A program made the translations under genes and the position numbers. Shown here piece by piece: positions 1 through 50,479 of a stretch of 50,479 nt of DNA (positions are counted from its first letter, which is position 1; each line of letters opens with the position of its first letter). The notes under the pieces are model-generated. The model searched no databases, was not told where the DNA came from, and worked only from the letters and a program-made list of their open reading frames with translations. This DNA is from an uncultured bacterium (GTDB taxonomy: Bacteria > Patescibacteriota > Patescibacteriia > Patescibacteriales > UBA12465): contig CAIQRY010000064.1 of the NCBI GenBank assembly GCA_903874345.1, forward strand, positions 1 to 50,479, written 5' to 3'.

Positions 1-1808
1 CCGAGCGCTAAAACTAAAAAAGTTAAAAAACCAATTAGCAAAAAGCGGCGATCGGTCCAAAGCCGATTCCCCTTCAACTTAAGCCAGCCATAGAAGCCGA
101 GTGCTAAAGCAACCACGCCAAAATAAATAATTCCATCATGCCATTTTAAAGAAGCATAAAATTCTTGAAAATAATGACCATAAACCGGCTGATAAACCGG
201 CGGGGTAAAAAAAGAACGCCAATCCGGGGCATATAAACTAATCTGGTTGAGATTGGCCAAAGGATAGGCACCAGAATTAAGACTGACGAGAAGCGTATAG
301 AGCAAAGGCGAAATTAAAAATAGCCAAACGCCGAAGATGATGAGCAAGTTATTAAAACCGGCAAAAAATTTGGCGCGTTGATTAATGAAAAAATTAATAA
401 TAAAAAGCGCGGCCAAAAACAAGAGCCCAATCGTGTAATAATAATCATTATAAAAAGCCAAAGCGAGAACCAGAGAAGTGAGAAGACTAAATTTTCGGGA
501 ATTCTCGTCAAGCGCGCGCAACAAAAAGTAAATAAATAAGGGAATGGTATAGATACTCGCGTAATTAAAATGCCCCTTACTGATTTCCGAAAAAACATAG
601 ATATTCGCGCTAAACATCAAAGCGGCGAGAAGAGCCGCGGGTTTATTCGACCACAAATAATCAGCCAAATAGTACATAGCCAAAGCCGCCAAGGCGAGCT
701 CACTTAAAAAAACCAAATTAAAGGAGAGCGTGAGAGGCCAAATAAACGATAAGAGAGCTCCGGCAAAACTGGCCGGAAGGGCCAAAGTATGAAAGGCTAA
801 ATTAGCACCATATGGATGTAATAATAAATTGGTAAAAAACGGATTCTGCCCGGTACTCAAACAAAATTTAAGCCACCACTCGTTCCATAAAAAAACATAA
901 GAATCGCCAGAACCAATAATCGCGCTACTTAAATGGCGGCCGAGAGGCCAAAGCAACCCTAAAAATAAAATAAAAAAACCGCCAAAAATCCAGGCGGCCG
1001 GCCAAGTTTTTTTTAATTTAAAAAGATAATAATTTAAACCGGCGCGATAAGTTGCCGCTTGCCAAGCCGTTTTAAATCCAGCGAGGCCCGCGCGATACGC
1101 CCCGGAGCCGATATTTTTGAAGAGAGTTAATAAAAATTCAAACGGTAAGAGTAAGAGCGGCCAATTTCGACGACACTGATATTTTTTTGACCATTTTTTT
1201 CCTTCATAATTAAACTTTGTAATCGTCGCAAAATCTTTTAAATAAAAACTAGCCTGCAGCTTCATCCACGGTCGCTGTTTCCGCCAAAAAGTCGCGAGCG
1301 CCAGATTATCATAAGCCGGCTGATGATTTAAAACTAAATTCGTTCGCTGTGTTCGGCCGCTAGTCTCAGCCACAAAATGCGGAATACCCAAAAAGCTTAA
1401 AGCTGCTTTTTTAAACAAACATTTTTTATAGGGCCAGGTTCCGGAATTTGCCTTTTGGCCATTCCATAAGGGCCAGATAAACTTATAAGCGTTAACGTCT
1501 TCGGGCGGATTGAAATTTCTTAAAAAATTTTGAAGTTCTGATGACAAAAACTCGTCGCCATCGATCTGCAAAATCCAATCACCGGCTGCTTGCTTAAAAC
1601 TAAAAGAGCGATGCGGCTCCGCCTCTCCCTGATGCGACTGGATAAAAATTTTCGCCTTATGCTCTTTAGCTATTTCTAAGGTTCGGTCAGCGCATTCACC
1701 GTCATGAACTAAAATAATTTCACTAACAACTCCGCGTAAGCTTTCTAGACAGCGTTTAATATTTTTGGCTTCATTATAGACCACCAAGCAGGCGGAAATT
1801 TTGGGCAT
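1..1808 (-). CDS. GT2-family glycosyltransferase fused to a C-terminal polytopic membrane domain (3' end runs off the window)
   Basis: Absent from the supplied ORF track because it has no in-window stop. Reading the minus strand from the ATG at 1808-1806 gives an uninterrupted frame to the left edge. The N-terminus MPKISACLVVYNEAKNIKRCLESLRGVVSEIILVHDGECADRT...GDWILQIDGDEF is a GT-A/GT2 signature with DxD. From about aa 250 there are successive hydrophobic helices (WIFGGFFILFLGLLWPL, LALAALAMYYLADYLW, GLLFLAALFIINFF). It starts 14 nt after the stop of the upstream Wzy_C-like gene. Confidence 0.75.
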   Translation of the reverse strand, partial: MPKISACLVVYNEAKNIKRCLESLRGVVSEIILVHDGECADRTLEIAKEHKAKIFIQSHQGEAEPHRSFSFKQAAGDWILQIDGDEFLSSELQNFLRNFNPPEDVNAYKFIWPLWNGQKANSGTWPYKKCLFKKAALSFLGIPHFVAETSGRTQRTNLVLNHQPAYDNLALATFWRKQRPWMKLQASFYLKDFATITKFNYEGKKWSKKYQCRRNWPLLLLPFEFLLTLFKNIGSGAYRAGLAGFKTAWQAATYRAGLNYYLFKLKKTWPAAWIFGGFFILFLGLLWPLGRHLSSAIIGSGDSYVFLWNEWWLKFCLSTGQNPFFTNLLLHPYGANLAFHTLALPASFAGALLSFIWPLTLSFNLVFLSELALAALAMYYLADYLWSNKPAALLAALMFSANIYVFSEISKGHFNYASIYTIPLFIYFLLRALDENSRKFSLLTSLVLALAFYNDYYYTIGLLFLAALFIINFFINQRAKFFAGFNNLLIIFGVWLFLISPLLYTLLVSLNSGAYPLANLNQISLYAPDWRSFFTPPVYQPVYGHYFQEFYASLKWHDGIIYFGVVALALGFYGWLKLKGNRLWTDRRFLLIGFLTFLVLAL

Positions 1809-1822
1809 AATAAAATATAAAC

Positions 1823-3883
1823 CTATTTCAAGGGCGTACTTGACGCCGTCATCAGACGAGCCGCCTCATTTAACCCCATATTCACTAAATCATAATAACT
1901 CTGGGCGACTTGTCTGTGATCCGCATTAAAAAAGGGGCTATTTAAATTCGGTAAATTGACTAGTGCGTTTTGATAAGCCGCTTTTGCTCCTGCCGCATCT
2001 TTCTGAATAAGTCTTGTCCGTCCCTCGGCTAAATAAATTATTGGCCAATGCGGCGCGAGAGCTTCGCCGCGCTTAAAATAATTGGCGGCGGCCGCGTAGT
2101 CGCCCAAGGCCGCGGCTGACAAAGCTTTAACGGTTAAATTCTGATACCCGTGATCAGGCAAATCACGCAAAACGGTAACTAATTTATACCGGGCATAAAT
2201 TTGAACCGGCTTTTCAATAAAACTCGGAAGTAATTCGTTTAAACGGCTACCCCAAAAACGATTATAATAAGCCAGAGCCACTGGATTAGGGTGTGCGGCC
2301 AACAAATCATCACCTAAAACTTGCGCCGTAAAAAAATTATGGCTGTCTAAAGTATAATAAAGTTTATTATAATAATGATCCGCAAATAAGGTTTTAAAAC
2401 TGCGAGAGAGCGGCCAAATAATAATTATTAGGGTTAAAATCGCGAGAAAAATTTTAGGGCTATTTATTTTGGCGACGCAGTGAGAAGGGCTCCCGTCTGA
2501 CAAATCAGAGGATAAACGAATAGTTACTAAAAGCGCCAGAAATAGCCAAAAATAAATTTCCGTCGTCACGACCGAAAAACTAAAGAGGAGGGATAATAAA
2601 TAAGCGAGGCCACCCAAGCCCAGAGTTAGAGCCAACGGTTGATATGCCCGGTTCTTTAAAAGACACCAAACTAAACGGAAAAAATAATAATAGAGGGCGG
2701 CAAAAAAAACTAAGCCCCAGAGGCCAGTGGTTAAAATAATATCTAAAATTAAATTATGTGCACGATCCGTGGAAGCGCCAACATTACCATATACACCCCA
2801 GTCCGGCGCATAATAGCGGATAAATGCTTCCTCACTATTTTCTAGGCCATAACCGAATATCGGCCTGTCTTTGATCGCTTGAACTGCCGCCCCATAAAAA
2901 TTAAGACGCGACGCAAAGCTCCCCGATTGATAATCAGTAAAACTACTTAAGCGTCCCGGTAAAACATAATGTAAGCCGAAGAGGCCGATAATAATCAGGC
3001 CGCCAATCCCGCCGAGTAAACTGAGTTTAAACCGGCGGCTTAGGCTCGAACGTGTAAAAAGATAAAGCAAAAAAACGATGAGGGTTAAAAGCAGGGCAAT
3101 AAAAGCGCCGCGACTGGCCGTAAAAAATAAACAAACCAGGGACATTAGAGAAATAAGACCATAAACCAAACGAGACCAGAGAGAACGGCGGGTGTAAAGC
3201 CAATAGAAAGCGAGCGGAATAATAAATAGTAAGAAGGAAGCAAGAAAATTCGGCTGGCCGAAAGTCGAAATCGTGCGATGCGTTAAATAAGGCGGCTCTG
3301 GCCAAGTTAAAAAATCAAGATTAAAAATCTGTAGTAAGCCATAAAGACTAACTAAGGCGCCGGACCACAGCGCGGCAAGAATTATCCGATTAATTCTCTT
3401 CTGAACCATGTCCGGTATTTCCGGCTTGCGGCGATTGTCCAGGCTTAAGAGATTAAAAACTAAGAAACCAAACCAAGCGACATAGAACAAATAACTGACG
3501 TAACCGGCTTGGCGAAAATAAGAACCATAGAAACTTTGGGTCGGATTAATCGAAAGAAATAAAGTCACGCCCAAGCCGGCCAGAAAGATTAACGGAATTA
3601 AAAAATATTTTTTGATATATTTTAAAACCGCGGGTCGATTTAAATCCTTGAAAAGCACGAACGGCCAATAAAAAATTATTTTGATAATCGTCAAAAAAAG
3701 TAGCAGCCAAAATAAGATTTCAAATAAGATTAATTTATTGAGTTCAAAGATATTATAAGTCGGAAACCAAGGCGTCGCGAAACAGAGGGGAACCAGAAAA
3801 ATGGCAGCCAAATAAGTAAATTCGATTAATAAATCAAGGGTAGAACGGCCAGAAACATTGATGTTTTTAAGACTTAATTTCAT
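1823..3883 (-). CDS. O-antigen-ligase/Wzy_C-like polytopic membrane protein with C-terminal TPR-like repeats
   Basis: 686-aa ORF with more than 10 hydrophobic helices. Wzy_C-type motifs FFTASRGAFIALLLTLIVF and DRAHNLILDIILTTGLWGLVFF. The soluble C-terminal ~200 aa is Ala/Tyr-rich and TPR-like (YAAAANYFKRGEALAPHWPIIYLAEGRTRLIQKDAAGAKAAYQNAL). Confidence 0.75.
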   Translation of the reverse strand: MKLSLKNINVSGRSTLDLLIEFTYLAAIFLVPLCFATPWFPTYNIFELNKLILFEILFWLLLFLTIIKIIFYWPFVLFKDLNRPAVLKYIKKYFLIPLIFLAGLGVTLFLSINPTQSFYGSYFRQAGYVSYLFYVAWFGFLVFNLLSLDNRRKPEIPDMVQKRINRIILAALWSGALVSLYGLLQIFNLDFLTWPEPPYLTHRTISTFGQPNFLASFLLFIIPLAFYWLYTRRSLWSRLVYGLISLMSLVCLFFTASRGAFIALLLTLIVFLLYLFTRSSLSRRFKLSLLGGIGGLIIIGLFGLHYVLPGRLSSFTDYQSGSFASRLNFYGAAVQAIKDRPIFGYGLENSEEAFIRYYAPDWGVYGNVGASTDRAHNLILDIILTTGLWGLVFFAALYYYFFRLVWCLLKNRAYQPLALTLGLGGLAYLLSLLFSFSVVTTEIYFWLFLALLVTIRLSSDLSDGSPSHCVAKINSPKIFLAILTLIIIIWPLSRSFKTLFADHYYNKLYYTLDSHNFFTAQVLGDDLLAAHPNPVALAYYNRFWGSRLNELLPSFIEKPVQIYARYKLVTVLRDLPDHGYQNLTVKALSAAALGDYAAAANYFKRGEALAPHWPIIYLAEGRTRLIQKDAAGAKAAYQNALVNLPNLNSPFFNADHRQVAQSYYDLVNMGLNEAARLMTASSTPLK

Positions 3884-3909
3884 AATATGATGCCTGATTA
3901 ATTGACTTT

Positions 3910-3918
3910 ATTATAACA
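3910..3918 (-). promoter_or_regulatory. Extended -10 promoter element TGTTATAAT for the Wzy_C-like/GT2 operon
   Basis: The minus strand reads TGTTATAATAAAG, 27 nt upstream of the ATG at 3883. The same 13-mer recurs at 26086-26098 and 47178-47190. Confidence 0.4.
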
Positions 3919-4007
3919 TAAGCCCCCCATTTTTTATAGCCATTTTTGGAAATAATTGCTATGATAATTTTAGGTTTAATCAACCCCAATTTATTAAAAT
4001 AAGACCC

Positions 4008-4799
4008 ATGTCTCAGCCCTGTTGGTGCGGTTCCCTCGACTATCAAATTATTATTTCCAACCAAGCCGTCCGCTGTCGTCATTGCGGTCTGGTTCGAACT
4101 GAGCCGGAGCCAGCGGAACAAAAAAAGGACGCTGGTTATTATGTTGATCCGGCCGACTACCTTTACCGCCTGAACAACCTTAAGCTCTGGCAGCAATTTG
4201 CCAAGGATGTTTTAAAAATAATCAAAAAATATAAATCACAAGGCGCCTTGCTCGACGTCGGTGCGAATATCGGCGTTCTCGTTGCCGAAGCAGTCAAAAA
4301 TGGTTATGACGCTCAAGGCCTAGATATTTGTCAGGAGTCCGTTGAAGCGGGCAATAAATTATTTAACCTCGGCCAGCGTCTAACCTTCGCCGCCCTGCCC
4401 GAAACAAATTGGACCAATCAATTCGAGATTATCGTTTATAACCACGTCCTCGAGCATCTTAAGGATTCTAACCGGGAATTAACAGCAGCATATCAAGCCT
4501 TAAAAGCAGGCGGCCTAATCTATCTCGCTGTCCCTAATTTTAATAGTGTTTGGCGCCGCGTTTTAGGTCGCCGCTGGCGCGGTTTAGCGACCAACCAGCA
4601 TTATTGGCAATTCGAAGCTACTTCTCTTCAAAAAATCTTGGAACATAACCATTTTAAAGTGTTAAAAACTTATCGCAATCGCAATATTTTATATAACCTG
4701 ACTTTTACCCCGGCCGGGCTCGCTAAAATTCTACTCGTTGCCTGGTCAAAACTCTTTAAGCAGGGAGATAATCTGATTATCCTGGCTCAAAAAAATTAA
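4008..4799 (+). CDS. Class I SAM-dependent methyltransferase with N-terminal Cys4 zinc-ribbon
   Basis: 263 aa. CWCGS...CRHCG pair at the N-terminus, SAM motif I LLDVGANIGVLVAEA followed by acidic GLDI, and motif YNHVLEHL typical of the Methyltransf_11/23 type. Confidence 0.8.
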   Translation: MSQPCWCGSLDYQIIISNQAVRCRHCGLVRTEPEPAEQKKDAGYYVDPADYLYRLNNLKLWQQFAKDVLKIIKKYKSQGALLDVGANIGVLVAEAVKNGYDAQGLDICQESVEAGNKLFNLGQRLTFAALPETNWTNQFEIIVYNHVLEHLKDSNRELTAAYQALKAGGLIYLAVPNFNSVWRRVLGRRWRGLATNQHYWQFEATSLQKILEHNHFKVLKTYRNRNILYNLTFTPAGLAKILLVAWSKLFKQGDNLIILAQKN

Positions 4800-4806
4800 A
4801 AGTTAC

Positions 4807-4836
4807 AAAAAAATGGCTAATGATAGCCATTTTTTA
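4807..4836. terminator. Bidirectional rho-independent terminator between the methyltransferase gene and secF
   Basis: Perfect 9-bp stem AAATGGCTA (4811-4819) / TAGCCATTT (4824-4832) with loop ATGA. An A-run lies on the left and a T-run on the right. Confidence 0.6.
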
Positions 4837-4854
4837 AAATTATCTAGAGTCTAA

Positions 4855-5769
4855 TTAATTATTTTTTTGACCTCTCACAATCCGATCCCAAACCACCAAA
4901 ACCGGACTGGCCACGAAAATCGAACTATAAGTCCCGACGAAGATGCCGACGATAAGCGCTAAGGCAAAATCCTTGATCGTCGAACCGCCGAAGAATAGAA
5001 CCGCTAAGAGGGCGAGAATGGCCGAGAAAGAAGTATTAATGGACCGGGTCAAAGTCTGATTAACGCTACGGTTAACTGTATTTTCAAAGTCTTCCTGGCT
5101 CTTCGGTAAATTTTCGCGAATACGATCAAAAACGATGATTGTATCAGAAACGCTGTAGCCCAAAACCGTTAAGACTGCGGCAATAAATGGCGTATTAATT
5201 TCGACGCCATAAAAATGACCTAAGACCGCGAAGACGCCGAGCGTAAATAAAATATCATGTATTAGAGCGATAATCGCGGCAACCCCGAACTTCCAAGAAG
5301 CAACTGGTTTAGAAACTTTACGGAAGGCAAAAGAGATATAGAGAATAATCATGATGAAACAGATGGCGGTGGCGTTAAATGATTTGCTCTTAAGTTCGGT
5401 TCCAATCGACGGGCCGACCGAATCAAATTGCATTTCCTTAAAAGTCGCGCCCTGATGCTTAAGCGTTAACGCTTGCAAATCTTTAACAACAGTCTGGTGA
5501 ACTTCTTCGGAAATTTCCTTAAATTTTAAGATGTAAGAATCACTAGTCGGTTGAATAACCAGATTATGAAGATTAGCGCCCTTTAAACTGTCGGAAATTT
5601 CAGTAATCGTCGGTTGATAATTCTTAAACTGGACTTCCAGCGAACTGCCGCCAGTAAAATCAATGCCGAAATTTAGACCCCAAACAAACAAAGCCAAAAC
5701 TGATAAGGCCACGGCTAAAGTCGACAAAGAAAGAAAGAGGCGACGTTTTTGGATTATCCGATAAATCAT
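4855..5769 (-). CDS. secF: Protein translocase subunit SecF
   Basis: 304 aa. GIDFTGGSSLEV motif, 6-TM layout, immediately downstream of secD. Confidence 0.93.
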   Translation of the reverse strand: MIYRIIQKRRLFLSLSTLAVALSVLALFVWGLNFGIDFTGGSSLEVQFKNYQPTITEISDSLKGANLHNLVIQPTSDSYILKFKEISEEVHQTVVKDLQALTLKHQGATFKEMQFDSVGPSIGTELKSKSFNATAICFIMIILYISFAFRKVSKPVASWKFGVAAIIALIHDILFTLGVFAVLGHFYGVEINTPFIAAVLTVLGYSVSDTIIVFDRIRENLPKSQEDFENTVNRSVNQTLTRSINTSFSAILALLAVLFFGGSTIKDFALALIVGIFVGTYSSIFVASPVLVVWDRIVRGQKNN

Positions 5770-5802
5770 ATAATTTATAATTATCTTTTTTATTTTTATT
5801 GT

Positions 5803-7404
5803 TTACTCGGTTTTTTTACGATGGACACCCAAGAGCCAGGTTCTCTTCTCTAACCAATCGCCCAAGATAACGACAAATAAGGTGTGTGTGATAACGATGG
5901 CACTAAATAAGGAAACAGCGATACCAATAAATAAGGTGGTACCGAAGCCCTGAACCGTTGAGGTGCCGAAGAAAATCAAAATTAAACAAGTAATAATTGT
6001 CGAAACGTTACCGTCGCGAATAGAAGGCCAGGCGCGTTTAAAGCCAGCATCCACAGCCTGACTCACGGTTTTACCAGACTTGAGTTCCTCTCGGGTACGA
6101 GCAAAAATCAAAATATTCGCATCAACCGCCATACCAATGGACAAGATGAAACCGGCAATACCCGACAGAGTTAAAGTAATCGCTTTCGTCGCATAGATAA
6201 AGAGCAAAATACCGATTACTGCGAAAAGCAAGGCCAAAGTGCCATTAAAAATCTTGAGTTCGTTAAAGGTATAGAAGATTAGGCCGACGATAACAACGAT
6301 TAAAACCAAAGCGAGCCAAATAGGCAGAGCCTTGAAGATGGCTAAGACGGTTAAACCATAAACAACCAAAGACAAAACAGATAATAAACCGGGTAAGCGA
6401 TAATACAAGACCATAAACAAAGAAACAAGCAAAAGGCCGATTAAAATCGCCTTAAAGCTATCATTGATCGATTGAGAGCCTAAGCTCGCTTCCACGGTTT
6501 TCTGGGAAATAAGGGAAATCGGAACTGGCAAAGCACCGGAGTTAAGACGGGTCACTAACATTTTCGCTTCTTCAACATTAAAACGACCCGTAATCACAGC
6601 GTTACCGCCCGAAATTTTATCATTAACAGTCGGGGTGGAAATCGGATAACCATCCAAAAAGATGGCTACCGGCTTACCAATATTACGACCCGTAATTTCT
6701 TCGAATAACTTAGCGCCCTGAGAATCAAACTGTAAGGAAACTTCCGGCGAACCATCACTCTGATTGAACTGTAAAGAAGCGCGCTTTAAATATTTACCGG
6801 ATAACTCCGTGTCTTTCCAGTTTTGCTGAGCGCTTAAATCAATCGTTGAGGAAGCGACAACATTAGCCGTTGTCGAAGTGGCGCCCGTGCTCGTCGCGGC
6901 CGTCACCGTAACCGGGGTGGAAGAAATAGCCGCCGGATTAATTTCTTTAAAAACCAAAGTCGGGGTTTCGCCGATAATTTTAATCGCCTGCGAGACATCT
7001 TTAACACCAGCTAAATCAGCAATAATTTGATAACTGCCACTTACACTTTTGTTAACTTGAACAACTGGCTCGGAAACGCCGAAAGCATTAACGCGGCGCT
7101 CAATAACATCACGGGCCGAGTCTAAGGCGCTCGCTTGATCGGCGCTCGGGATACCAGAAACATCAGCAGAATAAACTAAGTGCGTACCACCTTGCAAATC
7201 AAGACCTAAGCTGAACGGAATTACGTTCACGGGCGGGAGAACAACGACATGATTAGTCTTGGACGCCAAAGTCTTGGTAAAATTATTGTAATAATCACCA
7301 CCGACTGTTAAAGCGACGCCTAGGGCAAACACGATAATCACCGCTAAAATCCACCACGCTTTACCGCGGGCGGATAATTTTTGGAACTTTTGAGCTAAAG
7401 TCAT
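5803..7404 (-). CDS. secD: Protein translocase subunit SecD
   Basis: 533 aa. LGLDLQGGTHLVY motif, a large periplasmic-type P1 domain, then a 6-TM C-terminus (GMAVDANILIFARTREE). Confidence 0.93.
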   Translation of the reverse strand: MTLAQKFQKLSARGKAWWILAVIIVFALGVALTVGGDYYNNFTKTLASKTNHVVVLPPVNVIPFSLGLDLQGGTHLVYSADVSGIPSADQASALDSARDVIERRVNAFGVSEPVVQVNKSVSGSYQIIADLAGVKDVSQAIKIIGETPTLVFKEINPAAISSTPVTVTAATSTGATSTTANVVASSTIDLSAQQNWKDTELSGKYLKRASLQFNQSDGSPEVSLQFDSQGAKLFEEITGRNIGKPVAIFLDGYPISTPTVNDKISGGNAVITGRFNVEEAKMLVTRLNSGALPVPISLISQKTVEASLGSQSINDSFKAILIGLLLVSLFMVLYYRLPGLLSVLSLVVYGLTVLAIFKALPIWLALVLIVVIVGLIFYTFNELKIFNGTLALLFAVIGILLFIYATKAITLTLSGIAGFILSIGMAVDANILIFARTREELKSGKTVSQAVDAGFKRAWPSIRDGNVSTIITCLILIFFGTSTVQGFGTTLFIGIAVSLFSAIVITHTLFVVILGDWLEKRTWLLGVHRKKTE

Positions 7405-7439
7405 AAGGTTATGAGAAAAATGAGTCTTAAACTGGTTTT

Positions 7440-7468
7440 ATCTTAGGACAAATAAAAAGAAAAATCAA
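7440..7468 (-). promoter_or_regulatory. Putative sigma70 promoter for secDF (TTGATT-17-TAAGAT)
   Basis: Minus-strand hexamers at 7468-7463 and 7445-7440 with a 17-nt spacer, about 36 nt upstream of the secD ATG. Confidence 0.45.
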
Positions 7469-7493
7469 GGGAAAAAAGCTGATAACTTTATTA

Positions 7494-7522
7494 TTGACAA
7501 TTTCATTTATCCGTGCTATACT
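7494..7522 (+). promoter_or_regulatory. Sigma70 promoter for the macrodomain gene (TTGACA-17-TATACT)
   Basis: TTGACA at 7494-7499, 17-nt spacer, TATACT at 7517-7522. The ATG is at 7566. Confidence 0.6.
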
Positions 7523-7565
7523 TCTTTAATAAATCGTAATTTTCAAACTTAAAAAGAGATAAATC

Positions 7566-8075
7566 ATGGAAGTAAAAATTGTCTGTGGCGACATCCTAGC
7601 CACAAAATCTGAAGCCATTATTATCGGTATTAATTCCATCGGTCCCTGGGTCGGAACCGTTTTTCAAAGGTTAAATTGGGCCACGAGCAATCATTTTGTG
7701 AACCAGCTCGCTGATGCTATAGACCTTCTGGAAGACCAGGAGACCCTATTTGCTGCCGGGCCAGAAAAAAACGATAACGTCTTCGAGAATGTCATTTTCG
7801 TGATCGATAATCTCGTGAGCGAACTGCACGAAATCATTCTGGCCGGTTTAAAAGAAGCGGAAACACATTGTCTATCCAACGTTGCTCTGCCCTTGATCCG
7901 TGCCGGCGTTAACTTCGGCGTCAAAGAAAAAAACATGGATGAGATTATCAAAGGAATGGTCAAGGCTATCGGTTTATTCGAGAAAACCAAACCGAATTAC
8001 ATCAAATCCATTACCTTCGTGATTTATAAGAACGAAGATCTTTACCAAATGGTAGGCGCTGGTTTATTCAAATAA
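7566..8075 (+). CDS. Stand-alone divergent macrodomain (ADP-ribose binding/hydrolase-like) protein
   Basis: 169 aa. N-terminal GDILATKSEAIIIGINS parallels the macro GDIT..DAIVNAAN motif. VIFVID sits in the ViH.vgP position. SNVALPLIRAGVNFGV parallels SIAFPaIstGvyG. The canonical GGGV loop is replaced by IGPWVGTV. Confidence 0.6.
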   Translation: MEVKIVCGDILATKSEAIIIGINSIGPWVGTVFQRLNWATSNHFVNQLADAIDLLEDQETLFAAGPEKNDNVFENVIFVIDNLVSELHEIILAGLKEAETHCLSNVALPLIRAGVNFGVKEKNMDEIIKGMVKAIGLFEKTKPNYIKSITFVIYKNEDLYQMVGAGLFK

Positions 8076-8096
8076 ACGCGCCTGATTGGAGAGGTA

Positions 8097-8135
8097 AAAA
8101 GCAGTGCGGTCTAAAACCAATAACTGCTTTTTTTA
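8097..8135 (+). terminator. Putative terminator after the macrodomain gene
   Basis: AAAAGCAGT (8097-8105) pairs with ACTGCTTTT (8123-8131), followed by a T-run. The loop is large (17 nt). Confidence 0.45.
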
Positions 8136-8149
8136 TTTTTTACAAAATC

Positions 8150-8178
8150 TTTACAAAAACCCATATTTTACCTATAAT
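8150..8178 (+). promoter_or_regulatory. Sigma70 promoter for clpP (TTTACA-17-TATAAT)
   Basis: TTTACA at 8150-8155, 17-nt spacer, TATAAT at 8173-8178. The ATG is at 8212. Confidence 0.6.
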
Positions 8179-8211
8179 ATACTTACTAATAAATCATAAC
8201 TATTTAAAAAT

Positions 8212-8796
8212 ATGCCACTTATTCCTACCGTGATTGAGAAAGAAGGCCAAATCGAGCGCGCCTATGATATCTATTCCCGCCTCTTAAAGGACCGGATTAT
8301 TTTCTTAGGCGAAGCCATCGACGACCATGTTGCTAATATCGTTATCGCCCAATTCTTATTCCTTGACGCCGAAAACAAAGACAAGGATATTAAATTCTAT
8401 ATTAATTCCCCGGGCGGCTCGGTTTCCGCTGGTTTAGCCATTTATGACACGATGCAATACATTAAATCACCGGTCTCAACGATTTGCGTCGGCATGGCCG
8501 CGTCCATGGCCTCAGTTTTGCTCGCCGCTGGCGAACCCGGCAAACGCTTTGCCCTTCCTAATAGTGAAATCATGATTCATCAGGTTATGGGCGGCGCCGA
8601 AGGCCAAGCCTCGGATATTAAAATTCGGGCCGAACATATCTTAAAGATAAAAGACAAGATGAATAAGATTTTAGCGTCTCATACCGGCAAGTCCATCGCC
8701 ATCGTCGAGAAAGACAGCGATCGCGATTATTTCATGAGCGCGGACGAAGCTTTGAAATACGGGATTATTGATAAGATATTCAAGAAACAAAGTTAA
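8212..8796 (+). CDS. clpP: ATP-dependent Clp protease proteolytic subunit ClpP
   Basis: 194 aa. [16 protein letters not shown]. The Ser-His-Asp triad context is intact ([21 protein letters not shown]). Confidence 0.95.
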
Positions 8797-8813
8797 ATAT
8801 TAGACTAATAACT

Positions 8814-8843
8814 AAAAAACCGACCTATTTTGGTCGTTTTTTT
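8814..8843 (+). terminator. Putative terminator after clpP
   Basis: CGACC (8821-8825) / GGTCG (8832-8836) stem, extended by A/T pairs and followed by a 7-T run. The stem is short. Confidence 0.4.
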
Positions 8844-8856
8844 ATTATTTTAAAAC

Positions 8857-8885
8857 TTGACTAATCAGAGCTAATTAGTTAAAGT
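8857..8885 (+). promoter_or_regulatory. Sigma70 promoter for the SF1 helicase gene (TTGACT-17-TAAAGT)
   Basis: TTGACT at 8857-8862, 17-nt spacer, TAAAGT at 8880-8885. The ATG is at 8927. Confidence 0.55.
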
Positions 8886-8926
8886 AAAATGATTTAATTG
8901 AACATTAACAACTAAAAACCATACCC

Positions 8927-11647
8927 ATGAAAATCCTAATCCATGGTCCAGCGAATCATATCTTTTCCAGAGTAATTTTGGAAAGGGCGCAGGCGCCTCA
9001 AGAAAAAACCACGGTCGATATTTGCGAATCGTGGTCTGACTTATTAGCGAGATTACCAGGCTTAAAAATGACGACCATTTTGCTTATCAACAAGAACGAA
9101 AAAGAAGCGAAAGAAATTATCGCTCTCCAACCGCAGTTGCGGATTCTAATGTGTCGCGGTGGGGAGAAAGAATTCCAACCGACCCTCACTTTGATTAATG
9201 CTGACGGCAATCATCAATATTTCCTTTTTGAAAATTGGGATGATTTTATTGGTAAGCTTAAAAAGACGCCATCTGATCCTTACCCTCTCTTGTCAGCCAC
9301 GACCGAAACCGATGTGTACCAAATCAATTATCAAAATTTTCCAGACTTAGCTAAGCGCCAGAAGAAAAGCGTCAACAAAAAATTCTTCTGGTTTTCAGTC
9401 TATTTCTCGAAAATCTATTTAAAATGGTTTGGTGACTGGATTGAAGAGGTGATGGCTAAGAAATGGCGCATTAATTTCCAACTTGCTGAAAAAGGGAAAA
9501 TTAAAAAACTGACCTTAGCTTTCGAAAATTTACTAAAGGGGGAACTAATTTTCCGGGAAGGTGAAAAAATATGTTTCGATTACGGCTATAATTACCGACG
9601 CGATCGAGCTTATAACAACCAAGAGACAACCCCTCTTGAGGGGTTAGTCCTGTCTGCCGATGAAGAGTCGCTGGAAGTGCTTTTTTCGGAAGCGGTGCCT
9701 CGCAAAACAATTAACCAAATCGAGACTATCGCTAAGGGCGGCAATATCCTGCAACAAGTTATCGAGCGTTATGGCAAAACTTGTTCTGGTTATGCCGACT
9801 TAAGCCCAGCTGACTACATTTATCTCGAAGACGACCATTATCATCAGCCCGAAGATTTTCTGCGCGGTTACTTGCCAAACTACAATCCCTTGCATTTACC
9901 GATTACCACCGTCAAATTAGACGGTTTGGCGCGCGCCGTCCTTCATGACCGCTCACAAACAGAAGCTTTGCTCGATATGCTCGGACCAAGCTTTATTTCT
10001 TTAGTTGAGGGTGGGCCAGGAACCGGTAAAACCTTACTCACGGCCGTTGCTGTTAAACAGTTTTTACGTTCCGGACGAATCGTTCTTCTGACTTCCCACA
10101 GTAATAAGGGGCTTGATAATCTCCTGGAGGCTCTCTTGGACCACATCGATCCAAAGCTGATTTTCCGTTTGGGTAATAACCCTCTCCTAATTACTTCCGA
10201 AAAAATCAAGAAGTTACATCGTCATTATCGCTATCAAAAAGAACGGGAAGCCGCTAAAAAGAGCCAGCAAGAAAAACCTTTAGTTTTTGGCCCCTTTAGC
10301 AATTATGCTCCCGACGAGTTTGATGAAGCGGCTTTCGATCTTGATCAAGAGAACGCTACTCTCTGGCCATTGATCTGCCAAGGGAAAAGCTTTGTTTTAG
10401 CTACGACCATTAACTCCGTAATTTTTGACCAGCAATTAGGCCGCTTACATTTCCAAAATAGTTCTATCTGGAATATGACGGCCTCTAATCTGGGCAAGGA
10501 CGAGGAGGACACGGAAAACAAAACTCTGGCCAACCAATTAATTGATATTCCGAAATCGGTAATTAAATTCCTGGCTGGTGATCTAAAAAAATGCCGACCG
10601 ACCTTTGCCATTGATGTAACTATCGTGGACGAAGCAACTAAGGCGCGCCTATTTGAACTTGTCCCAATCAGCAAACGAAGTAATTACAAACTGATTCTGA
10701 TTGGAGACACGGATCAATTAGGCAATGTAAACATTGCGCCGGAAGCAGCCAAGGAAATGCTGGAAATGGTTAGAAGTCAGTGCCAGTTTTCTTTAGCTAA
10801 ATCGACGGATACTCAGTTATGCCGTTTAAACGAAGCGCTCTTTCCGGATTTAGCCGCGGTTATTTATCCCGAACAGCTCGGTCCGCTCGATCATCCTCTG
10901 TCGTCGCAAAAAACCACAGGTCAGGAAATAAAAACCTGGTTTACTAATTTTTCCGAAGGCGTTTTTTCTTCCTTAATTAAAGCCGGACAATTGCCGAGTA
11001 ACCGCTTGGACGTTAACCGCCGTTCTTTGGAAGAAATCACGAAGTTCCTTAATTATGTCTTTCGGAAAAAAATGCGCGTCGGACGTTTCAACCCTTACTC
11101 GCGCGGCACTGTGACTTTCCTGGACGCTAAAGGCGGCCAAGAAGAGAGGATTAAAACCTCCTATCAAAACCGCCGGGAAAAAACCCTGGTCGTTGATGAA
11201 GTAATCAAATTTTTCAAACATCAGAAACAAAAAAACGGAGCGATTAATTTTGCTTCCTTGGGCGTTATTACTACTTATCGCGGTCAGATTACGAACATTA
11301 AGGAGCTACTTCGGAAACAATTGCTTTTTCACCCCCTCTTCAAGGAACTGGTTACGCCGGAAAATATCGACTCTGTCCTTAAAGAGATGATCAACACCGT
11401 TGATGCTTTCCAGGGTTCGGAAAAAGAAGCAATTATTCTTAGTTTAGTTCGCGCCAACGAAGAGGGTCGAATCGGTTTTAGCACAGACTTAAGACGTATC
11501 TACGTTGCTCTAAGCCGCGCCCGAGGCGATCTGATTATCATTGGTAGCTCACAAACCTTCTTACAAAGCCAAGGAACAAATATTAAAAAAATCTTTGGCC
11601 GGATCATTAAATTCACACAAACTAAAAAAACTTATAGCCGAAAATAA
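8927..11647 (+). CDS. Superfamily-1 Upf1/DNA2-like helicase with ~350-aa N-terminal extension (receiver-like fold plus barrel-like region)
   Basis: 906 aa. Walker A GGPGTGKT, Ia LTSHSNKGLDNLLE, Walker B TIVDEATKA, ITTYRGQ, motif V TVDAFQGSEKEAIILSLVR, motif VI RRIYVALSRARGDLIIIG. A long insertion lies between Walker A and B. Confidence 0.85.
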   Translation: MKILIHGPANHIFSRVILERAQAPQEKTTVDICESWSDLLARLPGLKMTTILLINKNEKEAKEIIALQPQLRILMCRGGEKEFQPTLTLINADGNHQYFLFENWDDFIGKLKKTPSDPYPLLSATTETDVYQINYQNFPDLAKRQKKSVNKKFFWFSVYFSKIYLKWFGDWIEEVMAKKWRINFQLAEKGKIKKLTLAFENLLKGELIFREGEKICFDYGYNYRRDRAYNNQETTPLEGLVLSADEESLEVLFSEAVPRKTINQIETIAKGGNILQQVIERYGKTCSGYADLSPADYIYLEDDHYHQPEDFLRGYLPNYNPLHLPITTVKLDGLARAVLHDRSQTEALLDMLGPSFISLVEGGPGTGKTLLTAVAVKQFLRSGRIVLLTSHSNKGLDNLLEALLDHIDPKLIFRLGNNPLLITSEKIKKLHRHYRYQKEREAAKKSQQEKPLVFGPFSNYAPDEFDEAAFDLDQENATLWPLICQGKSFVLATTINSVIFDQQLGRLHFQNSSIWNMTASNLGKDEEDTENKTLANQLIDIPKSVIKFLAGDLKKCRPTFAIDVTIVDEATKARLFELVPISKRSNYKLILIGDTDQLGNVNIAPEAAKEMLEMVRSQCQFSLAKSTDTQLCRLNEALFPDLAAVIYPEQLGPLDHPLSSQKTTGQEIKTWFTNFSEGVFSSLIKAGQLPSNRLDVNRRSLEEITKFLNYVFRKKMRVGRFNPYSRGTVTFLDAKGGQEERIKTSYQNRREKTLVVDEVIKFFKHQKQKNGAINFASLGVITTYRGQITNIKELLRKQLLFHPLFKELVTPENIDSVLKEMINTVDAFQGSEKEAIILSLVRANEEGRIGFSTDLRRIYVALSRARGDLIIIGSSQTFLQSQGTNIKKIFGRIIKFTQTKKTYSRK

Positions 11648-11658
11648 AAACGAAAATA

Positions 11659-11689
11659 AAAAAGCCCTGTTCATTGAACGGGGCTTTTC
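11659..11689. terminator. Bidirectional rho-independent terminator (helicase gene on +, small unit on -)
   Basis: GCCCTGTT (11664-11671) / AACGGGGC (11677-11684): 8 bp with one G-U pair and loop CATTG. An A-run lies before it and a T-run after. Confidence 0.65.
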
Positions 11690-11716
11690 ATTTGGTCGTT
11701 TGTAGTCTTACCCAAT

Positions 11717-11935
11717 CTAAGGAGGCTTCTTTGGATCCCTCCAGAGTGTCTCCGATCTTGGCTCGCTTGCGCATGCAGAAAATTGGGTTTGTTGACCGGC
11801 GTGAGGCCGAGTTTTGGTTTCAGTCAGAGACTGAAACGCCAACTCTTTTGGTGGCCACTCGCCAATCATCTGCCTGAAAATTTCAGGAAAGGCTACAAAC
11901 AGGGATGAAATAATGCGAAAGAACGGCTTCCTCAT
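11717..11935 (-). CDS. Orphan small ORF (72 aa), alternatively a structured ncRNA
   Basis: ATG at 11935 preceded by a perfect AGGAGG (11946-11941) at 5-nt spacing. It has its own TTGACA-17-TAAAGT promoter and a terminator. The product MRKPFFRIISSLFVAFPEIFRQMIGEW... has an amphipathic N-terminus and a polar tail, with no recognisable family. Confidence 0.4.
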   Translation of the reverse strand: MRKPFFRIISSLFVAFPEIFRQMIGEWPPKELAFQSLTETKTRPHAGQQTQFSACASEPRSETLWRDPKKPP

Positions 11936-11966
11936 GGTATCCTCCTTCCCGGTTTGGAATAATTAG

Positions 11967-11995
11967 ACTTTAAAGGAATCTAAAAAAAATGTCAA
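11967..11995 (-). promoter_or_regulatory. Sigma70 promoter of the orphan small unit (TTGACA-17-TAAAGT)
   Basis: Minus-strand TTGACA at 11995-11990, 17-nt spacer, TAAAGT at 11972-11967. Confidence 0.6.
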
Positions 11996-12019
11996 GAAAA
12001 AAGAAAATGAAAAATTGGC

Positions 12020-13033
12020 TTATTTTACGCTTAAAGTATTAATCATCATCTTAAAAACCGTGGGGTAAGCGACGCGACTATCAACCGCCGGAATATAAGA
12101 AATAATATAGACGCTCTTATGTTTCTTATCGGTCAAATAAAAGTTAAACCCGTCGCTACTCATCACCCCGTCCCAAGTCGCGGTCGTCTTAATCTGATCA
12201 TAAGTGACTTTTTCCGTTGGGAAAGCTTCGCTATACCAGCCCAGGATACTTTGCTTACTAGTATTGTCTTGAATAGAAATTTGAATTAAAGAGTCATCCG
12301 GCGCATTAAACAGCATCGTATTATCATTATTCAAAGATTTGACCGTCCAGGCTTTAGGATAAAGAACACTATAACCTAAAACCTTGCTAGTAGCGGTCGC
12401 GAGCGACAAATTCGCTCCTAATTTCCCGGTACCGGTTGGATTATAACCATTTAAAATCTCCGTTAAATCGCCGTAACTATTATTATTAGTATCTGTTAAG
12501 GCGGGGTTGGTGCCGAAAGCAGCCTCTTCTTCATCGTTTAAACCGTCATTATCCGTATCTATTAAGGGGGCGGCCGGTGTGGTCGTACTTAATTCTTCGC
12601 CTATAGGCGAAGATGAGGTCGCTCCGGAACTTGTGGCGTTTAAATCAAGAACGGTTGAAGAAGTAGCTAAGATCTCCGTTGTCGTCGCGATTAGTGATGC
12701 GCTAGTCGTCGCTGATGAATTATCTGTTTTTGGAGAAACTATTGGCGCGCTGACTAGAGACGTATTTGCATTATTTTTAGTCGCCGGCTTGATAATGTAA
12801 AGATAAGAAAAATAAAATAACAAACCAATAAAAATAACGCCGCCCCCAATAATCAAAATACCGACGGCCTTAAAATTATTTTTGCCGCTAATTTTTGGCT
12901 GAGGCGCTGTAGCCGGACCCGATAAACGATTCGTTGCCGGCATATTATGAACAACTAGATCGTCATGAATTTTTTTATCCACGTCAAGATCAGTTGCCGC
13001 ACTCAAATTTTTCTTTTTATTTTTACCAAACAT
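12020..13033 (-). CDS. Single-pass membrane protein: Ser/Thr-rich stalk, thrombospondin-type-3-like Ca-binding repeat, C-terminal PsbP/Mog1-like beta domain
   Basis: 337 aa. TM AVGILIIGGGVIFIGLLFYFSYLYII, S/T-rich linker, DTDNDGLNDEEEAAFGTNP...GYNPTGTGKL. The C-terminal LGYSVLYPKAWTVK... pattern is typical of small sandwich domains. It is the last gene of the surface operon. Confidence 0.75.
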   Translation of the reverse strand: MFGKNKKKNLSAATDLDVDKKIHDDLVVHNMPATNRLSGPATAPQPKISGKNNFKAVGILIIGGGVIFIGLLFYFSYLYIIKPATKNNANTSLVSAPIVSPKTDNSSATTSASLIATTTEILATSSTVLDLNATSSGATSSSPIGEELSTTTPAAPLIDTDNDGLNDEEEAAFGTNPALTDTNNNSYGDLTEILNGYNPTGTGKLGANLSLATATSKVLGYSVLYPKAWTVKSLNNDNTMLFNAPDDSLIQISIQDNTSKQSILGWYSEAFPTEKVTYDQIKTTATWDGVMSSDGFNFYLTDKKHKSVYIISYIPAVDSRVAYPTVFKMMINTLSVK

Positions 13034-13036
13034 AAT

Positions 13037-13234
13037 TTATAAACTAAGCAGGGCAAAAACAGTCAAAGCCACCACGACTAAAAACGCTATGCCGGTGACG
13101 AGCCATTTCTGCCAATGCTGGCTCGCGGTCGGCGGCATAGTATGGAGATTTAAAGATAAACGCGGCAGCGTTTTGGGCGCTTTGGAAGCATCCGGACGCA
13201 ACCGCGCTTGGTTGTTGGAAGGAGTATTAATCAT
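13037..13234 (-). CDS. Small tail-anchored membrane protein (65 aa)
   Basis: ATG start, C-terminal TM WLVTGIAFLVVVALTVFALLSL. Gaps of 3 nt and 17 nt to its neighbours. It shares an H(T/N)MP motif with the N-terminal tail of the next gene product. Confidence 0.5.
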   Translation of the reverse strand: MINTPSNNQARLRPDASKAPKTLPRLSLNLHTMPPTASQHWQKWLVTGIAFLVVVALTVFALLSL

Positions 13235-13251
13235 TTTAAGAGTTATGCAGT

Positions 13252-13917
13252 TTATTTGAGCCCAGACAAACGACCCGCACCATTCGGATTATAACCGCCA
13301 CTAACCTCGGCACCATCTAAGTAGCCGTCTCCGTCTGTGTCCGGGTTATAGGGATCCGTATGATAAACATTTATCTCTTGATAATCTGTTAAACCATCAC
13401 TATCCGAATCCAAAGTCGAACTTGCATCCAGGACGGTTGAGGTCGCCGTGGTCGTTGCCGTAATTTCCGGAATAGTCGAAGTCGGAACGGTCGTTAATTC
13501 GGTCGAGGTCGATAGTGTACTGGTTGCGATTGAAGTATTAGTGGTTTCGGCGGTTGAGCTGGATGTGGTGGTCGTCGTAGTTGTTGAATTTTGGTTCTGT
13601 TTTTGAGTAAGCGCTGTGGTACTAGTGCTAGACACCGCCGGTGTTTGACTCGAGGAATTAGTATTTTTGAAAAACTGCGAATAAACCAAGTAACCGATTA
13701 ATAATATAATTATAGCCACGATGGCCACGATGGCAATTTTAAACCAAGGGAGACCACCTTTTTTTTCAGTCTCTTCGGGAACTGGTCCTTCGGCGGAAGC
13801 CAGGCCGACTTTTCGGGTCGTAATATCACCGGCGCCACTGGGCGAAACCTTATCAGTTTCCGCGAATATATCATCAACTGTTTGATTGTTGGCAGAATTG
13901 GCGGTGTCGTTAAACAT
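13252..13917 (-). CDS. Single-pass membrane protein with Thr-rich stalk and C-terminal thrombospondin-type-3-like repeats
   Basis: 221 aa. TM WFKIAIVAIVAIIILLIGYLVY, poly-Thr (TTTTTTTSSS), DSDSDGLTDYQEINVYHTDPYNPDTDGDGYLDGAEVSGGYNPNGAGRL at the C-terminus. Confidence 0.75.
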   Translation of the reverse strand: MFNDTANSANNQTVDDIFAETDKVSPSGAGDITTRKVGLASAEGPVPEETEKKGGLPWFKIAIVAIVAIIILLIGYLVYSQFFKNTNSSSQTPAVSSTSTTALTQKQNQNSTTTTTTTSSSTAETTNTSIATSTLSTSTELTTVPTSTIPEITATTTATSTVLDASSTLDSDSDGLTDYQEINVYHTDPYNPDTDGDGYLDGAEVSGGYNPNGAGRLSGLK

Positions 13918-13949
13918 AAATTTATAAACTATTAATATTAACTCCCCTA

Positions 13950-13978
13950 ATTATAGCGAATAAAAACCGGCCTGGCTA
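13950..13978 (-). promoter_or_regulatory. Possible internal promoter (TAGCCA-17-TATAAT) ahead of the 221-aa gene
   Basis: It lies in the only sizeable (87-nt) gap of the operon. The -10 is perfect and the -35 is weak. Confidence 0.3.
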
Positions 13979-14004
13979 TATTTTAAAAATTGCCGCGGCG
14001 TGCC

Positions 14005-14310
14005 TTATTTTTGGCGAGGACTAATCGGTCCCAATTTGTCCGGATTAGTTACAATATCGCTTGTACTTCTAATTATCTTATAAACCATTAATTCTCCGTT
14101 CGCCCCGCGTTCAACGGCTTGAACTTGCGCCACGTCGGGCAAGCCTAAAGCTTGTTTCTCGGCCGTATTTAAAAATTCTGGCTTATAAGTCGTGTTTGAC
14201 GTGGTCGCGGGATTAGAATTATTTTTCTTAATTACAAGCACTACTCCTAAAACAACCAGAATTAGAATAACCAGCGCCCCGCCCAGTATCATTATTTTCT
14301 TATTTTTCAT
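14005..14310 (-). CDS. Small N-terminally anchored protein (101 aa)
   Basis: ATG start and TM IMILGGALVILILVVLGVVLVI followed by a ~65-aa polar domain. It starts 10 nt downstream of the 1051-aa gene. Confidence 0.6.
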   Translation of the reverse strand: MKNKKIMILGGALVILILVVLGVVLVIKKNNSNPATTSNTTYKPEFLNTAEKQALGLPDVAQVQAVERGANGELMVYKIIRSTSDIVTNPDKLGPISPRQK

Positions 14311-14320
14311 ATTTTATAAT

Positions 14321-17300
14321 TTATTGTTGATTGCCTGTGCAAGTTGTCGGATCGGAGGTGCAGAACTTTCCATACTGACCATTACAACAAACCTGGCCCG
14401 GACAACAATAAGTCGAACCACACTTTGGCGTTAACTCACTATTATTATAGCAAGTTCTATTACTCATACCAGAACCACAACAAGTTTGAGTATCTTTATT
14501 ACAGCATGGGCCATAACCGCAAGTTAATTTATTTTGGGTGGGGTCGGCCTGGCAGGCGCCACTACAACAAGTTTCGCTACCTTGGGTGCAGCAAGTATTA
14601 AATGCCGTGCCACGCGGGTTTTGACAAACATCATAAGAACTGGAAACTGCTTGATTAACGCACTTACAAGATAGCTGGCTTAAACATACATTATTCTTAC
14701 AGGTATACCCCGTCGGGCAAGAACAGCCGGTGGTCGCGCCGCAAAGATCACACCCGGTGTTATTATTATGACAATTCGGTTGGCCCGTACAATGTCCGGC
14801 CGGGTTGCACATCTGGTTGGCGGCGCAGGTGCCACAGACACCACCGCAACCGTCTGGGCCGCATTCTTTCCCAATACAATTTTGAGTGCAAGCACCGCAC
14901 CCTGAATCTTGAGACTCACAACCATTAAGCGGTTTACCGTCGCAATCATACCAACCCAAGTCACAAACACAAATATTATTCTGAAGGCTTTGATGCGCGG
15001 CGCAAGTGGGCGGCGTTGAAGAAGCCACACAATCATCCGCACAATTTGTAGTCGTTTCCATCGTGGTCGTGCCCGTCGCGGTCGGAATAATTAATTGGCA
15101 ATAACCGTCGCCGCAATAACCGCCGCCCGCCGCCGGAGACTTAAAGACGCAATAACTACCATTCGGAATTAGGAGTGGCGTTGTTGAACCCACGCCTGTA
15201 GTGCAACCGTATTGTTTATCAATACTTGAAGCAGCGGGAGATGTCGCGACACTAGCCGCGCCATCGCAATCTTCGAAACCATCATTATAGAAACCACCAC
15301 GGCCTTCCATATTCGGAACTTGCTTAAGACCGTCTCCGCAATAATCATTAATACTTAAAATAAAAGCCCGTGTCGAGGAAGCGCCATATTCATTTGTCGC
15401 CTTAATGATAATATTGGTACCGGTCGAAGTCGCAGTCGGTGTACCCGACAGATATGTAACGGTTGGCTGATGCGTTGCTGGTGGTAATGTAGTATTAATA
15501 GCTGAACTAGTTTTGATAAAAAAATTAAAAATCGCACGCGCTAAATTACCAAACGATTGTTTAAGGCTAACGGCCCTGCCATTTCCCGAACCGCTACTTT
15601 GTCCGCTAGCCAAACTTAAACCAGCCGGCAAGGGGCTGCTTGTATAACTCAAAGAATGATTACCGAATTGGTCAGAACCAAGCAAACAAGAGTAGCTGCT
15701 GTTTAAACGCGCGGCATTAGAACAATTAAAATCGACCGGTGGGTTATCAACGATAACATGAATTGTAAATAATTTAGTTGCAAATACGCCATATTTATCC
15801 GTCACCGTTATCTTATAGGTGAAATCCGTATTCTGATAAAAACGGAAAGTCGTCGCAATCAAACCATTATAATCAATTCGATAACTAGCAATACCAGCCG
15901 AAGTCATGATTTTGGTTAAACCAGCGCCATTTAAAAGATCGAAGGGGCCGGCTATTTTTACCACCGTATAAGCGGCACCTGGATTATTAATGTTGGCGCC
16001 GGAAAAAACAAAATTATAATCAAAAGGCACTAAAGGATCCAAAACAAATTCCCCGTCGGCGGCGGAAATAACCGGTGCTGGGTTAATAATTTTAAGCGGT
16101 GTGGTCGTGGTAAAAACGCCACCTTGGCCGTCGCTCACTGTTAAAACTGCATTATACGTTCCCGGATTCCCTGCTAAACTGGCATAGATTTTTTTCTGAT
16201 TCGGGTCAGTTGTATCTTTTAAAACCGGCGGATTATTTTGACTATTGTTTTGCCAGCCGGTCCAGGTTGTACCGGAAGGATTAAAATTCCAAGTTAAAGG
16301 ATTATTCTGATCATCAATCATTCGAACAAAACCATTAAATTCCTGACCAGCCACGCCCGTCAGCGATGAGGCGACCAAACGCGGCGGGGTATTGGTCGCG
16401 TTCCCACCGGAATTAATACCAGTTGCCGTGACGCAAGCTGAGGCCGCCGGATCATTAGGAGAAAAATGATAACCCAGCATGGGACTCGAAGCATCGCGAC
16501 TTTCCATAACGGCGCACAAATTATAATTTGAACCGTTTTTATCCGTTTTATAAACCAGGGCGTAGCTCCCAGCGGGAAGCGGTAAATAAGCCGAATTCGA
16601 ATTATAAACAAATTTCTTGAGTTCGGCGCTCCAACAAGTTATCGGATTATACCCCGGGCAGGCGCCTAAGCGATTAATCGGATCGGTAGTGGGTTGTGAA
16701 ATACTGAGCGTACTAAGCAAAGATTCTAACCAACTAGGCCAGACCGAAACACTATGCCCGGTTAAATAACTACCGGCCGAAAGCAGCGGATAAGCACCTT
16801 GGGTTTGCTTGTATTGAAATAATGCCTCTTTTATCTCTTCTAATCGCCCGACCCGTTTTAAATCGCGAGCAATTTTGGCTTTAACACTATCACAGAAAAA
16901 ATTAGTCGGGCAATCTGTATCCGTCAAACAATTTTTAGTGGTTGTGAGCTGACAAGAGCTCGAAGCAAGGTTCGCCGTAGCACAGCCCTGGTTCGCACCA
17001 CAATCAGCATCGCTCGCGCAACTTAAAGAAGAAATTGAGCAGCTCGGTAAAGGATTTGTGCTTTCCGGGATGTTGCTGTTAAATTTCCAATGCGCTACAA
17101 TTTGGCCCAAAATATCCACTGTCTTCGATTCCGAACTCTGATTATAAGAAATCAAATAAATATTGGAATAAACCAATTTACTAATCGGATCAACATTGGC
17201 GGCATTAACGTAAACAGTTCGGCCGTCACGAATCGCCTCATAGCCATCGACAATTAAGGCCTGCGGAGAACCACTAAACCCCTGACTCTCATACCAACGC

Positions 17301-17476
17301 TGAATACTATAATGATTTGGATTAGGCACGACCCGTACGGCAATAGCATCGCTCGATAAAGCTGCTTGACCTGACCCGCTAGCCCCCGTTGATTGGGCCG
17401 CAGAATATTTAAAAGCCAATAAAAAAGCAATAACGACAAAAACAGCGCCAAAAATAAGCCAATTTTTTTTCTTCAT
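14321..17476 (-). CDS. Large secreted/anchored Cys-rich adhesin-like protein (1051 aa) with an embedded pseudopilin-like segment and Ig-like repeats
   Basis: Signal/anchor MKKKNWLIFGAVFVVIAFLLAF. Residues ~198-328 read ARDLKRVGRLEEIKEALFQYKQTQGAYP...YALVYKTDKNGSNYNLCAVMES, matching the type IV pilin/GspG globular-domain pattern. Ig-like repeats are present (YNAVLTVSDGQGGVF, YKITVTDKYGVFATKLFTIHV). The C-terminal ~340 aa hold about 50 Cys (YCGDG...EDCDG, CGPDGCGGVCGTC). Confidence 0.9.
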   Translation of the reverse strand: MKKKNWLIFGAVFVVIAFLLAFKYSAAQSTGASGSGQAALSSDAIAVRVVPNPNHYSIQRWYESQGFSGSPQALIVDGYEAIRDGRTVYVNAANVDPISKLVYSNIYLISYNQSSESKTVDILGQIVAHWKFNSNIPESTNPLPSCSISSLSCASDADCGANQGCATANLASSSCQLTTTKNCLTDTDCPTNFFCDSVKAKIARDLKRVGRLEEIKEALFQYKQTQGAYPLLSAGSYLTGHSVSVWPSWLESLLSTLSISQPTTDPINRLGACPGYNPITCWSAELKKFVYNSNSAYLPLPAGSYALVYKTDKNGSNYNLCAVMESRDASSPMLGYHFSPNDPAASACVTATGINSGGNATNTPPRLVASSLTGVAGQEFNGFVRMIDDQNNPLTWNFNPSGTTWTGWQNNSQNNPPVLKDTTDPNQKKIYASLAGNPGTYNAVLTVSDGQGGVFTTTTPLKIINPAPVISAADGEFVLDPLVPFDYNFVFSGANINNPGAAYTVVKIAGPFDLLNGAGLTKIMTSAGIASYRIDYNGLIATTFRFYQNTDFTYKITVTDKYGVFATKLFTIHVIVDNPPVDFNCSNAARLNSSYSCLLGSDQFGNHSLSYTSSPLPAGLSLASGQSSGSGNGRAVSLKQSFGNLARAIFNFFIKTSSAINTTLPPATHQPTVTYLSGTPTATSTGTNIIIKATNEYGASSTRAFILSINDYCGDGLKQVPNMEGRGGFYNDGFEDCDGAASVATSPAASSIDKQYGCTTGVGSTTPLLIPNGSYCVFKSPAAGGGYCGDGYCQLIIPTATGTTTMETTTNCADDCVASSTPPTCAAHQSLQNNICVCDLGWYDCDGKPLNGCESQDSGCGACTQNCIGKECGPDGCGGVCGTCAANQMCNPAGHCTGQPNCHNNNTGCDLCGATTGCSCPTGYTCKNNVCLSQLSCKCVNQAVSSSYDVCQNPRGTAFNTCCTQGSETCCSGACQADPTQNKLTCGYGPCCNKDTQTCCGSGMSNRTCYNNSELTPKCGSTYCCPGQVCCNGQYGKFCTSDPTTCTGNQQ

Positions 17477-17486
17477 ATATATAAAC

Positions 17487-20400
17487 TTAGTGGGCAGGAA
17501 TTGAAGTCATTACTTCGGAAGATTTTAGACTTTCGTTGTTATAAGCATCTAAAGCCGTCAGGGCAAAATAATTATTACCAGCTGGAAACTGACTAGTATC
17601 AAAGGTTAAAGTCGTGGCCGTTGCCACGGAATCAAAAGATTCTCCGTATTGATGAGCAACAATACCATGATATAGACGATATAAAACTGTGTCATCAGAA
17701 TTAGCATCCCAAGTAAACGTTATTTTACTATTATCAACCGGAACACCAGGATGAATAATTTTAGGCTGAATAATAAAACCTAATGGCACGACGGGAGGCG
17801 TCTGGTCAGTCGGAGTCGTCGTTTTTTCATTGGATAGTTGGCTCTCGGTCTGATTGACCGACACAACCGAAACCTTGAAAATATAGCTCTGGTTATTAGT
17901 TAAGCCACTAATAACCGTACTACAGGTATAAACATTACTAGTTAATGTGCAGCTCGCGAGCGTAACTGGTTTGACCATTAAAGTTCCCTGCCCGGATTTT
18001 AAATAATAAATTTTAAAAGAAGCTACTTGGCTGGCGCTTGAGTTCCAGTCAACTTTAACTTCGCCGCCAGTTTTTTCATCGGTAGCATTAATTATTTCCC
18101 CGGCGTTCGGAATAGTTTCCCGGAAAAAATACGATTCTTTAAGAACGTCCCAGACACAAAGACCGTCTGCTTGGCCATCACCATTTTTATCCGTGCCGCA
18201 GGCCGCGCCTAAATTACTGCAAGGCGCATGGTCGGCGCTACAAATTAAACTTGTGTTCTGGCCGCGCGTCACGGCTTGATTAACAATCGCGGGTAAATCA
18301 TCTAAAGTTCCAGTTTTACCTAAATCGCGACAATAATAAAATTTATAATTGTAATTGCTACAATTTCCGCTACCGGCCAAACAATTACTACCCGTATCAT
18401 TCCAGGGCGACCAGGTACCGTTAAGGGCAATTGGCGGCCAAGGATTATTGCAAACAAAAACGTAGAGATCGGCGGCTTTATTTACTTGATCGCCATTCGA
18501 ATAAACATTGCAACAATTATTATTGCAATTTGAACCGGTACAAGAGCAGCTCGGACTACTGTCACAACTCGCACCCAAGAAACGGGTCATGTCGACTTTA
18601 GCCGTAATCTGCGTTGAATTATCCGTTACCCCGGCTTGCGCCGTAGCAAAAGATTGATTGACTGGTAGACTGGGCACCGCGCTAAGCGCGGCCACACTGG
18701 GGTCGGCAATTTGCCATTTATAGTCCCAGAAATAACCGGTCACAGGTTGTAAAATCTGATTATCCGAGCTATAAGCCCAGGTCGTGAAGACTTTGTCGCG
18801 ATCAGAAACCGTATCAAAAGTTTTGTCATTCGGATTAATATCATTTTCATTTAAAGCATTGTCCGTCGTCTTAAAGAGATACGAAACCGGATTAACCGTC
18901 ACGTGATCAACGGCGCAAATGCCGGCCTTTGGCCCCTGGTCTGATAAAGTAGTAAATTTAAAAATCTGAGAATTTTTATAAGACTTGTTATTAAATTTAA
19001 TTAAGTCGCCGGCAACATAGGTACCGGAAGAGGGGTCAAAATAACCGGGGCCAGTAAAACCAATTTCTTGGAGACTTAACACGCCGGATTGGCTATTTAA
19101 ATTTTCATCCCCTTTCACGACTAAATAATAATTACTCGAAGCGGCTAATAGGCGCTGGGGCATAAAAACAAGCGCCGTGCTACTCCCTTCATTTTCCGAG
19201 CTGACCGTTCCTGGTACGGCACAATATAAATGTTCGGCCGGAGGCGTATTGTTCGAGGCGAGTACGCTGCCGCTCAAACGACCAACTAAATTTTTAACTG
19301 TTAAAGATACTTGCCAATACCAACGTGTTAAAAAATTGGCATTTTTATAAGCTAATAAATCTTGCAAAGAATTACCTTTAGCTATAAAGGTACCGGCGGG
19401 GCAAACACCATTGGCATAGCTTCTTTCTTCTAGTAATAAAATGTTACTAAAAGATGTAATATCCATATTCTGATTAAAGTTAACCTTAACGACGGCATTA
19501 CGACAAACATTAGTTGCTAAATGAGGTGGCGTTGTGGAAGCAATTTCCGGACGAGCCTGACAGCAAGTATCTGTGCCGCAACCCACGGTACTTGGTGAGC
19601 CGCATTCGTTGTCGCTACTGCAACCGCAACATAAACCGCGGCTCGCACCAGAGCAGTTACCTTTATCAGCTAAACATTTTAAATTTGGATTAAGAGCCGT
19701 ACAAGCGTCATTCGCCTGTCCCGGCTTACAGCAACAAGTACCGCAATCCGGCTGCGATGTGCCCAAAGAACCAGAGGCAAGTAAACAGGCAAAACCCGGA
19801 AAATTACAAATTTCACTTTGACAGGTCGACGTGGCTACGCCTGCGCAAGACATGCCTGGCCCTTGCGGTGTATTTGCACAATAGTAAGAACAAGTATCAA
19901 TCGTAGGGTAAAGACCTAGTTTCGCCGGCGTCGAAGTCGCACATTTTGTCGGGTCACCCGGAGGTGTCGAAGACGCCGTCTGACAATTATAATAAGCGCA
20001 GTAGCCGGCATCAGCACTACCCGTTATTTTATCGCCTAAGCGACAAGCACCGCCGCCCGTCGCTTTGGCATCGAAGCAACAACGCGTACTTTTCGCCAAA
20101 CAAGAAGTCATGTCCGTAATTCCGGCACAAGGATCCGCGTTTTGACAATCAGTAATACAGGTTTGTTGATTTGGATAAGTTCCAATTTTAACCGGCGTGG
20201 TCGTGGCGCATTTAGTCGGTTCAGTCGCAGAACAATCATAATAAGCGCAATAACCAAAATCGATACTGCTCGGATTATTCGATATTAATTGACCACTCCC
20301 ACCGCGACAAACATCGTCCGCAGTTGATGGCGTTTTATTAGCGTCTAAACAACAAGCGCTAGAGTGATCTGTACAATTTTGAGCTGACAAGCCGGTGCAA

Positions 20401-23333
20401 TCCGAACAAACGCCATCCGGGAATTGAGCATTATTAATATCGCAATACTGTCCGCTATGTCCGGTACAATTACAAGCGGCGTCTCGTGCTTCCGGTGTCG
20501 CCCCGGCTGATTTACAACCACCGCAACGACCTAAAGTCGCACCGCTCGTCTTGCCTGTGTCTGCGCCGCAAGTACCTTCGCACTGCAAACCAGCACAGCA
20601 ATCACGCGCGCTCTGGCCAATCTGACAACAACAATCGCAACTCGGCTGTTTAAGTGTAAAACATTTATCATGACCGCTCGTCGCGTCCGCTTCACAGGTC
20701 GAACCGGCCGCACAAATAGAACCAGACGTACAACGCCCCGCGGAACCAATTTTATTGCAAGTCAGCGGCGAACTACAGATTTCGCAAGAACCGGACACAC
20801 AACGATTACCCGTGGATTTAGTCCAGCCATCCGGACAACGTCCGGCCACTGTTATCTCCCATTGTTTATCTGAATTACAAGTTTCGGTTGTCGTTGCTGT
20901 TATGGTTTTACCACCCGCCACGTATTGATAAGTAAACTCTTGTGCTAAATCACAATTCGCGCCCGTCCCGTTTTTCAAACAACGTCCGGAAACAGAATCA
21001 TAACTACAATTATTCGGAGCGAAATCACCACAACCCGAAACCGAGGCGCAAGTTGAATCACAATCGCCGGCCGCCACTTTAGTTCCGCCGGAATAAGGCG
21101 AACAAGTGCCTGGTACATTGGGGCAAGTCGCGCCGTTTTGGCAAGAACCATAATAACCAGCCGCGCCCGCGCAACTGTAAAGACTCGGACCGAAACCAGT
21201 TGAAAAACTCCATTCAAAAACCGAAGTCGGGATATTAATAAAACATTCCGCCAAGGTATTGGCGCAACGTCCTTTTTTATAAGTACTCGCCGGACAACAA
21301 ATCTGCGTCCCGCAATCCGCATCAACATGACATTCGCCCATTAGGAAATTCAATTCATTACCCCAGGTACTATTATTTACGACATGAACCGGGCCAGTAA
21401 TCGCTCCATCCGGAACCGTGGTCTGAATCATATTAGCGCGACCATCAACCGCAATCGTCCCGGTCGCGGATTTATCATAATTAAATTTCACCAAACCCTC
21501 ATCGCCAACGCGACCAAAATATTCACCCCATAAAGTCACGGGTGTCGCGGCCGGACCACGACTCGGATCAATTCTACATAAACTAGTTTTCAAAGCTAAA
21601 TTCTTATCGGCCTGAAAAGTATTTGGATTAAGTCCCTGGGTATCTATAGTTGTCGCGCCCAAACTGACTTTAATCGTATAATTACCATCTGCTAAACCGG
21701 CCGGTACTTTAACAATAATTTGATCATCCCGCCAAACCGCATTCAAACAAACATCCGGAAAATCATAAGAGGCTTCGGTGTTACCGAAGTAAACATGATT
21801 ATTGCCACGCGCGCCACCAAAACCATAACCGCGAATCGTCACGTATTGCCCGGCCGAACCGGCCGTCGGCGTAAAAGAAATAATGTATGGTCCCTCGCCC
21901 TGCTCTGGCTCTTTAACAAAGCTTAAAAAATTACTCGGAACGCGATTACCATTAATATTATTAATAACAAAACTGCCCGAGTCACCAGCCCGGATATTCG
22001 GCGTGGTCGAAGTTCCGGCTAAACCGGCTGGACTATTAAACTGCGAATCTAAACCGCGGACGTTCGCCTGATAATTACCAAAATAAGCATTACCAGAGTA
22101 AAGATTAATGCCTTCGTAGCCAACCGCCGAGCTTAATTGTCCTTTGTCCGGACTTAAATAACATAGACCAGGACGCGCGATGACGTTTGCTTCAAAATCT
22201 GGAATCTGCGGACCATAAGTATTATCAGTCGTGTCATTAAAATTATCTTTATTAACAACTTTGATTGGTCCGTTAGTCACGCCGCCCGGTACAGCAATTA
22301 CAATTTGCGTATCGGTCCAAGAATTAATACAAGCCGGATTTAAAGTTTGGGGTGCTACGCCTAATTGCGGGCTGTTTGCCCCTTCAAAAATTAATTGACT
22401 ACCGGTGGCCGAATAAGTACCAAAATTCTTACCGGAAATAGTAATAAAATTATCCGGAGCACCGTTCGGGCTGGCCGTATTACAAGTCGTGGCGCAATCG
22501 CTATCTTGCGTACAAACCTTATTGCGATCTTCCTGACAAAAACCGCCGACCGGACTAATCGCCGTAATGACTGGCGTCCCGGTACAAAGGCAGGAGCTCG
22601 GATCACAAGTTAAATAAGCCCCGCAACGATTATTGTCCGGCTGGCAAGTCGCATTAGTCGTGTCTAGATTGCAAGCCTGGCCTGAACCAGATTGCGGTAC
22701 GCACAAACAAGAAGTTGGATCGCAGTAATTACCAGTGGCGCAAATTTGATTTAAAGGCGAACAAATCGGTGAAGCCGGGTTAGCGTTACAAACCGTGGGC
22801 CCGCCGCCGCCTGAACAATTTGAACCGATACAACCACCCCAGGAGTTACCATAACAAGTCATGTACCCGCCGCAACCACAAGAGGCTGTACTGCCATCCG
22901 TGCAACCGCTACCGCTACCGCTACCACCAATCGCCCCGCCTAAAGCCGAAATAATAAAAGTGGCAATAGCCCAAGAAGCTAAAATAATTCCTAAGCCGAT
23001 TACGGCACTCTTCAAAAGTTTCTTGGCTTCTTCAACTTTTTCTTCATCGCCGTTTGAGGTCATCCATTTAAACCCGCCGTAAACAATAATTAATAAAGCA
23101 ATGGTTCCTAAAAAGCCGAGGGCTAGATTAATAATACGAGCGATAATCGTCCGTAAATCAGTGCCGCCACCTGGTAGTGAGTTATTCAAACCATTAGCCG
23201 CGGCGTTAATTCCATAATCCTGTGCCAAAGCGAAATGTGCCATTAACAGGCCTCCCAATAAGAAGCCTAGAAAAACCAAGATTTTTTTACGGTTGATTTT
23301 AAACACAAAGTATATAAATTTTTGACTCAACAA
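17487..23333 (-). CDS. Giant surface protein (1948 aa): VirB2/TrbC-like pilin hairpin + Cys-rich modules + IPT/TIG-like repeats + SbsA/Ig-like domain + two C-terminal FN3-like domains
   Basis: Uninterrupted ORF. The track start is TTG at 23333, 3 nt after the upstream stop; GTG at 23306 (MFKINRKKILVF...) is an equally good start. IPT-like PYIISFTPTAGSAGQYVTIRGYGFG and RIDPSRGPAATPVTLWGEYFG. About 120 Cys by hand count. FN3-like VKVDWNSSASQVASFKIYY...YIFKVSVVS and ITFTWDANSDDTVLYRLYHG...YNNES. Confidence 0.9.
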   Translation of the reverse strand: MLSQKFIYFVFKINRKKILVFLGFLLGGLLMAHFALAQDYGINAAANGLNNSLPGGGTDLRTIIARIINLALGFLGTIALLIIVYGGFKWMTSNGDEEKVEEAKKLLKSAVIGLGIILASWAIATFIISALGGAIGGSGSGSGCTDGSTASCGCGGYMTCYGNSWGGCIGSNCSGGGGPTVCNANPASPICSPLNQICATGNYCDPTSCLCVPQSGSGQACNLDTTNATCQPDNNRCGAYLTCDPSSCLCTGTPVITAISPVGGFCQEDRNKVCTQDSDCATTCNTASPNGAPDNFITISGKNFGTYSATGSQLIFEGANSPQLGVAPQTLNPACINSWTDTQIVIAVPGGVTNGPIKVVNKDNFNDTTDNTYGPQIPDFEANVIARPGLCYLSPDKGQLSSAVGYEGINLYSGNAYFGNYQANVRGLDSQFNSPAGLAGTSTTPNIRAGDSGSFVINNINGNRVPSNFLSFVKEPEQGEGPYIISFTPTAGSAGQYVTIRGYGFGGARGNNHVYFGNTEASYDFPDVCLNAVWRDDQIIVKVPAGLADGNYTIKVSLGATTIDTQGLNPNTFQADKNLALKTSLCRIDPSRGPAATPVTLWGEYFGRVGDEGLVKFNYDKSATGTIAVDGRANMIQTTVPDGAITGPVHVVNNSTWGNELNFLMGECHVDADCGTQICCPASTYKKGRCANTLAECFINIPTSVFEWSFSTGFGPSLYSCAGAAGYYGSCQNGATCPNVPGTCSPYSGGTKVAAGDCDSTCASVSGCGDFAPNNCSYDSVSGRCLKNGTGANCDLAQEFTYQYVAGGKTITATTTETCNSDKQWEITVAGRCPDGWTKSTGNRCVSGSCEICSSPLTCNKIGSAGRCTSGSICAAGSTCEADATSGHDKCFTLKQPSCDCCCQIGQSARDCCAGLQCEGTCGADTGKTSGATLGRCGGCKSAGATPEARDAACNCTGHSGQYCDINNAQFPDGVCSDCTGLSAQNCTDHSSACCLDANKTPSTADDVCRGGSGQLISNNPSSIDFGYCAYYDCSATEPTKCATTTPVKIGTYPNQQTCITDCQNADPCAGITDMTSCLAKSTRCCFDAKATGGGACRLGDKITGSADAGYCAYYNCQTASSTPPGDPTKCATSTPAKLGLYPTIDTCSYYCANTPQGPGMSCAGVATSTCQSEICNFPGFACLLASGSLGTSQPDCGTCCCKPGQANDACTALNPNLKCLADKGNCSGASRGLCCGCSSDNECGSPSTVGCGTDTCCQARPEIASTTPPHLATNVCRNAVVKVNFNQNMDITSFSNILLLEERSYANGVCPAGTFIAKGNSLQDLLAYKNANFLTRWYWQVSLTVKNLVGRLSGSVLASNNTPPAEHLYCAVPGTVSSENEGSSTALVFMPQRLLAASSNYYLVVKGDENLNSQSGVLSLQEIGFTGPGYFDPSSGTYVAGDLIKFNNKSYKNSQIFKFTTLSDQGPKAGICAVDHVTVNPVSYLFKTTDNALNENDINPNDKTFDTVSDRDKVFTTWAYSSDNQILQPVTGYFWDYKWQIADPSVAALSAVPSLPVNQSFATAQAGVTDNSTQITAKVDMTRFLGASCDSSPSCSCTGSNCNNNCCNVYSNGDQVNKAADLYVFVCNNPWPPIALNGTWSPWNDTGSNCLAGSGNCSNYNYKFYYCRDLGKTGTLDDLPAIVNQAVTRGQNTSLICSADHAPCSNLGAACGTDKNGDGQADGLCVWDVLKESYFFRETIPNAGEIINATDEKTGGEVKVDWNSSASQVASFKIYYLKSGQGTLMVKPVTLASCTLTSNVYTCSTVISGLTNNQSYIFKVSVVSVNQTESQLSNEKTTTPTDQTPPVVPLGFIIQPKIIHPGVPVDNSKITFTWDANSDDTVLYRLYHGIVAHQYGESFDSVATATTLTFDTSQFPAGNNYFALTALDAYNNESLKSSEVMTSIPAH
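19875..20354 (-). repeat. Intragenic tandem duplication of a ~70-aa Cys-rich module in the 1948-aa gene
   Basis: aa 994-1065 CCLDANK...GYCAYYDCSATEPTKCATTTPVKIGTYPNQQTCITDCQN (20139-20354) versus aa 1085-1153 CCFDAKA...GYCAYYNCQTASSTPPGDPTKCATSTPAKLGLYPTIDTCSYYCAN (19875-20081). Confidence 0.65.
22929..23285 (-). other. VirB2/TrbC-like (T4SS-pilin-like) two-helix hairpin module, N-terminus of the 1948-aa protein
   Basis: Signal peptide ...HFALA|QDYGINA, helix IIARIINLALGFLGTIALLIIVYGGF, charged loop KWMTSNGDEEKVEEAKKLLKS, helix AVIGLGIILASWAIATFIISAL, then a GSGSGSG linker. Confidence 0.55.
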
Positions 23334-23336
23334 ATT

Positions 23337-26042
23337 TTATTGGCAATTACCGTCCACGCCTAAAGTGCTAGTCAGGGCGCCAAAACAGCAAGACGGTTGA
23401 CTCGCGGTCGCCGCGCAATTCGGACCAGCCGACGGTTTATAACAATTCTGATAAATATCTTTAACGCCAGATCCAACTTGTGCCTTATAACTGACCGAAG
23501 CAGAAAAAGCGGAGTGATTAATTTTGGAAACCGTCATATCGGGCACGCCATCTAAAGGAGCCGTATCTAAATTATCATTTAAGACCCAATAACCTAGGGG
23601 TTCGGTCGATAAACTACGTAAATTTATTAATTTATGTTCAATCGTGCTAGTCCCGCTTTGAATCAAGACGCTACCCGTGCGGAGCGTGCTATTCATCATT
23701 AAAGTATTAAAAGTAATTGCTACCGGGTCGGCTAAATTCAAACCGCTTTGACTCTGGGCTGGGTTAGTCGTCGTAATAAGCGGCGTACCGGACATAATCT
23801 GGTCATTAACATAGAAGGACCATAGGAATTTATCTTCTCGGCCGGCATTGAGTTCGGGATGATAGTTAACATTATAGTTATCACTATAGAAAGAGATTGG
23901 TCCGGCTGCGGCCGTATCGCGATTACCATCTAAAGAATTCATGGCCGCGTCGACGATGCCATCTAAGCTACTGATATTAGCCGTCGGATAATTTTGGCCA
24001 CTATCGTTCTGACAAGTTTGATAACCGAGCGGCGTCGAGGAACAATTCTTATAAGGGGCGAGCGGCAAACATTCGCTACTGTTCGTACAAGTTTTTAAAT
24101 TGGCGGCGACGAGCTTAACCGCTAAATGACTATTAGCTGGCAAACAATAAATTTTTTCGCCGCAGCCGTTAACCCCGCATTCGTTATCTGATAAAAATTC
24201 CACCGTTCTATAACCGTTTGAAACTATGAATTTACCGCCGACATAATCGCCAACGCAAGTATTGTTACTGCATTTATAAGACTGGCAATCACTATTCTTA
24301 ACGCAAGCGGCGGCGGCCGGGCTCGAAGAGGCATCAGCATTCACAATGCGCAAATAAGGCGCTAATTCCGCGGCCGTTCCGGAAATAGTCATGGGATTAA
24401 CCGCTTCATTGAAATTAATCTGAATGACCGAGTTCATGGGGTTATCTCTCTTATCATTAACATTAGTCGTAATTATTTGATCGACGCCGCCGGAAAAAGC
24501 GCGGAGTCCCAAGGCGGCCGCATTAGTCGTTTGCAAAACAAGGTTATTACCATCCGCACCCGCAACCTTCGCTGTTAAATTCACGCGATTACCGGTTCGG
24601 GCCACATCAATATCGCTATTACCACTTAATTTTCCTTCTAAATTAAGCGCCACCGCATTCTTATCACAGGCGCCATTAGGCACTAAAACATTATTATTTA
24701 AATTATTAACGGCAAAAGTATAAAGCTCGGCGCCGACTAAAACCGTATCCGCTAATTGCTCAGGAATAATATCAACCGTCCATAAACTACCCGCTGGATG
24801 ACTCGGCGCGGTCAAACTTAAGTAATTAGGAAAAGTAACCAGACCATTACCATCAAAATTAGACACGCCTAATAAATTATTAGTTGCCCCGTCAAATAAT
24901 TGGGCCTTATCAGTCTCGCCGGCCGGAACCGCAATCTTAAACTGGGCAAGATTACCATGATAATTCAAAGCCACATTCGCGGTCGCCGGGCTAATCGTCT
25001 TAACCGTGGCCGCGGCATAAGTCGTCGGACAGTCGTTTACCGTAATCGCGCCGGTCGCGGCAATTGCGGGGATGGTTTGTTTGGCCGCATCCTTGAGATT
25101 GTCCGGAATTGGAAAAACGCCGCTCGGAGCGACAATAGGCGACGTTAAATCTAATTGGCTAGAAACCGTGAATTTCCATTCCGTATAATTAACGCTGCAA
25201 TTTTGAAAAATAGAATTACCTTCTTCATTTTTAATATTGTTGGTAAAACGAATGGTATAGGGTGTATTAGAAGTTGGTGAGCCCAAATAAGACATCGGGG
25301 TTAAAACTAAGGTCTTGTTACCGCTCGGGACAGAAACCAAAATATCCGTCACGTTCGTATTCGGGTTAGAGCAAGCGCTGCCGTTACAGGAATTACCTAA
25401 ATCAGTTTTGTATAAATTAATCGCGCGTGGATTAAGCTTCGTGCAATCAGTTTTATTACAAGCGCAACTAGCCCCACTATTATTAACACAAACCGAATCT
25501 AACTTTACCGCTTCTTTAAACGTCAACATGACCGAAGTATTGCGCGGCACTTCATTTTGACCGTCGGTCGGATAGTAACTATCAACCGCACAAGCACCAA
25601 TCGCGCCTAAGCCAACGCTTCCTAACCCACCATTGCCAGCGCCGACCTGATTACCGTTACCATTGCCGCCTAAAACCGCCGTGAGTTGTGTTAAGACAAA
25701 AGTCACAATAGCCCAAGAAGCTAAAATAATGACCAAACCAATAATCGCATCGCGCAAAGTTTTTTTCGCTGCCTCGATTTTGTCTTCTTCGCCGCCTGAA
25801 GTCATCCACTTAAACCCGGCATACATAATAATTACGAGAGCGAGCGCGCCTAAGAAACTCAAAGCGATTTGAATAATACGACCAATAATCAATCTCGGAT
25901 CTGATTGAGAAAGGTTAATGGTGTTATTCACGGCATTAATTCCATAATCCTGCGCCAAAGCAAAATTAGCCACCAACCATCCGGCCGCGCTCGTTAAAAT
26001 CGCTAGAATTAATTTCCCTGTTTTTCTCATGCCAGGAAACAA
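23337..26042 (-). CDS. Large surface protein (901 aa): VirB2/TrbC-like pilin hairpin + SbsA/Ig-like and beta-rich ectodomain; first gene of the surface operon
   Basis: The track start is TTG at 26042. ATG at 26030 (MRKTGKLILAILTSAAGWLVANFALA|QDYGINA) is the more likely start. SbsA_Ig-like segments VDSYYPTDGQNEVPRNTSVMLTFKEAV and NPMNSVIQINFNEAVNPMTI. About 26 Cys. Confidence 0.9.
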   Translation of the reverse strand: MFPGMRKTGKLILAILTSAAGWLVANFALAQDYGINAVNNTINLSQSDPRLIIGRIIQIALSFLGALALVIIMYAGFKWMTSGGEEDKIEAAKKTLRDAIIGLVIILASWAIVTFVLTQLTAVLGGNGNGNQVGAGNGGLGSVGLGAIGACAVDSYYPTDGQNEVPRNTSVMLTFKEAVKLDSVCVNNSGASCACNKTDCTKLNPRAINLYKTDLGNSCNGSACSNPNTNVTDILVSVPSGNKTLVLTPMSYLGSPTSNTPYTIRFTNNIKNEEGNSIFQNCSVNYTEWKFTVSSQLDLTSPIVAPSGVFPIPDNLKDAAKQTIPAIAATGAITVNDCPTTYAAATVKTISPATANVALNYHGNLAQFKIAVPAGETDKAQLFDGATNNLLGVSNFDGNGLVTFPNYLSLTAPSHPAGSLWTVDIIPEQLADTVLVGAELYTFAVNNLNNNVLVPNGACDKNAVALNLEGKLSGNSDIDVARTGNRVNLTAKVAGADGNNLVLQTTNAAALGLRAFSGGVDQIITTNVNDKRDNPMNSVIQINFNEAVNPMTISGTAAELAPYLRIVNADASSSPAAAACVKNSDCQSYKCSNNTCVGDYVGGKFIVSNGYRTVEFLSDNECGVNGCGEKIYCLPANSHLAVKLVAANLKTCTNSSECLPLAPYKNCSSTPLGYQTCQNDSGQNYPTANISSLDGIVDAAMNSLDGNRDTAAAGPISFYSDNYNVNYHPELNAGREDKFLWSFYVNDQIMSGTPLITTTNPAQSQSGLNLADPVAITFNTLMMNSTLRTGSVLIQSGTSTIEHKLINLRSLSTEPLGYWVLNDNLDTAPLDGVPDMTVSKINHSAFSASVSYKAQVGSGVKDIYQNCYKPSAGPNCAATASQPSCCFGALTSTLGVDGNCQ
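25668..26015 (-). other. VirB2/TrbC-like pilin hairpin module, N-terminus of the 901-aa protein (paralogue of 22929-23285)
   Basis: LIIGRIIQIALSFLGALALVIIMYAGFKWMTSGGEEDKIEAAKKTLRDAIIGLVIILASWAIVTFVL. By eye about two-thirds identical to the 1948-aa module. The shared DNA word atagcccaagaagctaaaataat occurs in both. Confidence 0.55.
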
Positions 26043-26067
26043 AAAATCTTTTAAATTATTCCTACTG

Positions 26068-26076
26068 TGATATAAT
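26068..26076 (+). promoter_or_regulatory. Extended -10 promoter TGATATAAT for rel (divergent)
   Basis: Plus-strand TGATATAAT about 92 nt upstream of the rel ATG at 26168. Confidence 0.4.
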
Positions 26077-26089
26077 TTAGGATGTCTTT

Positions 26090-26098
26090 ATTATAACA
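26090..26098 (-). promoter_or_regulatory. Extended -10 promoter TGTTATAAT for the surface-protein operon
   Basis: The minus strand reads TATGTTATAATAAAG, 48-60 nt upstream of the first start codon. Confidence 0.45.
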
Positions 26099-26100
26099 TA

Positions 26101-26139
26101 AAAAACAAAAAATAAAAAAGCCCGCTGCGGTAGCGAGGC
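26101..26139 (-). terminator. Terminator-like hairpin on the minus strand (also a 5'-UTR hairpin of rel on the plus strand)
   Basis: GCCCGCT (26120-26126) / AGCGAGGC (26132-26139): 7 bp plus one bulge. On the minus strand it is followed by TTTTTTATTTTTTGTTTTT. Confidence 0.35.
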
Positions 26140-26167
26140 TAGCCCACTTGACCATTAAGCAAAAGAT

Positions 26168-27634
26168 ATGACGATTGAACGAATTATCAAAAAATTCGCG
26201 GAAAATCATCCTGGTGCCGACACCAAATTGTTGGCCCAAGCCTTTGAATTTGCCAATCTCGCGCATGAGGGTCAAATTCGAAAAAATGGCGAGCCTTATA
26301 TTCAACATCCCTTACATACCGCCTATATCTTAACCGAGATTAAAGCCGACCTTCCGACCGTAATGGCCGGTCTGCTCCATGACGTACCCGAAGATACGAA
26401 ACATACCATTTCCGAAATCAAAAAAAGGTTCGGTTCCGAGGTCGCTTTTTTGGTCCAAGGCGTAACCAAACTCGGAAAAATCAAGTACCGCGGCATTGAG
26501 CGCTATCGTGAAAACCTGAAAAAAATGTTCCTGGCCATGGCCAGTGATTTGCGCGTTATTTTTATTAAATTCTGCGACCGCTTGAATAATTTACGAACGC
26601 TGGAAAACCTGCCGCCGGAAAAACAAAAAAGAATCGCCAAGGAAACTTTGGAGATTTATGCGCCGATTGCCGGTATGCTCGGCATTAGCCGTTTAAAATG
26701 GCAGATGGAAGATATTTGTTTCAAATTCCTTTACCCCGAAGAGTTCCATGACCTCGAATATAAATATGAGGTTGAAAAAAAAGTCGAACGCAATCGTTTT
26801 TTTCAAAAAATCAAAAGCATTTTGACACCGAAACTTGATGAAGCCAAAATTAAATATGATATTGAAGTTCGCTTCAAACATTTATATAGCATCTATTTAA
26901 AAATGCAGGACAAGGGCCGACCTTTTAATGAAATTTATGATGTTTTTGCCTTGCGCGTCATTGTTGAGAATATTGATGACTGTTATCAGGTCTTAGGCTT
27001 AATCCATTCCCTTTGGAAACCGAAGCCGAATCGTTTTAAAGACTATATTGCCGTTCCGAAACCAAATGGTTATCGATCACTCCATACCACAGTCTTTGGT
27101 CCGGAGGGTAAAGCCGTGGAATTTCAAATTCGCACCCGCGAAATGCATGAAGAAAGCATTTACGGTTTAGCCGCCCATTGGCATTATAAATCCAAGCGGG
27201 GTCAAGGCATTTACCAGACGCCGGCCTGGGTTAAAGAAATCGTCGATATTCAAAAAGAAATCACCTCAACTTCCGAATTCGTTAAAAAAATAAAACTCGA
27301 TATTTTCCGCGATCGCATCTTTGTCTTTTCCCCTCGTGGTGACGCTTTCGAGCTGCCGGAAAAAGCGACGCCCATTGATTTCGCCTATGCTGTTCATACT
27401 AATATTGGTAATCAGGCGGCCGGTGTAATTATTAATGAAAAAGTTGGTCGTTTAGACCAAGAATTAAAAAACGGCGATTTAGTCGAAATAATTATTGAAA
27501 AAGGCCGTCGCTTCCCGGATCGTGATTGGTTAAAATTTGTAAAAACCAAACGCGCGCGCGATTTGATTAAGGAATACGCGAAGCGATCCCGACTCGAAAG
27601 TTTCAAACGCTTTATCCCGGGGATAAATAAATAA
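26168..27634 (+). CDS. rel: Short bifunctional RelA/SpoT-homologue (HD hydrolase + synthetase + TGS; no C-terminal regulatory half)
   Basis: 488 aa. HD: HPLHTAYIL, LLHDVPEDT. Synthetase: DVFALRVIV, NGYRSLHTTV, EFQIRTREMHEESIYGLAAHWHYK. TGS: IFVFSPRGDAFELPEKATPIDFAYAVHTNIG. The protein ends about 50 aa after TGS. Confidence 0.9.
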   Translation: MTIERIIKKFAENHPGADTKLLAQAFEFANLAHEGQIRKNGEPYIQHPLHTAYILTEIKADLPTVMAGLLHDVPEDTKHTISEIKKRFGSEVAFLVQGVTKLGKIKYRGIERYRENLKKMFLAMASDLRVIFIKFCDRLNNLRTLENLPPEKQKRIAKETLEIYAPIAGMLGISRLKWQMEDICFKFLYPEEFHDLEYKYEVEKKVERNRFFQKIKSILTPKLDEAKIKYDIEVRFKHLYSIYLKMQDKGRPFNEIYDVFALRVIVENIDDCYQVLGLIHSLWKPKPNRFKDYIAVPKPNGYRSLHTTVFGPEGKAVEFQIRTREMHEESIYGLAAHWHYKSKRGQGIYQTPAWVKEIVDIQKEITSTSEFVKKIKLDIFRDRIFVFSPRGDAFELPEKATPIDFAYAVHTNIGNQAAGVIINEKVGRLDQELKNGDLVEIIIEKGRRFPDRDWLKFVKTKRARDLIKEYAKRSRLESFKRFIPGINK

Positions 27635-27674
27635 AGTCACCCCGCACTTGATGCGGGGTCTCATGAAATAAATT

Positions 27675-27708
27675 AAAAAAGAGGCTTCCGTGTGGAGAGC
27701 CTCTTTTA
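27675..27708. terminator. Bidirectional terminator between rel and the 244-aa gene
   Basis: 11-bp stem AAGAGGCTTCC (27679-27689) / GGAGAGCCTCTT (27695-27705) with loop GTGTG. An A-run lies before it and a T-run after. A second hairpin ACCCCGCA/TGCGGGGT at 27639-27659 follows the rel stop directly. Confidence 0.6.
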
Positions 27709-27718
27709 CTATTCTCTT

Positions 27719-28453
27719 TTAGCCGGCTTTTTGGGCGGCTTCTTTTTTAGTCTTGCTCGCCAGATATATTACCGACGACATAAACGGTACCATCCCGACA
27801 AAAAAACAGACGCAAATTGCTAGTTTATAAGGAGTACAGAGAGCCAGGGAAATAATAAAATAAAATACCCAGCTAAGAAGCAATTTTACAAAACTGCCAT
27901 CAGTAACCTTAACGGTTGCGATCTTAAAGGCAGTGTATAATGAAAGCGAGGCTAGAAGTGTCATTATTATTACCACTCTCCATCTTGTTTTCATCTTTTC
28001 CTTATGGATTTTTACCGGGCTGACGTCAAGGCGTTGGTCGTCGGGAGAAGCCGAACAATTATAACTAAGCATGTCTGCTTTCGTTATAATTTTCGAGGCA
28101 AAGCAAAGCCAAGCATCGTCCTCCTCTCCCCAAAGGTTTTGAAATACATGCAGGGTGGCGCCAGGATGCTGCCAAGCCCTGATGATGTCGGCATCCGGAA
28201 GCGAAGCACCATGGATAATAATCCGAGCCAATATTTTTTCGGCTCGTCTTGAATTTTCCGTGTAAACTAAGCTATCGGCGCTTTCTGTTTTTTCCTGGCG
28301 CACGGCGGCATTCGGAATAACTATCAGGACCCATTCATTGAAAATTGCCTGATTCGCTGAAGCAGCTCCCTTAAGATGCCTAACTTCGACCTTCTGCGCC
28401 ATAGTTGAGGCGATAGCGACAAAAGCAACAAATAACAATACAATTTTTTTCAT
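27719..28453 (-). CDS. Orphan exported/membrane protein (244 aa): signal peptide, ~130-aa globular part, C-terminal TM helices
   Basis: MKKIVLLFVAFVAIASTMAQ signal. C-terminal helices VVIIMTLLASLSLYTAF, LLLSWVFYFIISLALC, ICVCFFVGMVPFMSSVIYL. It has its own promoter and terminator. No family recognised. Confidence 0.7.
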   Translation of the reverse strand: MKKIVLLFVAFVAIASTMAQKVEVRHLKGAASANQAIFNEWVLIVIPNAAVRQEKTESADSLVYTENSRRAEKILARIIIHGASLPDADIIRAWQHPGATLHVFQNLWGEEDDAWLCFASKIITKADMLSYNCSASPDDQRLDVSPVKIHKEKMKTRWRVVIIMTLLASLSLYTAFKIATVKVTDGSFVKLLLSWVFYFIISLALCTPYKLAICVCFFVGMVPFMSSVIYLASKTKKEAAQKAG

Positions 28454-28531
28454 GGTTTATCTGGTTTTACGTGAAATTCTTTCCGTTTCTTGAGAATATA
28501 TAATATTTTAAAAGGGCAATATTAACATAAT

Positions 28532-28560
28532 ACATTACATCTTTTTATAATTTTTGTCAA
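28532..28560 (-). promoter_or_regulatory. Sigma70 promoter of the 244-aa gene (TTGACA-17-TAATGT)
   Basis: Minus-strand TTGACA at 28560-28555, 17-nt spacer, TAATGT at 28537-28532. Confidence 0.55.
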
Positions 28561-28570
28561 TACTAAAACT

Positions 28571-28604
28571 ATAAAATAAAAGCACCTCATATTAAGGTGC
28601 TTTT
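28571..28604 (-). terminator. Rho-independent terminator after rpsU
   Basis: AGCACCT (28581-28587) / AGGTGCT (28595-28601) with a 7-nt loop. On the minus strand it is followed by TTTATTTTAT. Confidence 0.55.
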
Positions 28605-28629
28605 ATATTTATATTAGCAAAATTATAAC

Positions 28630-28863
28630 TTACGGTCGCATATTGCTTTCCGGCAATTTGCCAATGCGGCGCAGGTATTCATTCTTCTTGCTCAAATCTA
28701 AGCTGATTAAAGCTCGCTTTTTCAAAAGACGTTTAGTCTTTTTCGGCTCTAAATGTTGCTTGGATCGCGCTTTTTCAAGACGCTTGCTGTTTTTTAAACC
28801 CTTCTTGAATTTCCGTAAAAAACTTTCGAAACTCTCGCCGGGTTTTCGTTTAAAATCCGCCAT
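28630..28863 (-). CDS. rpsU: 30S ribosomal protein S21
   Basis: Highly basic ~77 aa, MADFKRKPGESFESFLRKFKKGLKNSKRLEKARSKQHLEPKKTKRLLKKRA, matching the S21 pattern (..AL.RFKR....g.l.e.r.r..yekPs..rkr). ATG at 28863 is preferred over the track's GTG at 28869. It overlaps the hisS 3' end by 14 nt. Confidence 0.75.
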   Translation of the reverse strand: MADFKRKPGESFESFLRKFKKGLKNSKRLEKARSKQHLEPKKTKRLLKKRALISLDLSKKNEYLRRIGKLPESNMRP

Positions 28864-30265
28864 ACACACCTTCCTTTCTATGATTATCTTTATTAATTAA
28901 ATTAGTATTGTTACTTCTAAGCTTTCTTTCAACGACTTTTTCTCGTCGTTCGAGACGCTCCTTAATCTTCTTATAAACAACGGTCTCTTGCGCTCCGGAA
29001 TCCATATCGCGCATCAGGATCGTTCCGTCCATAATTTCTTTCTTGCCTAGAATCAAGCTCGTTTTCGCCTTCATGTTAAGGGCTTCTTCTAATTGCTGTT
29101 TTAAGCTATCCGAGGTAAAGGCCTGGCGGACATTGAATCCAGCGCGACGTAATTCCTCAAATAATTGAAGCGCTTTGAGCTTCGCTTGGTCTCCGAGTTG
29201 GGCAATGAATACAATATCCTCTTCAGCCGGGTTAGTCAAGAGATGCTTATCTTTAATTCGCGACATGGTTCGCTCTAAACCAATGGCTATCCCCGCCGCG
29301 GGTGTTGGGGCGCCGCCGAGATTTTCAACCAAAGAATCATAACGACCACCACCGGCTAAGGCTAACTTACCGACCGGCGTACTGCCATCGTCATTTACCG
29401 GCCAAAATTCAAAGACCGTATCATTATAATAATTCAAGCTGCGAACCAAATAGGGATTAAAATTATAATCAATTTTTAATTCGTCTAAAAATTCCAAAGT
29501 CTTGGAAAAATGATCACGGCTTTCATCTGATAAGTAGTCGGCGAGTTGTGGCGCGCCTTCTCGAATCTTAACACATTCCTCTTCTTTGCAGTCTAATAAG
29601 CTTAAGCAGCTACGGCCTAAATTTTTCTTGCAATGATTGCAAAGTTTAGAGCGACGACCGCGTTCCTTATAAAAAGCTAAGAGCTTACTGCAATATTCCC
29701 GGCGATTTTCCGCCGTTCCTAAAGAATTAATCTGCACCTGGCATTTTACCTGGAGTTCGGAGAAAAAATTAGCCGCTAAAGCGATGAGTGTCGCTTCGGC
29801 CATCGGCTTTGCTTCACCGATAATTTCTAAATTAAACTGTGTCGCTTCGCGATAGCGCCCCGTCTGCATTTTTTCACGGCGAAAAATAGAACCGAGTGAA
29901 AAAAGTCGAACCGCCCGACCGCTTTCCCCTAAATTATTTTCGAGGTAGGCTCGGACAACACCTTGGGTAATTTCCGGTCGTAAAACCACGCGTTCGCTCT
30001 TATCACCTTCGACAAAATAAAATTCCCGATCAGCACCTTTCCGGCTTGATTTCTTAAACAGATCAAAAGTTTCCATGATGGGCGTGCGTACCGGCGTAAA
30101 ACTATAGAGTTTAGCAAGCTCAAGCGCTTTACCAGCGACAAAATCATAAGCGCGCTGCTCTGTGCCGACAAAGTCTTTCATTCCTAAAAGACGCGGCGGA
30201 ATTTTTTCGTTTCTTTTGACCGGAACTTTGTTCGCTTCCGGTATATTTCTTTTAGGTCGAGGCAT
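28850..30265 (-). CDS. hisS: Histidine--tRNA ligase
   Basis: 471 aa. Class II motifs RPEITQGVVRAY, FRREKMQTGRYREATQFNLEIIG, AGGGRYDSLV. C-terminal anticodon-binding domain. Confidence 0.95.
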   Translation of the reverse strand: MPRPKRNIPEANKVPVKRNEKIPPRLLGMKDFVGTEQRAYDFVAGKALELAKLYSFTPVRTPIMETFDLFKKSSRKGADREFYFVEGDKSERVVLRPEITQGVVRAYLENNLGESGRAVRLFSLGSIFRREKMQTGRYREATQFNLEIIGEAKPMAEATLIALAANFFSELQVKCQVQINSLGTAENRREYCSKLLAFYKERGRRSKLCNHCKKNLGRSCLSLLDCKEEECVKIREGAPQLADYLSDESRDHFSKTLEFLDELKIDYNFNPYLVRSLNYYNDTVFEFWPVNDDGSTPVGKLALAGGGRYDSLVENLGGAPTPAAGIAIGLERTMSRIKDKHLLTNPAEEDIVFIAQLGDQAKLKALQLFEELRRAGFNVRQAFTSDSLKQQLEEALNMKAKTSLILGKKEIMDGTILMRDMDSGAQETVVYKKIKERLERREKVVERKLRSNNTNLINKDNHRKEGVYGGF

Positions 30266-30273
30266 AGAAATTA

Positions 30274-30843
30274 TTAATTATTATATTGCGGCCAATAACT
30301 GGGCGTATATAGAGTAATTTTATTAAACGGCCAACCACGAAAGAGGACTTTGCCGGTGATAAAGCTTTTGTTGACTGGGCCGAAGTAACGCGAGTCCTTG
30401 GAAGCGTTACGATTATCCCCTAAAACATAATACTCATTCGCGCCAATATTTATTTTATCCGTATTGTCACTAATGGTAGTTAGCCCCGAGGTCAAATAAG
30501 GCTCATTTAAAACAAAGCCATCGGGATGAGCGGTATTAAAAATCTTAACACTCCCGTTTTCAATCTGAACCTGTTCACCGGGGAGGCCAATAACGCGTTT
30601 AATAAAGTATTCCTGCGGATCACGCGGGTAGCGAAAAACAATCACCTGGCCTCTTTGCGGGGCGTGGAAGCGATAGCTGATTTCATCAATAATTAAGTAT
30701 TGGCCGTCATGAAAATTATTTTCCATGGACGCGCCTTTGACGTAAAAGGGTTGGATTAAATAGTAGCGAACCGGCAGGATAATGATTAAAGAGATAACAA
30801 TAACTTTGACGATCTCCCAGACGAACAAGAAGAACTTACGCAT
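30274..30843 (-). CDS. lepB: Signal peptidase I
   Basis: 189 aa. N-terminal TM, catalytic Ser box GASMENNF, Lys box IKRVIGLPGE, and VLGDNRNASKDSRYFGPV. Confidence 0.92.
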   Translation of the reverse strand: MRKFFLFVWEIVKVIVISLIIILPVRYYLIQPFYVKGASMENNFHDGQYLIIDEISYRFHAPQRGQVIVFRYPRDPQEYFIKRVIGLPGEQVQIENGSVKIFNTAHPDGFVLNEPYLTSGLTTISDNTDKINIGANEYYVLGDNRNASKDSRYFGPVNKSFITGKVLFRGWPFNKITLYTPSYWPQYNN

Positions 30844-30891
30844 ATGTTAAAATTGAAGTAATATTCCTTAAATTAAGACTAATTACTGTTC

Positions 30892-30920
30892 AGTATATCA
30901 TAAATTTTAGTAAAAATCAA
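30892..30920 (-). promoter_or_regulatory. Promoter of the lepB-hisS-rpsU operon (TTGATT-17-TATACT with TG extension)
   Basis: Minus-strand TTGATT at 30920-30915 and TGATATACT at 30900-30892. Confidence 0.5.
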
Positions 30921-30923
30921 ATA

Positions 30924-30955
30924 AAAATGCCCCGTTGACGAAAACGGGGCATTTT
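30924..30955. terminator. Strong bidirectional terminator after queA
   Basis: AAAATGCCCCGTT (30924-30936) / AACGGGGCATTTT (30943-30955) with loop GACGAA. On the minus strand it is followed by a T-rich run. Confidence 0.7.
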
Positions 30956-30963
30956 AAGTGAAG

Positions 30964-32001
30964 TTAGTCATGAATAAACATAGCGTCGCCGTAGCTAAAG
31001 AAACGGTATTTTTGCTTAATAGCCTCATGGTAAGCCCGGTCAATCGCTTTTTTCCCGGCTAAGGCGCTAACGAGCATAAGTAGAGTCGATTTCGGTAAAT
31101 GAAAATTAGTAACTAGAGCATCAACCATCTTGAATTTATAGCCCGGATAAATAAAAATGTTTGTCCAAAAGCTTTCCGCGCCAACTTTTTTAAAATCCGC
31201 TGACTCAAGCGTTCGAGCGCTCGTTGTGCCGACTGCGATAACCCGGCCGCCAGCTTTTTTAGCCGCTAAAATTTCTTTTTTGGCGCTGGCGCTTATTGTC
31301 GCGAATTCCTGGTGCATCTGATGCTCTGTAATTTTTTCCGTTTTAACCGGTGCAAAAGTCCCGAGCCCGACATGAAGCGTGACGTAAACTATTTTAATGC
31401 CTTTCTTCTTTATTTTTTGCAATAACTGTTTTGTAAAATGTAATCCAGCAGTGGGCGCCGCGACCGAGCCCGTCTGGCGCGCGTCTGCAAACACGGTTTG
31501 ATAATTATTCTTATCACTTTTTTGCTTTTTTGTTCTTTTAATATAAGGCGGAAGAGGAACTAGGCCAATTTGATTAATAATATTTAAAAATCGAGCACCG
31601 CTTAAATTAAATTTAACCGCCCAAGTGCCATCCTGATTATTTTTTAAAATCATGGCGCGCAAATCTTTTTTAAATTCAACCACCGTGCCCTCTTTGACCC
31701 GCCCGCCGACTAGACATTCCCAATTTGCGCCTTGAATTTTCCGGTGTAAAAATATTTCCACGGCGCCGCCCGTTTCTTTTTTATGTCCTAAAAGCCGCGC
31801 CGGAAAAACTTTAGAATTATTTAAAACTAAAACATCGCCGGGCTTTAAATAACCAGCTAAATCATAAAAATGCCGGTGCTGAATTTTCCCCATTTTCTTA
31901 TCAAGCAATAAAAGCCGCGAGTGGTCTCGCGGTCTGACTGGTTTTTGAGCAATAAGCTCGAGAGGCAGATGATAATCAAAATCTTTAACTAAAAGCGACA
32001 T
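30964..32001 (-). CDS. queA: S-adenosylmethionine:tRNA ribosyltransferase-isomerase
   Basis: MSLLVKDFDYHLPLELIAQKPVRPRDHSRLL, VAAPTAGLHFT, TLHVGLGTF, VGTTSARTLES. ATG at 32001 is preferred; the track's extension to 32073 adds a non-homologous Ile-rich leader. Confidence 0.93.
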   Translation of the reverse strand: MSLLVKDFDYHLPLELIAQKPVRPRDHSRLLLLDKKMGKIQHRHFYDLAGYLKPGDVLVLNNSKVFPARLLGHKKETGGAVEIFLHRKIQGANWECLVGGRVKEGTVVEFKKDLRAMILKNNQDGTWAVKFNLSGARFLNIINQIGLVPLPPYIKRTKKQKSDKNNYQTVFADARQTGSVAAPTAGLHFTKQLLQKIKKKGIKIVYVTLHVGLGTFAPVKTEKITEHQMHQEFATISASAKKEILAAKKAGGRVIAVGTTSARTLESADFKKVGAESFWTNIFIYPGYKFKMVDALVTNFHLPKSTLLMLVSALAGKKAIDRAYHEAIKQKYRFFSYGDAMFIHD

Positions 32002-32013
32002 AAAAATACTATC

Positions 32014-32042
32014 TTTACAAATTCTTATCTTTATTATAATAT
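32014..32042 (+). promoter_or_regulatory. Putative promoter (TTTACA-17-TAATAT) of the 200-aa hypothetical gene
   Basis: Hexamers at 32014-32019 and 32037-32042. Confidence 0.4.
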
Positions 32043-32088
32043 AACAAATTACTGAAATATTTAGAAGTTGCACCTTAAAATCAATATC

Positions 32089-32688
32089 ATGGAAAAGATT
32101 AAAGAACTAAAAAATGGCAATATCAGCGTCGCCGGTTTAGCTAGCCTTCTCACGGAAGTTTGGGGTAATATGTCCATTATTTCTCATAGCCCCGAGGAAG
32201 AGAAAATATTATATTTTAACACTACCGCCTTACGGAATTTTATTCGTGGTCGTCGTGATTCTGGCGTCATTAATTATGACCCCATGCCCCTTGAAATAGA
32301 ACTTGAAAAAATTGAATTGTTCTATTTCATGCAGGTCGTTAGCACCATATTTAAACAAGCCACAAATGGCGGCTACATTTTAAAACCGTTCGATGACTTA
32401 TGGAGTGATTTCAGCTTAATTAGCTCTTATAAACTAAACGAGGATAAACCTACTTGGCATAAACCCCACTTACATGAGAGAACAAAAAGCGTCCTCGCTG
32501 AAATTATTCTGGAAAGACTGAAAACGGAATTAGATCGGAAACCACCGAGCGGCAAAAAACGTGGTCTCTTACTATACCTTAATCTTATTAGGGCGCTGCG
32601 TAAAAAACCGCAGGCAATCTATAAAAAGACTACTCGACTTCTGAAAAAATATGACCCAAAAAATGAATCCGGGGGCAACTTCGTCTAA
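32089..32688 (+). CDS. Hypothetical protein (~199 aa), basic C-terminus
   Basis: ATG at 32089 (MEKIKELKNG...). The track start is TTG at 32068. No recognisable motif. A terminator follows. Confidence 0.6.
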   Translation: MEKIKELKNGNISVAGLASLLTEVWGNMSIISHSPEEEKILYFNTTALRNFIRGRRDSGVINYDPMPLEIELEKIELFYFMQVVSTIFKQATNGGYILKPFDDLWSDFSLISSYKLNEDKPTWHKPHLHERTKSVLAEIILERLKTELDRKPPSGKKRGLLLYLNLIRALRKKPQAIYKKTTRLLKKYDPKNESGGNFV

Positions 32689-32715
32689 ATGGGTCTAAAC
32701 CGAAAAAACATTAAC

Positions 32716-32742
32716 AAAAGAGTCCTCCCGGACTCTTTTTTA
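32716..32742. terminator. Bidirectional terminator between the hypothetical gene and ruvB
   Basis: AGAGTCC (32719-32725) / GGACTCT (32730-32736), loop TCCC, followed by a T-run. Confidence 0.65.
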
Positions 32743-32761
32743 TTTATCTGATTTTTTTATT

Positions 32762-33814
32762 TTAAACCAAACTCCCGGTCCCCGGCATTCTTAGTCCTAA
32801 ATGCTCATAACCTAAATGAGTAACCATTCTGCCACGAGGCGAACGATCTAAAAAGCCGAGCTGCATCAGATACGGTTCATAAACATTTTCAATCGTATCC
32901 ATGTCTTCGCCAGTCGCGGCCGCGAGTGTATTAAGTCCGACCGGGCCGCCCTTGAATTTATGAACAATCGTTTCCAGAATTCGGCGATCAATCAAGTCCA
33001 AACCTAATTCATCGACTTCGAGTAATTTAAAGGCCGCTAAGCAATCGGCTAGAGTAATCTGACCGTCGCCTTTTACCTCACAATAATCGCGTACCCGTTT
33101 TAAGAGCCGGTTCGCGATACGCGGCGTGCGGCGACTGCGCGAAGCAATCGCTTCGCTCGCGGTAGCATCTATTTTAATATTCAAGATTCCCGCGCTGCGC
33201 TTAATGATTTTTTCAATATCCGCAATTTCGTAAAAATTTAAATGATGCGTAATTCCGAAGCGATCACGTAAGGGTGCTGAGAGTAGGCTCGCCATAGTTG
33301 TAGCCCCAATAATCGTAAAACGCGGCAAGTCGAGGCGCAAAGTTCGTGCCGTTGGCCCCTTGCCCATGATAATATCCAAAGCGTAGTCTTCCATAGCTGG
33401 GTATAAAATTTCTTCAACTGTCTTATTTAAACGATGAATTTCATCAATAAATAAAATATCCCCTTTTTCAAGATTAGTTAAAATCGCAGCTAAGTCGCCG
33501 CTTTTTTCAATCGCCGGCCCGGACGTGACTCGAATATTTGCCCCGATTTCGTTAGCAATCACATGGGCCAGAGTCGTCTTACCTAAACCCGGTGCGCCGT
33601 AAAGCAAAACGTGCTCAATCGGTTCCTCCCGCTTTTTGGCGGCCGTGATCGTAATATTCAAATTCGCCTTAATCCGTTCTTGGCCGATATATTCGCCTAA
33701 AGTTTTGGGACGCAAAGACAAATCAAGAGTATCATCTCCCTGGCGTTCAATCGGACTAATCAAGCGATCCGGCGTATTGTCTTGGGGTTTCTTCATATCT
33801 ATATTGTATATCAA
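32762..33814 (-). CDS. ruvB: Holliday junction branch migration ATPase RuvB
   Basis: [13 protein letters not shown], Walker [39 protein letters not shown]. The track start is TTG at 33814, which overlaps the upstream stop. ATG at 33796 is an alternative. Confidence 0.95.
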
Positions 33815-36800
33815 ACCTGCCTAAACTCACAAATGGAATTAAAATCACAGAACTGGCACATTGGGGACGGTGTTGGCGCAAAATCCCTTTTCTTAATGGC
33901 TGCGATTTCCGTCATGACTTCTAGACGCAGCTTCGTAATCTCCTTATCCGTCGCGACAAAACTCGCCTTAACCCCGCTTTCCAGATAATAATAGCTGAGC
34001 TGGCTAACTTTTATCTTTAAAAACTCTTCCAGGAATAATTGATAGAGGATTAATTGCCGCTTGGTGCTGAAATCAAGTTTCTTGTCCTTACCTGTCTTAT
34101 AATCAACTATCTCCAGGGTCCCGTCCGCGAGTTTATCAACGCGATCGATTGTACCTTTAATAACATCTTCGCCGAGTTTAAAAGAAAACTTCTTTTCAAG
34201 AAATAAAACTTCCGCCGGTTTATTTTTTTGATAATCACTCCAGAAACTTTTTAAAGCTTTTAAGCCTTTCTGATAATAAGCCGCCCGGTCTTCCTTATTC
34301 TGATAGCCGTCTTCCTGCCAGAATTCCGAATATATTTCGAGTAGTCTTTTTTCGCTCAGTAGTTCGCCCCGTTCTTTTCCTTTTTTCCCGCCCATCTCGC
34401 CAAACAGTTCGCCTTGTATTTTCTGACGCTCGGCTAAGGCCGGAAGCAAGAAATTATATAAGGTATTATGCAAAACGCGACCAAAAACCAAGCTGCCTTT
34501 TTCCGTCGACGCCGGGATTTTTAAAATAAACGCAAATTTATACTGCAAGGGACAGGTCGAGAAGGCCGCAATCTGCGAAAAAGAAAATTTTTCCGGCAAA
34601 GGATAAATATCTAAGGGCTTTTTATTATCGAGCGCTAGCTCGCGGGCGTTAAAATAATGTAAATCGCGTAAAAATTCATTTTTCTCGCTTAAAGCCACGG
34701 CCGGAATCGCTAAACTTTCTAAACCCATTTCGGAAATAAAACGTGAGGGTTTCTTTTCTCTTACGCCGCCATAATCTTTCGCGCCCGTGAGATACAATTC
34801 TTCTTTAGCGCGCGTCGCCGCGACATAAAAAAGACGCCGTTCTTCCTCAAGATGAATATCGGCGCTCGTTACTAATTTTTCCCGAACCAGTGCGTCCGGA
34901 ATACTGATTTTTTCCGAGCGATTGATGGTCGGAAATTTTTTATCGACTAAATTGACCAAGAAAACATATTTAAACTCCAAACCTTTTGCGCCGTGCACCG
35001 TCATAATTTTGACGCTTTCGTTGTCCGCAAAATCAAGTTTTAAAGCCCCGGTTTCTCCAGCTTCTAATTCGAGGTTAATCGCTTCTAAGAAATCTTTTAA
35101 GCGTAAATCCGGCTCACTCTCTTCTAAACGCTTCATTTTCTGATAGAGCTGATTAAGATAAGAGAATGACTCCAAATCACGATCGCGGTCTAAGCCTTCC
35201 AAAAAGCCGGAATCATAAGCAAAATGCAAGAAAATCTTGGTCGGTTTCTGCTGTGCGACTAGAAGCGAATGCGCCGCGAGAAGATTTAATAGTTTATTAA
35301 TATTTTTAATGCTCTCCGCGCTCACGCCCGGAATCGCGTTAATATTTTTCAAGGCTTCATATAAGGACCAGACTTTACGCGCCGCCATCTTGTTAATAGT
35401 CACCAGATCAAGATGTGAGACTTTAAAAATCTCCATGTTCAAAACCCGAAACAGAGCCGCGGACTCATGATAATTATCAAGCAAGCGCAAATAAGCCAGG
35501 CAATCTAAAATCAGCGGCTTATAATAGAGGCCGCGCCAGGACATGAATTGATTTGGAATATTGCGGCGCGAGAGCTCCTTAACGTAAGCCTCGGCTGTAT
35601 CATTGGCGCGCACTAAAATCGCGAAGTCCTGCCAATTTATTTCGCCCTGCCCCGTTTCATAAAGTTCTTGAATTTTAGTCGCCACAAAAGTCGTTTCTTC
35701 TTCTTGGCGATCAAAGTTATAAAATCTAACGGCTGGTTCAAGCGCCTTTATCTTAGTGACCAAGCCTTTCGCTTTTAGATTCTTATTGATTTTTAATTTC
35801 ACTTCGAGACGATTCGGATTATTATGGGCGATAAATTTATAAGCATGATCTAGGATTTCCTGACGCGAACGATAATTTTCGGTTAAAACGATTTCCGCCG
35901 CCTGCGGATAGTCGTCCTTAAACTGCATGATGTTGGATAAAGAGGCGCCGCGGAACTTATAAATCGCCTGGTCATCGTCACCGACCACGACTAAATTGTT
36001 TTTCGGCGCAACGAGGAGTTTAATGAGTTCATACTGCGCCCAATTCGTATCCTGGAATTCATCAACCATGACATAGCGGAATTTAGTCTGATAAAATTTC
36101 AAAATATTCGGACGTTCTCTGAATAATTTTAAAACATAAACAATTAAATCGCCGAAATCAAGATAATTATTTTCTAAAAGAAGCTGATTATAGATATGAT
36201 AAGCGTTAGCGAGCTCTTTGATCCGCCCGACTTCCATGACCTCGCCCTCATCCCCTGTCTCTTCGCCCTCAGTCGCGGCGCCTAATTTCTTTTTGGTCTT
36301 GGTTTTTACGCCCCGGTCTAATTTTTTGCCACTTAATCTCTCATCCTGATCCGATTCTAATTCCTCCGCATATTTTAAATACTCAGCCGACGAAATATTT
36401 TCGTCTTTAAGTCGCGAAAAATGCCGAATTAATTCCGAAATAAATTTTGTCGGATTGCCTAGGGGGCGATAATAATCGAGATTGAAACGCGCCAGATTCT
36501 TCTTGATTAAAACCCATTGTTCCGTCTCAGTTAAAACTTTTAAGCCGGCGGCGAGTCCGATATCAAGACCGAATTCTTTTAAAACCCGTTCGCCGAAACC
36601 GTGAAAAGTATTGATCCATAAATCAAAACAGCCATAGGGGAGAGCCTTATCCGCCCGCTCCTCAATTTCGCCGGCTGCTTTTTCCGTGAAAGTCAAAAGC
36701 AAAATTTCCTCCGGTTTAACCTTCTTTTCCGTAATCAAATAAACGAGACGATTGATTAAAACCGTGGTCTTGCCTGTCCCGGCGCCGGCCACAATTAAAA

Positions 36801-36864
36801 GCGGGCCGCCTTCATGGGTTACCGCGCGCTGCTGTTCTGAGTTTAATGAATCCAACTCCTTCAT
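33811..36864 (-). CDS. UvrD/PcrA-type SF1 helicase fused to a C-terminal Cas4/AddB-type PD-(D/E)XK nuclease with Cys cluster
   Basis: 1017 aa. [59 protein letters not shown]. Nuclease part: [41 protein letters not shown]. Confidence 0.9.
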
Positions 36865-36872
36865 AATTTATC

Positions 36873-38141
36873 TTAAAAGTGTAAAAGCGCCTTAATTTTT
36901 TTATCATTTTTGAGGTTGCCAATGACGGCCAGATTAAGTCGGTCATTACGGAAAATTTTCTGCGCCGTCTCTTGCAAATCCGCGGCGGTAATTTTATTTA
37001 GTCGTTTTAAGAATTCCGCCGGTGTCATGAGCGCGGGGCGCAAAACCACTTGGCGCGCATACCAGGAAGCTAAGTCATCCGTCGCTTCCATCTGAATTAA
37101 CATCTTTCCGGCAAATAAATCTTTCGCTCGCTTGAGTTCCGCGGCACTAACTTTAGTCTGCGTAATTTTTCGATATTCATCAATAATAATTTCAAGAGCC
37201 GTTTCAGTTTTAGCAATCGGCACTCCGGCTTGCGTCGTTAAATAACCAGAATCTGTATAAAATTCCGTACTCGTATGGACGGAGTAAGCTAAACCGTTAT
37301 TGGCTCGAAGACGAATGAACAAGCGCGAACTCATGGAACCACCGAGAATAACCGAGAGCAAGCGGACTTTTAATTCTTCCGGGTGCCCGATGGGATATGC
37401 CCGGACGCCGACTGATAAATTAACCTGGTCAATTTTCTTATTTATAATTTTAAATTGCGGCGCGCTTTGTTTTTCCTGGACCGCTAGTTTATTCTTCCAA
37501 GCGTTAGCGCCCAAAGTCGAAAATATCTTTTTCGCCGCCTCGAGATCTTTCTTTTTAATTCCACCAGCTAAAACCACATAAGCGCTCTTCGCTCCATATT
37601 GCGTTTTAAAATATTTCAAGAAATCGGTTCGCGTAAAATTTCTGATATTCTTTTTAGTTCCAATCGTTTCCCAACCGGCTGGACTATCGCCATATAAAAC
37701 CGTTTCAAAAACATCCTCGACGTGCATAATCGGATTATCCTCATACATGTTCAGTTCTTCGATAATCACGCCCTTTTCCTTTTCAATTTCCGCCGCATCA
37801 AAAGTCGAATTAAGCAGCATATCACCGACAATATCGAGTGCTATATTTAACTTACCACTCGCCACTTTAACCCAATAACCGGTAAACTCCTTAGAAGTAA
37901 AAGCATTATATTCGCCACCCAAAGAATCTAATTCGCTTGATAAAGTTAAGGTATTCGGCCGTTTCTTGGTCCCTTTGAAGAACATATGTTCCAAAAAATG
38001 AGAAATACCGTTATTGCTCTTAACCTCATAACGAGAACCTGTCTTGAACATAATTAAAACCGTGGCCGTCGTCGCGCCTTTGATCGGAATCGTAATTAAC
38101 GGGACTTTATTTGACAAAGTGATTTTTTTATATTTATTCAT
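36873..38141 (-). CDS. M16-family (pitrilysin/insulinase-like) zinc peptidase
   Basis: 422 aa. Inverted zinc motif HFLEHMFFKGT and two-lobe M16 length. Confidence 0.9.
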   Translation of the reverse strand: MNKYKKITLSNKVPLITIPIKGATTATVLIMFKTGSRYEVKSNNGISHFLEHMFFKGTKKRPNTLTLSSELDSLGGEYNAFTSKEFTGYWVKVASGKLNIALDIVGDMLLNSTFDAAEIEKEKGVIIEELNMYEDNPIMHVEDVFETVLYGDSPAGWETIGTKKNIRNFTRTDFLKYFKTQYGAKSAYVVLAGGIKKKDLEAAKKIFSTLGANAWKNKLAVQEKQSAPQFKIINKKIDQVNLSVGVRAYPIGHPEELKVRLLSVILGGSMSSRLFIRLRANNGLAYSVHTSTEFYTDSGYLTTQAGVPIAKTETALEIIIDEYRKITQTKVSAAELKRAKDLFAGKMLIQMEATDDLASWYARQVVLRPALMTPAEFLKRLNKITAADLQETAQKIFRNDRLNLAVIGNLKNDKKIKALLHF

Positions 38142-38191
38142 ATTCTAACCATTAAAACATTAGTTTAGCTGTTCTAAATTTACCACATCTC

Positions 38192-38200
38192 TGATATAAT
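38192..38200 (+). promoter_or_regulatory. Extended -10 promoter TGATATAAT for radC
   Basis: Plus-strand TGATATAAT 46 nt upstream of the ATG at 38246. Confidence 0.45.
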
Positions 38201-38245
38201 TTAAAGTAAGAGAAAATCCCTTGAATTCGCTTTAATTTAAATTTT

Positions 38246-38962
38246 ATGACCTATAAACGGACCGCGGCTAACTCTGTCTTGAACCATGGCAAAGCTTATC
38301 AGATTCCGCGCGTGAAAGACATGGTCGACGATGAGAAGCCGCGCGAAAAAATGATTAAAGAAGGCGTCGGCGCTTTAAGCATGGCTGAACTCTTAGCTGT
38401 CGTCTTAAGCGTGGGTACTAAGAAAGAAGAAGTCTTTTCCATGTCTTCCCGTTTATTTCGTGAATACGGCGAAAAAGCTATCGCTTATCAAAAAGATCCG
38501 CGGATTATCGAAAAGGATTTAAAAATTCCGATCGTAAAATCCTGTCAAATTGTGGCTTGTTTTGAATTAGGTCGTCGTTTCTATCAGAAAAAGCCCGGCG
38601 GTTTGATTACGATTCGCACCGCCGCACAAGCTTATGCTTATCTTAAAGACATGGGCAATTTACCAAAAGAACAATTCCGCGGTCTTTATTTAAATACACA
38701 TTATCAACTAGTCCATGATGAAATAATTTCTATTGGCACAATGGAAGCGTCCTTGGTCCAGGCGCGCGAAGTCTTCCGTCCCGCTCTCGAATACGGCGCC
38801 GCCGCCGTCATTGTTGCCCATAATCATCCCTCCGGTGTTTTAAAAGCAACCAAAGCCGACCAGGAGATTACTGATAAATTAATCGAGGCTGGCCATATTC
38901 TCGATGTTGAGGTGCTTGATCATCTGATAATCGGCCAAAATAAATACGTGAGTATTTTATGA
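38246..38962 (+). CDS. radC: RadC-family JAB/MPN-domain protein
   Basis: 238 aa. N-terminal HhH-like region (LSMAELLAVVLSVGT) and JAMM-like HNHPSGVLKATKADQEITDKL. Confidence 0.9.
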   Translation: MTYKRTAANSVLNHGKAYQIPRVKDMVDDEKPREKMIKEGVGALSMAELLAVVLSVGTKKEEVFSMSSRLFREYGEKAIAYQKDPRIIEKDLKIPIVKSCQIVACFELGRRFYQKKPGGLITIRTAAQAYAYLKDMGNLPKEQFRGLYLNTHYQLVHDEIISIGTMEASLVQAREVFRPALEYGAAAVIVAHNHPSGVLKATKADQEITDKLIEAGHILDVEVLDHLIIGQNKYVSIL

Positions 38963-39237
38963 AGAAATACGAAATTAAACCGCTCCTCTGGTTAGTTAGA
39001 GACGAGTCGAGCGTTAAGTTTCATGTCGCGAGCGATGATTATTTTGGCACCATCGCCACAGTTTTAAGCCTAGTCAAACAGCAAATTAAAAGGAGTGACA
39101 GCCCGAAAGCCGCCACTCTAAGAAATACTCTAAAAAATATAGAAATCGATTTGTTATTCCTTCAGAAAAATTATCAGATTAGTCCTAAAACGAAGAAAAG
39201 AAAGAGCAGCCCAAAAGGTAAACTCAACAGCCAATGA
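38959..39237 (+). CDS. Small hypothetical protein (92 aa) translationally coupled to radC
   Basis: ATGA start/stop overlap with radC. Lys-rich C-terminus. The last 64 nt overlap the convergent Wzy_C-like gene, which lowers confidence. Confidence 0.45.
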   Translation: MKKYEIKPLLWLVRDESSVKFHVASDDYFGTIATVLSLVKQQIKRSDSPKAATLRNTLKNIEIDLLFLQKNYQISPKTKKRKSSPKGKLNSQ

Positions 39238-40472
39238 TCCAATAACATGATAATAAGTAATGCCCCCATGATCGCCTGTGAATATGGTTCTCGGCGATCT
39301 TTTTTGATTAAACAAAATAAAAAGGCGAGAAAGAATAATAAAGCAAAAATACCGTTCTCCGACCACATTAGCAAAAAGACATCGTGTACTGGTTGATAAT
39401 CCCAAACTGAAGTCGCTTTCTGATTCTTATTGGCTTCATCCGCGGCCAAGACGGTCGTATAATTGCCCATGCCAACGCCAATAATTGGTCGCTCTTTAAT
39501 TAAGTTTATCGCCTGACCAATATAAGTTTGCCTTTCGGTAATTGATTTTTGCTCAAGAGGCAAACTGTCATCCAAACGAGCGGTGACTAAATCGCGGAAA
39601 GGCAAAACCGCAATCGCGCTTAAAATTAAAGAAAAAAATAAGAGCGCGACAAAACGACTCAAAACCCAACGATCTTTCTCGCGAATAAAATTAATAAGCA
39701 AAATAATCAACCCGGCTAAAAGTGCAAGCCAGGACGCTCGAGAAAAAGTAAAAAATAAAGCGAAGAGAGAAATAAAATAAAAAAGAAATAAGAAAATTGA
39801 TTCTCTAATTTCTTTTTTAGTTCGTAATATTTTTTTCTTCGCCAGTTGATAAGCGGCTAGTAATAAGGCAATAACCAAAAAACCACCTAAGATATTGGGG
39901 TGATCGAGCGCCCCATAAGCGCGCAACCAACGTCCAGAAACGGTTTCAACAACTGAGGTGCCTAAAGCCGCCGGATCATGGGCGGCCAAACCTAAATATT
40001 TGCAAGCGAAGGAACTCTGGCTCAAAAACTGATAAATACCTAAGCCCGCTTGTAGCAAGGCTCCTAATAAAAAGCTAAAAATAACTTTTCCTTTATTAAA
40101 AAAACTATCTTCATAACCACCCGGCGTTGTTCCGACGCGCATCAAGAAGAACATGCCGAGGCCAATTAAAAAGGCAAAATAATAATAGGAGGCGAGAACA
40201 ATATCGGGCGCGGCAAAAATCGAAAACAAAATAAATAATTCCCAGCCCATGAGAAAATAACACAACGGGGCAATCTTCAAATTTTCTTTCCTCCCGAATA
40301 AACGATGGATTAAAAACAAGAGCAAGATAATCAGAAGAAAAAACTGGGCGGCGTAGAGGCTGATTTCATTAAAATTCGTCGGCTCCGGTCGTAAAATCAA
40401 TTTTGTCTGCCAGGGCAATAAAAAAATGAATAGATAGAAGAGGTATTCAGTTACTTTTTTCAAAAATTGCAT
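39174..40472 (-). CDS. O-antigen-ligase/Wzy_C-like polytopic membrane protein (second copy in the window)
   Basis: 432 aa with about 10 TM helices. FTFSRASWLALLAGLIILL and QPVHDVFLLMWSENGIFALLFF motifs. Confidence 0.8.
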   Translation of the reverse strand: MQFLKKVTEYLFYLFIFLLPWQTKLILRPEPTNFNEISLYAAQFFLLIILLLFLIHRLFGRKENLKIAPLCYFLMGWELFILFSIFAAPDIVLASYYYFAFLIGLGMFFLMRVGTTPGGYEDSFFNKGKVIFSFLLGALLQAGLGIYQFLSQSSFACKYLGLAAHDPAALGTSVVETVSGRWLRAYGALDHPNILGGFLVIALLLAAYQLAKKKILRTKKEIRESIFLFLFYFISLFALFFTFSRASWLALLAGLIILLINFIREKDRWVLSRFVALLFFSLILSAIAVLPFRDLVTARLDDSLPLEQKSITERQTYIGQAINLIKERPIIGVGMGNYTTVLAADEANKNQKATSVWDYQPVHDVFLLMWSENGIFALLFFLAFLFCLIKKDRREPYSQAIMGALLIIMLLDHWLLSLPFGLLFLFFVLGLI

Positions 40473-41331
40473 GGTAATGGTAATTAAATTTATCTAAAAA
40501 TTCTCGACGACGATCTTGACGATAAAATTTGAGGACGTCATCACACAGAACAACGCCTGATGTCTCTGAATTCGCGGTTTTTAAGTCAGGCGCCATAACT
40601 CGTAATTGGAAGCTCTTAGCTAAACGCTCCATTAAATTACCAAAAGAGCCAGTAGTCGCCTTTGTCGGGGCAAATTTTGTTTCGGCTGTGTCCCGATTGT
40701 TAACCGCCCGAAATTGTTCGTAAGTTCTTTCTCTATTATACAACAAAAACAAACTTCGTTGCCAGTAATTAAAATAGGGGTCGCCGCCCGCAAGCTCTAA
40801 ATCGCTTAAATCCAAATGGTCGGTCGAAATATAGAAACTTAAACAAATTTTATCTTGTTTACGGTGAATCGTCGGCCGCCGCCCCAAAATTTTAGCTGCC
40901 CCGGCTAAAAATAAGCGACTTAACCAAATTCGGCGCGACGCGCTAATCACAAATAAATCAATGTCGCTACCGTCCCGTAAATTATGATCGCCAATGGAAT
41001 TAGCAAGGGCCACTGTCCTAATAAACGGTAAAAATCGAAAAAGACTGATGAAGCGACGCGCTATTTTTATTTTTCGATTGGTGTAATTATAGCGTTTGGC
41101 GCGGGTCGTGAGTATTTCCTCTCGACCAGCTAAAAAATAAAAGCCATTTTTTTGGCTAATAATATTTGAATTATTTAAAAATAAAGTTATCTCTTCCAAA
41201 TTTATTCTTCGGTCTAAATAATTACTAATTTCAAGCGGCGTAAGCGGATATTCAAATAAATCAAAGAAAACAATCGTTTTAATGATTGCTTCTCGGAGAC
41301 TCACTTCATTTTTAGACTCAAGAGGAAACAT
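40447..41331 (-). CDS. Pol-beta-type nucleotidyltransferase-fold protein
   Basis: GDHNLRDGSDIDLFVI fits the G[SG]-x(n)-D-x-D NTase signature. ATG at 41331 is preferred over the track's TTG at 41346. It overlaps the rmuC 3' end by 14 nt and the downstream gene's start by 26 nt. Confidence 0.6.
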   Translation of the reverse strand: MFPLESKNEVSLREAIIKTIVFFDLFEYPLTPLEISNYLDRRINLEEITLFLNNSNIISQKNGFYFLAGREEILTTRAKRYNYTNRKIKIARRFISLFRFLPFIRTVALANSIGDHNLRDGSDIDLFVISASRRIWLSRLFLAGAAKILGRRPTIHRKQDKICLSFYISTDHLDLSDLELAGGDPYFNYWQRSLFLLYNRERTYEQFRAVNNRDTAETKFAPTKATTGSFGNLMERLAKSFQLRVMAPDLKTANSETSGVVLCDDVLKFYRQDRRREFLDKFNYHYHAIFEKSN

Positions 41332-42430
41332 GTTTCGGCCGTTCAATTTTTAAAACCTCAATATCACTTTCTCGACCCGTAATCCGAGTTACATCTTTAT
41401 CAATTTTTTTGAACTCGGTATATGCATTATTATAATGATTAACCGTCGTCGACATCGAAAGACCTAATTTTTTCATAAACTCATCATAACTATTCATATG
41501 CTTGCCGAGCTTTTCAATATTGGCGCGAATCTCCTTAGCCTTTTCCTCAATCTGCATTGCTTTTAGTCCCTGAAGAACGGTTTGTAGATAAGCTAAGAAG
41601 GAAGTCGGCGAAACAATAATCACCTTCTTGTCGCGGAAAGCATACTCGATTAAATCTCGGGTATTAACTTTGACTGCGCCAACCTTATTAACGAGTAAGT
41701 CGTAATAAATCGCTTCCGACGGAATGAACATGAAAGCGAATTCCATGGTCTTGCGATCCGGCAAAACGTATTTAGCGGTTTCATCAATGCGATTCTTTAG
41801 ATCTTGTTTAAAAACCTGTTCTAATTTTTCGCGCGTTTCCGCATCCGGGGCATTCAAAATTCGTTCATAATTTTCCAGCGAAAATTTAGCATCGACCGGA
41901 ATAACTTTATCCTTAACAAAGACAACCGCATCGACAATCAAGTCTTTCCCGGTCTTATCATCCTTCCCGAGCTTATATTGCATCTGATAAGAATTGGGGG
42001 GTAGGACATTTTTTAAAGTCTCCTCTAAAAAATATTCACCGAGGACGCCACGTTGTTTCGGATTTTTTAAAATATCTTGTAAATTCTGAAGTTGGGCGGA
42101 AAAATTAACCACCTGTTTATTAGTCTCGTCGAGCTTCGTTAATTTTTCGGTCACGTCGGCAATTAATTTTGCCGACTGCGCCGTGATATTCTGAACAATG
42201 CGTGTCGTCTGCCCGAACTGCTCTTGGTTGGTCCGATGCGTTTCGGATAATTTCTTATCGAGTTCTTGACGTAATTCACTGTTTTGCTGACTAAGCTGCG
42301 CCAAACGCTCCATCATCGCGCCGTGTTTCTCATCTAAACCGGTTTCTTTCTTACGCGACAATAAAATAATAACTGTCAAAACGCCGATGACTAAAATGAT
42401 TAACAAAAAAATAGTTAAAAAATTTTCCAT
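41318..42430 (-). CDS. rmuC: DNA recombination protein RmuC
   Basis: 370 aa. N-terminal TM, ~100-aa coiled coil, then a nuclease-like core with VDAKFSLENYERI and FMFIPSEAIY. Confidence 0.85.
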   Translation of the reverse strand: MENFLTIFLLIILVIGVLTVIILLSRKKETGLDEKHGAMMERLAQLSQQNSELRQELDKKLSETHRTNQEQFGQTTRIVQNITAQSAKLIADVTEKLTKLDETNKQVVNFSAQLQNLQDILKNPKQRGVLGEYFLEETLKNVLPPNSYQMQYKLGKDDKTGKDLIVDAVVFVKDKVIPVDAKFSLENYERILNAPDAETREKLEQVFKQDLKNRIDETAKYVLPDRKTMEFAFMFIPSEAIYYDLLVNKVGAVKVNTRDLIEYAFRDKKVIIVSPTSFLAYLQTVLQGLKAMQIEEKAKEIRANIEKLGKHMNSYDEFMKKLGLSMSTTVNHYNNAYTEFKKIDKDVTRITGRESDIEVLKIERPKHVSS

Positions 42431-42432
42431 AT

Positions 42433-42825
42433 TTATTTCTTAAGCAAATCTCTAATTTCCGTTAAGAGTTCCTGATCTTTAGAAAGCGGCGCCGGCACAG
42501 CCGTTTCCGCGTCCTGTTCCTTAATGAGTTGCCGTTTTAAATGACCGATAATCTTAATCATTAAAAAGATAACTAAGGCAATAATAATAAAATCAAAAAC
42601 ATTCTGTAGAAAAACGCCAATATTAATTGTCGCACTAGCAATCTTAATTTTCCAACTAGCGAAATCGACGCCGCCAATAATAACGCCAATTAGCGGCATA
42701 ATAATATTCGCCACAAAAGAAGAAACGATTTTACCAAAGGCCGCGCCGATAATGACCGCAACCGCTAAATCAATCACGCTCCCTTTGACCGCAAACTCTT
42801 TAAATTCTCGTAAATATTTTTTCAT
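42433..42825 (-). CDS. mscL: Large-conductance mechanosensitive channel
   Basis: [50 protein letters not shown] at 42825 is preferred over the track's TTG at 42837. Confidence 0.9.
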
Positions 42826-42866
42826 ATGTTTAAACAAAGACCGGCCGCGGCCGGTCTTTTATTTCT

Positions 42867-45404
42867 TTATACCCAAGTGACACCGGCGACACGATCATCA
42901 TCTTCCTTAAATCTCATGATTCGAACCCCTTGTGTATCGCGGCCGAGAACACTAACCGCTTTAAATGGCGTTCGAATTACTTGGCCTTTCTCCGACACAA
43001 TAATTATATCGCGCCCTTCCATCATATCAGCATTAACCAAGAAAGCATTGGTGATATCGCCGGTTTTAGTCGTCACTTTCGCGGTCTTAATCCCGCTGCC
43101 GCCACGACCCTGAACTTTATAAGCGCCAAAGTCGGTTCGCTTGCCGAAACCATGCGCCATAATTGTTAAAATTTGATAACTTCTTTTCTTTTCTTTATCG
43201 GTTTTGGCAATCCCCATGCCAATAACTAAATCATCCTTATGTAATCTAATACCGTGTACCCCGGCCGCGCCGCGACCCATATCACGCACATCCGTTTCTT
43301 TGAAACGAATCGCCTGACCCTTGGCGGTGACGATCTGAATATGATCGCTCCCAGACGTCGGTTTGACCCAAATTAATTTATCATCATCTCTAATCTTAAT
43401 CGCAATGAGGCCCGATCGGCGAACATTCTGAAAAGCAGACAATTCTACTTTCTTAACTAGACCCTTAGCTGTCGCGAAAAATAAATATTTACTGAAAGCC
43501 GCTTTATCTAATGGTAAAATTGAAGAGACTTGTTCCCCGCCGATAAGTTGTAAGAAATTAACGACCGGCGTGCCCTTGGCAATCCGCGAGGCCTGCGGAA
43601 TTTCATAAACTTTAAGTTGGAAAGCGCGCCCCTTGGTCGTAAAGAATAAAACATCATTATGAGTAAGTGACGTAAACATGAATTCAACCGTATCTTCTTC
43701 CTTGGTGGTGAGTCCCATGACGCCTTTACCGCCGCGGGCTTGAACTTTAAAAGTATCCGGTTCGAGTCGTTTAATATAACCGTCACGCGTCATCATGACC
43801 ACGGTTTCCTCGTTCGGAACCAAATCTTCCATGCTAAACTCTTTAACCCCGTGGGCCATCACATCCGTGCGCCGATCGTCGCCGTATTTTTCCGCTAAAG
43901 CTTTAAGTTCGCTTTTAACGATACTTCTAATCTTAGCAACGGATTTTAAAATCGCTTCTAATTCTTTAATTAATTTTTGTTTTTCTTTTAATTCCTGTTC
44001 GACTCTTAACTGCTCGAGGTTGGCTAAGTTCGATAAACGCATCTCCAAAATCGCAATCGCCTGTCGTTCGGACAACTTAAATTTCTTAATTAAGTTTACT
44101 TTGGCCACTTCCTTATCCTTGGAGGCCTTGATGGTTTTAATTACTTCATCAATATGAGCCAAAGCAATCATTAAACCCTCAAGGATATGGGCGCGATCTT
44201 TCGCCTTATTCAAATCAAATTGTGTGCGACGACGAATCACCTCTTCGCGATGTTTAATATATTCTTCCAGAATCATCTTTAAAGTCAGAACTTTAGGCTG
44301 AATGCCATCAACTAAAGCCAGCATGTTCAGATGGAAAGTTGTCTGTAGCGTTGTATGTTTATATAAAGAATTTAAAATCTTTTTCGGATACGAATCTTTC
44401 TTGAGTTCAATGACGACGCGGACGCCATCCTTGTCGGACTCATCGCGTAAATTTTTAATACCTTCGATTTTTTTATCCTTAACTAAGTCCGCAATTTTTT
44501 CAACTAAGTCTGCTTTATTAACCTGGTAAGGCACTTCCGAAATAATAATGCGAAAGCCGCCGCCTTTTTCTTCTTCGATTTCCGCCTTGCCGCGGACGAC
44601 GATGCCGCCCTTACCGGTCGCGTAGGCCGCTAAGATATCTTTATTATTATAAATAATGCCGCCGGTCGGGAAATCCGGGCCTTTAACAAACTTCATTAAG
44701 TCTTCAATACTGGCCTCCGGATTTTCAATTAAATAATCGATGGCATCGGCGAGTTCGCGTAAATTATGCGGCGGAATATTCGTCGCCATACCGACGGCAA
44801 TGCCCATCGTGCCGTTTAATAAAAGATTCGGAAGCTTGGACGGTAAAACCAAAGGTTCTTTATGCGAACCGTCGAAGTTAGGAATAAAATCAACCGTCTC
44901 GCGATCAATATCATTTAACATTTCTTCGGCGATACTGGCGAGCTTCGCTTCCGTATAACGCATGGCGGCCGCATTATCGCCATCCATAGAACCGAAGTTA
45001 CCTTGACCGCGAACAAGCGGATAGCGCATGGAAAAATCCTGTGCCATTCTGACCATGGATTCATAAACTGCACTATCGCCATGGGGATGATACTTACCTA
45101 AAACTTCACCGACGACAGTCGCGGATTTACGGAATTTCGCATTCGCTTTTAGACCGATGTTCCACATCGCATATAAAATACGACGATGCACCGGCTTTAA
45201 ACCGTCACGCACGTCGGGTAAAGCGCGGGAAACAATAACGCTCATCGCGTAATCCAAATAAGATTTACTCATCTCTTCGACAATCGGTTGATCTTCAACC
45301 CAACCATAGGCTGTGTGTTGTCGCGAATTTACACCCGGTTCACGTGGATCGTCCGGTTGCTCTTTTTTTATTTTTTCGGTTTTGTCTTGATCTTTCTTGG
45401 GCAT
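42867..45404 (-). CDS. gyrA: DNA gyrase subunit A
   Basis: [31 protein letters not shown], catalytic Tyr context [10 protein letters not shown], and a C-terminal beta-pinwheel. ATG at 45404 is likely; the track's TTG at 45419 would overlap the upstream gene. Confidence 0.96.
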
Positions 45405-45408
45405 AAAA

Positions 45409-45873
45409 TTAATAGGCAATTGTTGTTATTCCTTCACAGCCCGGCGGTATACTACAAGGCCGCGCCGGACCACCTACGGTTGGCATACAGTTAACATAAG
45501 CCGGACAATTTTTATTTTCCTTTTTAACTACGGGTGGCGTGATTGTAGCCAAAGTTGAAGTCGAAACTACGATCGAGCTAGTTGAACTAGACGCAATTTT
45601 CGCCGTATTCTTTATTAGATTATCCAGAGTGCTACTCGCCAAATCAGCCGCCTTTTTATCCGCGTCTTGATGTAAACGATTTTCTAAATCATTAATTGTT
45701 TTATTGAAATCATTTTTAAGCTGCGCCCAATCTTGATCATTTTTGGCCGGCGCCGGCTCATTGGAACGCCAAGTATTTTTCAAATTAAATACCCAAAACG
45801 CCAAGATAAAAATCATGATTAAAGCAATTCCTAATCGCATCATTAATATTTTTTTCCGGCGTTCTTCTTCCAT
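45409..45873 (-). CDS. Small N-terminally anchored protein with C-terminal Cys/Pro motif
   Basis: 154 aa. [18 protein letters not shown], helical middle, Ser/Thr stretch, C-terminal [27 protein letters not shown]. Confidence 0.6.
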
Positions 45874-45878
45874 CTGGC

Positions 45879-46481
45879 TTATTCTTTTAAACCGTCTAAA
45901 TTAACATCATACAAAATTTGCTCGGCGATCAAACGATATTTCAAAACTTCATCGTTACCAAACCAAATCGGAATTTCTCGATCCGCGTCAGCGACCGGGT
46001 CAGAACAATGGACTAAATTACGAACCGCACGAGCGTCTAGACTAGATAATTCATAAGAATCAAGGGTGTAATCACCGCGAATTGTACCACCATCAGAAGT
46101 TAATGGTTCAGTTGAGCCAACAATCTTTTTCACGATGCCAACAGCTTGATTACCTTCCCAAACCATAGGCACGATTGGACCAGAACTCATGAATTTAACT
46201 AAGGCGCGAATAATATCTTTGCCATATTCCAGCGCCTCTTTCTCAATCGGACGACCAGCCGCCTTTAATTCTTCAACGGTTCGTTCGCCTTTCTTCTTAA
46301 ACCAAGCTTCGTCCTTTTGATAATGCGCCCAAAGTTGTTCTTCGGTCGCGATGACTAATTTTAGGGCCACTAATTTCAAGCCGGCATTTTCAATTCGCTT
46401 AATAATTTCACCGACCAAGCCGCGCTGCACGGCATCGGGCTTAAGGATGACTAAAGTTTTTTCTTTCTTAGGATGTGTCAT
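45879..46481 (-). CDS. ndk: Nucleoside-diphosphate kinase (with ~35-40-aa insertion)
   Basis: LVILKPDAVQRGLVGEIIKRIE and active-site NLVHCSD. 200 aa versus the usual ~140-150. The extra segment lies between HYQKD and LVKFMSSGPIV. Confidence 0.9.
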   Translation of the reverse strand: MTHPKKEKTLVILKPDAVQRGLVGEIIKRIENAGLKLVALKLVIATEEQLWAHYQKDEAWFKKKGERTVEELKAAGRPIEKEALEYGKDIIRALVKFMSSGPIVPMVWEGNQAVGIVKKIVGSTEPLTSDGGTIRGDYTLDSYELSSLDARAVRNLVHCSDPVADADREIPIWFGNDEVLKYRLIAEQILYDVNLDGLKE

Positions 46482-46485
46482 AGGA

Positions 46486-47130
46486 TTAAATGCTTAAAAT
46501 CACCAGCTCCATATCTTCAGCCGGCAGTTCTTTTTTAGAAATTTTTAATTTTTCTTCATAAGTCGGCGTGAGACCTAATTCTTTGATGAATTTATCTACA
46601 CCGTCTAAATCAATTTTTGAATCTTTGGTTTTATAATGCATCGGGACAACGATGCGCGGTTCAATCTGCGAAATAACTTCGACCGCTTTCTTCGCATCTA
46701 AAGTATATTTGCCGCCAATCGGAATAAGCAGAATATCCGTGCCTACTAATTTCTCAAGTTGGGCATTATCTAACACGTGGCCGAGGTCGCCCAAATGCGC
46801 GATTGAAATATCATCAACTTCAAAGCGATACATGATATTGGGACCCCGTTCCGCGCCATTTTTATCGTCATGAAAGGAATCAATCCCCTCGACTAAAATA
46901 CCTTTATAGTCATATTCTCCGGCGCAGTCGATAATAAAAGGCGTACCGCGCAGAGCGTCTGTATTATTATGGTCATGATGCTGATGAGAGACTGTTACAA
47001 TATCAGCTTCAAAATTAGGGACCTTGGGACCCGTCTCTTTACTAAAGGGGTCGGTTACTAAAGTCACGCCATCCGGCCCGATTTTATCTTGAATTTTAAA
47101 ACAGGAATGCCCTTGCCAAGTAATAATCAT
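46486..47130 (-). CDS. MBL-fold metal-dependent hydrolase (UPF0173-like)
   Basis: MIITWQGHSCFKI and VSHQHHDHNN. ATG at 47130 is preferred over the track's GTG at 47154. Confidence 0.85.
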   Translation of the reverse strand: MIITWQGHSCFKIQDKIGPDGVTLVTDPFSKETGPKVPNFEADIVTVSHQHHDHNNTDALRGTPFIIDCAGEYDYKGILVEGIDSFHDDKNGAERGPNIMYRFEVDDISIAHLGDLGHVLDNAQLEKLVGTDILLIPIGGKYTLDAKKAVEVISQIEPRIVVPMHYKTKDSKIDLDGVDKFIKELGLTPTYEEKLKISKKELPAEDMELVILSI

Positions 47131-47181
47131 ATGGTTCGAAAACAAAAAATACACTAAAAATAGGTCTTAAAACCTATCTTT

Positions 47182-47210
47182 ATTATAACAAAGTAGCGGC
47201 CGCGGGTCAA
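47182..47210 (-). promoter_or_regulatory. Sigma70 promoter (TTGACC-17-TATAAT with TG extension) for the MBL-ndk-gyrA-... gene string
   Basis: Minus-strand TTGACC at 47210-47205 and TGTTATAAT at 47190-47182. Confidence 0.55.
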
Positions 47211-47225
47211 CCCAAAAAATAGCTT

Positions 47226-47269
47226 AAAAATAATAAAAAAGGCCTTGCTGCATGACGCGAGCAAGGCCT
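47226..47269 (-). terminator. Strong rho-independent terminator after the 316-aa gene
   Basis: 10-bp stem AGGCCTTGCT (47240-47249) / AGCAAGGCCT (47260-47269). On the minus strand it is followed by TTTTTTATTATTTTT. Confidence 0.7.
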
Positions 47270-47293
47270 GAAAGTTTATCCGGAATTCCAGGC

Positions 47294-48244
47294 TCAACGT
47301 TGGACGTTGTAGCCTTTAATCACCTGGATATTTTTGACGTTCTTTGAATATATGTCTATCCACCTGTCTCCCGGAGCAATAAATAACTCCAGGTCAGCTT
47401 GACATCGGTATCCCGTAATATCATCGGTGTACTGAATAGACACATTAACAAATCCATAGTTTATTTTCTTTGTCCCTGACCAGGGCTGTTTTGGGCCAAT
47501 TGTAATACCATTTAAAATTGAACCCACAACCTCAAAACCGTAAGATAAATGGCTCCTAAGTTTGAGCCGGACATCCTCCCCAGGGTTAATAACCAAGTTG
47601 GTCTTTTTGACCAAAATAGTACCTGTGTCACCTTCCGGAATCATTATTGAGAGCAAGCCTTGCTTATAGTTTCTCCCTGTCGAGGTCTCTATTGGATCGT
47701 CGTCGTAGAGAATCGCACATTTTAGTATACCCGGAGAAACATTATATCGTTCTCGTGATCTCTGCTTGTCGCCCAGACAAACCCCAGCAAAGGGACTGTC
47801 TAAAACAACGAAGCTTGACCCAGCTAGGTTTGTCATGGCCATTAACCTCGTTTTTCCTTTAACTACCACATCGGTCAACGCGGCAGATGGTAAAGGAGTA
47901 GTGACACTAGCATCCGGGCTTAATTCAGCAAATGTCTTTGCCCCGCTTTTGCTTAGGATTTCATCGGTAATGACTGCCTGGCCGTTTGTAACCGGCAGAG
48001 AGAAACAACCGATAGGTTTAATATTGCCTTCCATCACTTTGATACTGATTTCGGCATTGCCATTAACCAGTTTGTAATTAGGATCGGAGAGCGAAGCACC
48101 GGGAGCGACCATCTGGTCGGCCTTCCCGTTACGCAGTTGGATAAAACACATTTTCTTGGCGGTGTTTGACACCGTCACCTGGGCGAAAGAAGAAACGGCT
48201 GTGATTAACACAGCAACTAATAAAAAAACAGTTTTTGTTTTCAT
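47294..48244 (-). CDS. Orphan secreted all-beta-looking protein (316 aa)
   Basis: Signal peptide MKTKTVFLLVAVLITAVSSFAQ. No TM helix afterwards and no recognisable motif. It has its own promoter and terminator. Confidence 0.75.
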   Translation of the reverse strand: MKTKTVFLLVAVLITAVSSFAQVTVSNTAKKMCFIQLRNGKADQMVAPGASLSDPNYKLVNGNAEISIKVMEGNIKPIGCFSLPVTNGQAVITDEILSKSGAKTFAELSPDASVTTPLPSAALTDVVVKGKTRLMAMTNLAGSSFVVLDSPFAGVCLGDKQRSRERYNVSPGILKCAILYDDDPIETSTGRNYKQGLLSIMIPEGDTGTILVKKTNLVINPGEDVRLKLRSHLSYGFEVVGSILNGITIGPKQPWSGTKKINYGFVNVSIQYTDDITGYRCQADLELFIAPGDRWIDIYSKNVKNIQVIKGYNVQR

Positions 48245-48323
48245 GATCCTGAGTTTTGGTTATTTTTTCTGGTTAATTTCTTGATTTTGACGTCAATTTT
48301 TAAGGTACTCTAATTGACCTTTT

Positions 48324-48352
48324 AGATTACCATACCATTATATATATGTCAA
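48324..48352 (-). promoter_or_regulatory. Sigma70 promoter of the 316-aa gene (TTGACA-17-TAATCT)
   Basis: Minus-strand TTGACA at 48352-48347, 17-nt spacer, TAATCT at 48329-48324. Confidence 0.55.
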
Positions 48353-48369
48353 GAGGCTTTTTCGTATTT

Positions 48370-48397
48370 AAAAACCCGACCTTTTTAGGGGTCGGGG
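48370..48397 (-). terminator. Rho-independent terminator after the DHS-like gene
   Basis: CCCGACC (48375-48381) / GGTCGGG (48390-48396). On the minus strand it is followed by TTTTT. Confidence 0.65.
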
Positions 48398-48426
48398 ATG
48401 GGAAATAATCACTTTTTACAGGGCGC

Positions 48427-49536
48427 TTAGCCGATAAAAAACGGGAATAAATGATCAAGATAATGAGAGCGCGTCCGGCTGGCCAAGATTTCCTTATTCT
48501 GCCGCCAGACCTGGGAAACAATGAGCGGCCAAGACTTTGTCGCTTCATCGTAAAGCATCTGGGTATTGTCCTGATCGACTTTGCCCCAGGAGTTAGCTTC
48601 ATTCAAGGTCGAGCTAGAACAGCCGCCGTCCCGGACATCGGCCACGGTGATTTGCACGGCATATTTATGCATATTCACGGGATAACCCATGGCTTCGGCA
48701 CACACGACCGTATCCTGCATGAAATTTTTGGGCGTACCGCCGCCAATCATAAATAGACCCGTACTGCCTCCTGTCTGATTAGCCTTGATGACTAGTTCCG
48801 TTAAAAAACGAAAGTCGCTAGCCGCATCTATCTTCAGATAGTCCTCTCCTTTATTAATCCGGCCCTGTTGATGCATGGCGAGACCGAAACCGGCGCTGGA
48901 ATCCGTGAAGGCCGGGCAGAAGATTGGGACTTTGTGGCGATAGCAGGTTTCGACCAAAGAATTCTTTTTGGTATCCTTTTTCAAACCCAGGGGGAAGGTT
49001 TCGTTCACCAGGAATTTACCCATCTCATAAATAAACTCGCATGAGCTGTAGCTTCTGGGCGTCAGACGCTGAGCAATATTACTGATAATCGAATCGCACA
49101 TCTGCAGTTCTTCTTCCTGAATGATGGTATCGTAAATACGATCCAGTCCCCAGATATGCAGTAATTCATCATCAATCCCCTTGGCAAATAGCTGGTAGTG
49201 ACGGCGACCGAGCGCTTCGAAAAAATCCATGTCAACGATGGCGGCTCCGGTAGAAACAATCACGTCGACCATGTTATTTTCAACCATCTTAACCGGTACA
49301 TCCATACAACCGGCGGCTGTCGCGCTGCCGGCAATTGTGAGGAAAACTTTGCAACCTTTATCCCGGAGCATCCGGCTATAAATCTCGGCTGTCGCCCACA
49401 TATCACGAGCCGTAAAGCCCATTTTCCGGCAGGCTTCGAAATAAGCCGTGACATCGATTTTTTCGATATCGATGTGTTCCACGACCAAACTCGGATTAAT
49501 CAAATCTTCTTTGCTAATCTTTTTTTCTCTTTTCAT
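48427..49536 (-). CDS. Deoxyhypusine synthase-like (DHS/homospermidine-synthase family) protein
   Basis: 369 aa. NAD-binding STGAAIVDMD, FMIGGGTPKNF, and the catalytic-lysine context EANSWGKV (DHS signature E-A-x-S-W-G-K). Confidence 0.85.
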   Translation of the reverse strand: MKREKKISKEDLINPSLVVEHIDIEKIDVTAYFEACRKMGFTARDMWATAEIYSRMLRDKGCKVFLTIAGSATAAGCMDVPVKMVENNMVDVIVSTGAAIVDMDFFEALGRRHYQLFAKGIDDELLHIWGLDRIYDTIIQEEELQMCDSIISNIAQRLTPRSYSSCEFIYEMGKFLVNETFPLGLKKDTKKNSLVETCYRHKVPIFCPAFTDSSAGFGLAMHQQGRINKGEDYLKIDAASDFRFLTELVIKANQTGGSTGLFMIGGGTPKNFMQDTVVCAEAMGYPVNMHKYAVQITVADVRDGGCSSSTLNEANSWGKVDQDNTQMLYDEATKSWPLIVSQVWRQNKEILASRTRSHYLDHLFPFFIG

Positions 49537-49611
49537 GACTATGGTTTTAAATGAACGTTTCTAAATTTCTTTTATTTTTACGCTATTTGATGCTAATTGT
49601 CAAGATTATTT

Positions 49612-50391
49612 TTATTGACCAAGAATTTTAATCGTCCCGCCTTGATCCGTTCTTCTTATCTTTATATTCAAACTCTTTAAACGCTCTAAAACCATCGCCG
49701 CCGGATGGCCGAACTTATTGCTTACTCCGACCGAAATAGCAACTAGCTGCGGCTTAATCGCTAATAGAAAGGCTTCACTATTAGCACTATTAGAACCGTG
49801 ATGTGAGGCCTTAAAAACATCCGCGTTCAAATCAATTCCTGATTTTAAAAGTGCCTTCTCGACTTTTAAACTATTGTCGCCGGAAAATAAAAATTTCTTT
49901 TGGCCACAATTTAATTTCGCTAAAATAGAATTATTCGGATCTGCGCTCACGCCCAAACTCGCACTCGGCCATAAATTTAAAAAGCAATCCGTACTAAAAT
50001 TAACTTTCACCGCATTTTTTAAGGGTAAAATCGCTATTTTTTGTATTTGCGCTAAATTTAGAAAAGTATCAAAAATCGGCGACGAAGTGCTATCGGCTTG
50101 ATAAATTATCTCGCGAACTTTATATCTATTTATAACTTCAGCTAAACCTGTGGCGTGATCGTCATGATAATGGCTAGAAATTATTAAATCAATCCGTCTT
50201 TGATAAAAAGGTAAGAGTTCACCTAGGCGCCATAAGACTAAATTATCCGGCCCGCCATCAATCAAAATAACTTGGTGATTAGGTAGTTTAATTAAGGCCG
50301 AATCACCCTGGCCTACGTCTAAAAAATCGACTTCTAAGCGCCAGGGTTTTTTAATTTCATAATTAAAAACCAAAAACACTATTAATAGCAT
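49612..50391 (-). CDS. Membrane-anchored ComEC-type metallo-beta-lactamase domain protein (no competence/OB domains)
   Basis: 259 aa. N-terminal helix MLLIVFLVFNY, VDFLDVGQGDSALIK, ISSHYHDDHATGL, FKASHHGSNS. An in-frame stop lies 16 codons upstream, so there is no longer N-terminus. Confidence 0.8.
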   Translation of the reverse strand: MLLIVFLVFNYEIKKPWRLEVDFLDVGQGDSALIKLPNHQVILIDGGPDNLVLWRLGELLPFYQRRIDLIISSHYHDDHATGLAEVINRYKVREIIYQADSTSSPIFDTFLNLAQIQKIAILPLKNAVKVNFSTDCFLNLWPSASLGVSADPNNSILAKLNCGQKKFLFSGDNSLKVEKALLKSGIDLNADVFKASHHGSNSANSEAFLLAIKPQLVAISVGVSNKFGHPAAMVLERLKSLNIKIRRTDQGGTIKILGQ

Positions 50392-50479
50392 ACTGTATTC
50401 ATGGTTGGCGCTGTTGACCCGGCGGCAGAACGCGAAAAACTAAAGAAGCAACTCACCGAGATTGAAAAACAACTCGCCG

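Follow-up and report, generated by a model that had tools for sequence, protein, structure and literature searches.

The window, a stretch of 50,479 nt, contains seven genes (g1 to g7) that, at a probability of about 0.5, encode one multi-protein structure of the cell envelope or surface, specific to Patescibacteria of the Falkowbacteria type (ABY1), vertically inherited and held at a fixed position in the core genome. The best reading is a surface complex with modular pilins of the VirB2 type as its foundation, for which a role in host attachment is plausible; we infer both the joint assembly of the seven products and the attachment role of the structure. The reality of the genes, the topology signals, domain content, hairpin fold, synteny, promoters and location of the variable parts are established, as described below.

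Layout, conservation and promoters of the cluster

The original prediction described seven co-directional open reading frames between 12020 and 26042, with gaps of 3, 10, 10, 87, 17 and 3 nt from g1 to g7; coordinates, strand, lengths and gaps were all found in the sequence as claimed (Table 1). The block was also correctly said to take more than a quarter of the window (14,023/50,479 nt, 27.8%), the rest of which is indeed of housekeeping type, coding for SecDF, ClpP, RelA/SpoT, HisRS, LepB, QueA, RuvB, GyrA and others. The likeliest start of g1 is the ATG rather than the upstream TTG, since its orthologues begin with MxKKxK; the starts of g2 and g4 are placed a few codons downstream by other gene callers.

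Table 1. Genes and promoters of the cluster, with their positions in the window
Feature	Position	Strand	Description
Extended -10 promoter of g1 (TGTTATAAT)	26090..26098	-	T-rich tract before promoter
g1	23337..26030	-	897 aa; modular VirB2-type pilin; TTG alternative start at 26042
g2	17487..23333	-	1948 aa; modular VirB2-type pilin
g3	14321..17476	-	1051 aa; secreted
g4	14005..14310	-	101 aa; bitopic
Internal sigma70-like promoter, g4-g5 gap	13950..13978	-	TAGCCA-17-TATAAT; promoter scan
g5	13252..13917	-	221 aa; bitopic
g6	13037..13234	-	65 aa; tail-anchored
g7	12020..13033	-	337 aa; bitopic

Orthologous loci were gathered with g3 as the anchor, giving 80 loci from distinct species of Falkowbacteria-type (class ABY1) Patescibacteria. 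The order relA(-) g1-g7(+) clpP(-) secD secF is found in nearly all of these species-level loci that are sufficiently long, and where matches to g4 and g6 are missing, divergent copies fill their places. The seven families co-occur in the same order across dozens of species and were not found scattered, so that the reading frames are not chance ones. Two exceptions count against the main reading: one locus (L008) has a g3-like gene beside a TSP3 gene in a different genomic context, and another (L064) has no g1 or g2 that could be recognised upstream. The giant reading frames are uninterrupted, independent assemblies from other samples being 99.995-100% identical, without gaps, over 15.6-18.2 kb; the proposed CPR origin of the DNA agrees with homologues confined to Falkowbacteria or Patescibacteria.

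Identity to the window is 0.52 for g1, 0.50 for g2, 0.46 for g3 and 0.32-0.41 for g4 to g7, and 0.65-0.87 for the neighbours SecD/F, RelA and ClpP. These levels, together with a g1 length fixed at about 880-915 aa, indicate that g1 to g7 are under purifying selection. Variation is confined to Cys-rich modules, those of g2 and of g3, and the remaining core, at about 50% identity and with fixed lengths, would fit a structural component of the envelope as well as an adhesin; such conservation is unusual for host-specific adhesins, which is counted against the main reading.

The extended -10 element predicted before g1 on the minus strand is present and kept in 56 of 60 related loci, the TG and the T, A, T, A and T positions being invariant (alignment A8). 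The g4-g5 gap is consistently the widest of the cluster (median 70 nt), and 48 of 54 orthologous gaps contain a TA[TA]AAT box and a -35-like T(A/G)GCCA box. Given this conserved sigma70-like promoter, the cluster is probably not the single simple operon initially proposed, and g5 to g7 would be separately expressible; the internal promoter likewise counts against the main reading.

Domain architecture of the seven products

All seven products are exported or membrane-anchored, as had been stated, with a signal or anchor helix in 7/7 according to hydropathy. The adhesin-type modules that had been recognised were recovered with Pfam and NCBIfam, with matches to T4SS_pilin, Big_5, TIG, He_PIG, TSP3_bac and, below threshold, fn3; the same searches returned no enzyme, ATPase or regulator among g1 to g7, and none of the products contains a prepilin motif.

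g1 and g2 each have a signal peptide and two transmembrane helices (hydropathy), and in both the two-helix hairpin corresponds to the T4SS_pilin family: in g1 at nt 25695-25889 (Pfam E=2e-11, 44.2 bits against a cut-off of 26.6), in g2 at nt 22953-23159 (E 2.4e-12, above the gathering score), the latter also matching the NCBIfam Mbov_0395 pilin-like family with 46.2 bits (cut-off 40). At the hairpin the two proteins share 60% identity; their ectodomains show no relationship. In g1, a Sec signal peptide, the hairpin and a Gly/Asn linker precede an all-beta ectodomain of about 750 aa, with 26 Cys and Big_5 Ig-like domains (Pfam E=1.3e-13). The AlphaFold2 model (pLDDT 86.9, pTM 0.68) consists of helices 45-76 and 82-120 forming a helical hairpin, followed by a disordered Gly/Asn linker and by beta domains packed in a compact ectodomain. 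Orthologues of g1 are found at 64 loci (median identity 52%), and at least 204 homologues of 880-915 aa in the database have the same Pfam pair. The g2 ectodomain, of about 1800 residues, contains in order Cys-rich knots, IPT/TIG domains (e.g., nt 21612-21890; Pfam TIG 2e-13), a variable Cys-rich middle part, a Big_5-like domain (Pfam 1.1e-4) and C-terminal FN3-like domains (nt 17841-18083; Pfam fn3 1.1e-4, below threshold), with 124 Cys in total; orthologues occur at 76 loci, the complete ones measuring 1460-2320 aa. The claim that the gene set cannot be mapped to any named system is therefore only partly right, since g1 and g2 have a genuine T4SS_pilin domain of the VirB2/TrbC type according to Pfam and to the AlphaFold2 hairpin. 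On sequence and model, the two hairpins link the cluster with VirB2-like pilins already known from Patescibacteria (PMC12102498, PMC10633639).

Hydropathy gives g3 a signal peptide. Behind it lie a strongly conserved N-terminal domain at aa 40-135, a Cys knot and, at aa 198-345, a domain of helix plus sheet; some four domains of Ig/cadherin type come next, and the C-terminal end is a Cys-rich tail that varies. The helix-plus-sheet domain is possibly pseudopilin-like; T2SSG matches occur in only 5/54 orthologues. The AlphaFold2 model (pLDDT 81.7) resembles tandem cadherin/Ig arrays in Foldseek, with E from about 1e-9 to 1e-11. The at least 521 homologues are exclusively from Patescibacteria, with relatives in 268 GTDB species; conservation of the tail is below 20%, its length is variable, and the C-terminal Pfam modules differ among homologues.

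The remaining products are small bitopic proteins, whose features were derived from hydropathy and alignment. g4, with orthologues at 58 loci and divergent copies where no match is found, has a transmembrane helix at the N-terminus and, on the outside, a small conserved domain with the motif PEF..EK...Q....G..VYKII. g5 and g7 have an internal transmembrane helix after a predicted cytoplasmic head of about 56-60 residues. In g5 the head is conserved (MFNDLNN..VDDIFAETDK) and the helix is followed by a Ser/Thr-rich stalk (S+T content of the protein 30.8%) and two TSP3 calcium-binding repeats (TSP3_bac, Pfam 1.2e-9; DxDxDG motifs at aa 170 and 193). g7 comprises a head with IVHNMP, the helix, a Ser/Thr stalk, a TSP3 repeat (Pfam 2.2e-7) and a PsbP-like C-terminal domain at about aa 205-337, which gave PsbP Pfam matches in 28/64 orthologues (best E 1.4e-4) and a match to the PsbP protein of PDB 2xb3 (E 0.0088); its 142 homologues, of about 340-370 aa, are exclusively from Patescibacteria. 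g6, detected or recovered at 58 loci, has the conserved N-terminal motif RLSLNLH(T/V/I)MP and a C-terminal transmembrane helix. Among the 4520 reading frames of the 80 loci, the LH(T/N)MP motif is common to g6 and g7 alone.

Proposed structure and alternative readings

In the proposed structure, g1 and g2 would be exported by Sec, cut by signal peptidase after FALA and inserted as two-helix hairpins like those of VirB2/TrbC, their two ends facing outward; in this orientation, each hairpin would anchor a large disulfide-stabilised Ig/TIG/FN3 stack on the outer face of the membrane. g3 would be secreted and dock on the g1/g2 scaffold through its highly conserved N-terminal part, with the variable Cys-rich tail directed outward, while g4 to g7 would form the membrane base, with the peptides MFNDLNN..DDIFAETDK (g5) and LH(T/N)MP (g6, g7) contacting some cytoplasmic partner. 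The Ser/Thr stalks would span the wall zone, the TSP3 repeats would be calcium-binding sites, and g7 would engage an outside partner through its PsbP-like domain; contact with the ligand or the host would likely be made by the Cys-rich modules that vary in g2 and g3. The linker between hairpin and ectodomain of g1 is only about 16 residues long, which is counted against the main reading: a hairpin remaining in the membrane would keep the ectodomain there and not let it reach beyond the wall.

A linker this short is understandable if the hairpin is pulled out of the membrane, as would occur if a distant VirB4-type machine extracted the g1 and g2 hairpins and added them to a conjugative-type pilus, where they would probably be minor or tip subunits displaying the giant ectodomains. 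Modular type IV pilins would offer a parallel, PilB of Streptococcus sanguinis being an example; for type IV pili the modular-pilin concept has been described (PMC8179133). The T4SS_pilin scores above threshold, the VirB2-like signal peptide and hairpin (Pfam, AlphaFold2) and the essential VirB2-like pilin arrays of patescibacterial T4SS loci (PMC10633639, PMC12857230) speak for such polymerisation; moreover, three cluster-bearing ABY1 genomes (L009, L021, L042) are VirB4-positive in PMC12102498 Table S1, and GW2011_GWF2_43_32 has both VirB4 and TrsD. However, VirB4 is present in most Patescibacteria, making this co-occurrence weak evidence; VirB4, VirB6, TrsD and other T4SS genes are absent from the 50-kb window and from +/-10 kb at the 80 loci, with no T4SS machinery within 10-25 kb of the cluster, and an ectodomain of 750-1800 aa per subunit is sterically hard to place in a VirB2-type helical pilus. 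Extraction into a pilus is rather unlikely. An S-layer-like envelope coat of the lineage with its anchors, structural and not involved in host recognition, has a slightly better though still minor chance: hairpin anchors would hold a lattice or wall-zone scaffold made of g1, g2 and g3, with g5 and g7 as calcium-dependent spacers. Near-universal presence, the core-genome position beside secDF, clpP and relA, fixed sizes at about 50% identity and the strong conserved extended -10 promoter are consistent with a coat. The cluster also combines features that S-layer glycoproteins typically have: Big_5 (SbsA-type Ig) and several further Ig-like domains, stalks of Ser/Thr and repeats that bind calcium. 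S-layer proteins have been reported in Patescibacteria (bioRxiv 10.1101/2024.05.28.596244), from a search for large, anchored proteins with a signal peptide and Ig-like domains. On the other hand, SLH or other known S-layer anchoring domains are absent, PDB and Pfam gave no match to known S-layer proteins, three different giant proteins with four small ones exceed the complexity of known S-layer operons, and the Cys-rich tips, variable in both g2 and g3, resemble ligand-binding modules.

It is very improbable that the seven are independent surface proteins with no joint function, or a mobile or phage-derived insertion. Independence could explain the promoter before g5 and the g3-like gene standing alone with a TSP3 gene in L008, but identical order and tight spacing persist across dozens of species whose proteins are 37-60% identical. 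As regards an insertion, g1 weakly resembles uncharacterised phage proteins in Foldseek (E 1e-10), but the TM of about 0.2 points to generic beta-sandwich arrays; no mobile-element or phage signature was found in the window or in related loci, the flanks are constantly of housekeeping type with no integrase, transposase or tRNA near the cluster, and its GC, only slightly above the window mean, is accounted for by composition.

Comparison with known systems

The cluster probably encodes an as yet undescribed cell-surface or attachment structure of an ultrasmall CPR bacterium. Among the closest known systems are the VirB2/TrbC-type T4SS pilins, including the VirB2-like pilin arrays of Patescibacteria (PF18895; Southlakia epibionticum, TM7x), which g1 and g2 resemble in the signal peptide and two-helix hairpin, with PF18895 above threshold; two paralogous pilin-domain genes in tandem also recall the VirB2-like arrays of the same phylum. 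Unlike the known pilins, of about 100-150 aa and often adjoining VirB4, the hairpins here are fused to ectodomains of 750 and 1800 aa, lie far from any T4SS gene and belong to a fixed seven-gene set; their 60% identity contrasts with an average of about 25% in the arrays (PMC12102498).

Modular type IV pilins, including S. sanguinis PilB and frequent in CPR genomes (PMC8179133), similarly join a pilin module to extra adhesive domains (Ig-like, He_PIG, FN3, lectin), but belong to another superfamily, with a class III signal peptide and a single N-terminal helix, and the prepilin motif is missing from g1 to g7. Giant Ig/cadherin-like adhesins (RTX adhesins, Bap/SiiE-type) and Gram-positive conjugation adhesins, of which PrgB is an example, share tandem beta-sandwich domains, calcium dependence and extracellular location, and g3 has Foldseek matches to cadherin and RTX-adhesin repeats; the cluster differs in having no T1SS signal, LPXTG motif, RTX repeats or repeat expansion, and in its VirB2-like hairpin anchor, many disulfides and conserved length. 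Membrane-anchored S-layer glycoproteins of archaea and monoderm bacteria likewise combine large Ig-like arrays, Ser/Thr-rich stalks by the membrane anchor, calcium binding and a core-genome location, whereas the cluster is multi-gene, uses a hairpin anchor and has no homology to a known S-layer protein or anchor. Finally, the DxDxDGxxDxxE calcium-binding repeats of g5 and g7 are also found in TSP3-repeat envelope proteins (OmpA-like TSP3 and the cell-cell cohesion protein MtsD, NCBIfam NF047639); here, however, only one or two repeats occur, scoring far below the family cut-offs, and they are joined with a cytoplasmic motif, a transmembrane helix, a Ser/Thr stalk and, in g7, the PsbP-like domain.

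The seven genes and their conservation

The seven open reading frames of the minus strand, g1 to g7, coincide in all coordinates with the original prediction (see table), although for g1 an ATG at 26030, giving a protein of 897 aa, is the likelier start. As had been claimed, a signal peptide or a TM helix is predicted from hydropathy in each product, and Pfam and NCBIfam profile searches match structural and adhesive modules only, in keeping with the proposed lack of enzymes, ATPases and regulators; LPXTG, prepilin and lipobox motifs were not found in g1-g7 by motif search.

At least 521 homologues of g3 are present in the databases, each of them from Patescibacteria and most labelled Falkowbacteria. 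An alignment scan with g3 over one genome per GTDB species identified relatives in 268 species; it supplied 80 loci, each with flanks of 10 kb, in which gene order was read by searching the ORFs with the window proteins. The synteny expected for a genuine gene set is indeed observed: the seven families keep one order in related loci, the commonest arrangement being relA(-) g1 g2 g3 g4 g5 g6 g7 (+) clpP(-) secD secF, and in the remaining patterns this order is either truncated where a contig stops or complete except for an undetected g4 or g6. Of the gaps without a g6 match, 19 out of 20 hold an ORF of ~60 aa with LH(V/I/T)MP and a C-terminal TM helix, that is a divergent g6, and a g4-like ORF is present in the g3-g5 gaps without a g4 match. 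Independent assemblies of this organism, built from other samples, show 99.995-100% identity across 15.6-18.2 kb, free of gaps; thus, the giant ORFs, whose interruption would have undermined the proposal, are intact and are not assembly artefacts.

Features of the window, with the median identity of related proteins to those of the window
Feature	Position	Strand	Length (aa)	Median identity
g1	23337-26042	minus	901	0.52
g2	17487-23333	minus	1948	0.50
g3	14321-17476	minus	1051	0.46
g4	14005-14310	minus	101	0.32
g5	13252-13917	minus	221	0.41
g6	13037-13234	minus	65	0.36
g7	12020-13033	minus	337	0.40
SecD/F				0.65
relA/spoT (identity for RelA)	26168-27634			0.78
ClpP				0.87
Extended -10 upstream of g1, TGTTATAAT	26090-26098	minus
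Extended -10 towards relA/spoT, TGATATAAT	26068-26076	plus
GC-rich hairpin, then T-run, CTCGCTACCGCAGCGGG CTTTTTTATT	26121-26137	minus
g3 aa ~625-668, SGSGNGRAVSLKQSFGNLARAIFNFFIKTSS...	15473-15604
[LIVM]H[TNVI]MP motif of g6	13127-13147
[LIVM]H[TNVI]MP motif of g7	12938-12952
SF1 helicase gene	8927-11647	plus
72-aa ORF	11717-11935	minus	72
Bidirectional terminator	~11655-11690
Wzy_C protein	1823-3883	minus
Wzy_C protein	39174-40472	minus

Some loci display other arrangements. In L008 (1465-13978), where g1 and g2 are missing, the g3 homologue adjoins a 325-aa TSP3 protein in another context, and a small pilin of 124 aa lies 8 kb from it; L069 contains a second g3-like gene after g7 (13436-16588); in L064 (1-5100), recognisable g1 and g2 are replaced, upstream of g3, by a Cys-rich protein (11.5% Cys) of >944 aa and by a 652-aa secreted protein.

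The remainder of the window consists of housekeeping genes, as originally described, including those for SecDF, ClpP, an SF1 helicase, RelA/SpoT, HisRS, LepB, QueA, RuvB, an AddA-like helicase-nuclease, GyrA, MscL, Ndk and deoxyhypusine synthase; no match was returned when it was scanned for tRNAs and Rfam families. The SF1 helicase gene and a 72-aa ORF, which has a GGAGG ribosome-binding site and a TTGACA-17-TAAAGT promoter-like site, are located between g7 and clpP and have a bidirectional terminator in common. No counterpart of either was detected in the 80 related loci, in which clpP usually comes directly after g7; they thus represent a lineage-specific insertion in the window.

Domain architecture of the products

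The products of g1 and g2 have the same layout, a signal peptide and two TM helices (hydropathy), and their N-termini match the T4SS_pilin family PF18895 with 44.2 and 47.2 bits, respectively (cut-off 26.6 bits); scores with TrbC (PF04956) are under the cut-off. Both contain the long Sec signal peptide, the two hydrophobic helices and the short charged loop that are typical of VirB2/TrbC pilins. The two proteins are 60% identical in the first ~100 mature residues, and similarity is confined to this hairpin region. Beyond it, g1 contains Big_5, while g2 matches TIG, Big_5 and fn3 and shows, in order, Cys knots, IPT/TIG domains, a Cys-rich middle (~aa 750-1250, its least conserved stretch), and Big_5-like and FN3-like domains. 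Among the database matches listed, g1 homologues are nearly all 880-915 aa long, with an identical pair of Pfam domains.

An AlphaFold2 model of g1, obtained with an alignment of database homologues (pLDDT 86.9, pTM 0.68), comprises the signal helix and hairpin helices 45-76 and 82-120; a Gly/Asn linker without order (121-136) leads from these to the ectodomain (145-897), which is all-beta and has conserved cysteines. The PDB sequence-profile search with g1 gave nothing significant; Foldseek against the PDB matched Ig/FN3 domains weakly, plus one CopC-like domain, and no solved structure is analogous to the entire ectodomain. In a Foldseek search of viral structures, g1 matched a Rhodobacter phage protein with E 1e-10 but with a TM of only ~0.2, and the match was rejected as a sign of phage origin.

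Searched exhaustively with HMMER, the g2 hairpin retrieved 39,153 representative clusters (E<=1e-3). The best 150 of these include small pilins, tandem polypeptides of 2-15 hairpins and numerous 837-3122-aa proteins whose single hairpin is N-terminal, indicating that the fusion of a hairpin to a giant ectodomain recurs in metagenomes. Tandem-hairpin chains and giants with an N-terminal hairpin both appear to be undescribed in the literature searched. Among the proteins from this search (P0241-P0389), the metagenomic P0255, of 1775 aa, has 15 matched hairpin stretches.

The third large protein, g3, carries an ordinary signal peptide (hydropathy), a very conserved N-domain (71-79% column identity), a Cys knot and a region combining a long helix and a sheet, and it matches He_PIG in Pfam/NCBIfam. 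In its model (pLDDT 81.7), aa 198-345 form a helix (198-226) followed by strands, and a GspG-like alpha-beta head was considered; PF08334 (T2SSG) matches 5 of 54 orthologues weakly (best E 0.0019), the PDB sequence search with this segment gave no match, and the class III signal peptide of type IV pilins and pseudopilins (G↓F/M-T-L-I-E motif) is absent from g1-g7. The PDB sequence-profile search with g3 returned nothing significant. Foldseek pairs the tandem Ig domains with cadherins and with the repeats of RTX adhesins; the results are dominated by such generic arrays, so the search does not address the N-terminal domains. The Cys-rich tail is variable among species, both in its sequence and length and in the modules it contains. 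Between Ig domains, ~45 residues (aa ~625-668) constitute a window-specific insertion, with 2-4% column identity in orthologues and a low-confidence amphipathic helix in the model.

The four small proteins are bitopic: g4 has an N-terminal anchor, g6 a C-terminal TM helix, and g5 and g7 a TM helix preceded by a cytoplasmic head of ~56-60 residues (hydropathy). A Ser/Thr stalk is present in both g5 and g7, as are TSP3 repeats of the calcium-binding type, for which the two score 38.2 and 31.0 bits, respectively, with TSP3_bac (PF18884; cut-off 25 bits), and the DxDxDGxxDxxE repeat is found in both by motif search. All g7 homologues are ~340-370 aa long, and the C-terminus of g7 is probably a PsbP-like domain: PF01789/PF18933 match 28 of 64 orthologues (best E 1.4e-4), the window g7 itself being unmatched, and the g7 profile matches PDB 2xb3 with E 0.0088, a separate PDB sequence-profile run giving nothing significant. 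The cytoplasmic head of g5 is near-invariant among orthologues (MFNDLNN..VDDIFAETDK), and g6 and g7 have in common an [LIVM]H[TNVI]MP motif in their N-terminal, presumably cytoplasmic segment; [LIVM]H.MP is exclusive to these two families among 4520 ORFs of the 80 loci. The motif and the g5 head look like docking peptides for some cytoplasmic partner. NCBIfam matches of g5 (IcmG/DotF, GltJ, RodZ, YidC and others) fall on the TM helix and low-complexity stalk, far under the cut-offs, and were therefore rejected, including that to IcmG/DotF of the T4BSS (27.7 bits against an equivalog cut-off of 200).

The window also encodes two Wzy_C (O-antigen ligase/PglL-like) membrane proteins, one with a weak, sub-threshold TPR match. 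Pilins are O-glycosylated by PglL-type enzymes, and on these general grounds the two proteins are candidate glycosylators of the g5 and g7 stalks.

Promoters and the relA/spoT gene

The extended -10 box upstream of g1 is kept in 56 of 60 loci; a second promoter, TAGCCA-17-TATAAT, is conserved in 48 of 54 loci within the g4-g5 gap, consistently the widest of the cluster (median 70 nt). The cluster thus probably has two promoters and two transcription units, g1-g4 and g5-g7.

A further extended -10 box faces the g1 promoter and is aimed at relA/spoT. Each of the two boxes is ~90% conserved in an alignment of 45 loci upstream of g1, and from both, transcription is predicted to start at almost the same point (~26083), so that the RNA polymerase footprints must overlap. 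This arrangement suggests that relA and the surface cluster are transcribed in competition or reciprocally, and it points to a testable regulatory tie between starvation signalling and surface-structure synthesis. A conserved AATTATAnCA box in the 5′ leader, considered as a leader RNA or operator, is actually the reverse complement of the relA-directed extended -10. The stretch that separates the relA start codon from the g1 promoter contains, in the window, a GC-rich hairpin with a T-run after it; this segment is missing in most related loci, where the relA ATG is just ~25 nt from the g1 -10.

Interpretation and relation to known systems

The best-supported interpretation is that the cluster encodes a multi-protein structure of the envelope or surface, specific to the lineage and inherited vertically, in which two modular VirB2-type pilins would be combined with the secreted Ig-repeat protein g3, bearing a variable tip, and with four bitopic base proteins. 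It is unlikely that the seven genes are grouped by chance or derive from a mobile element or phage, because both the gene order and the flanking genes are fixed. A role in host attachment is plausible, given a CPR organism, adhesin-type modules and variable tips.

One of the two main rivals, each less likely but still tenable, is that g1 and g2 polymerise via a T4SS into a decorated pilus. Monoderm-type T4SS with VirB2-like pilins are widespread in Patescibacteria, including the class ABY1, and these pilins are small, divergent, often arranged in arrays, and essential in Southlakia (PMC12102498, PMC10633639, PMC12857230); moreover, VirB4 is present elsewhere in the three cluster-bearing genomes checked through the supplementary tables of PMC12102498, all belonging to ABY1. 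VirB2/TrbC pilin genes, however, are often encoded together with T4SS machinery, whereas VirB4, VirB6, VirB3 and the other components are absent from the 50-kb window and from ±10 kb of the 80 loci; likewise, a known mature pilin has ~70-130 aa and is mostly hairpin, in contrast to the 897 aa of g1 and 1948 aa of g2. The other main rival is an S-layer-like coat. Here, Pfam matches are to generic Big_5, TIG and FN3 domains, and not to an SLH/CWB2-type anchoring module; PDB profiles revealed no S-layer homology, and Foldseek with the g1 and g3 models returned generic Ig arrays only. The large proteins g1-g3 have neither an LPXTG-like motif nor a C-terminal TM helix, unlike sortase-anchored pili or adhesins.

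A bolder extension of the surface-structure interpretation, which we regard as unlikely, is a new kind of organelle. Here, g1 and g2 would form a short VirB2-type filament or membrane raft, capped by a cadherin-like g3 with an exchangeable Cys-rich tip, and the four proteins g4-g7 would be a dedicated base signalling to the cytoplasm; Falkowbacteria-type CPR cells would seize hosts with it, and, through the head-to-head arrangement with relA/spoT, attachment and stringent response would be reciprocally controlled.

To our knowledge, little has been established on how uncultivated CPR/Patescibacteria other than Saccharibacteria hold their hosts and on what their envelope consists of; so far, experiments have implicated only type IV pili, a T4SS with arrays of small pilins, and a handful of adhesins. 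The cluster, on which 14 kb out of a genome of ~1 Mb are spent, provides a concrete conserved target for an entire ABY1 lineage, with defined anchors, stalks and variable tips. That it belongs to no named system, as first proposed, holds for the whole, since no description of the g1-g7 cluster or of hairpin-giant fusions was found in the literature searched, but not for the N-termini of g1 and g2, which are T4SS_pilin modules. Each individual domain is already known, as are VirB2-like pilins in Patescibacteria; what appears to be new is the fusion of the hairpin to giant ectodomains, the invariable partnership of g1 and g2 with five further families at a site in the core genome, and the private cytoplasmic motifs of the small proteins. 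With the VirB2 hairpin as the N-terminal module of giant proteins, the idea of modular pilins is widened from type IV pili to T4SS-type pilins.

Follow-up and report, generated by a model that had tools for sequence, protein, structure and literature searches.

Two giant tandem-encoded proteins with N-terminal T4SS_pilin hairpins in Patescibacteria: candidate modular VirB2-type pilins

Gene pair and gene models

The window analysed (the whole stretch of 50,479 nucleotides) carries two tandem open reading frames on the minus strand, detected by ORF scan and named here genes A and B, each encoding a signal peptide, a T4SS_pilin hairpin, a linker and a long ectodomain (Table 1). The source organism is an ultra-small groundwater-type bacterium of the Falkowbacteria (Patescibacteria). 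Protein lengths of 1948 and 901 residues given in the preliminary description were revised. The start of A is probably the GTG at 23306 (MFKINRKK...), as it fits the MFKK... starts of the orthologues, and the most likely start of B is the ATG at 26030. A mis-called start is found in the database entry P0241. The AxA and AxA/Q motifs of the two signal peptides were read by eye. Gene C begins 10 bp downstream of A, and the products of genes E and F combine Ser/Thr-rich stalks with TSP3_bac repeats.

Table 1. Coordinates of the features of the A/B locus, counted from the first nucleotide of the window
Feature	Position	Strand	Description
Genes D (101 aa), E (221 aa), F (337 aa)	12020-14310	-	Small single-pass membrane proteins
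Gene C	14321-17476	-	1051-aa Cys-rich (64 Cys) secreted/anchored protein without pilin module; conserved neighbour
Gene A	17487-23306	-	~1939-aa protein: signal peptide, T4SS_pilin hairpin, linker, giant Cys-rich/TIG/Big_5/fn3 ectodomain
A ectodomain	17490-22904	-	~1800 aa; IPT/TIG, Big_5-like and fn3-like domains
A Gly/Ser linker (GGAIGGSGSGSG)	22905-22940	-	Stand-alone pilins terminate here
A mature pilin module	22941-23222	-	Overlain by the interval 22929-23285 of the preliminary description
PF18895 match in A	22953-23159		Pfam
23-nt word ATAGCCCAAGAAGCTAAAATAAT, copy in A	22966-22988	+	Encodes IILASWAI of helix 2
A signal peptide (MFKINRKKILVFLGFLLGGLLMAHFALA / QD cleavage)	23223-23306	-	Hydrophobic segment and AxA motif; orthologue N-termini agree
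Gene B	23337-26030	-	897-aa protein: signal peptide, T4SS_pilin hairpin, linker, Ig-like ectodomain
B ectodomain	23340-25616	-	String of beta-sandwich (Ig-like, Big_5) domains, Cys-rich C-terminus
B Gly/Asn-rich flexible linker	25617-25679	-	Low pLDDT, low column identity
B mature pilin module	25680-25952	-	Short N-terminal extension, helix 1, loop GFKWMTSGGEEDK, helix 2
PF18895 match in B	25695-25889		Pfam
23-nt word ATAGCCCAAGAAGCTAAAATAAT, copy in B	25708-25730	+	Common to A
B signal peptide (MRKTGKLILAILTSAAGWLVANFALA / QD cleavage)	25953-26030	-	Hydrophobic segment 7-26 and AxA motif
LepB	30274-30843		Housekeeping signal peptidase

The shared N-terminal module and its relatives

The likeness between the two N-termini claimed in the preliminary description was recovered by BLASTP (69 of 128 positions identical, 54%, E=7e-35; residues 10-135 of A against 1-124 of B). 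No second significant segment was found beyond the shared module (best E=2.1), so that the similarity ends just past the second hydrophobic helix. It runs ~95 residues past the ALA/QD cleavage motif and thus, as had been judged by eye, does not halt at the cleavage site. The 23-nt word said to survive in both genes occurs exactly twice in the window, and shuffled sequence gave 0 matches. The proposed layout of a signal peptide and two helices agrees with the hydropathy scan, in which each protein has exactly three hydrophobic segments. Two long helices were modelled by AlphaFold2 in the mature module of A (23-55 and 60-99; pLDDT 74) and in B (45-76 and 82-120). All 26 Cys of B lie in the ectodomain and none in the hairpin; likewise the hairpin of A holds none of its 124 Cys (1 at the linker/ectodomain junction, 123 beyond). 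After cleavage of the Sec signal peptide the hairpin is predicted to reside in the membrane, with both ends outward and the loop GFKWMTSxGxEEK in the cytoplasm.

Both modules pass the PF18895 (T4SS_pilin) profile, with 47.2 bits for A (residues 59-127) and 44.2 bits for B (residues 52-116) at a gathering score of 26.6, and the matches take in nearly the entire 71-position model. With NCBIfam NF045849 (Mbov_0395 family pilin-like conjugal transfer protein; cut-off 40), 46.2 bits were obtained for A and 30.9 bits for B. The PF04956 profile (TrbC/VirB2 pilin) gave 18.4 bits for B (E=0.0026), below its gathering score of 27.9, and no match for A in the Pfam profile search. The proposal of a VirB2/TrbC-like hairpin as N-terminal module is therefore upheld as regards PF18895, which both proteins pass, and not as regards PF04956, which neither reaches; homology of the A/B hairpins to TrbC/VirB2 is plausible, though below the threshold of that model. 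Precomputed PF04956 matches are carried by some A/B orthologues. A related poly-hairpin protein (polypilin P0361) passes PF04956 with 51.2 bits.

Stand-alone VirB2-like pilins of Patescibacteria, encoded in tandem arrays, have been described by Wang et al. 2023 (PMC10633639) and Quinonero-Coronel et al. 2025 (PMC12102498). Common to these free pilins and the modules of A and B are the signal peptide, both helices and the WMT..G(N/D)EE loop; the modules align full length with stand-alone pilins of ~130 aa at 49-68% identity, and the loop residues G, F, K, W, M, T and G are invariant between the two sets. Typical PF18895 members are stand-alone proteins of 120-140 aa, and the free Patescibacteria pilins, of the same size, end 8-12 residues past helix 2, where the A/B linker starts. 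A and B, in contrast, extend by ~1800 and ~780 extracellular residues and are encoded as a conserved pair away from the array. Among the best 150 cluster representatives, 84 were single short pilins and 15 had a single hairpin with a C-terminal extension. Within one MAG, array pilin 1 is 55% identical to the A module and 50% to the B module, compared with 25-44% for pilins 2-6. In a neighbour-joining tree the modules of A and B group together in a single clade, sister to the array-pilin-1 types, the supporting branch being weak. These sequence comparisons place the A/B hairpin in one lineage with array pilin 1, which the first of the six array genes encodes.

Foldseek comparison of the hairpin module with the PDB returned no match at E<=0.001 and generic helical hairpins only; the fold search cannot separate the A/B hairpin from other helical hairpins. 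A profile search of PDB sequences with the module gave no match and retrieved no solved pilin.

Ectodomains and linkers

The residues past the hairpin (~780 in B and ~1800 in A) had been described as extracellular, which is supported by the hydropathy-based topology and by the Cys-rich Ig-like domains. Pfam detected two Big_5 matches (52 bits) in the B ectodomain and TIG (50.5 bits) in that of A; no enzymatic domain was detected in the A ectodomain by profile searches, and Pfam gave neither SLH nor any other wall-binding domain for A or B. The B ectodomain was predicted by AlphaFold2 to be all-beta, with pLDDT >90 at residues 320-520. Its best Foldseek match was the S-layer protein SbsC (E=3e-6), followed by Sap and EA1 and by the MSCRAMM adhesins SdrE and SdrG, at TM-scores of only 0.05-0.12 (0.10-0.12 for SbsC); such matches of a predicted model indicate scarcely more than strings of Ig-like domains. 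The B linker is predicted to be disordered, pLDDT falling below 50 at model residues 118-138. Column identity in the linkers is 0.29 for B, the lowest of the protein, and 0.376 for A.

Conservation and genomic context

The hairpin is the top-conserved part of both proteins, with a mean column identity of 0.675 in B and 0.646 in A, compared with 0.56 and 0.51 for the ectodomains and 0.42 and 0.35 for the signal peptides; only 0.6% of the A ectodomain windows match the conservation of the hairpin. Orthologues of B form at least 120 full-length clusters (49-99% identity) of the same architecture, and those of A at least 120 clusters, mostly of 1600-2300 aa and nearly all with PF18895. Relatives of B were found in 216 species genomes. 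In ~73 of the 80 loci examined, the gene directly after B is A, both products have the hairpin at their N-terminus, and the synteny is conserved. It is identical to that of the window in locus L001, where a 1036-aa counterpart of gene C follows A and is itself followed by a 109-aa gene and a TSP3_bac gene. The architecture had been put forward as not described. No description was found in the searchable literature, and pilin-giant-ectodomain fusions are not mentioned in the papers on Patescibacteria pilin arrays (PMC10633639, PMC12102498). It is nevertheless widespread, being conserved in >200 species genomes, and hence is not rare. Some 900-aa members of the B family are already named 'pilin' by NCBI.

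Profile searches bore out that the 50-kb window contains no VirB4, VirB6 or VirD4-like gene; it contains no stand-alone pilin either. Up to 10 kb from the pair (in L001), and likewise from the free-pilin arrays, no T4SS genes were found either, so the pair is without genetic linkage to the machinery. Fifteen assemblies with the A/B pair, one of them the complete chromosome CP066698.1, also hold an array of ~six free pilins, encoded apart from the pair. VirB4 is listed for 4 of the 5 pair-bearing assemblies checked (Table S1 of PMC12102498).

Interpretation and alternatives

The reading that we favour, at about an even chance (roughly 0.5), is that genes A and B encode modular pilins of VirB2 type (T4SS_pilin), in which a carrier hairpin presents an adhesin-like ectodomain, probably as minor or tip subunits of a T4SS-related pilus. 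After export by means of the Sec signal peptide, the hairpin would lie in the membrane, and the Gly-rich linker would lead to a disulphide-rich Ig-like ectodomain displayed on the cell surface. Since the hairpin is under pilin-like constraint, A and B are probably also handled by the T4SS-related machinery that serves the free pilins, and they would be built, as minor subunits, into the same filament or conduit. For steric reasons a tip or priming position is the most likely one, from which the ectodomains would offer an adhesin-like surface for contact with the host cell; the pair may be a route of adhesin presentation to hosts. In a more far-reaching form, put forward tentatively and considered rather unlikely, no modular pilins of the VirB2/T4SS superfamily would have been recognised before A and B, whose hairpins would nucleate or cap the filament and whose ectodomains would be the host-recognition adhesins otherwise absent from a VirB5-less and PrgB-less system. 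Several points count against a pilus role: neither the pair nor the free-pilin arrays have T4SS genes close by; neither the fold search nor the profile search of the PDB ties the hairpin to a solved pilin; an ectodomain of ~1800 residues cannot pack at every position of a pilus shaft; the neighbours C to F are other surface proteins with ordinary single-pass anchors, which fits a 'surface coat' operon; and, according to a 2025 review (PMC12857230), a pilus of Patescibacteria VirB2-like pilins has yet to be observed, its formation being regarded only as a possibility.

A real contender, although somewhat short of probable, is that the hairpin is a membrane anchor only, co-opted as a two-pass tether of envelope, coat or S-layer-like proteins in a monoderm cell, with no role in a pilus or T4SS. 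The pair indeed lies in a housekeeping region beside the surface-protein genes C to F, T4SS genes are absent nearby, and its core, single-copy and syntenic occurrence in the clade is as expected of a structural envelope component. S-layer proteins also top the structural matches of the B ectodomain, but at the low TM-scores given above, and neither protein has an SLH or other wall-binding domain by Pfam. Hydrophobicity alone would do for an anchor, yet the hairpin and its cytoplasmic loop motif are conserved far above the signal peptide, and the hairpin has kept its identity to the free pilins.

Processing of a precursor, in which cleavage at the linker would free the ectodomain or leave it bound non-covalently, so that the hairpin acts as an ordinary pilin or the ectodomain as a secreted factor, is considered quite improbable. 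The flexible, exposed linker and the termination of the free pilins exactly at the junction would suit it; however, with column identities of 0.29-0.38 the linker has no conserved motif, and thus no conserved cleavage site, and no dedicated protease gene adjoins the pair, LepB being a housekeeping enzyme. That a short pilin gene was joined to a downstream giant gene by an error of sequencing, assembly or gene calling, as the unusual length and the single mis-called start might suggest, has a negligible probability: a continuous ORF with an N-terminal hairpin is present in >120 clusters per family and in ~73 of 80 independent species genomes, a closed chromosome among them, and this conservation of the architecture refutes a fusion artefact.

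Relation to known systems

The proposed modular pilins resemble, in design only, the modular type IV pilins, in that a pilin module is followed by a linker and bulky non-pilin modules (Big_5, TIG, fn3, Cys-rich). Modular type IV pilins, such as PilB and PilC of Streptococcus sanguinis, CofB, TcpB, ComZ and GspK, consist of a carrier module and effector modules, are predicted at the filament tip for adhesion, and include many CPR examples (Raynaud et al. 2021, PMC8179133). Superfamily and machinery are unrelated: in type IV pilins a class III signal peptide, removed by a prepilin peptidase, precedes one N-terminal helix, whereas in A and B a Sec-type AxA signal peptide precedes a two-helix hairpin of VirB2 type. 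No type IV pilin N-methylation motif or Pfam match was found in A or B.

As in the TrbC/VirB2/TraA pilins of diderms (PF04956), a signal peptide precedes a two-helix hairpin with both ends outside, but the A/B genes are not part of a virB-type operon. TrbC and VirB2 undergo head-to-tail cyclisation, which the C-terminal ectodomain makes impossible in A and B. The role proposed for A and B, to provide a T4SS with an adhesive surface where it makes contact, is that of VirB5/TraC at the diderm pilus tip and of PrgB in Gram-positive conjugation. Those are separate proteins, without sequence or domain relation to A and B, in which the adhesin-like part is covalently joined to the pilin. With the Gram-positive S-layer proteins SbsC, Sap and EA1, the A/B ectodomains share strings of beta-sandwich domains, but A and B are without an SLH or wall-anchoring domain and anchoring would be via the pilin hairpin.

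A large part of bacterial diversity belongs to the Patescibacteria, whose cultivated members live attached to host cells. Genetic tests in a single species showed its T4SS and its array of VirB2-like pilins to be essential (PMC10633639). In a survey of 3,035 Patescibacteria genomes no T4SS adhesin and no PrgB-like protein was found, and VirB5 only within one atypical Gram-negative-type (MPF-T) system (PMC12102498). The A/B pair is a concrete candidate for this missing host-contact component, joined to the same pilin module. If the modular-pilin reading is true, it predicts that A and B occur in filaments, that they depend on VirB4 and that host range follows ectodomain variation, and the principle of a carrier pilin with an effector module, known from type IV pili, would then apply to the conjugative-pilin superfamily as well, which is unrelated to them. 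Should the hairpin serve only as an anchor, the pair remains a major conserved component of the envelope in a whole class-level lineage, a less surprising outcome.

Taken with polypilins and N-terminally loaded pilins, modular pilins of the A/B type would, on the tentative far-reaching reading, make the VirB2 hairpin a general display platform in Patescibacteria. Large domains lie N-terminal to the hairpin in L136, L200 and L096 and C-terminal to it in L141 and P0485, and polypilins have hairpins joined head to tail, so that cargo is tolerated at both ends of the hairpin.

Gene boundaries and the shared N-terminal module

The two giant proteins, A and B, are encoded by adjacent genes (see table). 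The GTG at 23306 is probably the real start of A, giving about 1939 residues, because the sequence read from this codon (MFKINRKK...) fits the starts of its orthologues (MFKK...); for B, the ATG at 26030 is probably the real start (897 residues). The public gene call for A (P0241, 1918 aa) begins only at Met31 of the ORF, whereby the signal peptide is lost (region 23223-23333).

Comparison of A and B by BLASTP yielded one significant segment, spanning A residues 10-135 and B residues 1-124 (69/128 identical, 54%, E=7e-35), and no second segment above noise (all others E>=2.1). The likeness thus begins in the signal peptide, continues for about 95 residues beyond ALA|QD and ends right after the second hydrophobic helix. 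The preliminary description had reported an almost residue-for-residue alignment of the two N-termini that passes beyond the signal-peptide cleavage site, and an identical 23-nt word in both genes. Each of these statements was confirmed: the word, which codes for IILASWAI of helix 2, occurs in exactly two copies (22966-22988 and 25708-25730) and is absent from shuffled sequence.

Coordinates of the genes considered in the window and in loci from related genomes (L-numbers)
Feature	Location	Strand	Remarks
A ORF	17487-23333	minus	adjoins B
B ORF	23337-26042	minus	adjoins A
Genes C-F	12020-17476	minus	four co-oriented genes directly downstream of A
C	within 12020-17476	minus	1051 aa, 64 Cys, He_PIG domain
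D	within 12020-17476	minus	101-aa single-pass protein
E and F	within 12020-17476	minus	membrane proteins with Ser/Thr-rich stalks and TSP3_bac repeats
N-terminally loaded pilin	L136:3189-4979	plus	passes PF18895 gathering score
N-terminally loaded pilin	L200:1835-3349	plus	passes PF18895 gathering score
N-terminally loaded pilin	L096:917-2230	plus	passes PF18895 gathering score
C-terminal fusion, different cargo	L141:3785-5170	minus	hairpin and ~350-aa Cys-rich domain with weak Dickkopf_N-like match; passes PF18895

Assignment of the module to pilin families

Both modules passed the T4SS_pilin model PF18895 over nearly its whole length (A 47.2 bits, B 44.2 bits; gathering score 26.6). The model NF045849 («Mbov_0395 family pilin-like conjugal transfer protein», cut-off 40) was passed by A (46.2 bits) and not by B (30.9 bits). 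The TrbC/VirB2 model PF04956, an older one, was touched by B alone, at 18.4 bits against a gathering score of 27.9.

Searches with the module retrieved stand-alone pilins of about 130 aa from Falkowbacteria and other Patescibacteria (52-68% identity). The search with the module alone returned short pilins only and missed A and B themselves, a bias of the word index and not of biology, which was countered by an index-free profile search and direct module comparisons. A multiple alignment with the free pilins shows column-by-column agreement of both modules, beginning at the mature N-terminus and lasting until helix 2 ends; in the loop between the helices, the residues G, F, K, W, M, T and G are invariant throughout. 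The free pilins stop 8-12 residues after helix 2, at precisely the point at which A and B pass into their Gly-rich linkers. The reading of the module as a VirB2-like pilin hairpin placed at the N-terminus is supported.

In the AlphaFold2 model, the mature A module forms two long helices (23-55 and 60-99; mean pLDDT 74). Foldseek comparison of this model with the PDB returned generic helical hairpins only (E>=0.44), the shape being too simple to test the pilin fold; a profile search of PDB sequences with the module gave no match, and single-sequence PDB searches with A and B gave nothing useful. Identity with type IV pilins was rejected, as A and B have no class III signal peptide.

Topology and ectodomains

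Apart from the signal peptide, A and B each contain two hydrophobic helices and no further hydrophobic segment. Once the signal peptide is cleaved, both ends of the hairpin lie outside and its loop in the cytoplasm, which makes the ectodomain extracellular, in agreement with the earlier placement of the large region outside the cell. Cysteines number 124 in A and 26 in B, none of them inside the hairpin. The AlphaFold2 model of B shows the hairpin, a disordered linker (residues 118-138, pLDDT <50) and then all-beta domains, one of which (residues 320-520) is predicted at pLDDT >90. The best PDB matches of B, all at low TM-score, are strings of Ig-like domains from S-layer proteins (SbsC, E=3e-6; Sap; EA1) and from adhesins (SdrE, SdrG). 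Pfam domains detected were Big_5 in B, and TIG with weaker Big_5 and fn3 in A; no enzyme domain was found in either protein using Pfam.

Conservation across genomes and neighbourhood

Full-length searches retrieved at least 120 clusters per protein at 46-99% identity with unchanged architecture, some of them under NCBI names such as «pilin», «Ig-like domain-containing» and «IPT/TIG domain-containing protein». In a collection with one genome per species, B relatives were found in 216 genomes, mostly of Falkowbacteria or other Patescibacteria; the closed chromosome CP066698.1 is among the 216. An ORF and HMM scan of 80 fetched loci showed that in about 73 of them B, with its N-terminal hairpin, is directly followed by an ORF of 1500-2400 aa which also has one. 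Given this recurrence in clusters and loci, an artefact of assembly or gene calling was rejected as extremely improbable. Many records of B relatives (L005, L007, L009 and others) are titled «uncultured Gammaproteobacteria bacterium» despite typical Patescibacteria genes, one «Bacillota bacterium» and one «Candidatus Saccharimonadales»; such titles look taxonomically unreliable.

On the 911-kb contig L001, the whole neighbourhood corresponds to that of the window: M16 peptidase, AddA-like helicase, RuvB, QueA, LepB, HisRS and RelA/SpoT precede B and A, and 3' of A come a gene of about 1040 aa, then a small one and finally a TSP3 gene, a set comparable to C-F. In the window, the gaps A-C and C-D are of 10 bp each. 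Promoter and terminator scans over 11600-26400 gave counts at or below shuffled expectation and were uninformative on operon limits.

Free pilins, pilin arrays and T4SS machinery

The free pilins closest to the module are the first genes of tandem six-pilin arrays, a kind of array already described in Patescibacteria (Wang et al. 2023, PMC10633639; Quinonero-Coronel et al. 2025, PMC12102498). Fifteen assemblies, including CP066698.1, hold both the B-A pair and an array, so short stand-alone paralogues of the module do exist in pair-bearing genomes. In one MAG, array pilin 1 is 55% identical to the A module and 50% to that of B, array pilins 2-6 are 25-44% identical to the two modules, and array members share 26-52% identity among themselves. 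In a neighbour-joining tree, the modules of A and B all grouped together, with the pilin-1 type as their sister group, although the branch concerned was short; an origin of A and B by one fusion followed by duplication would fit.

No T4SS machinery gene was found in the window, in line with the lack of VirB4, VirB6 or VirD4-like genes noted in the preliminary description, nor within 10 kb of the B-A pair or of the arrays. According to a published table, VirB4 is present in 4/5 assemblies matched to B-orthologue loci (Table S1, PMC12102498).

About 4 kb upstream, the six-pilin array is accompanied by a seventh T4SS_pilin gene (L002:5746-6201, L004:7206-7772), which is more divergent, codes for 151-188 aa and adjoins genes of a solute-binding protein and of an HTH/Glucodextran_B-like protein, an arrangement conserved in two genomes.

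Other architectures of the hairpin

The index-free profile search assigned 53,488 clusters to the module family at E<=0.001. Short single pilins make up 84 of the best 150 representatives of these clusters; 15 have a single hairpin with a C-terminal extension, which is long in 13, nearly all relatives of A or B, truncated ones included. P0485 (2758 aa) has such a long extension, with Fib_succ_major, BNR and Big_5 domains. A further 50 or so of the 150 are «polypilins», in which one signal peptide precedes 2 to 8 or more tandem hairpins within a polypeptide; the same search counted up to 17 matched stretches in them. Examples are P0361 (820 aa), which also passes the TrbC/VirB2 model (51.2 bits), P0362 (552 aa), P0363, P0366, P0383 (1147 aa) and P0486 (1775 aa). 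A published T4SS survey described tandem pilin genes, not fused hairpins (PMC12102498).

Loci around pilin arrays contained further loaded pilins. In the L136, L200 and L096 proteins (440-600 aa), the hairpin is C-terminal and a Cys-rich extracellular domain of 350-520 aa separates it from the signal peptide. This layout mirrors that of A and B, with the cargo before the hairpin; the L141 protein, from the same kind of locus, carries its cargo behind it. Cargo at both outward-facing hairpin ends fits a role of the hairpin as a display platform.

Pilus subunit or membrane anchor

The hairpin is the most conserved region of both families (mean pairwise column identity 0.675 in B and 0.646 in A), followed by the ectodomain (0.56 and 0.51); values are 0.42 and 0.35 for the signal peptide, and 0.29 and 0.38 for the linker. 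Only 0.6% of A ectodomain windows are as conserved as the hairpin, and the loop facing the cytoplasm retains the motif of the free pilins. A segment retained for its hydrophobicity only should drift like the signal peptide; since the hairpin does not, we infer from this pattern of conservation that it still acts as pilins do, probably interacting with other pilins, the machinery or both. Our preferred though unproven reading, given a probability of about one half, is that A and B are pilus subunits. The hairpin may instead be an anchor only, its two passes tethering envelope or S-layer-like proteins of a surface-protein operon. The pair shows no genetic linkage to T4SS genes and its neighbours C-F carry ordinary anchors, which makes this a serious but somewhat less probable explanation; conservation of the hairpin far above that of the signal peptides of the same proteins speaks against it. 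Processing of a precursor is considered improbable.

F-type pilins sit in the filament with the loop towards the lumen and with the N- and C-terminus exposed on its outer side, a geometry which allows a C-terminal load. Not every subunit could bear 800-1800 additional residues, so that a minor, tip or priming position is indicated; as pilus subunits, A and B would occupy such positions in the filament. Their design, a carrier module with an effector module, is shared with the modular type IV pilins PilB, CofB and TcpB, in which the carrier pilin module presents the effector, probably at the tip (PMC8179133).

Published work already covers the VirB2-like pilins of Patescibacteria and their arrays (PMC10633639, PMC12102498, PMC12857230), and a T4SS survey of 3,035 genomes stated the «small size» of VirB2 and detected no adhesin (PMC12102498). 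Within the literature searched, no paper describes a large ectodomain joined to a T4SS_pilin or VirB2-type pilin. The claim that the architecture is undescribed is upheld for that literature but not for databases, which already record the domain combination and name some members «pilin». The architecture of A and B is clearly real, is conserved widely and has so far gone undiscussed; its mechanism is what we infer. The two proteins are concrete candidates for the host-contact component of an essential, poorly understood apparatus.

Other genes of the window

The gene at 48427-49536 (minus strand) strongly matches the deoxyhypusine synthase family PF01916 (276 bits), here in a small bacterial genome. 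Two genes for O-antigen-ligase-like (Wzy_C) membrane proteins, one with TPR repeats, lie at 1823-3883 and 39174-40472 (minus strand).
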